Assembly: GCA_012295275.1 (NCBI GenBank)
Contig: CM022676.1
Location: 15,934,001-15,998,000, forward strand
Reading direction: 5' to 3'
From: Chrysomallon squamiferum
Taxonomy: Eukaryota; Animalia; Mollusca
Length of the DNA: 64,000 nucleotides
Under the pieces are notes generated by a model that saw only the letters and a program-made list of their open reading frames with translations, had not been told where the DNA came from and did no database searches. The translations under genes were made by a program, and so were the position numbers. Every line of letters starts with the position of its first letter. Position 1 is the first letter of the stretch. Of this stretch, positions 1 through 64,000 are shown piece after piece.

Positions 1-470
1 TTTTTTCTCAAAATCTTTTCTTCAGCGAATTAGTAACCGGAAAAGAAATTAGTGATGAAATTGTTCATTTAACTCTTTAATTTTGTATCAAGAAAGCTGA
101 CTGAATCCAGCTGAACACAGTATAGAATCTTTCTGGATATAACAGTTTGGTAACTTATAAACTTTCAAACAGAGACACATCAACACACACAACAAATAAT
201 AATAAAATTATATAAATATTATTTATCGCAGCATATAAAAGTTAATAAAAGTATTTTGTAACAGGCCAGCTAACTAAAACCAAGTGTACATACTATAATA
301 ATTTTCAGATATCACAGATATCACTCAGATACCGAAGATGCTGAAAATATAGCGACTGTTCGTGCATTCTAAACAGGGACAGACGACAAATACAAATGTT
401 TTATCATATATCGCGGGGAAAATAGTTAACAAAAGTAAACACAGACATATATTAAATACGTTAAGATGTA

Positions 471-1040
471 TGCTCTAACAAAAAAACAACCCACAAAAGT
501 AGATTTGACTGACATTGGGAATATCTATCTAATTGATCAACAGAAAGCAGCAGAATGTTCACATTTTACACACACTTTCGCAATTCATTAATGTTCATGA
601 TGTTATATTAAAAGGTTAAAGTTCAAGGTTATAGCAGTATAATATCAATTCCTTGTGTGTCCACCATGGGAGTCCAGAACTGCCTGACATCTTCTTCCCA
701 TGACAGTAATGACATTACGAATTACACTTTGTTGAATGCTGGCCCACTCTGTATGTAGTAATAATGTCAACTGACCACAATACTGTTGGTGTGGTTGATG
801 CTGCCTCAGTCGTCTATCCAACTCGTCCCATAAATGCTCTATAGGGTACAAGTCCGGATATTTAGAGGGCCAGGGCAGCACCTGAATGTTATTGTTGTGT
901 ATGTACGCTGTTGTGAGTCTGGCTGTATGTGGTCTCGCATTATCGTGCTTGAATACAGAGTTACCATTATTCATAATTGGAGCGACATTTATCTGCAAAA
1001 TTTCATCTCGGTATCTCTGTGCCGTTAAGTTGCCTTAAGA
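471..1040 (-). mobile_element. Tc1/mariner (Tc1-like) element, 5'-truncated copy with transposase C-terminus and one TIR
   Basis: ORF 645-998 reads FKHDNARPH...WPSKYPDLYPIEHLW...GGHTRN, the Tc1 DD34E C-terminal motifs. A TIR-like end ta|tgctctaacaaaaaaac at 469-490 resembles the ends of the copy at 34782-36266. Confidence 0.9.
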
Positions 1041-2295
1041 TTCATATTACTTATTTAAAAACTGAAGAAATCATTTTTTCTCTGCCAGACACAAACAACT
1101 TAATGTTTATCCTGATTCCTTTCTTTATATACATAACATTCTGACTGACTAAGCTTAATCTTATAATCGGAAAGCTAACTGAATCCAGATGTACACACTG
1201 TAGAATGATTCTAGATGTAACTGTTTGACAGTTCATAAACAGGCAACTACACAAATGTTTATATATAACTTAAACCAACTGTGCACATTGTAGGACTATA
1301 ACTTGATACGATTGTTTCACAATTCATAAACGCACATACAGACAAAGGATACTATTTAGATATGATTGTTGACACTTAACAAAAGGGTGGGCACTCAGAT
1401 GTTAAATATGTTAAAATATAACGACTGTTTCTGAGTGCTTAACACGGACTGACGACAACTTTAAATAATTCATTATATTTCTAGCGGAGAATAGTCCGTT
1501 TCATACTTTGCGGTTTCGAATGATTCTATATACACAACCATTGTAGATTAATCTTAATTATTGTGCAGTTGGTGTTTGTTTCTTGTTGTTTTTTTCGGTT
1601 TTTTTTTGTTTTTTTTGTTTGTTTATATGTTTTTTTAATTATTATTTTATGTTGTAGATAGATACAGCATACGTAAAGATAATTTTGTAATGCTGTTTTC
1701 GTTTTCCAAATAGATCCCTGTACATGGAATGGCACTGAAATCATACTTGGATATCCAGTACAGCAAATGTGTGTTTGTTTGTCATGTACGTCAGATAACA
1801 ATAGTCTGTCACTGCTGCACAAGATACACATAGGTACAGCCGAGTGTTATTTACGACGATTTGAAAAATTCACTTTTTATACAGTGTCCGCGTTTAACTG
1901 TAGAAATAAATAGGAAAATATGAATTAATTTACGTGTATCAACATTCATGATAAATAATAACACATGCTCAATAGCAAAAATAACGGGAGAAACAACAAT
2001 AATATATTATAAAACATGAAAAAAAAGGTAAGCAGATGCATTTTATTATTTGCTGCATTTAGATTGTTGAACGTTATATTCTTCTCCTACGTCTTCTTCC
2101 TCTTTTTCAGTTATTAATACGCAGGTCAGAACATCGCTTATCGACAAACCAGTGAAAATCATCCCATATTCAAATCTTGTGAATTAGATTCATAGCAAAT
2201 TTAAATCATAAACAGAGACGGGGTAGAAAAATATCTCAGAAAATTAAATAGCAAATCTTTGCTCTCAAGATTCCCTTTGTTGACCGTGAAAGTCA

Positions 2296-2369
<74 letters not shown>

Positions 2370-3647
2370 TAATAATAATATATAATCACAGTCATTAAAA
2401 ATCTAAATTATGTTGTTTATTATGTGGCACCCACGTCTATAGTTATATATGCAATTGAAAAAACTCGCACACAAAATAATTATATTTTACGTCAAAATAA
2501 TTTTAAAATGTTCTGTTGGCTGTGAACTGTTTATGTCTTAATAGCTTGTTTTCACTCAGTGAATTTTCTAAAAAGTGAATGTTTGTTATTCAGATCAGAC
2601 AGCAATAATTCAGTACTGCTATCACAACAGCTAGACGCGTGCTACATTGACGTGTGATCTACACCGACACAATTCTACACGCCTATTTTAATTATTATTG
2701 TTACATTATTTTAATTTTTAAATTTATTTTATTTTATTATTTTTTATATTCATTATTATCTTTTATTGTATAATTTATATGTTTATAATTTATCGATGAA
2801 CTGAAACGCAAGACAATATTTGGCGTGTAATCTACACATTTATCCTACAACCAGAATATTCTACACACTTATTTTAATTATTATTTTGTTTATTTTTGTT
2901 CTTATGATCATATACGTATCAATCACCAAATAGCTTCGAAGTAATGTTCGTATATAAATATATATATATATATATATACTGAAATATTACTTTGTCTGCC
3001 TGCTATAAATCACACGCCAAATTAGTTTTACACCAAGTAGATCACACGGCAAATTAGCAAAATAAACCAGACTAAATTATTTGGAAAGCCATGTAAAATA
3101 CAGAGTCATTCATCTGAAACCGATTTAAACTCCTAACACAACCTGCTCAAATGATACTCGTGTAACCAGTATAGCGAGTGCGTGTTTGTTTCTTATATAG
3201 ATCAGATTAAACATTGTGTATGACGAGACAAGAAAGATACACCGGGTGTATTGAACGACGATCTGATAAACTCAATGTTAATAGTCTGCGCATAAGTGCA
3301 GAAACAAACAGTAAAATTATTTGCATTTGTCTAGATTGTCAGACGATAAATAACTGCAATTCATCAATAACAATAAGAGTAATGAAGACGATGACAATAA
3401 TAAAAATAAAAATTATTATAACGATGAATATAATAATAACAGAAATGATGATGATGATGATGATGATGATGATAGCAGCTCTAGTGGCACCACAAATAAA
3501 TAAGTAAAACAGAAAAACAATAATAATAATAATAGTAATAATAAAAATAATAATAAAAATAATAGTGCATACTGGTCCTTTCGTACAGGCAACCACAATT
3601 ATTCAGAATATAAAACATAGTTTAAATTATGTTCACATTGAAAACTG

Positions 3648-3697
<50 letters not shown>

Positions 3698-4105
3698 ATA
3701 TTATATCTGAGAACAATTTTAAAATATTATTTCGGCTATCGACTGTTCACGTATTAATGACTAAGTTTCGGGCAGTATAGAGATAACTTTTTTTATCAAC
3801 TGCATGTTTGTTATTTAGGTCAGACAGAAACAGTTCATTACTTGTACTGCAACAGCTAAATGTGTGTAAATAGTTTATTAGAAACTGCTATCTGTGCTGG
3901 GCGTTAACAAACACTGTGATAAATAAACTAAGATACAGAGTACAGGGGTAACTCACAGTTAACAGGAATGTATCCTTCCACTGAAACAACAAACAAGACT
4001 ACAACATATCACAAACTATATTGAACTAGAGATAATCGAGAAAATACAAACATGCCTTAGGGTCCTAAAGCCCACGGTGAAAAAAATAAATAAAAAATAA
4101 AATAA

Positions 4106-4177
<72 letters not shown>

Positions 4178-4700
4178 AACCATAACAATAACAATATACA
4201 TACCAAATTTCAAATGAGAAATATTTGCTTGAGGTATTTTTATATCAGCTTCAAGGACCACAGCAACAAGAATAATAATTAAAACAGAAAATAAGAATAG
4301 TAAATACGCCATATAATTATAATCTCTTTAAACTGTTTTACTGTCGTTGAACTCTTTCCAAATGACAACTTTCTGTTTGAAATTTCTTCTCTTATTTTTT
4401 TGTCAGTGTAATAATCTCGTTAATACGAACATAGTCTGTTCGGGAAAACGTGACTGAAGTCACATATTACAAGTCACGGTTCTTCGGTTGTCAGGTGTCA
4501 CTTTACAGGGGTCAAAGTCACAAAAAAGGTATAAACATGTCGTGCAACTTGCTAAGGGTACTGCTTAATTGCTTGAGGCTGTTGTATTTTGTTATTTTTG
4601 AAATATTCTATTCTTCGATAGCTGTTTAATTTAATATGCACAGTAAGAAACCAGTAAAAAAGATACACTTTGTGGACCAGATACTCTCAATACTGTCAAA

Positions 4701-4745
<45 letters not shown>

Positions 4746-6944
4746 TTAAAATTGATAAAAAAGGGAAAATTAATAAATTCTAACTACTAATAATGCCACC
4801 TTCAACCATTAAATAAACAACACAGTAATAAAAAGTACAAAGAGATATATTATTTCCGAAATACATTTATAATTACACAAAACCAAATAAAACAAACCAA
4901 ATTCTTAGTTGAAACATTAAGTTGAAACCTGTTTAAAGACAAAATTCAAAACCGCAGAATAAAAATGATTATTTTTATAAATTTTAAGTCGTGTGTATTG
5001 AACATATAGACAGTTAGAAACACAGACTACACGGCATAGTTACAACATCAAGATCAATGATAATAATACATTACTAAATATCAGAGCCAAACTCTTATTA
5101 CTTATGATAAAAGTTTCAGCGATTAACCACAGTATTATTTTTAGATCGAAGGTAAACACCGCTTCTGCAAGTTCCCACTTGTCTCGACAAGGCATATTTT
5201 TTCCAGAAACAGTTTTATTTCTTGCCTGTATATTCGCCAAGAAAGAAAACGAACGTGGAATGAACGAGCATAAGTTTGATTTTATCTCTCTTTTTCACAT
5301 GAAATTCACCATAAGATATAACTATTTACGCTATCTAAAACGAATACAAAAGATTTTTAATTGTTCATCTTATTGTATTGTTTCTGAATTATTATGTCCG
5401 TGCCGATCGCAAGCTCATGTCGTTCATCTATCAGATCTAGTCACGAAGATTATGAGGAATGCAGATCATATGGCGGCCATCTTGGATTAACACAAATTGC
5501 TAAAGCGTTAGACGATATCATAAGCAGTTTCTCAATATAGAAATTATATATATATGCCCTAAACATCAATTATGAAAACTGCAAAAAGTAATAACAGTAA
5601 GTTAGAAGGATGTTCCATACTACTTCTGCTGGATTACATTTTCTTGTTGACAAAAATGTTCTGCTCGTCATTTGTCTTGTAAGTCTAAGATCTTATGTGT
5701 CACATTATGTTTCTTTAATGGTATATGGCATTTTTATTTTTATTTTATTTTATTTTGTTATTGTTTTTGTTCAAGGGCGGTGTAATTTAATAAGGAGGAG
5801 GGACATGATAACCTCAAGAGTAAGCAACAAATAACGTAATAAAATATGACAGAGTTTCATTCCAGGTCAAATTCCCCAAGTAAAGTAAGAATACAATTTT
5901 TTACTTCGCCACATTATATTTTAGCCGTAATATAGCAATGGAATAAAATAATATAAGCTGCAACCAACAATAGTGTAACCTGATGACATGTGTGTATATT
6001 AAATCAGTAAAAACTGTCAGCACGTCTGTATAACGTATATTTTACTACTGAACTCAAAAGGTTATAGATTCTGCAACTTTTATATTGTGAGGTCATTTCA
6101 AGATCACGTGGTAACAAAGTCAAATGTAACGTCAAACAAAACGTGAAACAGTTCCAAAGCTTAGTTGTACATATTAAGGAAATAACGGCACATTTGGGAT
6201 CCCTATCATCGTAGCTTTCGAATTAAATCCTTTCATCCAAAAGGACTCACTGATTACCAGATATCAGGTCTGAAAAGTTTTTATGAGAATGTCAAAATTG
6301 GAGGGTCAATAATAGTGAGGAATCGTATTTATCATTTAAGCAAATAACATCCTATATACGAAAGTTTATCAGTGAATCATTTTTCCATGCAGTTTAAGCC
6401 ATTACTCAGACCACGATTCTCTTTTGAGAACACACTTCTATGTTTCACTGCTTCTGAGATGTAAATAAAATGGACAGTATAAAAGAGAAATTCAATTTAA
6501 CCGACAAGCATGTGAATACAATTTGTAATGTGATTATTATTAAGTAGTTTACTGTTAATACGTATATTAATAAAACAAATGATAATACTGACATACCCGA
6601 AGAGTCTGTAGATATCAGAAATGTGTAAATCCATATACACTGAATTAAAGACATTTCTTGGATAAAAACTGTACAGAACATTTTGTCTCGGTGAAACACA
6701 ACTACTGTGATTTAGATCCCGATTCCTATCTTTATATACATAGCTCGTTGACTAAGTTTAATTTTGTAACGGTAATCATGTTTCAAAGTATTTTATTGTT
6801 AGTAGGTGGCATGGAACGTATGACATAGATAAAGAAAAGATATAAAGAATATCGAAGAAAATCTTTCAGAATGTAAGTTTACAAGTGGCGCATGTCAGTG
6901 TGACATAAAGGTAAAGTACGTGTGTTAGTTATTCATGTACATTT

Positions 6945-7890
6945 ATTTACCAGTTTATAAACCCTGTGCCTATATCCGCCAATATGACGTCTATCTATCT
7001 TTATTTGTTGATTTAAAATAGTTTGTATATATTCCAGAAACCAACATAAGGTACGTGTGTGTTTAAGTGTGATAATGTGTGTTAGTGTGTGTGTGTGTTT
7101 GTGTGTTTGTGTGTATGTGTGATAGAGATTAAGTGAAGACTGATTCATTTGTTTGGCTATTCTGATACGAACATCTATGTTGATTCAATCAATTCTGATA
7201 AATGTTTCTAATTCAGGATTTCTTTAAATTTGTTTAGTTTCTCGAATATAAAACACATATAAATAATTATTAGTATTAAAATAGTTTGACATAAATTCAA
7301 AGTAAACCATGTTACTTATCCATGTCTGTTTTTCGACCAGTTTATAAACCCCGTGCATATACCTGCCAATATGACGTCTATCTATCTTTATTTATTTATT
7401 TAAAATAGTTTGTCATTGTATATACTCTAGAAACCCTAACCAACATAAGGTACGTGTGTGTTTAAGTGTGATAATGTGTGTTAGTGTGTGTGTGTGTTTG
7501 TGTGTTTGTGTGTATGTGTGATAGAGATTAAGTGAAGACTGATTCATTTGTTTGGCTATTCTGATACGAACATCTATGTTGATTCAATCAATTCTGATAA
7601 ATGTTTCAGCTAATTCAGGATTTCAGGTTTAAATATGTTTAGTTTCTCGAATATAAAACACATATAAATAATTATTAGTATAAATAATCCGTATGACATA
7701 AAGTCAAAGTACGTATGTTACTTATCCATGTCTGTTTTTCGACCAGTTTATAAACCCCTGTGCATATACCTGCCAATATGACGTCTATCTATCTTTATTT
7801 ATTTATTTAAAATAGTTTGTCATTGTATATACTCTAGAAACCCTAACCAACATAAGGTACGTGTGTATTTAAGTGTGATAGTGTGTCTGA

Positions 7891-7930
<40 letters not shown>

Positions 7931-8075
7931 TAGAGATTAAGTGAACTCTGATTCATTTGTCTGGCTATTCTGATACGAACATATATGTTGATTCAATCAA
8001 TTCTGATAAATGTTTCAGCTAATTCAGGATTTGAGGTATAAATATGTTTAGTTTCTTGAATATAAAACACATATA
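6945..8075 (+). repeat. Tandem triplication of a ~390-405 bp unit
   Basis: accagtttataaacc...atatgacgtctatctatc...gatagagattaagtgaa recurs at ~6949, 7336 and 7742 at high identity. It is absent from the paralogous segment near 60150. Confidence 0.9.
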
Positions 8076-9002
8076 AATAATTGGTTCATCAACGATCAGA
8101 AAAGTATTATTAGTGATATTGATCAGAATAGAACTAAATCTGACTACGATACGCAGTCATTTATCAGTATGGGCGCAGTCTGAATCTTAACTGTGAAACA
8201 ATTAATGAATAAGAATGTTAGTATAATTCTCTGCCTTCTGTCTTCACACTTACACTATTTCTTGCTAACCGATTATAATAATTATGAATGGATATTTGTT
8301 TGATGTTTGTGGTTTACGAACTATTCCTAGAGCTTCTTCATTCCTACTATATTTTTCAACTTTACTTTTAAAAACACAATCTCATCTGTTTTCTTTCAAG
8401 GTGATAGGTTTCAAGTTTGTAGTCTGTGTTATTATATCAGTGGTGAAGCGAATGCTATAGTTTCATTGCTGCTAACAAAAATACTAGAGTTATTGCTTGA
8501 TTATGGGATTCCTGTCTGAACATTTCTATTGACTGAGTCTGTGGATTAAAAAAAAAAAAAAAAAAAAAAAGTTGTTTACTTTTCTCTTTGTGATTCATTA
8601 TATTTAGCACTAAAAGCGGTTTGGCTAATTACCACAAGATGAAACATGCAGAATCGTGATAATCACACAGTTTTTCAGTATAACCTCTTCATACATTCGT
8701 CTTGGTATACTGAACTTTCTCAAAGAAAAGCATATTGGAATTATCTTTAGGTAACCTGTGGTGTTTAAACGGAGAACCTTTTCATAACAAGTAGACAAAT
8801 ATGTAATTTTAGATAAAATTAAGCTATAAATAAGCAGCTGCGGTTTCATCGATCATGATTCTGATGCTATGCATAGTGACCACAAGTTACCTTGAGTTAA
8901 CCCATTTTGATTTTGGTAGTACTTGTTCTCGTTACATCATCATCTTATTATAAAAAAGAACATTACATTATCGATACTTTATTTTTTAAATCTTCGTCCT
9001 CA

Positions 9003-9137
<135 letters not shown>

Positions 9138-9229
9138 GTCTCTCTGTCTCTCTGTCTGTGTCCCTCTATCTGTTATGAAATTTGTATTTAACTTATGATT
9201 ATATTGTTATATATTTATGTGCTTACAAC

Positions 9230-9284
<55 letters not shown>

Positions 9285-9470
9285 GATTTGAAATATTACC
9301 ACTTGTTTTCTGGGGCAGTAATGAATAATAAAAAATATATCATAAGTCTAAATCAAAAATTCTCATACCGAATTTATATGCTATAATCAGTTTTGGTTAT
9401 GAATAAGAGTAATGATCTGAACAGTAAAATTAAAACTATTCTCATTATTTTGTTGCAGTCACAAACCATC

Positions 9471-9554
9471 ATGGTACACGATGTGGTGGTGAGATTGCTG
9501 CTGTTGCTAACAATGTATGTGGTGTTGATGTCGCTTACAGAGCAGGAATTTCAC
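9471..9554 (+). CDS. Putative leader (signal-peptide-like) exon MVHDVVVRLLLLLTMYVVLMSLTEQEFH of an unidentified gene; probably a defunct copy
   Basis: Acceptor ttttgttgcag ends 9458, ATG at 9471, hydrophobic core, GT at 9555. Conserved paralog at 61869-61955. No downstream exons recognised. Confidence 0.45.
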
Positions 9555-9891
9555 GTACGAATTAAATATTTAATTTATAAAACGTTAGAAGATATATATA
9601 GATTTAGTTAAGTTGTAACAAATTTTCACGGAAAGAAAAATATAATGACAAATAATATATATCTCTCTGTTTATCTCTCAATTGTCTTACGTGAATACAC
9701 ACAGGCATACATTCACACAGAACTGTTCTCTTCGACGTAACGTTGCATTATTGTAGAGCTGGCTTACGTCCAAATATTGCCATAAAACAGTTGGCTGACG
9801 TCCAAATATTACATTGATAATAATAATAAAAGTACAATACAAAATGTCTGTTGGCAGGGATTCAAAAGAAAGATACAAATAAACAAACAAA

Positions 9892-9935
<44 letters not shown>

Positions 9936-10034
9936 AATAATAATGATAATAATAATTATAATGATATTAATAATATTAATATTAATAATAATAAATATAA
10001 TATTAATAATAATAATAAATATGATAATAATGAC

Positions 10035-10344
10035 TGAAACGCGTTTAGTGTCCATGAATCAAACACCGTAAATATAGAAAATAAGTTTAGAGATTAAATC
10101 TTAATACAACTCGACTTGTTGTTCTTGAAACGTGTTAGGTGAAGGGTGACGCCGGTGTGTGATATGACATGCAGATACATTTTATATGTCTGTAAGTGAC
10201 CTCTGACACTTCTGTATATCAGATTTTTATAACAGTAGTTACATGAACCATGCATATTTCTACAAGTATTATCAGACTAAACTATTTTCAGTTCGGATTA
10301 TTTTACCCATGAGACTGTTGACACATTGGTTTACTGAACGAGAA

Positions 10345-10407
<63 letters not shown>

Positions 10408-11185
10408 TGTTGTTATTATTATTATTAATATTATTCACAAGAATTTATATTTTAAATTTCTAAATTTATTTCAGCACTTAATAAGTGCGTTGCTTTATTA
10501 CTAATCATTGGTATTTTGCGGAATATTTAAAGTATTTAATATCCTACGAATTATTTATATCTAGGTCGTTTCATTCATGCAATACTGATATTAAGACACA
10601 CTAATGATCCGACACAAAATCTTTGTTCTAAATCTTACAGGACAAGAAATCTCCATAATAAACATTCTCAATTACTATGCATATTACTGTCAACATATTG
10701 ACAATTAATAAACATTCTGATGGTATGTTTTAAATTCTGTTTAAATGTATAGGTTTCCATATTTATAGGGGGGAGTGTTTTGGGGAGATGTAACAGAATT
10801 CAGGAGGTTCTGGCTGAGGAGAATCGATTTCATATAAATATAATAATAATTATTGAAACGCGTTTAGAGTCCATGAATCAAACACCGTATATACAGAAAA
10901 TAAGTTTTGAGTTTAAATCTCAATACAACTCGACTTGTTGTTCTTGAAACGTGTTAGGTGAAGGGTGACGCCGGTGCGTGATATGACATATAGATATATT
11001 TTATATGTCTGTAAGTGACCTTTGACATTTTGTATATCAGATTTTTATAACAGTAGTAATATGATCCATGCATATTTACAGTGATCGTGTTGACAGTTAA
11101 CGAACATTTCTGATAGTATGTTTTAAATTCTGTTTAGAAGTATAGGTTTGCGTATTTACAGGGGAGAGTGTTTTGGGGAGGTGAA
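10035..11185 (+). repeat. Local direct duplications (10035-10255 ~ 10855-11075; 10710-10790 ~ 11103-11182)
   Basis: gaaacgcgtttag-gtccatgaatcaaacaccgta...aggtgaagggtgacgccggtg occurs twice, as does aacatt(t)ctgat-gtatgttttaaattctg...gtgttttggggag. Confidence 0.85.
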
Positions 11186-11194
11186 TTTTTTGTA

Positions 11195-12280
11195 AGAGGA
11201 AAAAATTGAAAGCTGATTTAGTTTGTCACACTGAACTCGCTGTATCTTCACCGCCAATTAACGGAACTTTACAATTTAAAAATTGCCTTTAAAATTTCGT
11301 CATCGCGTACTTTCCTGTGAATTGGTATTACTGATGGTCAAACAGAACTTTATGTATTGGCATATATCGGTAGTTAATCACAGCTTGTTAACTGATGATA
11401 ATTATTGAAACATATCTATCTAATTATTTGTCGTTCTTTTATCTTTTCTCTAATTATCTCTCTCTCTCTGTCTCTCTCTTTCCGTTAATAAAATATCTCT
11501 AGTTTATATACGCAATAGAAATGCATCTAATGAAGGAAAGATTTCATATATAGCAAGGTTTTTGGTTAAAGAGAGACGAGATTATCTTTCTCGATGACAA
11601 TTTATTTGTAGGTGTGTGTGAGAGTCGGTGTGTTCGCGTGTGTATGTGAGTTCATGTATTTGTATGGATATCTGTACACACACATGTATATTTATTTATT
11701 TACTTATTTAAATATATGTGTGCGTGTGTGTCTGTGTGTATGTATGTATGTTCAGACACGCATATGAACATATATACGCATACATCCATCCGTGAATATA
11801 ATAATCAAGGATGAAAAAAAATGGTTTCTTGTTTTATTATTTCAGTGTATTATTAACGAGTTTTAGTTACTTCACGAAATAAGGTTATACTGAAGCATGT
11901 AAACCTAAACTGAAACGTCAAAATATGAATTGAAACTGGAAAAAGATAACACCTTGTACACCAAAACACATTATGAAACATGAAACATAACGGGAAAGAG
12001 GAGGAAAACCAAAATGAAACAAATGAAAAGATAAATTGAAAAATTAAAAGATAAACTGAAATCTAAAAAGATACGCAGACAGGTGAGTTAACAAAAGCAT
12101 AATGTGTTCAAAATATGGAGGAGCAAATGATTCTTACCTGGAGGACATACTGGAGAAGGATGAAGAAACATTACAGTTTGAACTGAATGAATTGAAGGAG
12201 AAGCATGATCAAACACTGCTGCTTGAACTAAATGAATTGAAAGAGACGGATGATGAAAAAAGTGTAAATGATTCTTACAC
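11195..12280 (+). pseudogene. Truncated duplicate of the 5' region of the ZNFX1-like gene (paralog of 14888-15670)
   Basis: Shares aactcgct-tatcttcaccgccaattaacggaacttta with ~14930. ORF 12102 MCSKYGGANDSYLEDILEKDEETLQFELN matches ORF 15474 and runs out into a (CA)n tract. Confidence 0.8.
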
Positions 12281-13349
12281 ACACACACACACACACAGAG
12301 ACATTCACATTGATCCTTTCGCCGTAACATTCAATTAACACTAACGTTGGCTGACGTCACAGATATAAAACAAACACATAAATAAATAAATAAATAAATA
12401 AATAAATTTAATTATAGAAACACGTTTACCATAACTTTTACATGATTAGTTTTGAGTTCAAATTTTAGTACAGCGCTACATATTTTACGTTAATAAAATA
12501 AACTAATAATAATAACAAAAAACAAAAATAAAAATAAAAATAAAATAAAATAAAGATTGGTACCAGTATCAAAGATCAACTTCTGATAAAATATTCTAAG
12601 AGTATTACAGTATAAAATTGTGAAATATAATAATTAATAATTTTATAATTCAATACTTTCCGGAAGATAGCTGCTACTACTGATCTTTTGTACCAGTTCC
12701 AAACGCTTCCTTTAGACTGAATTGTCTAGTATATCTTGCGTATGTGTGCGGATGTGTGTGAACATTATTTGTGTGCGTTAGTGGCTTATATATTTACGTA
12801 TGCTTGCACATGTATTTTTGTCTATGCGATTTTATGTGCGTATGTAAATGTGTTTGAAGAAATATTTCTGCATTGTGTCCCCTGTACTGTGGTATATATG
12901 GTAATTAAAGTGAAAGTACACTGATCAGTTAATGTCGTGGAAACGTTAATGTTTACAACAGCAGAAAATTAAAAAGTCAGTGTCTATACCACGTCATCAG
13001 ATACATTCGCTGAAGCTGACGGCAAATGTTTGGTCTGGGTATGTAGACTTTTCTATTAAAATTAATTAAACACACATTTTTGTCTCTTCTGTTTTATTTG
13101 TTATATTAGTCTTACGTTAAACTAGGAGCGTAAAAAGAAAATAAAGAAGATTAATTAATTAATTTATTTGGTATTATTGTTGTTGTTGTTGTTATTATTA
13201 TTATTATTAGTAGTAGTAGTAGTATGATTATTATTATTGCTGTTATTGTAGTTGTTGATAACGAGTTTGATGAACTCCCTTGTATCAATAAATAATATAA
13301 TGATAATAATTAATTGATGTTTTGTCTTATTAATAAACACACACACAGA

Positions 13350-13505
<156 letters not shown>

Positions 13506-13596
13506 TCTTTGTTAATATCCCTGACAATACTAGGTATAAAGAGAAAACTTGGTTTAAAGGCTTAGTGTAATTTAAAATATATGACATCAAATCTAC

Positions 13597-13657
<61 letters not shown>

Positions 13658-14456
13658 GATGAAGAAGAAGAAGAATTCCTTTATGATACAATTTTTCGTT
13701 TAGTACTATAAATATCCTGTTTCATCTATTTAAATTAGTTTGCATATGAATAAGTAGATTCTATACTGAAAGATGGAATATTTCTACTATCCGAATTTAA
13801 AATGTCTGTCCTCTCTCTTCAGTTGATTGTTGAAAAACTTCTGAGTAATAACATGATCTGCTAATATTTTGTGTCAAGGCTAAAGTTTACTTAGATGTCT
13901 CAAATTTATTACCCTGAGGTAAAGATCACTTTAGTAAGAATTCAACTTCATCAGCGAGATAGAGGGAATATATTAGGTTTCGTCAAGACTAAAGTACAAA
14001 ACGAAAATTTCAGTTACAAAAATTAAGATTGGAATATGAACTTCGAGTGAGAGAAGGAAAAAATATGAATAACCAATGTACTGATAAAAGTTCAGGTGGT
14101 TTCAGATTATATGATTTTATTGTCTTAGGTGCACATAATCGATTGCAGTAAGGATATACACAGAAAATAGGTACTCAGTACAGATCTACATTTATATACT
14201 AATAAATATAAATGGCTCTATCAAACTGACAAAAGTGTGTGTATTCCCATATTTAGTCTAGATGTTTCGTTCATTTGTTCACTATGTCTATTACTTCAGA
14301 CACACAATCTATTAACAGGTAATTATTGTGTCTGTCTATCAGAAATTCAAAGTTCAGTAAAACAGCATATGATTGAAGTATGAGTGAATAGTAACATCGT
14401 AACTTGATCCTTCCTAGACACAGTTGTTAGTTCTCTACACAAACAGATAAAAATAG

Positions 14457-14518
<62 letters not shown>

Positions 14519-15473
14519 CGAAGGTAGATAATCTCGTCTTTATTTAACGTAAAAAACGTTATCTATGACACTGCGTTTCATTTGACAAATTTCTTTTACG
14601 TATATTTACTATAGATATTTTATTAACGTTCTAATTTATGTACATCAAGTTATTACATTAATATACATTTAAGTTGCACACACACACACATATATGTGTG
14701 TGTATCTGTGTGTATCTATGTTTGTGTCTGTGTTGTATTTATATATATATACATGTGTGTGTTTACGTGCCTCTGTATGTTGTATGTGTGTGTGTATTAT
14801 ATATATATATACCGAAGCCAAAACATTCCAAAAGTCTGAGGACATCGGTGAAAACAGCGGAATCCAAGGAAAAACAGAATCCACCGGAGAGGAAAAAAAT
14901 ACAAAGCTGGTTTACTTTGTCACACTCAACTCGCTATATCTTCACCGCCAATTAACGGAACTTTATAATTCTAAAATTGCCTTTAAAAGTTCGTAACTGC
15001 GTACTTCTCTGTAAATATATTTCTAATGTGTTAGTTTGTGTGTGTGTATGTGTCTGTGTGTCTGTGTGTGTGTGTATATATGTATGTATATGAATGTGTA
15101 TGTATGCATGTATATGTATTTGTATGTATGTATGTTTCCACTCGTATATATACATACATAAACATGCATACATCCGTCAATATAATAATGAAGGATGAAC
15201 AAAAAGTAACCGGTTTCTTGTTTCTTTGTTTCACTGTGCTATTAAGAAGTTTTAGTTAATTCACAAAATAAGGTTATATTGAAACGGGTAAACCTAAACT
15301 GAAACGTCAGAACATGAATTGAAACTGGAAAAAACCCATCTTGTACACCAAAAAACAAGAAGAACCATTAAACATAACGGTAAAATGAAACAAATGACAT
15401 TAATAAATTAAGTAGTCAGAAGAGAAATTGAAAGATGAACAGATAAGAAGACACGTGAAATAACAAAAGCATA

Positions 15474-17044
15474 ATGTGTTCAAAATACGGAGTAAATGAT
15501 TCTTACCTTGAGGACATACAGGAAAAGGACGATGAAACATTGCAGTTTGAACTGAATAAACCGAAGGATGATGATGAAACACAGCTGTTTGATCATAAAA
15601 AATTGAAGGAGAAGAATGATGAAGGACTGCTGCTTGAACTGAACGAATTGAAGGAGAAAGACAATGAAAAACTGTTGTATAAACTCAAGGATCGAAAAAA
15701 AACAGTTTTTCAGACTTCTGACTCGAAGAAGACTTTCGTCAAGTGATGTGTGTTTGATACCAAAATTACTAGCAAAGTGGTGCAGTTGCGAACTACACAC
15801 AGAACAAGTATTTAACCTTCTACTTGATGTCGAGAGATCGCTGTTTTTAGAACGCACCGTTCCGCCACTGTTGAGGGAGATATCTGCTGATTGTTCAGTA
15901 GCTGCTGAGAAAATGTCTCTTCCATTTATAGCCGATGTTCTTGACCTGCTTGTACAGTTATCACTGCGGTTGCCTCATACCATCGCTGAGGTTGCACGAG
16001 TTAACTCCCTTGTAGACGACGCCGTGGCTAGTTTAAGAAAACGTGGGTTGTCTGTCCCTGAGGGAAGATTTCATTCAGCAGTTGTACGAAGCTATTCATG
16101 AATATGTGTCGTTTGACAACCTTCCAGATAAGAATGTTTCTCTCCGCACGTATAAAGGTGTCAAAATTCAAAAATGCAAAGTTCGTGCATACTGTGGCAT
16201 TTGACACAAGGAAACTGAAAGACATCCAGTGGGAGTACACGAAACGACTGAAATATGGTGCTCTGGTGTGTCTGTCGAGCAACTGTTTCAAAACGTTTAT
16301 CATTGCAACTGTTGAATCGGGGCCTGCAAAGCATCACAACAATGTAGTCACAGTTGACATTTTTGAACAGCATGTTGTAGGCATCACGTGAATCGATATG
16401 ACGAAGCCGATGGTGATGTTGGAAACACCGGCTTACTTTGAAGCGTATCGCTACGTCTTGTCGTCTCTGCAGAATATTAACAAACTTGCGTTCGAGGAAC
16501 ACATTGTACACTGTACAACTGAAGTGAAACAGCCAGCCTATCTGAGAGACAAAGAAAATGTCCACTATCAATTCCAGAAAAAGACTAAGACAGCTCAGGT
16601 TACAAAACAGAGAAATATGATTAAAATTTCGTCCACGATACCTCTGACTACCCGACGACAAGTATTTTCAGGTATTTTCAGTGAAGAAGCAGACGATGAG
16701 GATGAGACCCACAATGGCGTTCCTGTTCTGAATCTGAACAAGTGGACCCAGCCAGAGACTCAGAAACCGGAGGCGGCTCAGTTCAAGGCGTTTCAACAAG
16801 TCTTGACCAAAGAATTTGTCCTCATTCAGGGCCCTCCAGGAACGGGAAAAACATACATAGGACTAAACATAATAGAAGCTTTATTAAGAAACAGAGAAAC
16901 CTGGAAAGGAGACGGAGAAGATCCCATTTTAGTTCTGTGTTATACGAATCACGCCTTGGACCAATTCCTTGAAGGAATCCTCGAGTTTGAGAAAGAAAAT
17001 CTCGTTCGTGTTGGAAAAAGAATTTAGAATGAAAATGTTAAAAG
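15474..17044 (+). pseudogene. ZNFX1: ZNFX1-like (NFX1-type zinc finger-containing protein 1, UPF1-like SF1 helicase) pseudogene, large N-terminal exon
   Basis: Family motifs across frames: LREDF (16058), FDTRKLKDIQWEYTKRLKYGALVCLS, MLETPAYFEAYRYVL, Walker A IQGPPGTGKT, PILVLCYTNHALDQFLEGI, LVRVG. Lesions: frameshifts, in-frame TGA 16389-16391, TAG 17025-17027. Donor aag|gtatga at 17045. Confidence 0.9.
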
Positions 17045-17250
17045 GTATGAAATCAAGGAAATGCGAACGACGTTTTACATTTTGTTCTGTTGCCTTCGAC
17101 CTAGTAACTTTTACGTTCAATGATGGTTCAGTCCGTATATCCAGCTATTCCATAGGATTAGAAATAAAAAAAATAAAAAATAAAAACATAAAACGTTTTT
17201 AAAAAACACCATGACAGAAATCATAATTCTAGAATCATATTTCTGTTTCA

Positions 17251-19099
17251 GGTCATATCTATTTTGACTATTTCTGGAAGAATGCAGAGTGCGAAAGCTG
17301 TTCCAGTACAAACAAAAAAATTAAAAAAATGTGACGTCCTCCGAAATGACGTCCAGCAGAGATGCTAACAGTAGGTCGTCAGACAGTGAAACTAAGAAAA
17401 GGACGTCAGATAGAGATAATAAGACTTGGATGTCAGACAGAAATACTAATAGAATGGCGAGGGACAGAGATACTGACGACAGTCGTCATATACAGATACA
17501 CAGAGAAGGGCTTCAGATAGATATACTAACAGTTGGGCGTCAGACTGATATAGTAACAGTAGGGATTCAGACACATATACTAACAGTAGGGCGTCAGAGA
17601 GATATACTAACAGTAGCGGATCAGACAGAGATATTTTCAGATGGACGTCAGACAGATACACTAGCAGTAGCGGATCAGACAGAGATATTTTCAGGTGGAC
17701 GTCAGACAGAGGTGGTAGCAGAAGGGTTTCAGATCGACATCTTGACAGCGAGGTGTCAGACAACCATACTAACAGAAAGACATCAGACAAATGTACCAAC
17801 AGAAGAACGTCAGATAGACATACCAACATATGGACGTCAGAGAGATATACTAATTGTAGGGTGACAGACACAGAGAGTAAGAGAAGGACGACAGAGAGAG
17901 ATACTAACAGCATGGCGACAGACAAAGATAGTAACAGAAGGACGACAAAGAGAGATACTAATAGCAGGGCGACAGACAGAGATAGTAACAGAAGGACGTC
18001 AGAGAGATATACTAACAGTAGGGTGACAGACAAAGATAGTAACAGAAGGACGTCATAGAGAGATATTAACAGTAGGGTGACAGACAAAGATAGTAACAGA
18101 AGGACGTCAGAGAGAGATACTAATAGCAGAGCGGCAGAAAAAGATAGTAATAGTAGGGCGACAGTCAAAGATAGTTGCAGAAGGTCGTGAGATCGACATC
18201 CTGACAGTGAAGTGTTATTCAGAACGGCATGACAGAAAGCTACTAATAGAGGGCGTCAGCGGGAGATATCAACATAAGATAGTTAGACAGAAATAGTAAC
18301 AGATGGACGTCAGAGAAAGATAGTAACAGTAGGCTGGTAGACAAAGACAGCAACACAAGGACATCAGATAAATGTACTAAACGAAGGGCGTCAGAAGGAT
18401 TTGCCAGCAGTAAGCTGTCAGATAGAGAGTCATCCACAGTGGAGGCTGAAATCACACTTTCAGATATTCAGATGGAAAAATCACACGGAACACGTTCAGA
18501 CACCAATTACACAACAACGGAAAAAGACAAGAATATTTGTAGAACAAATCAAAACAACAATAATCCCCCAAATAATTCCAAAGCATACACAGAAAGAGAT
18601 TTTACGAAAGCAAATACGGAGAAAGATCATCTGAGAAGAAAATCCGAGAGCGATTATCCAAGAGCAGATAAAGACAGATATAATCATAAAACAAAGAGAG
18701 ACGAGTATTTTCAGAATACAAATAAAGAGAAAAATGATCCCAGATAAATTAAAAAGAGGGATTCTCCTAGAACAAAATTTCACATCGATTACCGAGGAGA
18801 AAAGAGATTCAAGAATTATCCCATAGGAACTAAAGCCAAGGATTATATTAGACCAAAAACGTGCACCTATTATCGAGGAGGAGACAAATTGAATGATCAT
18901 CCGAAAATTACATCAGAACTAGATTATCGCGAAACTAACACAGATAGGGATCATGTCCAGGGAAATTCAGACAGTATCTCCAGACTCGATTCGACTGATA
19001 CAGACTCCACTGTGACGGGACAAAGAAAAGAAACATTTAACAGTGACAGAAGAAGTGGTCACCAAATGAGCAGAGAAAAATAAAGAAGAAAAAAAACAA
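17251..19099 (+). pseudogene. Probable decayed next exon of the ZNFX1-like gene, encoding a long 9-aa-repeat hydrophilic region
   Basis: Acceptor ttctgtttcag at ~17251 and candidate donor caa|gtaatc at ~19100. 18439-19083 stays in one frame with one internal TAA (18745-18747) and keeps 9-aa periodicity. Confidence 0.5.
17335..18430 (+). repeat. 27-bp minisatellite (54-bp dimer), ~40 units, encoding 9-aa R/S/T/D/N-rich repeats
   Basis: Alternating agagagatatactaacagtagggtgac / agacaaagatagtaacagaaggacgtc; translation RRTSERYTN-SRVTDKDSN. Confidence 0.9.
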
Positions 19100-19529
19100 G
19101 TAATCACAATTATCAATTTCTTTTAATATATACATCCATTTTACGTAAAACATGTACACCCAATCACCACAGATACCTACTTACATATTTGATAATTTAT
19201 TTTGTGGTTCTCAACCAGTCAGGGTTAAAAACAATGTATTTATTATTATTTTAAAGAGATGTTCAAAGTAAGGATTTTAACAGAAAATAAATATGTGCCT
19301 GGTCAATTTCTTCTTAAAACAACCATACAAAAACTGAAGAGAAGACTGGAACGAGTATAGTGATGAAGTCGGTGACGATGATGTTGATAATATTGCTGCT
19401 GCTGATATATATATATATATAAAATAATACGGTTTTCGTTTGAAGATGCACTGTATATTTAATAATAACTTTTTGCTTAAAGATGCACTGCATTTTTTCA
19501 TCTTTAAGTTTGTATAAAATTGCAATGCA

Positions 19530-22500
19530 TATTTCTAACAGCACCTTTCTGTTTATATATATATAATTCTATTAACATATTTTTGTTTAAAGTACAATTC
19601 TACTAACACATTTTCGTTATAATTCGAACTGTATAAACTATATGTTTTTGTTTAAAGTTTTTTTTTTATTTTCTAAAAAATGCATATTTGTTTAAAGTTT
19701 AACAGTATTTCAATAAAACGTTTGTCTTTAACTTTAACCTGCATTTTCCTAAATAATATCTTGTATAAAAACTGTCACTGTATAAAAATAATTTTTTTTT
19801 AAAGTATATCATTTCTAATACATCGTTTTTGTTTAACAAACCTGTGTATTCTTGTTGATTGTTTTGTTTAAAAGTTTCACTATGTATTTTTTAATAATAT
19901 ATTTTTGTTTAATTCAAAAATGGACCTGTATGATTTTTTTGATCTTTAACGTTTCACTGATAATTCTATATACACTATATGTTTGTTTGACGTTTTTTTT
20001 TTTTCTACCAGTACAGTTTTGTTCCAAATTATCTTGTATAGTTTCTAATAAAACATTTTTGTTTAAAGTTATCATCTACATTTTCCAATTATATGTGATT
20101 TGGAAAATTCTTCCTCTCTAGTTAAAAATGGACCTTTATTTTTTTGATAATGCATTTTTTTTAAAGTTTTCCTGTATGTTCTCATAAATCGTTTTTGTTT
20201 CATAGTTACCCTCTAGTAATACTTTTTTCTTTTTTTTAAAGTTTTCCTATATGTTTTCTAGTAAATCTTTTTGTTTAATATTACCCTGTATATTTTCTAA
20301 CAACTCGTGTTTTGTTTAATATTACCCTTCGTATTTTCTAATAATAAATTTTTGTTTAAGTTTCACAGTATATTTTTAATAATACGTATCTGTTTAAAGT
20401 AACCTCTATATTTTCTATTTGTTAACGTTATCAATTACATATTGCTTATAATAATGTTTTGTTTAAAGTTTTACTGTATATCTTTAATAATACGTTTTTG
20501 TTTAAAGTTATCCTGTATATTTTCTAATAATACGTTTTTGTTTAACATTAACCTGTATATTTTCTAACAACTCGTGTTTTGTTTAAAGTTATCACGTATA
20601 TTTTCGAATGACACTTTGTTGTTTAAAGCTACCCTGTATATATTCTTAATAATATGTTTTTGTTTAAAGTTTCACTCTATATTGTAATAATACACTTTTG
20701 TTTAAAGTTACCCTATGTATTCTCTAATAATACGTTTTTGTTTACAGTTATCCTATATATTTTCTAATAATACATTTTTTGTTCAAGTTTCACTGTATAT
20801 TTCTAATAATATGCTTTTGCTTAAAGTTATCCTGTATATTTTCTAATAATACGTTTGTGTTTAACATTAACCTGTATATTTTCTAATAATACGTTTTCGT
20901 TTAACGTGTCAGTGTATATTTCTAGTAAATCGTTTTTGTTTAATATTACCCATGTATATGTTGTAACAACTCGTATTTTGTTTAAAGTTATCCTCTGTAT
21001 TTTCTAATAATATATTTTTGTTCAAGTTTCACTGTATATTTCTAATAATATGCTTTTGTTTAAAGTTAACCTATATATTCTCTAATAATATGTTTTTGTC
21101 TAAAGATATCGTGTAGATTTTCGAATAATACGTTTTTTTTTTTGTTGTTGTTGTTTTTAACGTTATCAATTATATATTCATTATACTACTTTTTGTTTAA
21201 AGTTACCCTGAATGTTCTGTAATAATACAAGTCTGTTTAAAGTTATCATCTATATTTTCTAATTATAGATGATTTCTAAAAATTTGTCCTCTATATTTTA
21301 GAATAATAGGTGTTTGTTTAAATTTGTCCTGTATATTGTTTGATAATGTATATTTGTTTAAAGTTTCAGTGTATATTTCTAGTAAAACGTTTGTGTTTAA
21401 CGTTAACTTGTATATTTCCTAATAATCCGTTTTTGTATAAAGTTTCACTGTATAACTGTAATAATAAGTTCTTGTTTAAAGTTACACTATATATTTTCTA
21501 ATAATACATTTTTGTTTAAAGATATCCTGTATATTTTCTAATAATCCGTTTTTATTTAAAGTATCGCTGTATATTTCTAATACATCGTTCTCGTTTAACA
21601 TTAATCCGTATATTTTCCAACAACTCATGTTTTGTTTAAATTTATCACGTTTATTTTCGAATAATACGTTCTTGTTTAAAGTTACCCTGTATATATTCCT
21701 TTTAATTATCCTGTTGTTTAAAGTTATCCTGTATGTTTTCTAATTGTACTTGTTTTGTTCAATTTTTTTTTGTTTTTCAAATACTTTTTGTTTAAAACTG
21801 TCAGTGTATAATTCTAGTAAATCGTTTTTCTTTAAAGTTATCCTATATTTTCTAATAAATCGTTTTCGTCGAACGATATCCTCTGTATTTTCTAATACGT
21901 GTTTTGTTTAAAGTTACTCAGTATATATTCCTAATAATACTTCTAATACGTTTTTTGTTTAAAGTTACCCTGTATATTTTCTAATAATACTTCTTTGTTT
22001 AAAAGTTACCCTGTTTTATTAAAGTTACCCTGAATATTCTGTAGTAATACTGTGTTTAAAGTTTCATCTATATTTTCTAATTATAGGTGTTTCTAAAAAA
22101 ATTTTATTTTCGAATAATAGGTGTATTGTTTAAAGTTGTCCTGTATATTGTTTGATAATGTATATTTGTTTAAAGTTTTCAGTGTATATTTCTAGTAAAA
22201 CGTTTGTGTTTAACGTTTTTATTTAAAATCCGTTTTTGTATAAAGTTTCACCCTGTATAATTTCTTGTTTAAAGTAATACGTTTTTTGTTTAAAGTTACC
22301 CTATCCTGTATTTTCTAATAATACCTTTTTATTTAAAGATATCCTGTATGTTTTCTAATAATAAATTTATCACGTTTTTTCGAATAATACGTTCTTTTTA
22401 AAGTTAAAGTTATCCTGTATGTTTTCTAATTGTTCTAATAATACGTGTTTTATTAAAGTTGTTTTGTTCAATTTTTTTTTATGTTTTTCAAATACTTTTT

Positions 22501-23470
22501 GTTTAAAACTGTCAGTGTATAATTCTAGTAAATCGTTTTTCTTTAAAGTTATCCTATATTTTCTAATAAATCGTTTTCGTCGAACGATATCCTCTGTATT
22601 TTCTAATAATACGTGTTTTGTTTAAAGTTACTCAGTATATATTCCTAATAATACTTCTTTGTTTAAAGTTACCCTGTATATTTTCTAATAATACGTTTTT
22701 GTTTAAAGTTACCCTAAATATTCTGTAGTAATACTTATGTGTTTAAAATTACCATGCATATTTTCTAATAATACCTTTTTGTTTAAAGTGTTAGTGTATA
22801 TTTCTAGTAAATTGTTTTTGTTCAATATTACCCTGTATATTTTCTGACAATTCGTGTTTTGTTTAAGGTTACCCTGTATACTTTCTAATAATACATTTTT
22901 GTTTAAGTCTCTCCCTATATTTCTAATGATGTGTTTTCCTTTAAACTTATGCTGTATATTTTCTTATAATACATCTTTGCTTAAAGTTAACCTGTATATT
23001 CTCTAATAATATGTTTTTGTCTAAAGATATCTTTCAAATTTTCTGATAATACGTTTGTGTTTAAATTCACCATGTATATTTTTTAATAATACGTTGTTGT
23101 TTAAAACTATCCTACATTTTCTAATAATACATTTTTGCTTAAAGCTGCACTATATATTTCTCATAAATCTTTGTCTAACGTTATTTTCTGATATTTTAGG
23201 GATATTTTCTGATAATAGTACGTGTTTTGTTTAACGTTATGCAATATATATTCCTAATAACGTTTTTGTGTAAAGTTTTACTGTATATTTCTAATAATGC
23301 TTATATGTTTAAAGTTACCCTATATATTTCTTAAATATACGTTACTTGTTTAAAGTCACCTGTATATTTTTGAATAATACTTTTTGCTGAGAGTTTCACT
23401 GTATATTTCTAATAAATCTTTTTTGTTTAACGTTACCCTGCATATTTTCAAACAAATCGTTTTTATTATT

Positions 23471-23505
<35 letters not shown>

Positions 23506-24150
23506 ATCCAGTATATTTTCCAGTAATAATTTTTTGTTTAAAACTTCACTCTATATTTCTAATAAATACTTTTTGTTTAATATTACCCTGTACATTTTCT
23601 AATAATACGTATTTTGTTTAACGTTATCCAGTGTATATTCCTAATAACACGTTTTTCTTTAAAGCTTTACTCTATATTTCTTATAATATATTTCTTATAA
23701 TACATGCTTGTTTAAAGAAATCCTGTATGTTTTCTAATGATCTGTTTTTGATTAAAGTTGCCTACATATTTTCGAATAATACGTTTTTGTTTAAAGTTTC
23801 ATTGTATATTTCTAATAAATCTTTTTTGTTTAACTTTACCCTCTATATTTTCAGCAATTCTTGTTTTCTTTTTTATTATTATAATTTTTGTTTATGTTTT
23901 TTATGTTGTCCAGTATATTTTCTGATAATACGTTTTTCTTTAAAGTTTCACTGTACATATCTGAAAAAAAAAAACGTTTTTGTTTAAAGTTATTCTGTAT
24001 ATCTCTAATTATACGTTTTATTTAGTTACATTTTATATTTCTAATAATACGTTTTTGCTCAATTATACTCTTTCTATTCACAATAAAAAATATATATATT
24101 TTCACGTTTCATTGTTTATTCTTGGTAAAATGTTTTGTTTAAACTTCCAT
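19530..24150 (+). repeat. AT-rich satellite, 39-40 bp monomer, ~4.6 kb
   Basis: Consensus gtttaaagttaccctgtatattttctaataatacgttttt (period 40 at 22661/22701) alternates with a gtttaaagtttcactgtatatttctaataa variant. Edges are degenerate. Confidence 0.95.
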
Positions 24151-24899
24151 TGCACATTTAAAATCATACGTTATTGTTTTATTTTATTTTATTTTTTTAT
24201 TAATGTTTTAATTTATTATGCATCTTTACAACGAAATGTGACATACCATGTTGCGTGGTAATAAACATCAAACCTATATTAGTACTGTTCCCCGATTGCC
24301 TGACATAAACTGTACCGATTGGTGATATCACAAATAACATCAAAGCTGACTGGATGATTTTATGTTCTTAGTTTCATGTTAGTAAGTAACATTTTTTAAA
24401 TTTTTTTAAATTTTATTATTTTTATTTTTTTTTATTTTTTTTTCCGCTCACGGGCAATGCCTCACTGGACAAAAAGTTACCAACAAGATGACAAATAAGA
24501 CAACTGTTCACCTTTATGTTTTTATTTCATAAATTTGTATTTCTTATTTTATTAATTAAAAAAAAAAAATGATTCATAGAAAAAAAAAAAAAAATCGTAT
24601 TAATTACACAATTCACTGAATTAAAGTTTTGAAATTCCAATGATCATTTGTTTAAGAAGGGTTTTGCTTCTCAATGGGAAAGCTAATGAATACAGGCCTG
24701 AAGATAAAACACTGTAAGATATATCGCTAAAATGGGAAGTCGATCAAAAATAATCGCTCTAGAGTATTTTATACATTTATAAAGAATTATCGTTTATTGA
24801 ACATATCGTCTAATGTTCATATGCATTTTCCAAACGATTGCGAGAGAGCTATTTTAAATTTTAGAAGCCATCTTCTCCAATTTAAGTGTATTTTATTAT

Positions 24900-25330
24900 T
24901 AAACTAGAAATATTACAGACTTTGAACATTTTATATTTTGAGGTCATTTCAAGGTGCCGTGGGTAACAAAGTCAAATTCATGATCAAACAAAAGTTTAAA
25001 ATGATATAAAATTTAATTGTACACGGTAAGGAAATAATGGCGCATTTCTAATTGCTGTGAAATTAGCTTTCCAACGAAACTGTTTCACCCAGATCTTCTC
25101 ACTGATTAAATAGATATCAGGGTTTGAAAACTGGCAGGCATGCTCCATTTGGCAAAAATGTCAAAATTCGAGGGCTAATAATATAAAGCAAATATTTTAA
25201 AATTTCATCAAATATGTATCAAATGTTATCAGTGATTTTTTTGTTTTTTCTTGACGCTGTTTTAACTATAATTTAGTTCACATTCTTCATTTCAGAATAT
25301 AATTTTATGTTTCGCTGATTCCGTCGTATA
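24900..25330 (+). repeat. Dispersed repeat module (gaggtcatttcaag...aacaaagtcaaat), possibly a non-autonomous TE remnant
   Basis: Related copies at ~6080-6460, ~28230-28530, ~52020-52320 and ~59600-59990. No TIR or TSD resolved. Confidence 0.6.
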
Positions 25331-25482
25331 AAGAAAGTGAACAATAATACAAAGAAATTCAAACAATGTTATTCTTGGATCTGTGCTACGATGTGCTCTT
25401 GTAAACAAATATAATAGTCGGATGAATATCAGATTTATTCGATAATTTATTATATGTTCGTTTTTTTCTTCTTCTTCTTCTT

Positions 25483-25515
<33 letters not shown>

Positions 25516-25752
25516 GATTATTTCACGCTTAATAACTATAAACATAAACAAAATAATATATCCTATCTGAAACAAGTAAATAAATCTAAAGATATGGAAT
25601 GAAAAACGTTTCTTATTTTAAAACTAAACAGATTAATTTGTCTCTATCAAACGCAACTACTTTGATTTTGTATATTTGTAGTATTATTTTAGATACAACT
25701 ATTTCACAATTCATAAAGAGACATATAGAGAACATAAAAAGTGGTAGTTGAA

Positions 25753-26160
25753 TCGATTGTTTGTCGGAGTCTAAACAAATACTAGCTAAGTTAATCCAAT
25801 AGTTGACAATTAAGTAAAGGGTAGGCAGACATTAAGTATATTAAAATGTATCGATTGTTTGTCGCAGTCTAAACAAATACTAGCTAAGTTAATCCAAGAG
25901 TTGACAATTAAGTAAAGAATAGGCAGACTATTAAGTTATTAAAATGTTTTTATTTGTTTGTCTGGAGTCTAAACAAATACTTTACTAAGTTAATCCAAGA
26001 GTTGACAATTAAGTAAAGGGTAGGCAGACATTAAGTATATTAAAATGTATCGATTGTTTGTCGCAGTCTAAACAAATGCTAGCTAAGTTAATCCAAGAGT
26101 TGACAATTAAGTAAAGGGTAGGCAGACATTAAGTATATTAAAATGTATCGACTGTTCGTC
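25753..26160 (+). repeat. Tandem repeat, ~98 bp x 4
   Basis: tcgattgtttgtcg-agtctaaacaaatactagctaagttaatccaa-agttgacaattaagtaaagggtaggcagacattaagtatattaaaatgta starts at ~25753, 25850, 25949 and 26049. Confidence 0.95.
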
Positions 26161-26873
26161 TATGCTAAACACGTAACAGTCGTATGCACTTGTGCAACAC
26201 ATTTTTGAAGGTTCGTTTGTAAGTGAATAGAATCAGGACTGATGAGATTTATAACTGTTTTCTTATTTTTTCTTCTGGAAACTGGTTAGTTTCGTACTTT
26301 ACGGTATTGATGATTCTGTACAGAGGAAATAAGACGAAATAGCATATTAACTTCTAATTCAAATAGAAGTCGGGAAAAAACCTCAGAGTTGTTTGAAACA
26401 AACTTTCATTATTTACAATAATTACTAATATTTGAAATACGCTGATTTCTTATAGATTCTTTTTGATAGATTCTCAAACTGCCCCAGACTACCCCGGGCT
26501 GCAGCAGGTTGGGTCACCTTGGGAGAGCAAAGGATTAAAAACAAGAGAAATGCTCTCAAATAAGAAACAAAAATCTGATTTATTTCAAAATAACTTAGGA
26601 TGCAACTAATAAACATTTAAGTAAAATAAAAAATAAAAATTATTAAAAAGAAACATAATGAAAGCAAAACGAAAATATTTATTGTCTTACTATAACCTGG
26701 CACAAAAGCATGCGTGTAAAGTGACAAGCATTTTTTTTAAAGTTACTAATTATCACTTTTAATATAATATTTATTTATTTATTTATAAATTGTTTTATGT
26801 AATTATGTTATTTTATTGCTTTTCCAATAACAAAGGCAAAAATAAAATTACTAATACTAATAATAAAATTAAA

Positions 26874-26924
<51 letters not shown>

Positions 26925-27429
26925 ACATAAATGTAAAAGATAAAGGCCTTAGCATGGATTGGTCAGTTTTGAGACAGCTTGAAATAATCTATTATAGGCA
27001 AGATAAATACTCTCAAATAAGTAAAAAACAAGAATATACAATCATAGCCAGAGATACACCGTCTAATAAAACCATTGTGGGTGATTTCCATCCCAAGTTC
27101 GCCCATGTAGTTGGAAATGTCTTCTCATTTTGTTCAACAACAACAACAACAACAACAATACAGATAATCAGATACATTTAAATCTTTGAAAGTTAATTTC
27201 TTCATCGTCTTCCTCTTTCTCAAACACTATCAAATATTAACTAAGATACAGAATACAGTGGCCCAACTCACACTTAACAGGAATGTATCCTTTCGCTGAA
27301 CCCAGAGGTAAAAGAATACAACATATAACAAACATTATACTATAGATAATACAAATAATACAAATATGTCTTAGAGTCAAAAAGTCCGCACTTACAAAAC
27401 AAAAGAAACAAAAACAAAATTTTCATAAC

Positions 27430-27481
<52 letters not shown>

Positions 27482-27639
27482 TAATAACAATAATAATATT
27501 GATACCAAAATTTGAAAGCAGAAATGTTTTATTGAAGTATTTTTATATCGGCACCAAGCACCACAGCAACAACAATAATAATTAAAAAAGAAAATAATGA
27601 TAATAAATATGTCATATAATTATCATCTCTTTAAACTGT

Positions 27640-28659
27640 TTTATTGTCGTTGAACGCTTTCCAAATGAGAACGTTTTATTTGATTTTTTTTTTCAGTGTA
27701 ATAATCTCGTTAACAAAAACGTCGTCTGCTCATGAGAACGTGACTGACGTCATATATCTTACAAGTCACGGTACTTGGTTGTCAGGTGTCACTTTACACG
27801 TGTCAAAGTCAGATAAAAAGTATAAAGAAGCCGTGCTACTTATTACCGGTAAATAAACACACTTATACTGCTTATTTGTTTGATAGTCAGTCATATTTTG
27901 TAATTTTTCAAATTTATTTTATTCGATGGCGATGTAATTTAACATGCACAGTCAGAAACAGTAAGAAAGATACAACTAGAGGACCAGATGTAATACTCTT
28001 AAGAATAAACAACAAGAACTCAGCTGCCGAAAGAAACCCCGCAAATTAAAACCTATATCTTCATACTCTTAGTTTTTAACCTTATTACAGCCTTCTGCAT
28101 TTCTGAACAATTCAATCTCTAAAAGTAAGAAAATGAACATTTTGTTGTCAGCATGTCCATTTTAAGTGTATTTTACTAATAAACTCCAAATATTACATCT
28201 TGTGTTGTAAATAACAATTTGAATTTTAATTTTCATTTAAGGTCACTTCAACGTCAAACAAAAGTTGCAAAAGTTGCAAAATGTAGTTGCACGTCCTAGT
28301 GGCACATTTGGGATCCTTAGCAAATTATCTTTCTAACAAAACATTGTCATCAAACTTTACCTACTCATTACCAAAGTATCCATCTGGAAATAGTGGCAAT
28401 TGTGCACATTTGTGTCAATATTTAAAAATTCGAGAGCGAATAGTATTGAGCCTGTGCTATCAATATCATCTAACATACATACTCTCTGCTGTGAATCTTT
28501 TGTCTACGCAGACTTAGCCATTATTCAATACACGGTCTTCATAATTCCATGCCTTACTGATTCACAGTTTTAAATAAAATACATTTAACGTAGCAGCTAT
28601 TCTTGCCGTTTTGCTGTATATTGTTTTATTTTATTTTTTAAGTAATAGTCAGTACGCTA

Positions 28660-28706
<47 letters not shown>

Positions 28707-30020
28707 ATTATATTTTATTCTTGTTAACTATATACATAAAAATGATATGACGTACCTGAAATGACTGTAGGTATAAAATGTTACAAAAAATCCATAAATT
28801 TGGAAAGAACGACATTTCTTAATATAAAACTGACTACATCAGTCTGTCTCCATCAACACAACTACTTTAATTCAGATCCTCGTTCCTAGCTTTATATACA
28901 CTGCACGTTGACTGACGCAGTTTATTTGGTAACCGGACACCTGCTTCAAATAACTTTGTCTTAGGAGCTGAACTGTAACGTATGACACAGATGACATACA
29001 AAAACAAAAACAATTGTCCAGAATAGCGAAGAGAACTTTCTTTGTGGTAGTCTGTCTACCGGTGTCTGTTAATCTTGATCTATCTATCGATCTATCTATC
29101 TGTCTGTATCTCTGTCTATCTATTTATTTATCTATCTGTCTGACTGTCTATCTGTCTATCTATTTATTTATTCAAAATCGATTTTCATTATGTACACTTC
29201 AGATACTTTGATGTGAAAGTGTCCGAATGTGATTGCACGGGTGTGCATCTGTGTATTTGTGTGTGTAACTGATTGTGTGAACAACGACTCACATGTTCGT
29301 GTGTTTACAGATATTCTGTTCTGAACTTTTATGCTGATTCAGTTAATTTTCATAAATTCTTCAGCAAATATCTATCTTTAGTGTCTTGAATATAGTAAAC
29401 ACCGAAATAATTACTTTGTAACTATCGGAGAATCATGTTATTAGTGGTTTGTCAACAGAGGCGCATTCTGAAGCTGTTATCAACATGCAGTAAGCATCAA
29501 ACAATAAATGAATTGTTTTTTGTAAAATCCTATTTTTTCTGTTATAAAGAAAATATATATTGCTAAATGATTATAATAATTATGAACAGTACGATAATGA
29601 ACTATTTCCTTGTGATGCTAACTTTATTTATAAACGGAATTACGAAGCTACGGAAATACTAATTATTTACTGGCAAATCATTCGTCACTTCCGAATCGTT
29701 TTGAATGTTTCTAAATGTTTAGTTAAGATATCACATCCGCATCATCATCTTGAATTGAAATGCTATTATCATCACACCAGTTCACCATATACTATTTATT
29801 TTATGTCAGCGGATTAAGTGTAACATGACTCACACAAAATTATGTAAGAGTATTTTATTTTTAGTTTGTTTCCTGCCTAAATTATAACTGGTTGTGTTTG
29901 TCAATTTAAAGATTTCAGACAATTCTGAAATAAGGTTAGTTCGTTTTTCGCATGTCTTTTTCGTGTAACGTCCTTCATGCACATATTTCTCATTACCCGT
30001 CAAGCCATATAGATCCCCAT
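27640..30020 (+). repeat. Segmental duplication, direct paralog of 51440-53260
   Basis: Shared collinear blocks aaagaagccgtgctactt (27824/51602), aattcagatcctcgttcctag (28869/52531), gaagctgttatcaacat (29470/53071), ttaccc-tcaagcca (29993/53238). Confidence 0.85.
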
Positions 30021-30307
30021 TTCTCTTTTTCTCCATGGTAAAAAGAAACGGAGATATACATATGGATATGAACATGAACACAAATATTCAGTTTTCGTTT
30101 CTGGTGTAAATAATAAAATAATTTAAGTAAGAAACAGTGAATAACGCAACCAATTTAATTGTTGTTGTCATTGTTATTTTTAATTATTATTATCAGCATC
30201 ACCTGTGATCAATTTTATATTAAAGAAAAACAAAAAGTGAAAAAGAAAAAAAATGGAAAAAAAACAACAACATGAAGAACGGTGTCAGTAATGTCAATAT
30301 CTAGAGC

Positions 30308-30346
<39 letters not shown>

Positions 30347-31745
30347 TCTTACGGACAGGTGTAATGGAGTTACTCTTATTTGTTTCAGTGCTGCATGTTT
30401 AAAATGATTATATGTATATGTTGTTTTGATTTTTAAAAACTTGTTGGTTACAGTGTTTTTCTTCAGTGCTCCTACTTTTGCTGTATGTAAGATCAATACG
30501 TTCAGAAATGAACACAAAAATTAACATCGTGATTTGCCGATCACTCTCTCTTCCGTTCTAAGACGAGCGATTGTTTTGATTTAGAAAATGATTGCCATAA
30601 ACAGCGAATTAAGTAATATTGATATAATACTGAATAAGAGCTGCTCACTTCCGAATATTATGAAATCAGAAAAGGATCAGTTTTAAAATTTCGACTATTT
30701 TTACTTGTTGATTAGCCCCATCAGAGAAATTGTCCACTATGGTCAGATAACAGAAACATTTGTTTCCACTATAATCACAGCAAGTACAAACCTAAGACAA
30801 TTATTGTATGTCTGCTTCAAATGGCAGACGTATCACACGTGTTTTTTTCTGCATTGCAGAGTTTGATCTTATTTGCTTATCTGTACAAGTACATAGATAC
30901 ATAGACACACACACAAACACATTTAAAGAAAGATACCTAACAAACACAGATCTATAATTAAACAGTGAAATTAAAGAGGATTACGATTCTTCTGTAAATA
31001 AGTACTGACGTGGTGGACAGTTTATTTATTTCCTTTCATAGAGAAATATATTACTGATAACCTTTATACCTTTGTATGTATGCATGTGCACACACACAGA
31101 ACACGAGAAGCATTAATCTTCAGGTCACATCAAAACGCTGATGCATAAACCAGGTCAAATAAATATAAAAAAAATGTTTGATAGAAAAAAACAAAGAAAC
31201 AAAAACAGTAATAATAATAATAATAATAATAACAAACAAATTAAAAAACACAATTTTTTTCTGAAATATATTGACTAAATAATTTTGAAAAAAGAAATTA
31301 AAAAAAAGATTCATGAAAAGTTTCGATTAATGCGAATACTTATTACAGTTGGCCTGGAGGTGCTTCGCTGCCTTCTTGTTCATGTTTTGCTGAGTTAACT
31401 CTTACTATATTACTATAGCTTGAATTAATCTTAAATATTAGAACCTTGGCCCTATTATTAGCCAACATATATCAACGACAGACAAACACAAATATGTGTA
31501 ACAAGAAAATTACATTTATGTTCTTTGCAGGTGTCAGCATTGTTTCTTACTTCTTACTTTTTTTTTCTGAAATCAATATTTTTACATCGATTTAAATGCA
31601 ACGTGACAACCAGAACGCTCAAACTAGGACTTAAACTATAACTTCCGCATTCAATAGTTAATATGGATTGTCGTCCTTGTATTAGACTGAAATCTAGCGT
31701 TCCACACTAAGTAACATAGGTAGTAACATCAGACGTTAACTTTTA

Positions 31746-31783
<38 letters not shown>

Positions 31784-31832
31784 CAGACACACACACCAAA
31801 CAAAATAATAACACCACAAACAAATAATAAAA

Positions 31833-31877
<45 letters not shown>

Positions 31878-32304
31878 TGATATATGATTACGTTTTTCAT
31901 CACTATCATATTTGGTTTATCAAGGTCATGCTAGGTACATTCATGAACCTGCAAGGTGCCAGTCAGAGAAGAGTAGTCTGACATTTTGTGACCGTGGCTT
32001 CCTCTCATTATCTTTTGAACTCATTTATAATATGTGAATATTTCACTGTTACAAGTATTTCTGCCTAAATGAACATGGATTTATACATTACGACTAGTCT
32101 AACTACATTCTGATCTATATGTATTATTTTGGTACGTCGAAGTAAATATATTTTACAGTTATATTGGATTTGTGAAAATTAGAAACAGGTGCTTTCCTTC
32201 CTGAAGCTGGTACTCCAATTTCAGGAAATCAGCAGGTCTTCGAGTATAGCAACACGAAAATTATTTTCAGTATATATATATATGTATATGTGTGTGTGTG
32301 TTTT

Positions 32305-32351
<47 letters not shown>

Positions 32352-32572
32352 CTATGAGATCAATGTGAGATACAACACATTGGTGAATAATGACTTTATT
32401 AAATGGCGGTTTAATCTGTGAGGTTTAAGAAAATTATGAGTGCATATGATTTTATAAATTTGAAAAAAGTATTTTATCACTATATTATTGCTGGTATTAT
32501 TATCATCATCATCAGCAGCAGCAGCAATAGAACCATCATTAATATTGTCGTCATCATCCTGATTATTAATGC

Positions 32573-32629
<57 letters not shown>

Positions 32630-33769
32630 CATTATCATTGATATTGTTGGTACGGGTGATAACCTTTCTTCACACAAATACTAAATAATTATGTCAATAA
32701 ATAAAATAAAATGAAGTAAAAACTAAACGAAAACAAGAGTGGAATCGCAGTGAAAACGTTTTTGAAATGTCCCCTTTGTGCGCGTTCTGAACACAATTAA
32801 AACATAATTTTCAATATAAAAGGAAAACTAAAGTAAGACAGAATATTGTGTCGAACTCAAATGCATAGTTCACAATATGCTGACGAAAATGTGCAAAAAG
32901 CTACATCATCATTCATTTTTATGTTATTTGTTTTTTGATTGTATTTATCAATTATTATTATTAATTTTGTGTGTGTGTGTTTGTTTGTGATGACAAATAA
33001 TAAAACAAATTATGCTCATTTTAATCTGTTTATGTTCTTTGGGTAATAATTAATTGAATTTAGAAAACAAATTTTTGTTCTGGGCTCTAGTATCACATCA
33101 TCATTATAATTTATTGTCATCGTCTACGTAATAAGTCAGATAATTTAATGTATGTGTGCGCACAAAACATCAGAGTCATATTTTTTTATTACTATACATA
33201 GTTTAATCACAATTAAATGGAGATAACTAATTACAATATCACTAGACATAGATTAATTATAATTTTACTAGACACAGCTTAATCATGGTTTTAGTAGATT
33301 ATAGATTAATCAGAATTTGACTAAGCATATTTTAATCAGCATTATAAAGACTCATCGCAACTATATACTGTACAGTATCAGTTAATTCAAAACATTCAAA
33401 CGAAACACTGTAATTTTAGAACATAAACTACTATTCAAACATACGCTGTATATTATATTGTACTGATGAAAACATAATACAAATATAAAACCCCATTTAA
33501 AACAAATGTGTCTAACGACGTTCTTGTATGAAAAGAAGAATATTTATACCTTTAATTAGTTATCTTTATTAATAAAATTTCATGATTGTAAATAATCATT
33601 TTATGTAATTTCGTTTCCTAAAATTAGGTGTTTTTCAAAGTTTTAACGTGTGTAAGTGTCTATGTACGTACATATAAATGTAGGTGTGTATGTGTGTATA
33701 TATGTATAATAAAAGAAACAAAATAAGTTGTTTCGAAGTTTTAATTAAATACATTAATAATGAGATATC

Positions 33770-33852
33770 TTAATGTTTTGGTTTATAATCACTGAAATTC
33801 AAAACTTCATACGGATGTTCTTCAGTTGACTGACTCTGTTGTAGACTGTTAC
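33770..33852 (-). CDS. Receptor terminal exon (G)[26 protein letters not shown]
   Basis: Acceptor atatttag, phase 1 matches the upstream exon, TAA at 33772-33770, AATAAA on minus strand at ~33565-33570. Confidence 0.75.
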
Positions 33853-34597
33853 CTAAATATAAAAAATAAGAGATGTATAAACATTTTCTTTATGTCTCAA
33901 AAATAATGTGATACAGAAATGCAGGAAAAAACAGACTAACAGAACCAGATGGTTAAATAATAAATAATAAGATATATACAAAATAAAAAAACATAAATGT
34001 GACATATTAACTTGGCTAGGCTGTAATTTACAACAAATATAAAGACAGATATTAATACATAGTAGTGATGAAATAGTTTGTAATACTGCAAAATATCAGT
34101 TTGTAAACACTCTGTACTTATCAGAGAAATATGTTAAACTATATACTTGATTATCTGAGGAGGTAATAAAAAATCCATTCTATTAACTAATCATATAACA
34201 CAAAATAACGCCAGACATTCTTAGCTCAGTATATAAATGACAACATTTTATATTATTACTTTTTCATAATATTTTGTCCAGGCCTCTGTTTCATACTCAT
34301 TTCTTTCTTTACTTCATTTTGTACCTTATTTCTTTCTTTCCTGATTGCCCTGCCAAGAAGTCGTAATAGATATTCAACATAAAGTAAGCCTTCTTGGATT
34401 AAACGTTTAGAAACAATTCCACTTACCCTGTTCAAAAGCAACATTCTCGTATATTGAAGACTGCCGTTGTGAAAAGTTCCTGTGATTTCAGAGACACAAA
34501 ATATCTAAGTGAATTGACTTTTAAAGTTTAATAATAAAAATTAAAGACAGACTGCTCACAGTTAACTGTTAAATAATTTATGTGATATAATAATAAC

Positions 34598-34645
<48 letters not shown>

Positions 34646-37202
34646 CAATAATAACAAAGAGCAATAGTAAAAATAAGTAATAAGAAGAACAATGCAGTTT
34701 TAGATTAACCAAGATACATATATGGAAAAGAAAGAAAGGAAAAATAAGAAAAATATCGAAATATTTTGTTTTAAAAGTATATACTCTCCGAAAAAAGAAA
34801 CGCAAAATGGTTGATTTCTTAGACAACTATTGTAAACTGACACATATCGATGTACAAACTATGAATATAAATAATATTTGGTTATTCAAACGTACAGCTT
34901 TTATTACCGTCGCCAAAAATCAGGTAACACAAAATAAAGGCTATGATCGTGTGTATTAGCCAAAACGTCCCCGCATGGAAACAACGTTACCAGTTCATCT
35001 GCACGTGCGGAACATAAAACTTGAACACGAGGGTAGTAAAAATGCAAGGTTTTCGAATACTTCTGTTCGTCATGTTTGTTCTGACCCAACATCAAATAAA
35101 TGCCACGACTGAGTGAACCGCAACGAAACAACGCCATCGGTCGTTTACAAGCTTGCGAATCCTTCTCGGCCATAGCCCGTGTGTTCCGTGTATCCCCATG
35201 CACCATCTTGAGATTGTGGTATCGGTTCCAGCACCACCAAATAACACGTGACCGTCCCAGTCAGGTAGACTACTTCTACTCACCAGGTTCCAGGACCACT
35301 ACATACGGGTATTTCATGTAATTGAAAGAACCACCACGGCAACCTCTACTGCTTCAGCAATACCAGGTCGGCGTAGAATATCGGCTCAAACAGTGCGCCA
35401 TCGTTTACGCGAGGCAGGTATTTAAGCCAGACGGCCTGTAAGAAGAGTGATTTTGACTCAACAACATCGTTGACTATGACGTCAGCGGTGTCAAGTGCAC
35501 AGAGTTTGGCCTCAATTACGATGGAGAACTGTCTGGTATAGTGACGACGCTCAATTTCTGCTTCATCGAGTTGATGGAAGGTGTCAAGTTTACATACGTC
35601 GAGGTGAATGTTTTGCTGCAAACTGCGTACAGGAAGCGGAAATATTTGGCGGAGGTAGTGTGATGGTGTGAGCAGCAATCTCATACACTGGCAGGACCAA
35701 CCTGGTTCACATGCAAGGCAACTTAACGGCTCACAGATACCGAGATGAAATTTTCCAGCCACATGTCTCTCCAATTATGAATAATGGTAACGCTGTATTC
35801 CAGCACGACAATGTGAGACCACATACAGCCAGACTTTCAACAGCGTACCTACACAACAATAACATTCAGGTCCTGCCCTGGCCCTCTAAATCTCCGGATT
35901 TGAACACTATAAAGAATTTATGGGACGATTTGAATAGACGACAGAGGCAGCATCAACCACTTCCACATAATCCTGCTCAGATGGCATTACTACTTCAGAA
36001 AGAGTGGGCCACAGTTGAACAAGGTGTAATTCGTAATGTCATTACTGCTATGTGAAGGAGATGTCAGGCAGTGCTGGACTCCCATGGTGGGCACACAAGG
36101 TATTGATATTATACTGTTATAACCTTGAACTTTAACCTTTTCATTGTAATACCATCAATATTAAAGAATTGCGAAAGTGTGTGTAAAATGTGAACATTTT
36201 GCTGCTTTATGTTGATATTTCCAATGTCAATAGCATTTTCTTTTGCGTTTCTTTTTTGTTAGAATATATATATATATATATATGTAAGGAAATAAACACT
36301 GAAGTTGATTAATGGATTGTTGGATAATAACAATTAATACATGAAATAAATGTAATCCATCATTCTACACGATGACTACCAAACTGACAGAGTTTGTTTT
36401 ATTATTTCTTGCATAGTTGAATGTTTCCATGTTAAAATACGACAAGGAGAGACATCAAATACACATCACATACATACAGAAAAAAATACACAGGTCACAC
36501 AAAGATATTCACATATCCATACAGATCATATAGAGACATATATACATAGCAAAATATACACATCATGCACAGATATATTCACACATAAACACATGACACA
36601 GAACTGTAGCTCAGAGGTACACATATACTCACACATCGCAAACTGACAGGGACTAACATGCAACATAAACAGATATACACCTGCCCCGTCACAGACAGAC
36701 ACGTACGTGTATCACACACAGACATACAGACAGAAATATGTGGGACATCAATCGGGAATTGCTTACGGTTTGATTCATTGGTTATAGAACCTCTGAACTG
36801 TGGACGTTATTTAATATTAAAGGTTTGATTTCAACACAGAAATAACGAATTGAAACTATAAACCTTTGATGTTAGAATATACTCGTACATTTATAACTAA
36901 TGCAATCTACAATCACTGTTGTGCATGAACACACAAATGCTTGAATACATATACTTTTAGAACAGTAATACACTATATTAATGTATACTGTTAGTTGGTA
37001 TTACCTTGTTTCATATACATGTTCATCTTTTGCATTTCCTGAAAACAAAAAAATAAATACAAATTACAGGCACTAAAATAATAAATAAACAGGCAAAAAT
37101 TGTCTGAACATTTGTAATGTTAAATAATGGTGTTCGATCAAAACTACTTTTATTTTATTTTAGCATGGATAATAATAATAATAATAAGAATAAGAATAAT
37201 AA

Positions 37203-37233
<31 letters not shown>

Positions 37234-38251
37234 CATGATAATTTTATTTTGTTACAAAGCGTATTCCTATTTATCTCAAATTGTTTAAGTATTACATATT
37301 TCCCGATCTATCTCTTTCACAAACACACAGACGTAGAGGAAGATGCACTACGACACACGTTTGCACTTTGAAACTTAAACAAGAAGAAAGAAACAGTACG
37401 AACTTGTTTTCAGTCTACGGTATATGAAGACAGTAGCGACAACAATAAGAGTTAACACGAGAATCCCTGATCCAGCTCCAGCAGCGACTGGTATCAAATT
37501 TTCATTAGACACGTCATCTGAAACAACACTTGTTCATTTGAATAGACATATGCCATACAAACTAGTAGTGCTTGACACATGTAACAAAATATATCCTAAA
37601 GGTATATGTATTACAATACGGCAAATATATTGAAATACAGGTTTTAAATACGGCAGATGTAAGTAAGATAATAAATGTGAAAGTCAAAAGAAAACAATTC
37701 TAAATAAATGATCTGTAAAACAATTGATTAATATTGTTATGATTCAGGAGATGAAAAACAGCTTCTAATATTAAAATCACTTAACGTTAATGTAAAGCTA
37801 TACTGGAATAGAGTTTAAAAAAATCGAAAAGTGAAGATACTGAATATATTTTTTTGTTTATTTAATTTTATTTATTTATTTATTTATTTGTTTGTTTTTG
37901 CTCTCCAACATACTTTCGAACATCGTTTCTCCTCAATCAGTTGATCAATGTGCTTAAAGATGTAACCATTTGAACTAGAATTGTTTTCTAATTTCATATT
38001 ATGAGGCAACTAGAAGTTTCCTAAACCAATTTAAATATCAGTCTGAAAATAATGTAACATTTTAAAAATAGTCTGTGATAAAAGTATTGGAAAAGAACTA
38101 GCCAAAGACTATACAAATACCGGAAGATCATCATCATTGATCATAAGATCATTTACATCCAACATCACCGGTACAGTTTGTTTTAAAATGTTATAGTAAA
38201 GAAAACAACAAGATACATAAAATAATAGTAATAATAATAATAATAATAATC

Positions 38252-38306
<55 letters not shown>

Positions 38307-41300
38307 ACTGTCAGATAAATACGTACTACAAACAAATAAAACAATATTATGTATACCTGTATAGGAAGAAACAAGAAACAGAATATTAAAATGCATGTTA
38401 TCTCATTATTGACATAGGTACCTGTAATAAAAATATCTCTCGCATTTGTAAAAACTGTATCTCCGTATTTGTTATAAGCCAAAATCCTCACAAGATATAT
38501 TCTGTCTGATTTCAGAGACCCTATCACTGTTTTATGGGTTGTGTGTAGACCAAGTTCTAGAAATTTCTCTGTGACGTTGTTCCACTGTGTTGACGTATTC
38601 TCTCTGTACTGTACAATGAATGTTTGCACGAAGCCGCCATTATATTCCTCTGTCCAAGACACTGAGATGGCAGAAGACCTGATTCTCTGCAGGCTCAAAT
38701 GGGAAGGAATCCTCGGTGGACCTTGTAGGCAAAACACAAGTCAGGCTAATTAATGTTCATAAACATGACCATACTAGAATAAGAAATAAAAAATGCGCGC
38801 GCATGAATGTATGTGTGTGTATGTCAGTGTCTGTGTAAATGTGTGTATGTGTGTAAGTTGCTATTTCCATTATTACTGATATTCTAATTTCTGCTAAAAA
38901 AACAGTTACATTTAACAATAAGCTGCACGCTTTGACTGACATCAGACTTGACGTTGTTTCCTGTTTCACAAGTGTAAAATCCTGTATCCAGACATCCAGC
39001 TTCATTCCAGCTGTACTCCACTGACTTGGAGTTGTTCACTTCACGTAGAATGTGTGAGTTGTTTAACAGTTTGATGTGAGATGCTGGATTACTGTCAACT
39101 TCACATCTCAGAGTCATGGGAGTCAGCTCATCAACTGTTATCTTTGTAGACTTCGAGTTTAACGTCAGAGATCTAATAGAAGTTTGGTCTGCAATGATAG
39201 AAACTATTTACTACATGTAATATCACTAACGCTTGATGTGCAAGTGAAACCAGTCAAACACTAGTAATATAAAGAGCAGTATCATCTCTCGATAACTAGT
39301 ACACAAAGTGTCAGTTGTTTTACCGGAAAAGAAATTCTGTTTGTGTGGATGTTGTGGAAACATAAACATTGTCTGCAACACTTTAACTTTTACTTTCACT
39401 TACTAGTAAATTATAATAGACGCTGCAAAAAACAACTAACGCAAATATTTTCATTATCACTTAATGTATGAAATTTATTTATAAAGAATTGTTTTGGTGT
39501 TTTTTTAGTGGAAACTCGGGTTACGAACGCCTAGAAGCACGAATATTTCGGATTAAGCTTTCTTTTGACCTCAACATCTAGTAAAGATAAGTATAGAGGC
39601 TTACTTCAAAACCGAAGTCAAAGTAAGGATTATAGGCATGCCCTACAGCAAATATGTATCATAAATCAGGGTGTTTAGTCTTCAATATGCAGTTGCAGTT
39701 CAATAGCTTTTGGATTGAGATTGTGCTGTCGCATTTTTTAAAAAGCGTTGCTGCTTTTATATGTATGATTCTTATTATACCCTATTATGCGCAAGAAAAC
39801 AAAACGTGAAAGCTATAATGCTGGTGGTAATTATAAATCTATCACAGTAGAGGTTAAGATGGAAATAACTGCAAAACATAAGAGTGCCGTTCGTGTGTCC
39901 GACATTGCTTCGGTTTATGTAAAATTCGGTTTACGAACGGAGTTCTGGAACGAATTAAGTTCGTAACCCGATGTTCCACTGTATGCAGCTAAAACAAAAT
40001 CAGGCTGAAGTTTTTCATACAAGTACTGACAACACGATAGGTAAACAGTGTCAGCAAATCTACAGCACTATCTAGTCAGACACGTTTCTCCAGTTTATTT
40101 TGAATTATTCTGTCAAAATTGAAAAAAAAATGCTTTCCACGCTTCAAATACTATTAAAGGAATAATACTAAAATAAAATTAAAAAGGAAATGAACTTTAA
40201 GAAATAATAATTATAATAAATAAATAAATAAATAAAGTAAGAAATAAAAACACAAAATAATCGTAAAACAGATTTTGTAGGCAGTTCTCGATTGAAAATT
40301 ATTAGAATTTCACAACAGGATAAAGAAAAAATGCAATATAATTTAAAATATAATCAAAAAAGATATTATTGTTAGTGAAAAAATCTTAATATACATGAAA
40401 CTACTGGCTTGGAAGTGAATGCGAGAGAAAACTGGTAAATGTTTTAAACTTTACTCACTAAATGTATCTCATTTTAAAACAAAAATATTTTGTTGATTTT
40501 TATTTCAAATGTAGACAGACAGCAATGAAACAGCGATAACTTTGAAGAAACCGCTTAATACAGTATGTTATTTCAAAATATTTCTATACCTTATTAACAT
40601 GCTTTCATTTAACATATTTTGTTGAGATGAATTAAAATGAAAACGGGGATTCGATATTTATGTTAATGATTTTTCGTGGGTTTCTTTTACATATTATTTT
40701 TGTAATCTGGAACTTACAAAGAACTCTCAGCTGGAACTGGTTACTTCCTGAACGTTCAGATCTATTTGCTGTACATGTAAATGTTTTTCCTGTCTGATTT
40801 CTGCTGACAGGTCCAACAGTTAATACAGAACTCTTAACCAAATACCGATCTTCACTTCTCCACGTGTAGACACAAGATGAGTCACAATTAGCAACACAGC
40901 CTACATTTAGAGTTTCTCCTTCAACAATGTTTCCTGGAGCTGAAGGAATGAATCTAACATAAAGGGTTCCATCTGCAAATAAATAAACAAATAAATAAAT
41001 AGTATCATTATAACAGCAAGTGGAATGTATGGTATCAGTGTATTAATTTATTACAGTCGGAAAAAAATAACAAAAAAACAAACAAGTTAATCAAAATAAT
41101 AATTCTTATGGAACGTAAAATTAGAAAACAAAAACTATGATTAAATTTGATGTTTTCTGCAGGTTTAATGTATCTGAAGATAGCTTTTAAGTAAATGAGA
41201 TAGACTTTTCATATGAACCGATGCAATTTCGTAAAGCTCAGCTGTATATCCAGCGTTATAAAATACAGCCAAGAAGAATAAATGAAAATAGAAAGGTGAT

Positions 41301-42291
41301 TATTATTATTTCTTTAAGCGAGATGGACCTTTAAACTGCAGAAAGTACATCAAGAAAATAAAAATAAAATACATTCATGTATTCATTACAATATAATGTT
41401 GTGACATTCACAAACTTTAACATGAAGTTAAAATAAACAGATAAATAAAAATAGGACCACAGTATATATACATAATTTAATTAATTAATTTTTGAATTAA
41501 TCAATAAAAATTAAATAGAGTCATAAGTAAAGAAAATCTTGAATGACATAACGTAATGTATCCAGTTGCTAGTAGAGACATCTAATGGATAATGACATTT
41601 GAGTGTAAGGTTTCCACATCCAAAAGCTAAATTAAAGACAGAATGTAAGATGGTGATGAACAAAGTAAAACTATTTTGTGAGAAGCTGATGATTACACAA
41701 TTAAATTTTTTGGACAATATGCAACTCGTTTTGTAATTGATAAACAATAAAATAAAATAAAATAAAATAAAATGTCTCCTGAAAACTGACATTGACAGCT
41801 GATACCAGCATCCTCTGAGTGACTACAGTAGTGTTTTCCCCAGCCAAGAAATGAACACTTTTCAACAGTGTCTTCATCTCCATCACATCTCAGCGCATCA
41901 AGCCATATTTGCCCAGTTCCTGCTCCAAAGTGAGCACTTTCATACTGTATTGCATTAAAACTTAAACAAAATTAATATTCATTGTAAAATAAATAATATG
42001 TACAGTAAAATGAACATTATTAAACATAGTTTGCATAACGCCTTAACAGATCTTCTCGTAGTCCTGACGTTTTAAGAAGACATTTGTTACTTTCTAAGTG
42101 ATTTCAACTATGTTTAATATGTATGCTTTGCTACCAAAAGCATAGTCAAAATATCGCCAGCGAAACTGATTTTTCGAACATGACTTGATTATATTTCCTA
42201 TAACGCTCAAGATCATCATTGCTAGAAATTACTATTACTGTTACTTTTTGTTGTAACTGCTGTCGTTTATTCCCCCATCTTCTTCTCATAG

Positions 42292-42356
<65 letters not shown>

Positions 42357-44911
42357 CATTCTCTCGAAAAGTATTTCACGGACACATCATCACTAATTTT
42401 CATTGACAGTAAAATCAAATAAATTACAATTATAAAACATATTCTTGTTCCCAAACTAAGTAAGAAAGTAAGTAAGTAATTATGTAAATAAATGAAGGAA
42501 TTACCGGCTAAATCCTAACATGTGACATAAAACAGAAGCATCTTTCTCATCAAAATCATCATCACAGATTGTTCCCCACGTCCCGTTTACTTGAATCTCA
42601 ACTCGACCTTGTGTTGGTTTTCCTCCTCCATTCACTAACCTTACAGGTACTGAAATAATAACATGTTATGTCTGATTTGTAAAAATAACAATGGTATGAT
42701 TTGTTTAATAAAACAAAACAGAACAAACAAAACATGTATAAACTTACATATGATTTTTCCCTCCTAAAAAAATTATGTTAGACATATTTGGTAATTAAAC
42801 GTACAGTTCGGTAAAATAAACATGTCGCTCTATCTCTAGTATTGCTATAAACATCGGCAACCAATGTTTATGATATTAATGTACTCAACGATTGAAATAT
42901 ATACAGATAAACCCGTGCACACATATATAACTTTTTAACTGTTAAGTAGCACTCTCCTTGTTTTACAATAGCTATGGTCAATAGTATAATAATTCAACAT
43001 TATATTGGCATAATAAATGAAATTGTCAAATAAATAATACGTTCTGAAATACAGGCGTTTTGTGACAATAGCTCTATTCCAAAATTATAATATGTTTAAA
43101 GATAGAACATTTAATAAGTGTCAGAGGCTGCCAGTGCAATTTTAGAAAGTTTATGTGAAGAAACTGATTTTGTGATAACAGACCAAACAGCACGTTGTTG
43201 GTGTCAGCGATTTGTGGATGAGAAGCAGAACTCTGGTCATTCATCTTAACTGTTTCCTGTAATGTGGCATTCCTGCTTAACAGAGTTCCACTAGACAATG
43301 GTCTGAATATCAGAATCCTAGATGTCACACAGGCATGTATCAGTAAGGTCAAACGTAAAACAACGAGCTATTCACAACATCATCAAGCAGATAAAACAAA
43401 ATTCTGACAAACAGAGACTGGAATAAGTCATTTCGAAACTGATGCTTACATTTCTGCTAAATATACTAAGTCTGCTAGTTTAAAGGATAAATAATGCAGT
43501 CGAGTGACACTGACATGACTCAGGGTTCTATATCATCTTGATTATGTTTCCTCATTAACAGAAACATTCCAACACAGCACTAAACCGTTAGCCTGGATTA
43601 TGTGACGTATTCCATATCCTGATTTCATCAGGATATTAGATAGTTACTAATCTTCATTTAATTTAAATTGTATGCTACTGATCCAATTTCGACAACTATC
43701 ATATTACATACAAACTGAGACAAGAAAGAAGCCAATGGATGTTCATAAGCTGTTGTTTAAATTCATATCATTATAAACATTTCAATAAACTAGATACGAT
43801 AATGTATCTGTGAAGTCATTTATCGAAACTGATACAGAGATGCTGTGTTATCCTCAGAATCTGTGTCAACAGAACAACTAAAATGAGGTATCATAATATC
43901 TGCTAGGCCATCAATATCACAAATGGAGAACAGCTCCGGTTCGTGCCACGATGCTTGGGAAGGTTATTTGAAGGATTCAATCACAAAATGGAAATATCCA
44001 GTGAGAAAGTGGAAAAATACAGTGTCAGTTCTAACACAGACCAGTGTACATAGAAGTAAGTTAGGCGAGCGACTCTTCACTCTCAGTCTCTAAGTCCATT
44101 GACATGTTCTGACTGAAGTAAGACTGTAGAGAACTTCCAGTCAATATTTAATTTTAGAATTTTTGATAACACTAATTTCAGAGTTTATCATAACGCTAGC
44201 CTTCTTCAATAACTTGATCAAGAACTATTAAAATAAATTAAGACCCGCAAAATGTATATAGAAATTCAAATATAATACGGATAAAATGTTATCTATAAAT
44301 CATGGAAACGCTTACTTTCCTCAGCAGTGTATTGAATTTTATCTCATCACAAAAGCAGATTTAATATCCCTAAATAAATGTTATGATGTGTTAAATATAT
44401 ATAACACGGCCAGTCACTCTTTAATTTTGCTGTTTCGTACTTTGCGGTTTCGGATGATTCTATAAATACAACCATTGTAGATTAATGTTAATTATGTTCC
44501 AGCCTTTTTTTTTTTTTTTCTTATTTTGTGATATAGTTCCATAAAGCTCTTTTCGTTTTCTATCTATAACAATGTGCGTGTAATGGTACTCAAACGATAC
44601 TGGCGTAACCTGTATTGAAAGTGAATGTGTGTTTTTTGTGTAGGTCAGATATAATCAGTCTGTCACTGTTAAGTGAGATACCATGAAGTATAACCGGGTG
44701 TTACTTTCACTTGCTAGCAGATCATGAAGTAGGTAGTATTCGACGCTAGCGGGTTACTTGGTTTGGATCCTCTAGTAAATATTATCGACACACAAAAATA
44801 GTAAACGGATATCTTTTGGTAGCAAATGTTACTATTAAATAAAGAAAACTTTTATATGGGAATAAAAAAAAAATGTAAATAAAAAAAGATATATACACAT
44901 ATAAAAATAAA

Positions 44912-44986
<75 letters not shown>

Positions 44987-46535
44987 TAATGGTTTATCAC
45001 TGTTTTAGGAATCACTAAGGAGCGCTTTCAAATCGGACCTACACTATAACCCTGTCTATGCACATACATTAGTAAAACAAAATTCACACAACAGTCAAAC
45101 CCTTCATATTGTCTTATTCTGATATCAAAGAGAATCTCATCACAAATGGATAACACATCAATTAAAATAACAGATACAAGTCTGATTAACATAAAGCTTC
45201 AGATTTTTATTTTTATTTTTCTTACTTCTCCTAGATTGGTCACTTTTAGTCTGTTCACTAAATGTTTTGTTATCATTAATTTTACTAATTCTACATGTCA
45301 CTACTTACAACGATTCAAACAGCTGATGCCCACGTCTTGCTTATGACTACAGTTGTTTTCACCCCAAGTAGAGTATGAACAATAGTCTACACTTTCTTCA
45401 TCTCCATTACAGTCAAGTCCATCAAGCCAAATAGGTCCACTGCCTTGTCCAAACTGAGATGCTGGGTAAAATTTTGCTTCGAAACTGAAAACACGTTTAA
45501 TAATAAGACTAATAATAATAATATTAATAAAAATACAATACAGAATAATAAGACTTATTCCTCATGTTGCTGTTGGACTATCCTGTAAAAATGAAAAACA
45601 AATAAAAAAATGTGACGAAGAAACGAAAGCAATAATTTATAGCTAGATCATTTTCTGTAAATTTTTTGATTATACGTTTTACAAATAATTCATTAGTACT
45701 TATATTTCACAATTCGATTCTTCTTGAATCTGTATTTTTTCATCAATAATGTATTAATAAAGCGTACACTAATTTTAGGGTTAAAACATTTTACTAAATT
45801 ATTATTTCTATTATTGTACAATAATCAATACTATTTTAATGGTGTCAAAATAGTATTGACAATACATTTTTACAAAGTCACCTTTTACTTGTAATATCCA
45901 GAAGCCAGATTTTTTTTCTTTTTTTTTCTGGTAAATATGTTTATAAAAAAAAATAAAAATAAATAAAGACAAATAATAATAACAATAATAGGTTGTTATA
46001 TATATATATATATATATATAAGGTACAAAATCAGAACAGGCAAAATACTGAATTAAGAAATCAGAATTTTATATAAATGTGAACATGTCGCTGCATCGAA
46101 AGCTGTAACAACATAAAATATATTTTGAAGATATAACGTTGCTAGATATAAATAAATAGTTTTAAAGAAAATATTTATTTACCGACTAAAGCCCATCATC
46201 ATTACAGATTGCAACAGCATCTCTGTCATCAAAATCATTATCACAGACAGTTCCCCATGTCCCGTTGTTTTCTATTTCAAGTCTGCCTCGTGTTGCAATT
46301 CCTCCTCCATTGGCCAATCGAACAGAAACTGAAGTCAGTTGAAGAAACGATCACATCACAAACTATTTTCAAAATTTCATTTGTTTTATTTAACGGTCCG
46401 GTTCCAAATTAATTTTCGCTTCATAGATCTACGTAAATAATATTACCAAGCCATATGACTTCATCATCGAGCTATATAATTAGCAATACATTTTTACAAA
46501 GTCAACTTTTACTTGTAATACCCAGAAGCCAGATA

Positions 46536-46566
<31 letters not shown>

Positions 46567-46617
46567 CTGGTTAATATATTTATAAAAAAAATTATAATAA
46601 TAATAATAATAATAATG

Positions 46618-46693
<76 letters not shown>

Positions 46694-46798
46694 CAATAAT
46701 AGTAAATAAATAAAAAACAAAATAAATTAATTAATTAAGTATTAACAACAACAACAACAACAACAACGATAATAATAATAATAATAACAATAACAATT

Positions 46799-46863
<65 letters not shown>

Positions 46864-47706
46864 TGTGGCGTTATTTTATAAATCAAAGAATGTAAAAGGT
46901 ACAGCCGATACTTTTCACGCTAAGTGCTTCTTCCATTTCACATTTAATGCTAAATGTTTTGTTCTTAAAATTGTACAGAAAACAATAAACCACAATAAGA
47001 AAACAAACAACATACTCTGAGGCAAGCAACTTATTCCCAAATCCTGTTTATGACTACAGTTGTCTTTTTTACCCCAGTCATAGAAAGAACAGTGATTCAC
47101 TCCATTTTCATCTTGAACACAGTTAACACCATCAACCCACACTGGTCCTGTTCCTTCTCCAAAGTGAGCATTCTTATACGTCTTTGCGTTGAATCTAGGA
47201 TTTACAAATCACAAACTGAACTGATTGATCTTGGTTAGTAGAACTATTGATCAACCTGTACTACGTGATCATCCAGATTTTATCTGATTTTGTATAGCGC
47301 AAATAGAAAAGAACTCATATTTTACAACTGTTTATAAACAGAACAATGTAATTCAAGGTAAAAATTTTCTTACTGACTGAACCCTAAAAGTGTACAGAAA
47401 AAGCCTGCATTTTTGTCGTCAAATTTGTCACCACAGACAGTTCCCCATGTATCGTTAAGTTTGATCTCAACTCGACCCTGTGTTGAAATACCTCCACCAT
47501 TGACTAGCCTGAGAGACACTGAAAACATAAAAAAAATAATATAAAATTCCAAATTTACCTTTCAGTTTACATATGCTATATTTACAATACCATGAAGATA
47601 TTGGATTTCTTCAAATTTCATTACAGTCAAACATGCAGTTGTGGTCTTCTGTTGGTTGACATTACCGTCTGAAGGAAGGCTGGTGTTTAAAATTATTAAA
47701 CAGTCC

Positions 47707-47748
<42 letters not shown>

Positions 47749-47749
47749 G

Positions 47750-47781
<32 letters not shown>

Positions 47782-48869
47782 GTTCTTTCTTTGTTTCTTT
47801 TCAGTAACTTTCCATGTTTACTTCTACTTTAGAAAATCGATTTTGTAGTATCAATTAATACTCTTGTAACTCTATTTCTTCTGAAGACTTCGCACAAGCT
47901 GTTTCGTTCCCCACCGACTTTATTTTCCTATTTATATGGAAGTCAACAAGAATAATCTGCACAGTTTCACTAATGAGTTTCCTCTGTTATAACCATCTGA
48001 TGTCTATAATAAGTCTTACATGAATTACAAATGATCAAACAGACAAACAAGGAAACCAATAAACAAACAACAAGCAAACAAACAAACAAACATGTAAACT
48101 AACTAATAAATACAAAACTATTGCATCATTAATATATCACAATTCAATTTAGATTATTTTAAAGCCGGCTTGTTAGTTAACTCTCGTACTCAATCCTGAT
48201 ATTAGTTTCTTTGTTTCATTTTATTACTAAAGACAAATAAAGATAGATACACTCTTCAGTACAACACTATTAAATACACGGATTAAAATGTTGATGCCAA
48301 CAAGTTAAAATACTTTGTTAAAATACTCTGTTACTGATACACAAGAAATAAAATAAAATAAGTAACACGTGTAAACTGACATTGACAGGTGATACCAGCA
48401 TCCTCTGAGTGATCACAGTTGTGTTTCCCCCATCCAGGAAATGAACACTTTTCAACACTCTCTTCATCTCCATCACATCCCAGATTATCAAGCCATATTT
48501 GTCCAGTTCCTTCTCCAAATTGAGCAAAAGGATACGATGTTGCATTAAAACTTCAAAAGAAATGAATATTATGTACAGTGAAATGAATATTATAGAACAT
48601 CGTTTATTAAACACCTTGAACAGATCTCATTTTAATCTCAATATTATAGAAGAAAGTAATTACTTTCTAAGTGATTCCAGCAATGTTTAATACAAGAATG
48701 TGTTGATACTGAAAAGATAGTTTAAATATCCTAAGTGAAATGTGATTTTTCATCATCATAACTGCTATTCTTTTTTTTTTCCTTCTTCTTCTTCTTCTTT
48801 TATTATTATTATTATTATTACTATTATTATTATTATTGTTATTATTATTGTTATTGTTATTGGTATTAC

Positions 48870-48908
<39 letters not shown>

Positions 48909-49532
48909 ATGAGTAATACAATGAATAAAAAGTAAGTATAATAAATATTATGGAATATTCTGTGGAAAAGTGTTCAACACACTGGCATTTAGTTCCAAGG
49001 TTTTTCAGAATAATATACTTATTTTCTAAATTATTTCAAAACAATTTTAGTGAACAATGTTTGTTACAATAATACCTTTAACATAGTGTAAATATAATCA
49101 ACATCATTATTTACATTTTACTACTACTCCGACTAATAATAATAGTATTAATAATAATACTACGACTACTACAGTTATCATTATTTCTTATAAAAAAATA
49201 TTTGAAATGTTAAAAATCCCATCCAGAGGAATTCCTCGTGTAATGCATTTGAACAACAATTAATTATCTTCTGGTTGTGAACAAATTTGAATCTACTACA
49301 TCTGTAAAAAGACGTTTTTTTTTTGTTTGTTTTTTTGTTTCATTAAACAACGAAAATAAATAAATAAAAATATAATAAACAAAGTACCGACTAAATCCTA
49401 ACATGTGACATAAGACAGAAGCATCTTTCTCATCAAAATCATCATCACAGATTGTTCCCCACGTCCCGTTTACTTGAATCTCAACTCGACCTTGTGCTGG
49501 TTTTCCTCTTCCATTCACTAACCTTACGGGTA
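33770..49532 (-). CDS. Multi-exon gene for an SRCR x4 - Ig x2 - FN3 - TM - Tyr-motif-tail receptor (~810 aa without leader); frameshifted in SRCR3 in this sequence
   Basis: 16 exons with GT-AG borders, listed separately. Phases are compatible except for the SRCR3 +1 lesion and one unresolved tail exon. Start codon not located. Confidence 0.85.
34427..34479 (-). CDS. Receptor cytoplasmic exon [17 protein letters not shown] (ITIM-like SIYENV)
   Basis: Acceptor aatcacag, donor cagg|gtaagt, 53 nt, phase 2 to 1. Confidence 0.8.
34782..36266 (+). mobile_element. Full-length degenerate Tc1-like transposon in a receptor intron, antisense to the gene
   Basis: TIRs tactctccgaaaaaagaaacgcaaaa / ttttgcgtttcttttttgttagaata flanked by TA. 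Transposase runs from ATG 35100 ([19 protein letters not shown]) to TGA 36104-36106 with frameshifts and stops. The catalytic Glu motif is altered ([11 protein letters not shown]). Confidence 0.93.
36767..36792 (-). CDS. Receptor cytoplasmic micro-exon (R)GSITNESN
   Basis: Acceptor cacagttcag, donor aacc|gtaagc, 26 nt, phase 2 to 1. Confidence 0.55.
37005..37038 (-). CDS. Receptor cytoplasmic exon (R)[10 protein letters not shown]
   Basis: Acceptor ttgttttcag, donor aag|gtaata, 34 nt, phase 1 to 2. Confidence 0.8.
37404..37517 (-). CDS. Receptor transmembrane exon [38 protein letters not shown]
   Basis: Hydrophobic helix followed by basic RRLK stop-transfer. Acceptor gtttcag, donor a|gttcgt, 114 nt, phase 1-1. 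Confidence 0.9.
38422..38721 (-). CDS. Fibronectin type III exon
   Basis: PPRIPSHL...[23 protein letters not shown]...[18 protein letters not shown]; 300 nt, phase 1-1, donor cag|gtacct. Confidence 0.92.
38910..39188 (-). CDS. Ig-like domain 2 exon
   Basis: [19 protein letters not shown]...[13 protein letters not shown] (DxGxYxC); 279 nt, phase 1-1. Confidence 0.92.
39506..39981 (+). mobile_element. Internally deleted Tigger/pogo-like element retaining the transposase N-terminal HTH
   Basis: TIRs agtggaaactcgggttacgaac / gttcgtaacccgatgttccactg|ta. A 59-aa ORF at 39787-39966, MRKKTKRE...[28 protein letters not shown], resembles the CENP-B/pogo HTH_psq. Confidence 0.85.
40718..40972 (-). CDS. 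Ig-like domain 1 exon
   Basis: [25 protein letters not shown]...[22 protein letters not shown]; 255 nt, phase 1-1, donor t|gtaagt. Confidence 0.9.
41791..41960 (-). CDS. SRCR4 exon b
   Basis: [56 protein letters not shown]; 170 nt, phase 2 to 1. Confidence 0.93.
42505..42649 (-). CDS. SRCR4 exon a
   Basis: [47 protein letters not shown]; 145 nt, phase 1 to 2. Confidence 0.93.
43100..44270 (-). mobile_element. Heavily decayed L2/CR1-like LINE ORF2 fragment in an intron
   Basis: [10 protein letters not shown] and [12 protein letters not shown] resemble the LVHAFVTSRLDY and HITPILxxLHWLP motifs C-terminal to L2/CR1 RT. Locally higher GC. Boundaries approximate. Confidence 0.55.
45309..45484 (-). 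CDS. SRCR3 exon b
   Basis: [58 protein letters not shown]; 176 nt, donor t|gtaagt. Confidence 0.93.
46183..46328 (-). CDS. SRCR3 exon a with a +1 frameshift
   Basis: [41 protein letters not shown]. It is 146 nt versus 145 nt in the three paralogous exons and reads into TAG at 46188-46186. Confidence 0.9.
47016..47194 (-). CDS. SRCR2 exon b
   Basis: [59 protein letters not shown]; 179 nt. Confidence 0.93.
47374..47518 (-). CDS. SRCR2 exon a
   Basis: [47 protein letters not shown]; 145 nt. Confidence 0.93.
48381..48550 (-). CDS. SRCR1 exon b
   Basis: [56 protein letters not shown]; 170 nt. Confidence 0.93.
49388..49532 (-). CDS. SRCR1 exon a
   Basis: [47 protein letters not shown]; 145 nt, phase 1 to 2. 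Confidence 0.93.
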
Positions 49533-49752
49533 CTGAAATAATAACAGGTTTATATATGATCAGTCAATTATAATAGTGCTAGTTATTCAGAAAGAAAACA
49601 GTATATCCTGAACTATGCTAATTTTCATTTACAAAGATATTTGTTAGTGTATAATACAGATACCATCATATCTTGGCGTTGTTGTAGATACCAACATCGA
49701 ACATTTGTGTCATAAACAAGGATTTTTATTATAGTTATTTTAATGAAACCAC

Positions 49753-49799
<47 letters not shown>

Positions 49800-50658
49800 T
49801 GATGATGAAATACTGAAAGGTTTCAATATGAACTGACACAGCCATGGTTAATATATAATTAATGAAATAATAATTCACACCGATGCGTTTATTCCATATT
49901 ACAAAATATTTCTTAAAGCCTAAGTTCTGTGCTTAAAATACGTACGGTTTTCTTCTTTGTTTTTTGTTTTTTTCAATATTTTAATTTAGCAAATTCAAAG
50001 TCACGACAGAAAATAGTGATAAAGCTATTTACTTTTTCAGAAATAACAATCCGCATTTATTATTGTAATACTGCACATATTTGGAAATTGTTATGTTGAA
50101 CCGGATCAGATAATTCAACTATATAATTGGATTAATTAATTATAATTCAGTTGTCTATGATTTAAGATTGGTTTTATTAGTTCTTGAATGAACACAGTAT
50201 AAGTCGTTTGGAGTAATAATTTTTATATGATAGAAATAAAAGTCTTTTTTTTTTGTTTTATTTTTATTTTATTTTTAAGAATAAATATTATGCATAATTG
50301 ACAATTCTAATGATTAACAGGACCACACAATTCAACTTTAGATGTGCACTAATTAAAAGTTATTAATGTGTTTATTATTTAATTTTAGCTTTATCACTGC
50401 TTGAATAAACACAGAATATAAAGCATTTTAACTAAGACATGTTTTTTTTTTTTTTTTTACTCTAAAATATCTCTTCACTGACAAGCGATCTCAGTTTAAT
50501 CAGCAGCAGCTGGAAACAAACAGTTCAGTTGAAAATTAAACTTTTCAGTGACTCAGTTAGGATCAGTTTCAGACTGGAAACGTAAAGAGGTCTTAAATTT
50601 AGATAAATAAAAACAATATATATATAAAAATGATAAAGCCGAATTTTGTATCACATAC

Positions 50659-50676
50659 AAAAACAGCGCAGAAGAC
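50659..50676 (-). CDS. Candidate 18-nt micro-exon (x)LLRCF, possibly the second half of the receptor signal peptide
   Basis: Strong acceptor tttcagtgtttcaatttccag and donor t|gtatgt. Phase 1-1 is compatible with SRCR1a. Confidence 0.4.
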
Positions 50677-51439
50677 CTGGAAATTGAAACACTGAAACGT
50701 TTTAATCACACAATATCAACACGGTCATACAACACGTCACACTGAATATTTAAAATTCAAAATAAATTCAAATTAAACTAAAACCTTTTTTTTTTTTTTA
50801 AATTAACGGACAAAATACTATATATATATATTTGTATGTTTATGCATATATATATATATATATGTATGTGTTGAGACAGGAATCACACTTTTAAACACCT
50901 TGGATGTTTTATTAAAGGTTCAGTCTAAGATAACATGATGATTTAACAAAGGAATACAAACGCTAAATTGTCAACCCAACTTATATAAATCAATAAGTAT
51001 ATCTATCCACTAGAGAAATAAACACAACACAAGTTAATTTTCACGTTAATTATTTAATTATGATATGCAGGTGTCTTGATATGTACACAGTACACAATCA
51101 TAAAAGCATATGTTTAAGTAATTTTGATTAATGATACAGTAAAAAGGTTATATGGTGAACCAAGACAAAATAAAGAATCTGCACCGGAACACAATAAGAC
51201 GTTAAAATTTATTTTATAATTAAAGTTATTATTGTACAAGTTAACTGCACATTACAGCCTATCAAAATAATAATAGACTATTCTTGCCACTCTTTCGTAG
51301 AAGACAATGTCATTAAAAAAATTTGACGTGTAGATATGAATGTCTATACGGATGTCAATGGTAATTAATAAATACAAAATATTTAAATTATTATTTTCAT
51401 TATTCATCTTCAGTTATTGTAGACATTACTCAACATCAT

Positions 51440-53260
51440 TTATCGTCGTTGAACACTTTAAATGAAAACTTTCTGTTTGAAGTTGTATTGTTTTTTTTCT
51501 CGTTTGCTCGTGAGAACGTGATCAAAGTCACATAGGTTACAAGTTACGGTTCTTGGGTTTTCAGGTGTCACTTTACAGAGATGAAAGTCAGATACAAAGT
51601 ACAAAGAAGCCGTGCTACTTGTTACGGGTAAATAAACATACTGATACTGCTTAATTGTTTGAGGTTGTTGTATTTTATAACATTTAAAATGTTATTTTAT
51701 TATGTGGCTGTGTAATTTAATATGTACTATCAGAAACCAGTAAGAAAGAACCAACTAGAGGACCACATGTAATAATCTGAAGTATAAATCAAAGAATTCG
51801 GCATACACACACAAATATATATATACCCCCCAAAAAAAAAAAAATCTATAATTTCATGATTTTAGTTTTTGACAGTATTGCAGCTAGTGCATTTCTTTAT
51901 TCTTTAATCTCTAAAAGTGTGTGAAAATGGACATTGTATGGTCAGCATGTCCATTTTACGTGCATTTCACTATTAAACTTCAAATATTACATCTTGCGTT
52001 GTAGGTAACACCTTGAACTTTAATTAAAGTCATTTCAAGCTCAAATAAAATGTGAAAATATTCCAAAATGTAGTTGGTACTTGCTAGTGGCTCATTTGGG
52101 ATCCTTACCAAATCATCTTTCTAATAAAACATTTTCATAAAAATGTTCCTACTTATTAGCAAACTACCAATCTAAAAATAGTCGCAATTATGCCCATTTG
52201 CGCTAAAATCCCAAAATTCGAGAGCGAATATTATTGAGCCTGTTGTACCAACATCATCTAACACACATACTTTCTGCTGTGAATGTTTTGTCGATGCAGA
52301 CTTATCCATTTTTCAATTCACGGTCCTCATAATTCAACACCTCACCGATTCACAGTTTTAATTATTATTATAACTATCGGTTATTTCTTTCTTAATAACT
52401 ATATATATATAAAAATAGTATGACATATCTGAAATGACGGTAGTAAATAAATCCACACATATGGAAAGAAAAACATTTCTTAATTAAAAACTGACTACGT
52501 CAGTCTGTCTCCAACAAACACAATTACTTTAATTCAGATCCTCGTTCCTAGTCTTATATACATTGCACTTTAACTGACGAAGTTTATTTCGTAATCGTAC
52601 GCATCTTTGTTCTTAGTACCTGGAATGGAACGTATGACAGATGAGGTAAAAAAGTATTGTTATCAAGAACAGTGAAAACAATCTTTTTTTGTAGAGTCTG
52701 TCTACCTGTCTTTCTATTCATCTGGATTTATATATCGATCTGTATTTATTTATTCCAAATCGTTTGCCATTACATATATTTGAGACACGTATATACCTCC
52801 GTGAATGTGTCTAAATGTGATTGCACGGGCGCATGTATTTCTGTGGTTCTGTTTGTGTGTGTCTGATTCTGTGAACAACGGTTCGTATGTCCGTGTGTTT
52901 AATTACAGATATTCTGTTCTGAATTTCTATACTGATTCAGTAATAAATTCTAATAAATTCTTCAGCGAATAAACATCTTTAATGTCTTAAATATTGTGCA
53001 CAGAGAAATACTTAATTTGTAACTATCAAAGAATCATGTTATTGATGATTTATCATCACAGGCACATTCCGAAGCTGTTATCAACATACATTAACCATTA
53101 AACAATTAATTAATTCCTTTTGAAGTAAATGGTAAATGTTTATTTGATCATCCCCAAAACTGTAGACAATTTGGAAATAAGGTTAATTTTGTTCTCACGT
53201 CCGTATGGTGTTACATCCTTCATACACACATTTCCTGTTACCCATCAAGCCACATATATC
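51440..53260 (+). repeat. Segmental duplication, direct paralog of 27640-30020
   Basis: Same collinear blocks as listed for 27640-30020. Confidence 0.85.
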
Positions 53261-55119
53261 TCAGGTATTTTTAGAGTAAACCTTGTGAACCCTGAAACCG
53301 TGGAATAGTCCTAATAGCCGATTAGAGAAAATGAAATAAAACAATTCGGTAATAGACAAAAAATATTTAGAGTATTTACCGTTTTCTCCATAGGTACAGT
53401 CAAACATTTTGATGTACATACACACACTCAGATATATACATATCTTACACAGATCAACACAAATATGTGCATATATACACACACACCCATACACACACAG
53501 TCATATAGAAGTGCCCGTTTTGCTGTAAACTACAGTAACATATTTGATCCTCCTAAATATTAACCGAGTATATCTTTGTGTGTTAATGACACACTAATTT
53601 ATCTAGACTACATTTCAAACAAACAGAGTTAATTTTATATACTGGTCATGCTAGTTTCATCACACGACTACAACCAGTGTACAATTATATTTGGAAAAAA
53701 ACAAAAAGAAAGAAGCATTATAATTATCTCTAGATAAGTTGTAATGTTTTAAAAGAGTGTGATCTTGCATAGCAAGACAACAACTATGTCAAATGAAAAG
53801 AAACAATGAATGCATAATAATTTGTAACCATCAGTATTATGTTACCTACACAAACTGATGTCTCGTTTTGATTTTAATAAACACACCTATGATTTCCATA
53901 CATTTTTTTAAATGTATTTTTATCTTGCACAGTGGATACCTATTTACGTCTAAGTTCTCCTGTTCAAAAACTTGACATTTCTCAGTAGTTTACTTTAGCC
54001 AATCATAAATCAGAATAGAAAGTAGTGAGAAGGCTATTTTTTTTAGCTAAATATGGATACTTATGCATATCTGTGTTTGTATACATGTTTGTACATATGT
54101 ATATATGTATCCGTTTAAATATGCATCTGTGTACGTATCAATAATTATCTGTGAATGTGACTAATATTTACAGCAATTATTATAGGAATTATTAAATTAA
54201 ATTATTAAGTTTGTGATAATAAAATATAGCTAATGTGTCCTATTAATATTTAATAGTTCTCGCCTATATACAAAGCGGAAGAGGTGAACAATAATAACAT
54301 GTGATATCGTCCAGTAAGCTGAACATCGATCGTACTTGTGAACCGGGACCAGTACAAAACAAAAAAAATATTTTTGAAAACACGATTTTTAAGCAAAGGA
54401 TAAATTAATGAAATTAATGATATTATTTAAACCGAAACGTTTTGATTTCATAATTCGTCACTTTTCGACGATCGTTCACATAAAAACTGTTATGGCATAC
54501 ATACGACACCCAAACTTGAATGAACAGTGTCAATACATTATACTAACTAAATTAATGCATCAGTCAATAATTACAAAAATCTGATATATCTAAACTTATC
54601 ACTCGATTCTCGTTATGGGTTCATTCGTTATGATTTTCATCTTGTTTCACTTGTATTTTATCTCAGTCACTGCGTCAGTTTAAGTAAAAATTGTGTCGAC
54701 TTTCTGCGAGCAGGATTTGATATCTATCCGCATACAGATTGCTGCTGACACATTTTTTTCCTTTTACTTTTATGCTTTAATATATTTTTTCTTTATTTTT
54801 AAATTATTTAAATTATTAATATTTTTTTCTACAATAAACTATTTTTTTTTAATGTTTTCTCCCTCAGTTAACGCTATTAATTGCATTCATTGATGATCAC
54901 ACTTTATTTAAACACAAGTCTCCTTATGATGCATTCCCATTAGCATTTACTGTTCCTGAAAAGATTTAATTTCTTGATTTGACCCTAATTAGGTCGCATA
55001 ATTTTGTTTGCTGAATGATCAAATCGAGTATGTATAATGCAATTTGTATTGTAATAAACATTATATACATTAAACCACTGTAGTTATAAAAAATACATCA
55101 ATTTAAAAATAAAGACATA

Positions 55120-56158
55120 TTCATATTACATATTTAAAAACTGACCAAATTATTTTGCCTCTGTCAGACACAATGCTTATCTTGATTCCTATTTTTGTAT
55201 ATTTAACATTCTGACTGACTAAGTTTAAACTTATAATCGGAAAGCTAACTGAATCCAGATTTATACACTGTATAATTATTCTACATGTAGCTCTTTGACA
55301 ATTCATAAACAGGCAAACAGACAAATATAATATGTTAATTTAACCCAATTGTGTATGTTTTAGGATTATATCATGGTACGACTATTTCACAATTCATAAA
55401 CGAGCATACAGACAAAATATACTATTTAGATATGATTGTTGCAGTTATTTTTTTCTTGTTTGCTGTTGTTGTTTTTGTTTGTTTGTTTTTAATTATTATT
55501 TTATTTTATAGATCGTTAAAGCATACTTTAAGATAATTTTGTAATGCAGTTTTCGTTTTCCAAATAGATCCCTGACCATATAATAGTACTCAAATCATAC
55601 TCGCATAACCAGTATAGCAAATGTGTGTTTGTTTGTTATGTAGGTCAGATACAAGCAGTGTGTCACTGCTGCACGAGATACACAGAGGTACAACCCAGTG
55701 CTATTTACGACGACTTGCAATATTCACTGTTTTTGTACGGTGTCTGCGCGTAAGTGTAGAAATAAATACGAAAATATGAAATAATTTACGTTTATCAACA
55801 TTCAAGATAAATAATAATACATGTTCAATACCAAAAATAATGGGAGAATCAACAACAACAACAGCTATATATCATAAAACATACACAAGAAAAAGGTAAA
55901 TAGATGCATTTTATTATTTGCTGCATTTAGATTGTTGAACGTTATCTTCTTCTTCTACTTCTTCTTCCTCTTGTTCAGTTATTAATCAGGTCGGAACATC
56001 GCTTATCGACAAACCAGTGAAATATATTCTATATTCAAATTTTGTGAATTAGATTCATAGCAAATTTAAATCATAAACAGAGACGGTAGAAAAATATCTC
56101 AGAAAATTAAATAGCAAATCTTTGCTCTCAGGATTCCCTTTGTTTACCGTGAAAGTCA

Positions 56159-56222
<64 letters not shown>

Positions 56223-57110
56223 GATAATCACAGTCATTAAGAATCTAAATTATGTTCTTAATTATGTGGCACCCACGTCTATAGGTATATATATATATAT
56301 ATATATACAATTGAAAAACTCGCAGAGACAAGAATTATATTTTATCTGAAAATACTTTTAAAATGTTCTGCTGGTTGTTAACTGTTTACGTCTTAAAAGC
56401 TTGTTTTCACTCAGTGAATTTTCTAAAACGTGAATATTTGTTATTTAGATCAGACAGCAACAGCTCAGTACTGCTACCACGATTGCTATGCTACTTTGAC
56501 TTGTGATCTACACCGACAAAATTCTACACGCCTATTTTAATTAGTACTGTTATACTATTTTATTTTTTTAATTAATTTATTTTATTTTATTATTGTTTTG
56601 TTTCATTATTATTTGTTTTTATTATATATTTATAATTTATCGATGAACTGAAACCCAGGAAAATATTTGGTGTGTAATCTACGCATTTATTCTACAACCA
56701 GAAGCTTCTACACACTTATTTTCATTATGATTTCGTTTCTTTTCGTTTTTTAATCATATATGTATCAATTACCAAATAGCTTGGAAATAATGTTCTTGCA
56801 TATATAAATATCAGACGCGAACAGCTCAGTACTGCTACCACGATAGCTAGACGCGTGCTACTTTGACTTGTGATCGACAAAATTCTACACGCCTATTTTA
56901 ATTATTATTGTTATGTAATTCTTTTATTTTTATTGTTATTATTTTTTTTAATTATTGTTATTTTTTATTACATATTTATAATTTATCAATGAACTGAAAC
57001 GCAAGAAAATATTTAGTGTGCAGATTGTACACACTTATTTTAATTATTATTATTATATATATTTTTTTTAATCATACCAGTTACCAAGTATCTTGAAAGT
57101 AATTTTCTTA

Positions 57111-57167
<57 letters not shown>

Positions 57168-57670
57168 CTTTATCTGCCTGCTTTAAATCAGACGCCAAAT
57201 TAGTTTTACGCCGAGTAGATCACACGCCAAAATTGCAAAATAAACCAGACTAAATTGTTTGGAAAGCCATGTAAATTCCAGAGTCACTCATCTGAAACAG
57301 ATTTAACCTCCTAACACAATCTGCTCAAATGATTCTCGCGTAACCAGTATAGCGAGTGTGTGTTTGTTTCTTATATAGATCAGATTAAACAGTGTGTATG
57401 ACGAGACAAGAAAGGTATATTTACGACGATCTTAAAAAGTCATTGTTAATACTCCGGGCATAAGCGAACAAATAAACAGTAAACATGATTTGTCAGAAGA
57501 TAAATTACTGCAACTCATTAATATCAATAACAGCAATAAAGACGATGACAATAATAATAATAATAATGATAATTAAAATGATGATGATAATAATAACAAA
57601 AATGATGATGATGATGATGATAATGATGACGATGGAGCTAGCAGCTTTAATGGCACCATAAATAAAATAA

Positions 57671-57714
<44 letters not shown>

Positions 57715-58207
57715 TAATAATAATATAGATACCAAAATTTCAAATGAAAAATGTTTGCTTCAAGTATTTTTATATCATCATCACGGACGACAGCAACAAA
57801 AATAATAATTAAAAAGTAAATAATAATAGTAAATACGTCATACAATTATAATCTCTTTAAACTGTTTTAATGTCGTTCATCTCTTTCCAAATTAAAACTT
57901 TCTGTTTGATTTAGTTCTTTTTTTGTTGAGTGTAATAATCTCGTTAACAAAACACATCGTCTGCTTCTGAAAACGTGACTGAAGTCACATATTACAAGTC
58001 ACGGTTCTTGGGTTGTCATGTGTCACTTTACAGGGGTCAAAGTCAGACAAAAGCTATAAAGAAGCCGAACAACTTGTTAAGGGTACCGCTTAATTGTTTT
58101 TTTTGAAATTTTCTATTATTCTATAGCTGTTTAATTTAATATACAAAGTGAGAAACCAGTAAAACAGACACACCTGATGGACCAGATGTAGTACTCGCAG
58201 TACTCTC

Positions 58208-58279
<72 letters not shown>

Positions 58280-59038
58280 TGAAAAAAAGAAAAAGAAATA
58301 AAACCATATTCTAACAACTAATAATATATATCAGAGATAATGCAACCTTCAAACATTAAATAAACAGCACAGTACCAAACAGTACAAATAAATATGTTAT
58401 CTCCGAAATACGTTTATAATTAAACAAAACAAAATAAACCAAAATACAGAAACATTCATTTGAAACCTGTTTAATGAAAAAATTGATAACCGGAGAATCA
58501 TTTTTTCTTAATTATTTTTACAAATTTTAAGTCGAGTGTATTAAACATATAGACAGTTAGAAACACAGACTATATTGCATAATTACAGCATGAAGACAAA
58601 TAATAATAAAATATTACTAAATCTCAAACTCATTACTTATGACCAAAGTTTCAGTGGTTCTCCACAGATACCTCTGAGTAGATCGAAGGTAAACACGGGC
58701 TCTGCAAGAACCCACTTGTCTCGACAAGGCGTATTTTTTTCAAATACAGTTTTCTTTGTTGCCTGTATATTTTCTATTCCCACCCGCAAAATCAGACAAA
58801 AAAAAAAAATAATAATAATAAAAAAAGCAACAAAAATCACAATGAAATGAAACAGCCAAAATATTTATGCCAGGTTTTCAAAGTTTGATTACATCACTCT
58901 TATTCACAAGACATTCACTATAAGTTTCTACAAAGATTATGAGGAATGTACATTACATGACGGCCACCTCCTAAGACAAATTGCTAAATCGTGAGACGAT
59001 ATCATCCAGCAGATTCCCAATATATATATATATATATA

Positions 59039-59081
<43 letters not shown>

Positions 59082-61383
59082 TAAACAACAATTATGAACC
59101 CTATAAAAGTAATAACGATAAGGTAGACAGCAAAATGAGGTTCTACACTACTTCTGATGGATTAATTTTTCTTGTTGACCAAAATCTTCAGCTCGTCATT
59201 TGTCTTGTAAGCCACAGTTCTTCGGTGTCACATCATATTTATTTGGTGGTATATGACATTTCATATAATTATTTTATCTTATTCTTTTTACTGTATGTCG
59301 GTGTAATTTAATAAAGAAGGTGAAGTTACAAGTGACAATCTCAAAAGTAAGCAACGAAGAATGTAATAAAAGATGACAGAGTTTCATTCCATGTCAAATT
59401 CCTCAAGTAAAGTAAGAATACAATTTTAACTTCACCACATTATATTTTAGCCGTAATATAACAGTACAATGAAATAACATAAGCTGCATCCAACAATAGT
59501 GTAACCTCATGACATGTATGTATTAAATCACTAAAAACTGTGAGCACGTCTCTATTACGTACATTTTATTACTGAACTCAAAATGTTATAGATTCTGCAA
59601 ATTTTATATTGTGAGTTCATTTCAAGATCATGTGGTAACAAAGTCAGATGTAAAGTAAAAAAAAAAGGTGAAAAAGGATACAAGGTTTAGTTGTACATAT
59701 TAAGGAAATAACGGCGCATTTAGAATCGCTATAAACTTAGATTTCGAATGAAATCGTTTCATCCAAAAGTCTCACTGATTACCAGATATCAGGTCTGAAA
59801 AGTTGTTATGACAATGTCAAAGTTGGAATGTCAATAATGGTAAGGAAATATATTTAAGATTTAAGCAAATAAGATCCTATACACGAAAGTTTATCAGTGA
59901 ATCTTTTGTCGCTGCAGTTTAAGCCATTACTCAGACAACGATTCTCTTTTTATAACATACTTCTGTGTTTCACTGGTTCTGAGATTTAAATAAAATGGAC
60001 AGTATAAAAGAGAAATTCGATCTAACCGAAAATTATCCATGTGAATGCAACTTTTATTGTCATTATTGTTAAGTAGTTCACTCTTTATACGTATATTAAT
60101 AAAACAAATAATAATACTGACATACCTGAAATGACTGTAGATATCTTTAGATGCTTTGATATAAAACACATATAAATAATTGCTTCATCAACGATCAAAA
60201 AATTATCAGTAGTAATGTTGATCAGAATAGCACTAAATGTGACTACGATACGCAGTCATTTATCAGCATGGGTGCAGTCTGAATCTTAACTATTAAACTA
60301 TTAATGGATATGAATTTTAATATAATTATCTCTCTTCTCCCTTCACAGTTATACTTTCTTATTGTTAATTAATTATTATAATTATGAATGAATATTTGTT
60401 TTGATCTTCCCAGAATACGATCTGTAGCGAGAGCTTCGTGATTCCTGCTATATTTTTTAACTTTTTTAAAGACACAAACTCATCTGTTTTGTTTCAAAGT
60501 AATGGTGAAGCGCATGTTATAGTTTAATTGCTACTAACAAAAATACTAGAGGTATTGTGTGTTTATGGGATTGCTGTCTCAACATGTCTGTGTTATGAAC
60601 CGGTGGATTAAAAAACCAAGAAAAAATACATTAAAGTTCTTTATTTTCTTTTAGTGATAGAATATGTTTAGTACGGAATCTGGTTTCGCTAATTACAACT
60701 AGATGATACATGCAGTATCTTTATAATCACAAACAATTTTTCAGTATAGTGTCTTTGCTCATTACCTTGCTTATGGAAAAAATAATAATAATGACCAGTA
60801 TGTTCTACAGTGTGCTACAGAACATTTTTCCAAAGAGCTAAAACTCATTCGTGACGGGAATTACCATGATACCAAATATAACAAAACACTGGAAAATCCT
60901 AGACAACATCGGTGTGATTTTTTGTTCTCTGAATATTTAGGTAAGTCATCAGATTACATCATGATCTTGATGATGCATTAAAATTATTTTATCATCAGAG
61001 GCAGAACAGATATTTCTGGAGTACCCATTTAACAGTCATCGCAGTTGCTAGGAGATCAATCCCTTCTGAATCTTGAATTATCTTTAGGCAACCTGTAATG
61101 TTTTAACGGAGAACCTTTTCATAACAAGTAGACAAACATTCAATTATACACAAAATTAAGCTGTAAAATGGCAGCTTGCGTTTCAATGATCATGGTTCTG
61201 ACCCTATGTCTAGTCACCACAAAGGTGAGTTTAGTGTCCGTTAATTTATTTTTATTGACTTTGTGTACCTTGAGTTAAACCATTTTGACTTGTAGTACTT
61301 GTATTTGTTCCATCATCATCATCTCATTATCATAAACGACATTACATTATGAATACTTAGTTTTTAATATCTTCATCCTTAAA

Positions 61384-61460
<77 letters not shown>

Positions 61461-61581
61461 TTCGCGCGCGCGCTTTCTGCCCTTTTCTGTGCCCCTCTAT
61501 CTGTTATTAAATTCGTTTTTGTATTTAACTTAATATTATGATGATATTGATATCTATTGATGCGTTAAAACAAAAAAAATC

Positions 61582-61624
<43 letters not shown>

Positions 61625-61750
61625 GATTATCAACCATAATCAAGGGCCCCATTTCAGATATTATCAATTTTTTGTGTGTTTTTTTCTGGAGCAGTAATGA
61701 ATAATAAAAAAATATATCCAAAGTCTAAATCAAAAATCTCATAATGAATA

Positions 61751-61788
<38 letters not shown>

Positions 61789-62330
61789 CAGTTTTTTTCT
61801 TGAATAAAAGAAAGGACTTGAACAGTAAAAGTAAAACTATTCTGATTATTTTGATGCAGCCAGAAACAATGATTGTAAACGATGTGGTGGTGAGATTGCT
61901 GCTGTTGCTAACAATGTCTGTGGTGTTGGTGTCGCTTACAGAGCAGGAGTTTCAGGTATGAATTAAATATTTAATTTATAAAACGTTAATAGAGAGATAT
62001 AGATGTAGTTAAATTGTAACAAATTCTCACGGAAACAAAAATATAATGGCAAATAATATATCTCTCTCTGTTGACCTCTCCTTTGTTATATGCGTATACA
62101 CACACACACAAAAACATTCATACATTCACACAGAACTGTTCTCTTCGACGTTACTTTCCATTATTGTAGAGCTGACTTACGTCCAAATATTGCCATATAA
62201 TGTATAGAAAAACAGCTGGCTGACTTCCAAATATTATATTCATAATAACAAAAAATACAACAGAAAATGTCTGACGTTAGTGATTTAAAAGAAAGATACA
62301 AACAAACAAATAAATAACTAAATAGTAAGA
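55120..62330 (+). repeat. Segmental duplication copy D, direct paralog of 1040-9910
   Basis: Collinear with copy A over ~7.2 kb, including microsatellite positions. Confidence 0.9.
61869..61955 (+). CDS. Putative leader exon MIVNDVVVRLLLLLTMSVVLVSLTEQEFQ of a gene that may continue beyond the window
   Basis: Acceptor attttgatgcag ends 61859, ATG at 61869, donor cag|gtatga at 61956. An upstream perfect donor aag|gtgagt at 61225 suggests a non-coding first exon. Confidence 0.55.
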
Positions 62331-62336
62331 ATAATA

Positions 62337-62386
<50 letters not shown>

Positions 62387-62719
62387 CAGAATCATAATGA
62401 TCCGTAGTTGCCCCCATTTTCTGACACTAATTAGCAAAACATTAATGAACCGTAAGAATATGAATTTATAAATATAATATACATTATAGCTCAATAAATA
62501 TGGCTATAATATCATATTTTAGATAGTATAAAATGTATCGGAAATTCTGCTTCAAATGGGCATCTTAAAATGAGGATTGTATGAATATTATATATTTCAC
62601 TACACACACACAAAAATTATGATTAAAAATATCTGTCAAAGACTCACTAATAAGTCACAGAGATGTGAAAAAAAATAAGAAATAAAAATAATAATTGTAT
62701 CAATTATTTCTGGTACCGT

Positions 62720-63917
62720 AAACTTAAACCAACTGTGCATATAGATAAAACTTTTTGCAATCCATAAACGAACAAACAGACAAAAGGTAATAATTAGATG
62801 TGATTCACATTTAATGAAAGCGTGGACACTCAGACATTAAATATGCTAATATGTATTGAATGTTCATTAATGCGAAACAAATAATAATGGTTTATACTTG
62901 TGAAACACTGACTGGCGATAACTGTTATGATATTTCTCGTAGGAAAATAGTCCGTTTCGTACATTCCGGTTTCGATGATTCTCTATATACTTAGGACTGT
63001 TTTACATTAGTGTTAATTGTTGTGTTTTTGTCTCTCTTTTTGTTTTCTCTTTTTTTAGGTTAGAGAACGTTATACCTTACGTAAATATGATTTTATAACG
63101 CTATGTTCGTTTTTTCTGATATGTAATGATGCTGAAATGATACTCGCATAACCAATATAGCAAGTACGTATTTGCTGCTTATTTACGTCAAATAATAAAT
63201 AGTCTGTCACTGCTGCACGAAATACACAGAGGTATACCCGTATCTTACTAACTATGATCTAAAAAATGTATTGTTAATACAATATCTGCGCTAAAGAGGA
63301 GAACTAAATAGGAAAATATAAAATAATTTACGTTTATGAACATTCAAGATAAAGAATACCAACTGTTGAATAAGTAATAACAACAATACTGCACTATAAA
63401 AAAAATGAAAAAAAAAAAAATGTAATCAGATAAATTTAATTATTTGAGCGTTGTTTTCTTCATCTTCTTCAGTTATTAGTAGACAGGTCAGAACATCGTT
63501 TATCGACACACCAGTGAAATACATTCCATATTCAAACTTTGTGAATTAGATTCATAGCAAGTTTAAATCATAAAAGTTATCGTTGAATGCTATTTTCTTC
63601 TTCTTCTTTTTCCGTTATTATTAGACATGACCGAACACCAGTAAAATGCATTTGGCATTAAAATTCAAGGAATTATATTCATAGGAAATTAACCATTGAA
63701 CAACTCGTAGAGAAAAGCATTATATTTTGGTTTGAAGATAATTTTAAAATGTTCTCTCAGTATATACATGCAATTTCTAACACGTGAATGTTTGTTATTT
63801 AGATCAGAGAGCAACAGGTCAGTACTGCTACCACGATTGCTAGCTGGGTGCTGCTTTCGCGTATGATCTACGCGATCTAGTCTTATACACCGAAACAAAC
63901 TCTACACGCTTTTTTAA

Positions 63918-63930
<13 letters not shown>
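62720..63930 (+). repeat. Further, more diverged copy of the start of the duplicated unit (paralog of ~1270-2700 and 55330-56550)
   Basis: aaaccaactgtgcat, aatagtccgtttcgtac, gtctgtcactgctgcacga, caggtcagaacatcg and gatcaga-agcaacag occur in the same order. Confidence 0.8.

Positions 63931-64000
<70 letters not shown>

What the first reader, a model, noticed from the sequence alone, without database searches (positions are those of the whole stretch)
33770..50676. Hybrid SRCR4-Ig2-FN3-TM receptor with a tyrosine-motif signalling tail
Seen in sequence: four two-exon, six-cysteine SRCR domains are followed by two Ig exons, an FN3 exon, a TM exon and small tail exons, nearly all phase-compatible. 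Established: 6-Cys two-exon SRCRs are group A, and SRCR arrays (DMBT1, MARCO, sea-urchin SRCRs) are pattern-recognition modules. Ig-FN3-TM-Tyr tail is the stalk of nephrin/hemicentin-like invertebrate IgSF receptors. I do not recall a characterised family fusing the two in this order. Inference: an exon-shuffled signalling pattern-recognition receptor, and the best candidate here for an undescribed system.
Basis: partly seen in the sequence, partly recalled or inferred. Interest (0 to 1): 0.8.

Follow-up and report, generated by a model that had tools for sequence, protein, structure and literature searches.

The report
Snail receptors with swappable sensing heads
A snail gene joins scavenger-receptor (SRCR) domains to an immunoglobulin-fibronectin stalk, a membrane anchor and a tyrosine-motif tail; RNA from a closely similar copy shows the join, and relatives in a vent snail carry either SRCR or immunoglobulin heads on the same stalk, so this is likely an undescribed family of microbe-sensing signalling receptors, although this copy has a frameshift.

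Summary
The architecture is real. Fifteen minus-strand exons with AG/GT ends encode four six-cysteine SRCRs, two Ig, one FN3, a TM and a tail with SIYENV and HPYEVL. One RNA contig about 93% alike splices SRCR4 to Ig1 to Ig2; Ig1-Ig2 is joined in 4 of 4 runs. The gene is open only if SRCR3 is skipped (690 aa) or the base is an assembly error; untested. No signal-peptide exon was found. It is not a one-off: the vent snail Gigantopelta aegis has SRCR7-Ig5-FN3-TM, SRCR4-Ig-FN3-TM and SRCR3-(Ig-FN3)5-TM models plus Ig-headed sisters on the same stalk, auto-labelled DMBT1, nephrin, hemicentin or CEACAM. It fails DMBT1 and SR-I membership. Ten paper searches found no description of this family, but SRCR with Ig or FN3 mosaics are known in invertebrates. 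Best reading: a lineage-expanded modular receptor that likely binds polyanionic microbial surfaces through calcium and likely signals through SH2 proteins. Function is untested. New variant of a known kind; interest 0.5.

The parts
49388..49532 (-). SRCR1 exon a (phase 1 to 2)
   Evidence: AG/GT ends; Pfam SRCR 48.9 bits
48381..48550 (-). SRCR1 exon b (phase 2 to 1); SRCR1 keeps all predicted cation-site residues
47374..47518 (-). SRCR2 exon a
47016..47194 (-). SRCR2 exon b; cation site 2 degenerate
46183..46328 (-). SRCR3 exon a, 146 nt: one extra base, in-frame TAG at 46188
45309..45484 (-). SRCR3 exon b (intact)
42505..42649 (-). SRCR4 exon a (recent duplicate of SRCR1a)
41791..41960 (-). 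SRCR4 exon b; donor at 41791 used in an RNA contig of a similar copy
40718..40972 (-). Ig1 exon (42-45% to nearest G. aegis domain)
38910..39188 (-). Ig2 exon, the conserved family marker (67-77% to G. aegis), with an extra Cys and a Cys made across the Ig2-FN3 junction
38422..38721 (-). FN3 exon
37404..37517 (-). Transmembrane exon, small-residue-rich, no charged residue
   Evidence: hydropathy
37005..37038 (-). Tail exon 1 (HVYET), predicted
   Evidence: no RNA test
34427..34479 (-). Tail exon 2 with ITIM-like SIYENV, predicted
   Evidence: aligns with ALYEDM/SLYEDM of G. aegis sisters
33770..33852 (-). Last exon with HPYEVL and stop, predicted
   Evidence: aligns with APYDVL of sisters
50659..50676 (-). 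Candidate 18-nt phase-1 leader micro-exon, unverified
   Evidence: AG/GT and in frame; no homology or RNA support
34900..36280 (+). Tc1/mariner-like transposon remnant inside the tail intron (approximate ends)
   Evidence: Pfam DDE_3 at 35672-36052; partial second copy at 466-1036

Best explanation
This gene encodes an SRCR-headed member of an expanded snail family of single-pass receptors built on a shared Ig-FN3-membrane-tyrosine-tail stalk, and it likely senses polyanionic microbial or matrix surfaces through calcium-bridged SRCR sites and likely signals through SH2-domain proteins docking on its phosphorylated tail. Shown: exon anatomy; splicing of SRCR to Ig to Ig to FN3 in similar copies; sister genes with SRCR or Ig heads; conserved YxxPhi motifs; retention of the acidic cation site in SRCR1 and of site 2 in SRCR4. 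Inferred steps: (1) the SRCR array binds repeated anionic ligands such as bacterial surface polymers with avidity; (2) the Ig-FN3 stalk holds the array off the membrane, and clustering is helped by the small-residue TM; (3) a Src-family kinase phosphorylates SIYENV and HPYEVL; (4) with one ITIM-like motif, no ITAM and an uncharged TM, the output is more likely inhibitory or adaptor-type (SHP2/SHIP, Grb2/Nck) than Syk-activating. Symmetric phase-1 cassettes would let heads and stalk modules be gained, lost or skipped. In this haplotype the product would be a three-SRCR form (SRCR3 skipped), unless the extra base is an assembly error.
For: Anatomy. RNA (4 runs, one study, contigs, 90% threshold): X3 record 19 holds SRCR4b from the exact donor 41791, then Ig1, then Ig2 (29 differences in 438 aligned letters; 8 unplaced letters match the 8 bases left to the acceptor); Ig1-Ig2 joint in 4 of 4 runs; Ig2-FN3 joint in 1 of 4; in 3 of 4 runs other contigs continue from Ig2 into a different Ig exon (SPRLDHRV, read by hand), the arrangement of most G. 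aegis sisters. Family: 11 of 50 candidates hit, all G. aegis, 67-77%; SRCR-headed models XP_041372788 (7 SRCR, 5 Ig, FN3), XP_041372560 (4 SRCR, Ig, FN3), XP_041372972/971 (3 SRCR, Ig-FN3 repeats); Ig-headed sisters P0002-P0005, P0158. Tails: 34 YxxPhi in 17 records vs shuffled mean 8.7, 0 of 2000 shuffles reach it (3 of the 34 are juxtamembrane, paralogs are not independent); window motifs align with sisters'. Cation site: SALSA D1019/D1020/E1086 and D1058/D1059/N1081 (PMC7043408) map by spacing to D,D,E / D,N,N in SRCR1 and D,D,E / D,A,Y in SRCR4. Faster protein change in the SRCR C-terminal half between duplicates SRCR1 and SRCR4: 20 nonsynonymous differences in 134.7 sites vs 2 in 92.5 (Fisher p 0.001) at similar synonymous divergence. 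Oyster CgIgR shows that a mollusc Ig receptor can bind bacteria and signal by a tyrosine motif (PMC6994640, abstract).
Against: No ligand, tissue, phosphorylation or partner was tested. SRCR3a is frameshifted, no signal exon was found, a transposon sits in a tail intron and a broken helicase gene lies nearby. SRCR2 and SRCR3 have degenerate cation sites. 7 of 17 family records have no YxxPhi, including the SRCR-headed P0012/P0188. dN/dS of 1.27 for SRCR1b/4b fits relaxed as well as positive selection. In the scaly-foot snail, genes labelled DMBT1 are enriched in mantle (26 rows) and scale (13 rows) and absent from the symbiont-organ list (0 rows) (PMC7142155 supplements). The same SALSA site binds hydroxyapatite and heparin. 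G. aegis architectures are automatic gene models.
Confidence: 0.55

Rival explanations
1. The family is real but this copy is a recent pseudogene or null allele; the RNA comes from intact paralogs or alleles.
For: Frameshift with stop in SRCR3a, not in a homopolymer; no signal exon found; the longer RNA pieces over SRCR4b, Ig1 and FN3 differ by about 4-10%; broken helicase and transposon remnants nearby.
Against: The other 14 exons are open with canonical ends; skipping SRCR3 restores a 690-aa frame; SRCR3 exons show dN/dS about 0.17-0.31 against the other repeats, like intact ones; some Ig2 pieces are near-identical (1 difference in 161).
Confidence: 0.3
2. An epithelial adhesion or matrix receptor: SRCRs bind mineral, chitin-associated proteoglycan or matrix polyanions at the shell/scale epithelium and the tail couples to the cytoskeleton, as nephrin does through Nck (recalled).
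For: Scaly-foot snail DMBT1-labelled genes are mantle/scale enriched and were read as biomineralisation genes (PMC7142155, PMC7736800); SALSA SRCR binds hydroxyapatite; the stalk's nearest solved folds are NCAM2, contactins and titin.
Against: The published DMBT1 set lists no Ig or FN3 domain in any gene and is a dense array of short genes, while this window holds no second SRCR gene in 64 kb; many variant copies and fast change at ligand-site residues suit recognition of changing ligands better.
Confidence: 0.2
3. A self or cell-cell recognition receptor in the manner of Hydractinia Alr or CD6, binding a host protein (perhaps an Ig-headed sister) rather than microbes.
For: Same stalk logic as Alr (Ig, FN3-like, ITIM/ITAM, exon shuffling; bioRxiv 2022.03.04.482883); CD6 SRCR3 binds CD166 through the same acidic site; the four runs show different Ig1 variants.
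Against: No sequence link to Alr was tested; snails are not colonial; variants may be paralogs, not alleles.
Confidence: 0.15
4. Two adjacent genes: a secreted SRCR array and a separate Ig-FN3-TM receptor.
For: No contig identical to this haplotype spans the junction; the tool warns that joints under 95% likeness can be spurious.
Against: X3 record 19 joins the two at the predicted sites; three G. aegis genes have SRCRs directly before the homologous Ig; SRCR4b has no stop exon and only 818 bases separate it from Ig1.
Confidence: 0.03

Closest known systems
Gigantopelta aegis RefSeq models XP_041372788.1, XP_041372560.1, XP_041372972.1/971.1 and Ig-only sisters (auto-labelled DMBT1-, DSCAM-, titin-, hemicentin-, nephrin-, CEACAM-like)
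   Same: Same order SRCR-Ig-FN3-TM, six-Cys SRCRs, same Ig2 type with its extra cysteines in 13 of 13 records checked, aligned tail motifs.
   Different: Module counts differ; the window's four SRCRs group together in the tree (90/95), so no one-to-one repeat orthology; Ig2 joined straight to FN3 was not seen in the G. aegis records; no paper describing them as a family was found.
Human DMBT1/SALSA/gp340
   Same: Tandem SRCRs; cation-site residues kept in SRCR1 and partly SRCR4.
   Different: DMBT1 is group B (8 Cys), has CUB and ZP domains and is secreted; here group A, Ig-FN3-TM-tail.
Scaly-foot snail 'DMBT1' expansion (65 copies, Chr11; PMC7142155; 70 copies in PMC7736800)
   Same: SRCR arrays expanded in a peltospirid snail.
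   Different: Published Pfam table lists SRCR only, no Ig or FN3; short genes in a dense array; sequence membership could not be tested.
'CEACAM5-like' Ig expansion of vent snails (90 copies in C. squamiferum vs 13 in abalone, PMC7142155 Supp. Data 1; also expanded in G. aegis, PMC7895826)
   Same: Lineage-expanded Ig genes; one family sister carries a CEACAM-like label (P0010); two such genes are enriched in the symbiont organ, one in scale.
   Different: Link is by label only; no architecture, SRCR head or tail motif was described in the passages read.
Class I scavenger receptors CD5, CD6, CD163 (and WC1, recalled)
   Same: Type I membrane proteins with several SRCRs; CD163 is the top solved-structure hit by sequence; tyrosine signalling tails in CD5/CD6/WC1 are recalled.
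   Different: Defined by SRCRs only (PMC5119243); CD5 and CD6 are group B; no Ig-FN3 stalk.
Hydractinia Alr family
   Same: Ig-Ig-FN3-like-TM-ITIM/ITAM layout, many paralogs, exon shuffling.
   Different: V-set head, no SRCR reported in what was read; allorecognition shown there; analogy only.
Oyster CgIgR (PMC6994640)
   Same: Mollusc single-pass Ig receptor with tyrosine-motif signalling after bacterial binding.
   Different: Five Ig domains and an ITAM recruiting Syk; no SRCR or FN3 in the abstract; the window tail has no ITAM.

Membership tests
SRCR group A domain | Six conserved cysteines | tested here: met
   6 Cys in 4 of 4 repeats; definition from PMC10855680 passages
SRCR group A domain | Encoded by two exons (rule recalled) | tested here: met
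   Each repeat is an a (phase 1-2) plus b (phase 2-1) exon
DMBT1/SALSA | Group B (8-Cys) SRCRs | tested here: not met
DMBT1/SALSA | CUB and ZP domains, secreted | tested here: not met
   Ig, FN3 and TM follow the SRCRs; upstream CUB-looking ORFs hit no Pfam family
DMBT1/SALSA | Acidic dual cation site | tested here: inconclusive
   By motif spacing: complete in SRCR1, site 2 only in SRCR4, degenerate in SRCR2 and 3; binding not tested
Scavenger receptor class I (CD5/CD6/CD163) | Several SRCRs, TM, no other extracellular domain | tested here: not met
   Ig and FN3 present; definition in PMC5119243
Scaly-foot snail Chr11 'DMBT1' array | SRCR-only models in a dense tandem array | tested here: not met
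   Supp. Data 2 has no Ig/FN3 row; no second SRCR gene in this window. Published models may be truncated
Scaly-foot snail Chr11 'DMBT1' array | Sequence membership in that orthogroup | not testable with these tools
   Sequences not held; species of the window not established
Nephrin/SYG-2 | About 8-10 Ig plus one FN3 and clear orthology (recalled) | tested here: not met
   Two Ig; named nephrins outside G. aegis match the stalk at 22-23%
ITIM-bearing inhibitory receptor | S/I/V/LxYxxI/V/L motif (consensus recalled) | tested here: met
   SIYENV; tail exons predicted only
ITIM-bearing inhibitory receptor | Phosphorylation and SHP/SHIP recruitment | not testable with these tools
   needs bench work
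ITAM receptor (CgIgR type) | Two YxxL/I 6-12 residues apart, or charged TM for an adaptor | tested here: not met
   No ITAM pattern; no charged TM residue
Hydractinia Alr | V-set head, two I-set, FN3-like, in one histocompatibility complex | tested here: not met
   SRCR head here; Alr layout; sequence homology not tested
Vent-snail Ig-FN3-TM-Tyr family (this report) | Ig2-type domain with extra Cys and junction Cys; homologous FN3, TM and tail motifs | tested here: met
Vent-snail Ig-FN3-TM-Tyr family (this report) | Tight genomic cluster | tested here: inconclusive
   13 G. aegis records share one 53.39-Mb scaffold but positions are unknown; no paralog in this window

The most novel reading that the evidence does not exclude
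Vent snails have evolved their own leukocyte-receptor-complex-like system: one conserved Ig-FN3-TM-tyrosine chassis, expanded to dozens of genes (the published 'CEACAM5-like' expansion), onto which different sensing heads (SRCR arrays or Ig domains) are swapped as phase-1 cassettes. Copies differ between individuals, change fastest at the SRCR ligand site, come with or without inhibitory tails, and set tolerance or rejection of bacteria, including the endosymbionts.
Probability: 0.2. Interest if true: 0.8.

Novelty: new variant of a known kind. Interest (0 to 1): 0.5.

Why it matters
Mollusc SRCR expansions are usually filed as secreted 'DMBT1' and Ig expansions as 'CEACAM', 'nephrin' or 'hemicentin'. 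Here both labels hide one modular family of membrane receptors with tyrosine tails. If confirmed, it supplies named, testable candidates for how symbiont-bearing vent snails turn bacterial contact into an intracellular signal, and a mollusc parallel to paired Ig receptor clusters and Hydractinia Alr genes. The domain combination alone would not surprise a specialist, because invertebrate SRCR mosaics are common.

Tried and rejected
No whole genome is held, so paralogs could not be counted in this species. FN3 exon against longer proteins: 0 of 100 candidates. Stalk of XP_041372788 against 807-2571-aa proteins: 28 hits of 7989, only itself with SRCR; weak, since P0012 is in range and was missed. 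Of 188 fetched proteins 6 hold SRCR: 4 G. aegis records and 2 with SRCR behind FN3 arrays. JGI metagenomes: 0 of 587 stretches and 1 of 103, a weak generic Ig exon L001. ESM Atlas: generic FN3; chordate SRCR+Ig clusters of 95 and 80 members, none shown with fn3 (three families per cluster at most). Repeated SRCR fusion: not shown. FN3 tree p-AU 0.40; first-Ig tree p-AU 0.009 with N-truncated models but 0.36 after dropping P0001, P0006, P0010 and the second Ig of P0009; the p-AU 0.001 is void because the group held a different Ig type. CUB reading of upstream duplicated blocks: no Pfam hit, frames broken between copies. ISRE-like motif at 50680: 1 seen, 0.97 expected. An extra tail exon near 36800 has no AG/GT pair in a compatible phase. 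AlphaFold of a sister stalk: pLDDT 66, only generic Ig-FN3 matches. No reads were laid over SRCR3, so the frameshift stays open. Earlier findings: none near, by words or by sequence. Amphioxus paper PMC2493400 not held.
Full report
1. Observation. On the minus strand I find 15 exons between 49532 and 33770: four SRCR a/b pairs, Ig1, Ig2, FN3, TM and three small tail exons. All 15 have AG acceptors and the 14 internal ones GT donors. Pfam passes the curated cut-off for 8 of 8 SRCR halves, Ig2 and FN3; Ig1 is borderline. Every domain is a phase-1 to phase-1 cassette. Each SRCR has six cysteines, which is group A (PMC10855680, passages). No other SRCR, Ig or FN3 exon of this family lies in the window.

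SRCR3a is 146 nt, the other a-exons 145, and an in-frame TAG stands at 46188. Joining all exons stops at codon 261; leaving out SRCR3a and b gives an open 690-residue frame. SRCR3 shows dN/dS of about 0.17-0.31 against the other repeats, like intact ones, so the break is recent or an assembly error. No reads were laid over it. No signal-peptide exon was identified; the 50676 boundary is an unverified 18-nt candidate.

2. Is it one transcript? Four RNA runs of one study, kept as contigs, were laid on 38310-42290 at 90% likeness. X3 record 19 (446 nt) has Ig2 (105 letters), Ig1 (247) and SRCR4b (86, starting at the donor 41791); the 8 unplaced letters equal the 8 bases left to the Ig1 acceptor. 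It differs at 29 of 438 letters, so it is an allele or close paralog. The Ig1-Ig2 joint appears in 4 of 4 runs and Ig2-FN3 in 1 of 4. In 3 of 4 runs other contigs leave Ig2 for an exon reading SPRLDHRV (by hand), the next Ig of G. aegis sisters. The species therefore expresses several stalk layouts.

3. Relatives. The Ig2 exon finds 11 proteins among 50 candidates, all from the peltospirid vent snail Gigantopelta aegis, at 67-77%. The window is thus likely a related snail; the species was not established. Three G. aegis genes are SRCR-headed: XP_041372788 (7 SRCR, 5 Ig, FN3, TM, tyrosine tail), XP_041372560 (4 SRCR, Ig, FN3, TM, tyrosine tail) and XP_041372972/971 (3 SRCR, Ig-FN3 repeats, TM, no tail tyrosine). 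Five others (P0002-P0005, P0158) have an Ig head on the same modules. Thirteen records share a 53.39-Mb scaffold, positions unknown. These are automatic models. Ig2 is conserved while Ig1 (42-45%) and FN3 (up to about 55-58%) are not. Its extra cysteine and the cysteine at its end occur in 13 of 13 records, and the window rebuilds the latter across the Ig2-FN3 splice. No SRCR-headed relative outside G. aegis was found, by searches of limited reach. One or several SRCR fusions cannot be told apart.

4. Mechanism. Heads: SALSA binds bacteria-derived protein, heparin and hydroxyapatite through a dual cation site (PMC7043408, passages). By motif spacing SRCR1 keeps the whole site, SRCR4 keeps site 2 and alters site 3, SRCR2 and 3 are degenerate. 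SRCR1 and 4 are recent duplicates whose b-exons changed at 20 of 134.7 nonsynonymous sites against 2 of 92.5 in the a-exons (p 0.001) with similar synonymous change; relaxed or positive selection both fit. Among the listed RNA differences in SRCR4b, 7 of 8 change a residue when scored one site at a time, one restoring the site-3 Asn (the source table was truncated and neighbouring changes were not combined). Tail: SIYENV fits the ITIM consensus (recalled), HPYEVL is a second YxxL, there is no ITAM and no charged TM residue. Both motifs align with those of Ig-headed sisters. Across 17 records 34 YxxPhi occur against 8.7 in shuffles (0 of 2000), but 7 records have none. I commit to a calcium-dependent polyanion sensor with inhibitory or adaptor-type SH2 signalling (0.55). 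Binding, clustering, phosphorylation, partners and tissue are all inferred. Rivals: null copy 0.3 (compatible with the family claim), matrix or mineral adhesion 0.2, host-protein recognition 0.15, two genes 0.03.

5. Known systems. It fails DMBT1 (cysteines, CUB/ZP, secretion) and class I scavenger receptors (extra domains; PMC5119243, passages). The scaly-foot snail's 65 'DMBT1' genes (PMC7142155: passages; Supp. Data 2 whole; other supplements searched) list no Ig or FN3, are short, densely arrayed and mantle/scale enriched; PMC7736800 (passages) gives 70 copies. That paper's Supp. Data 1 also lists 90 'CEACAM5-like' and 7 'nephrin-like' genes as expanded, and PMC7895826 (passages) lists CEACAM5 as expanded in G. 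aegis; that these are this family is a guess from labels. Two CEACAM5-like genes are enriched in the symbiont organ, but no DMBT1- or scavenger-labelled gene is. SRCR combined with Ig or FN3 is stated for invertebrates in PMC7308585 (passages) and in parts for cnidarians, a sponge and a ctenophore (passages); PMC7663992 (passages) added nothing specific. Hydractinia Alr (bioRxiv 2022.03.04.482883, abstract and section 8) and oyster CgIgR (PMC6994640, abstract) are functional analogues.

6. Novelty. Ten searches returned no paper describing SRCR-Ig-FN3-TM-tyrosine receptors or this snail family. The library lacks most subscription papers, figures of domain architectures could not be seen, and one large supplement of PMC7142155 was unreadable, so the same order may be drawn somewhere. 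Verdict: real, a new variant of known kinds, more interesting as a modular family than as one hybrid gene, with this copy's integrity open. Interest 0.5.

Noticed in passing
window 15900-17024 (+): Broken superfamily-1 helicase gene (Pfam AAA_11; resembles ZNFX1, name recalled) with a frameshift and an in-frame stop.
   Followed up: partly
window 34900-36280 and 466-1036: Tc1/mariner-like remnant (DDE_3) in the tail intron and a partial 84%-alike copy near the window start.
   Followed up: partly
window 1040-9974 vs 55119-62398; 24882-30015 vs 51500-53260: Segmental duplicates of non-coding DNA at 67-84%; a roughly 300-base element occurs four times (4337, 27722, 51500, 57957). CUB-looking peptides there have no Pfam support.
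   Followed up: partly
window 39940-40109 and 39507-39772 (Ig1-Ig2 intron): One X1 contig appears to include about 170 intronic bases between Ig1 and Ig2 (inexact ends), a possible frame-breaking cassette exon; a nearby intronic stretch is covered in 4 of 4 RNA runs, likely a transcribed repeat.
   Followed up: no
window 50680-50690: ISRE-like GAAANNGAAAC upstream of the gene; single match at chance level.
   Followed up: yes
window 19400-24200 and 17345-18400: A degenerate AT-rich tandem array, and a shorter repeat array with open reading frames that hit no family.
   Followed up: no
P0123, P0154 (G. aegis): Tails with tandemly repeated tyrosine-motif units; P0012/P0188 has a 20-residue tail without tyrosine, a possible decoy or non-signalling form.
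   Followed up: no
ESM Atlas clusters: Two mostly chordate 'DMBT1-like' clusters (95 and 80 members) carry SRCR plus Ig in over 80% of members: an independent SRCR-Ig combination worth a look.
   Followed up: no
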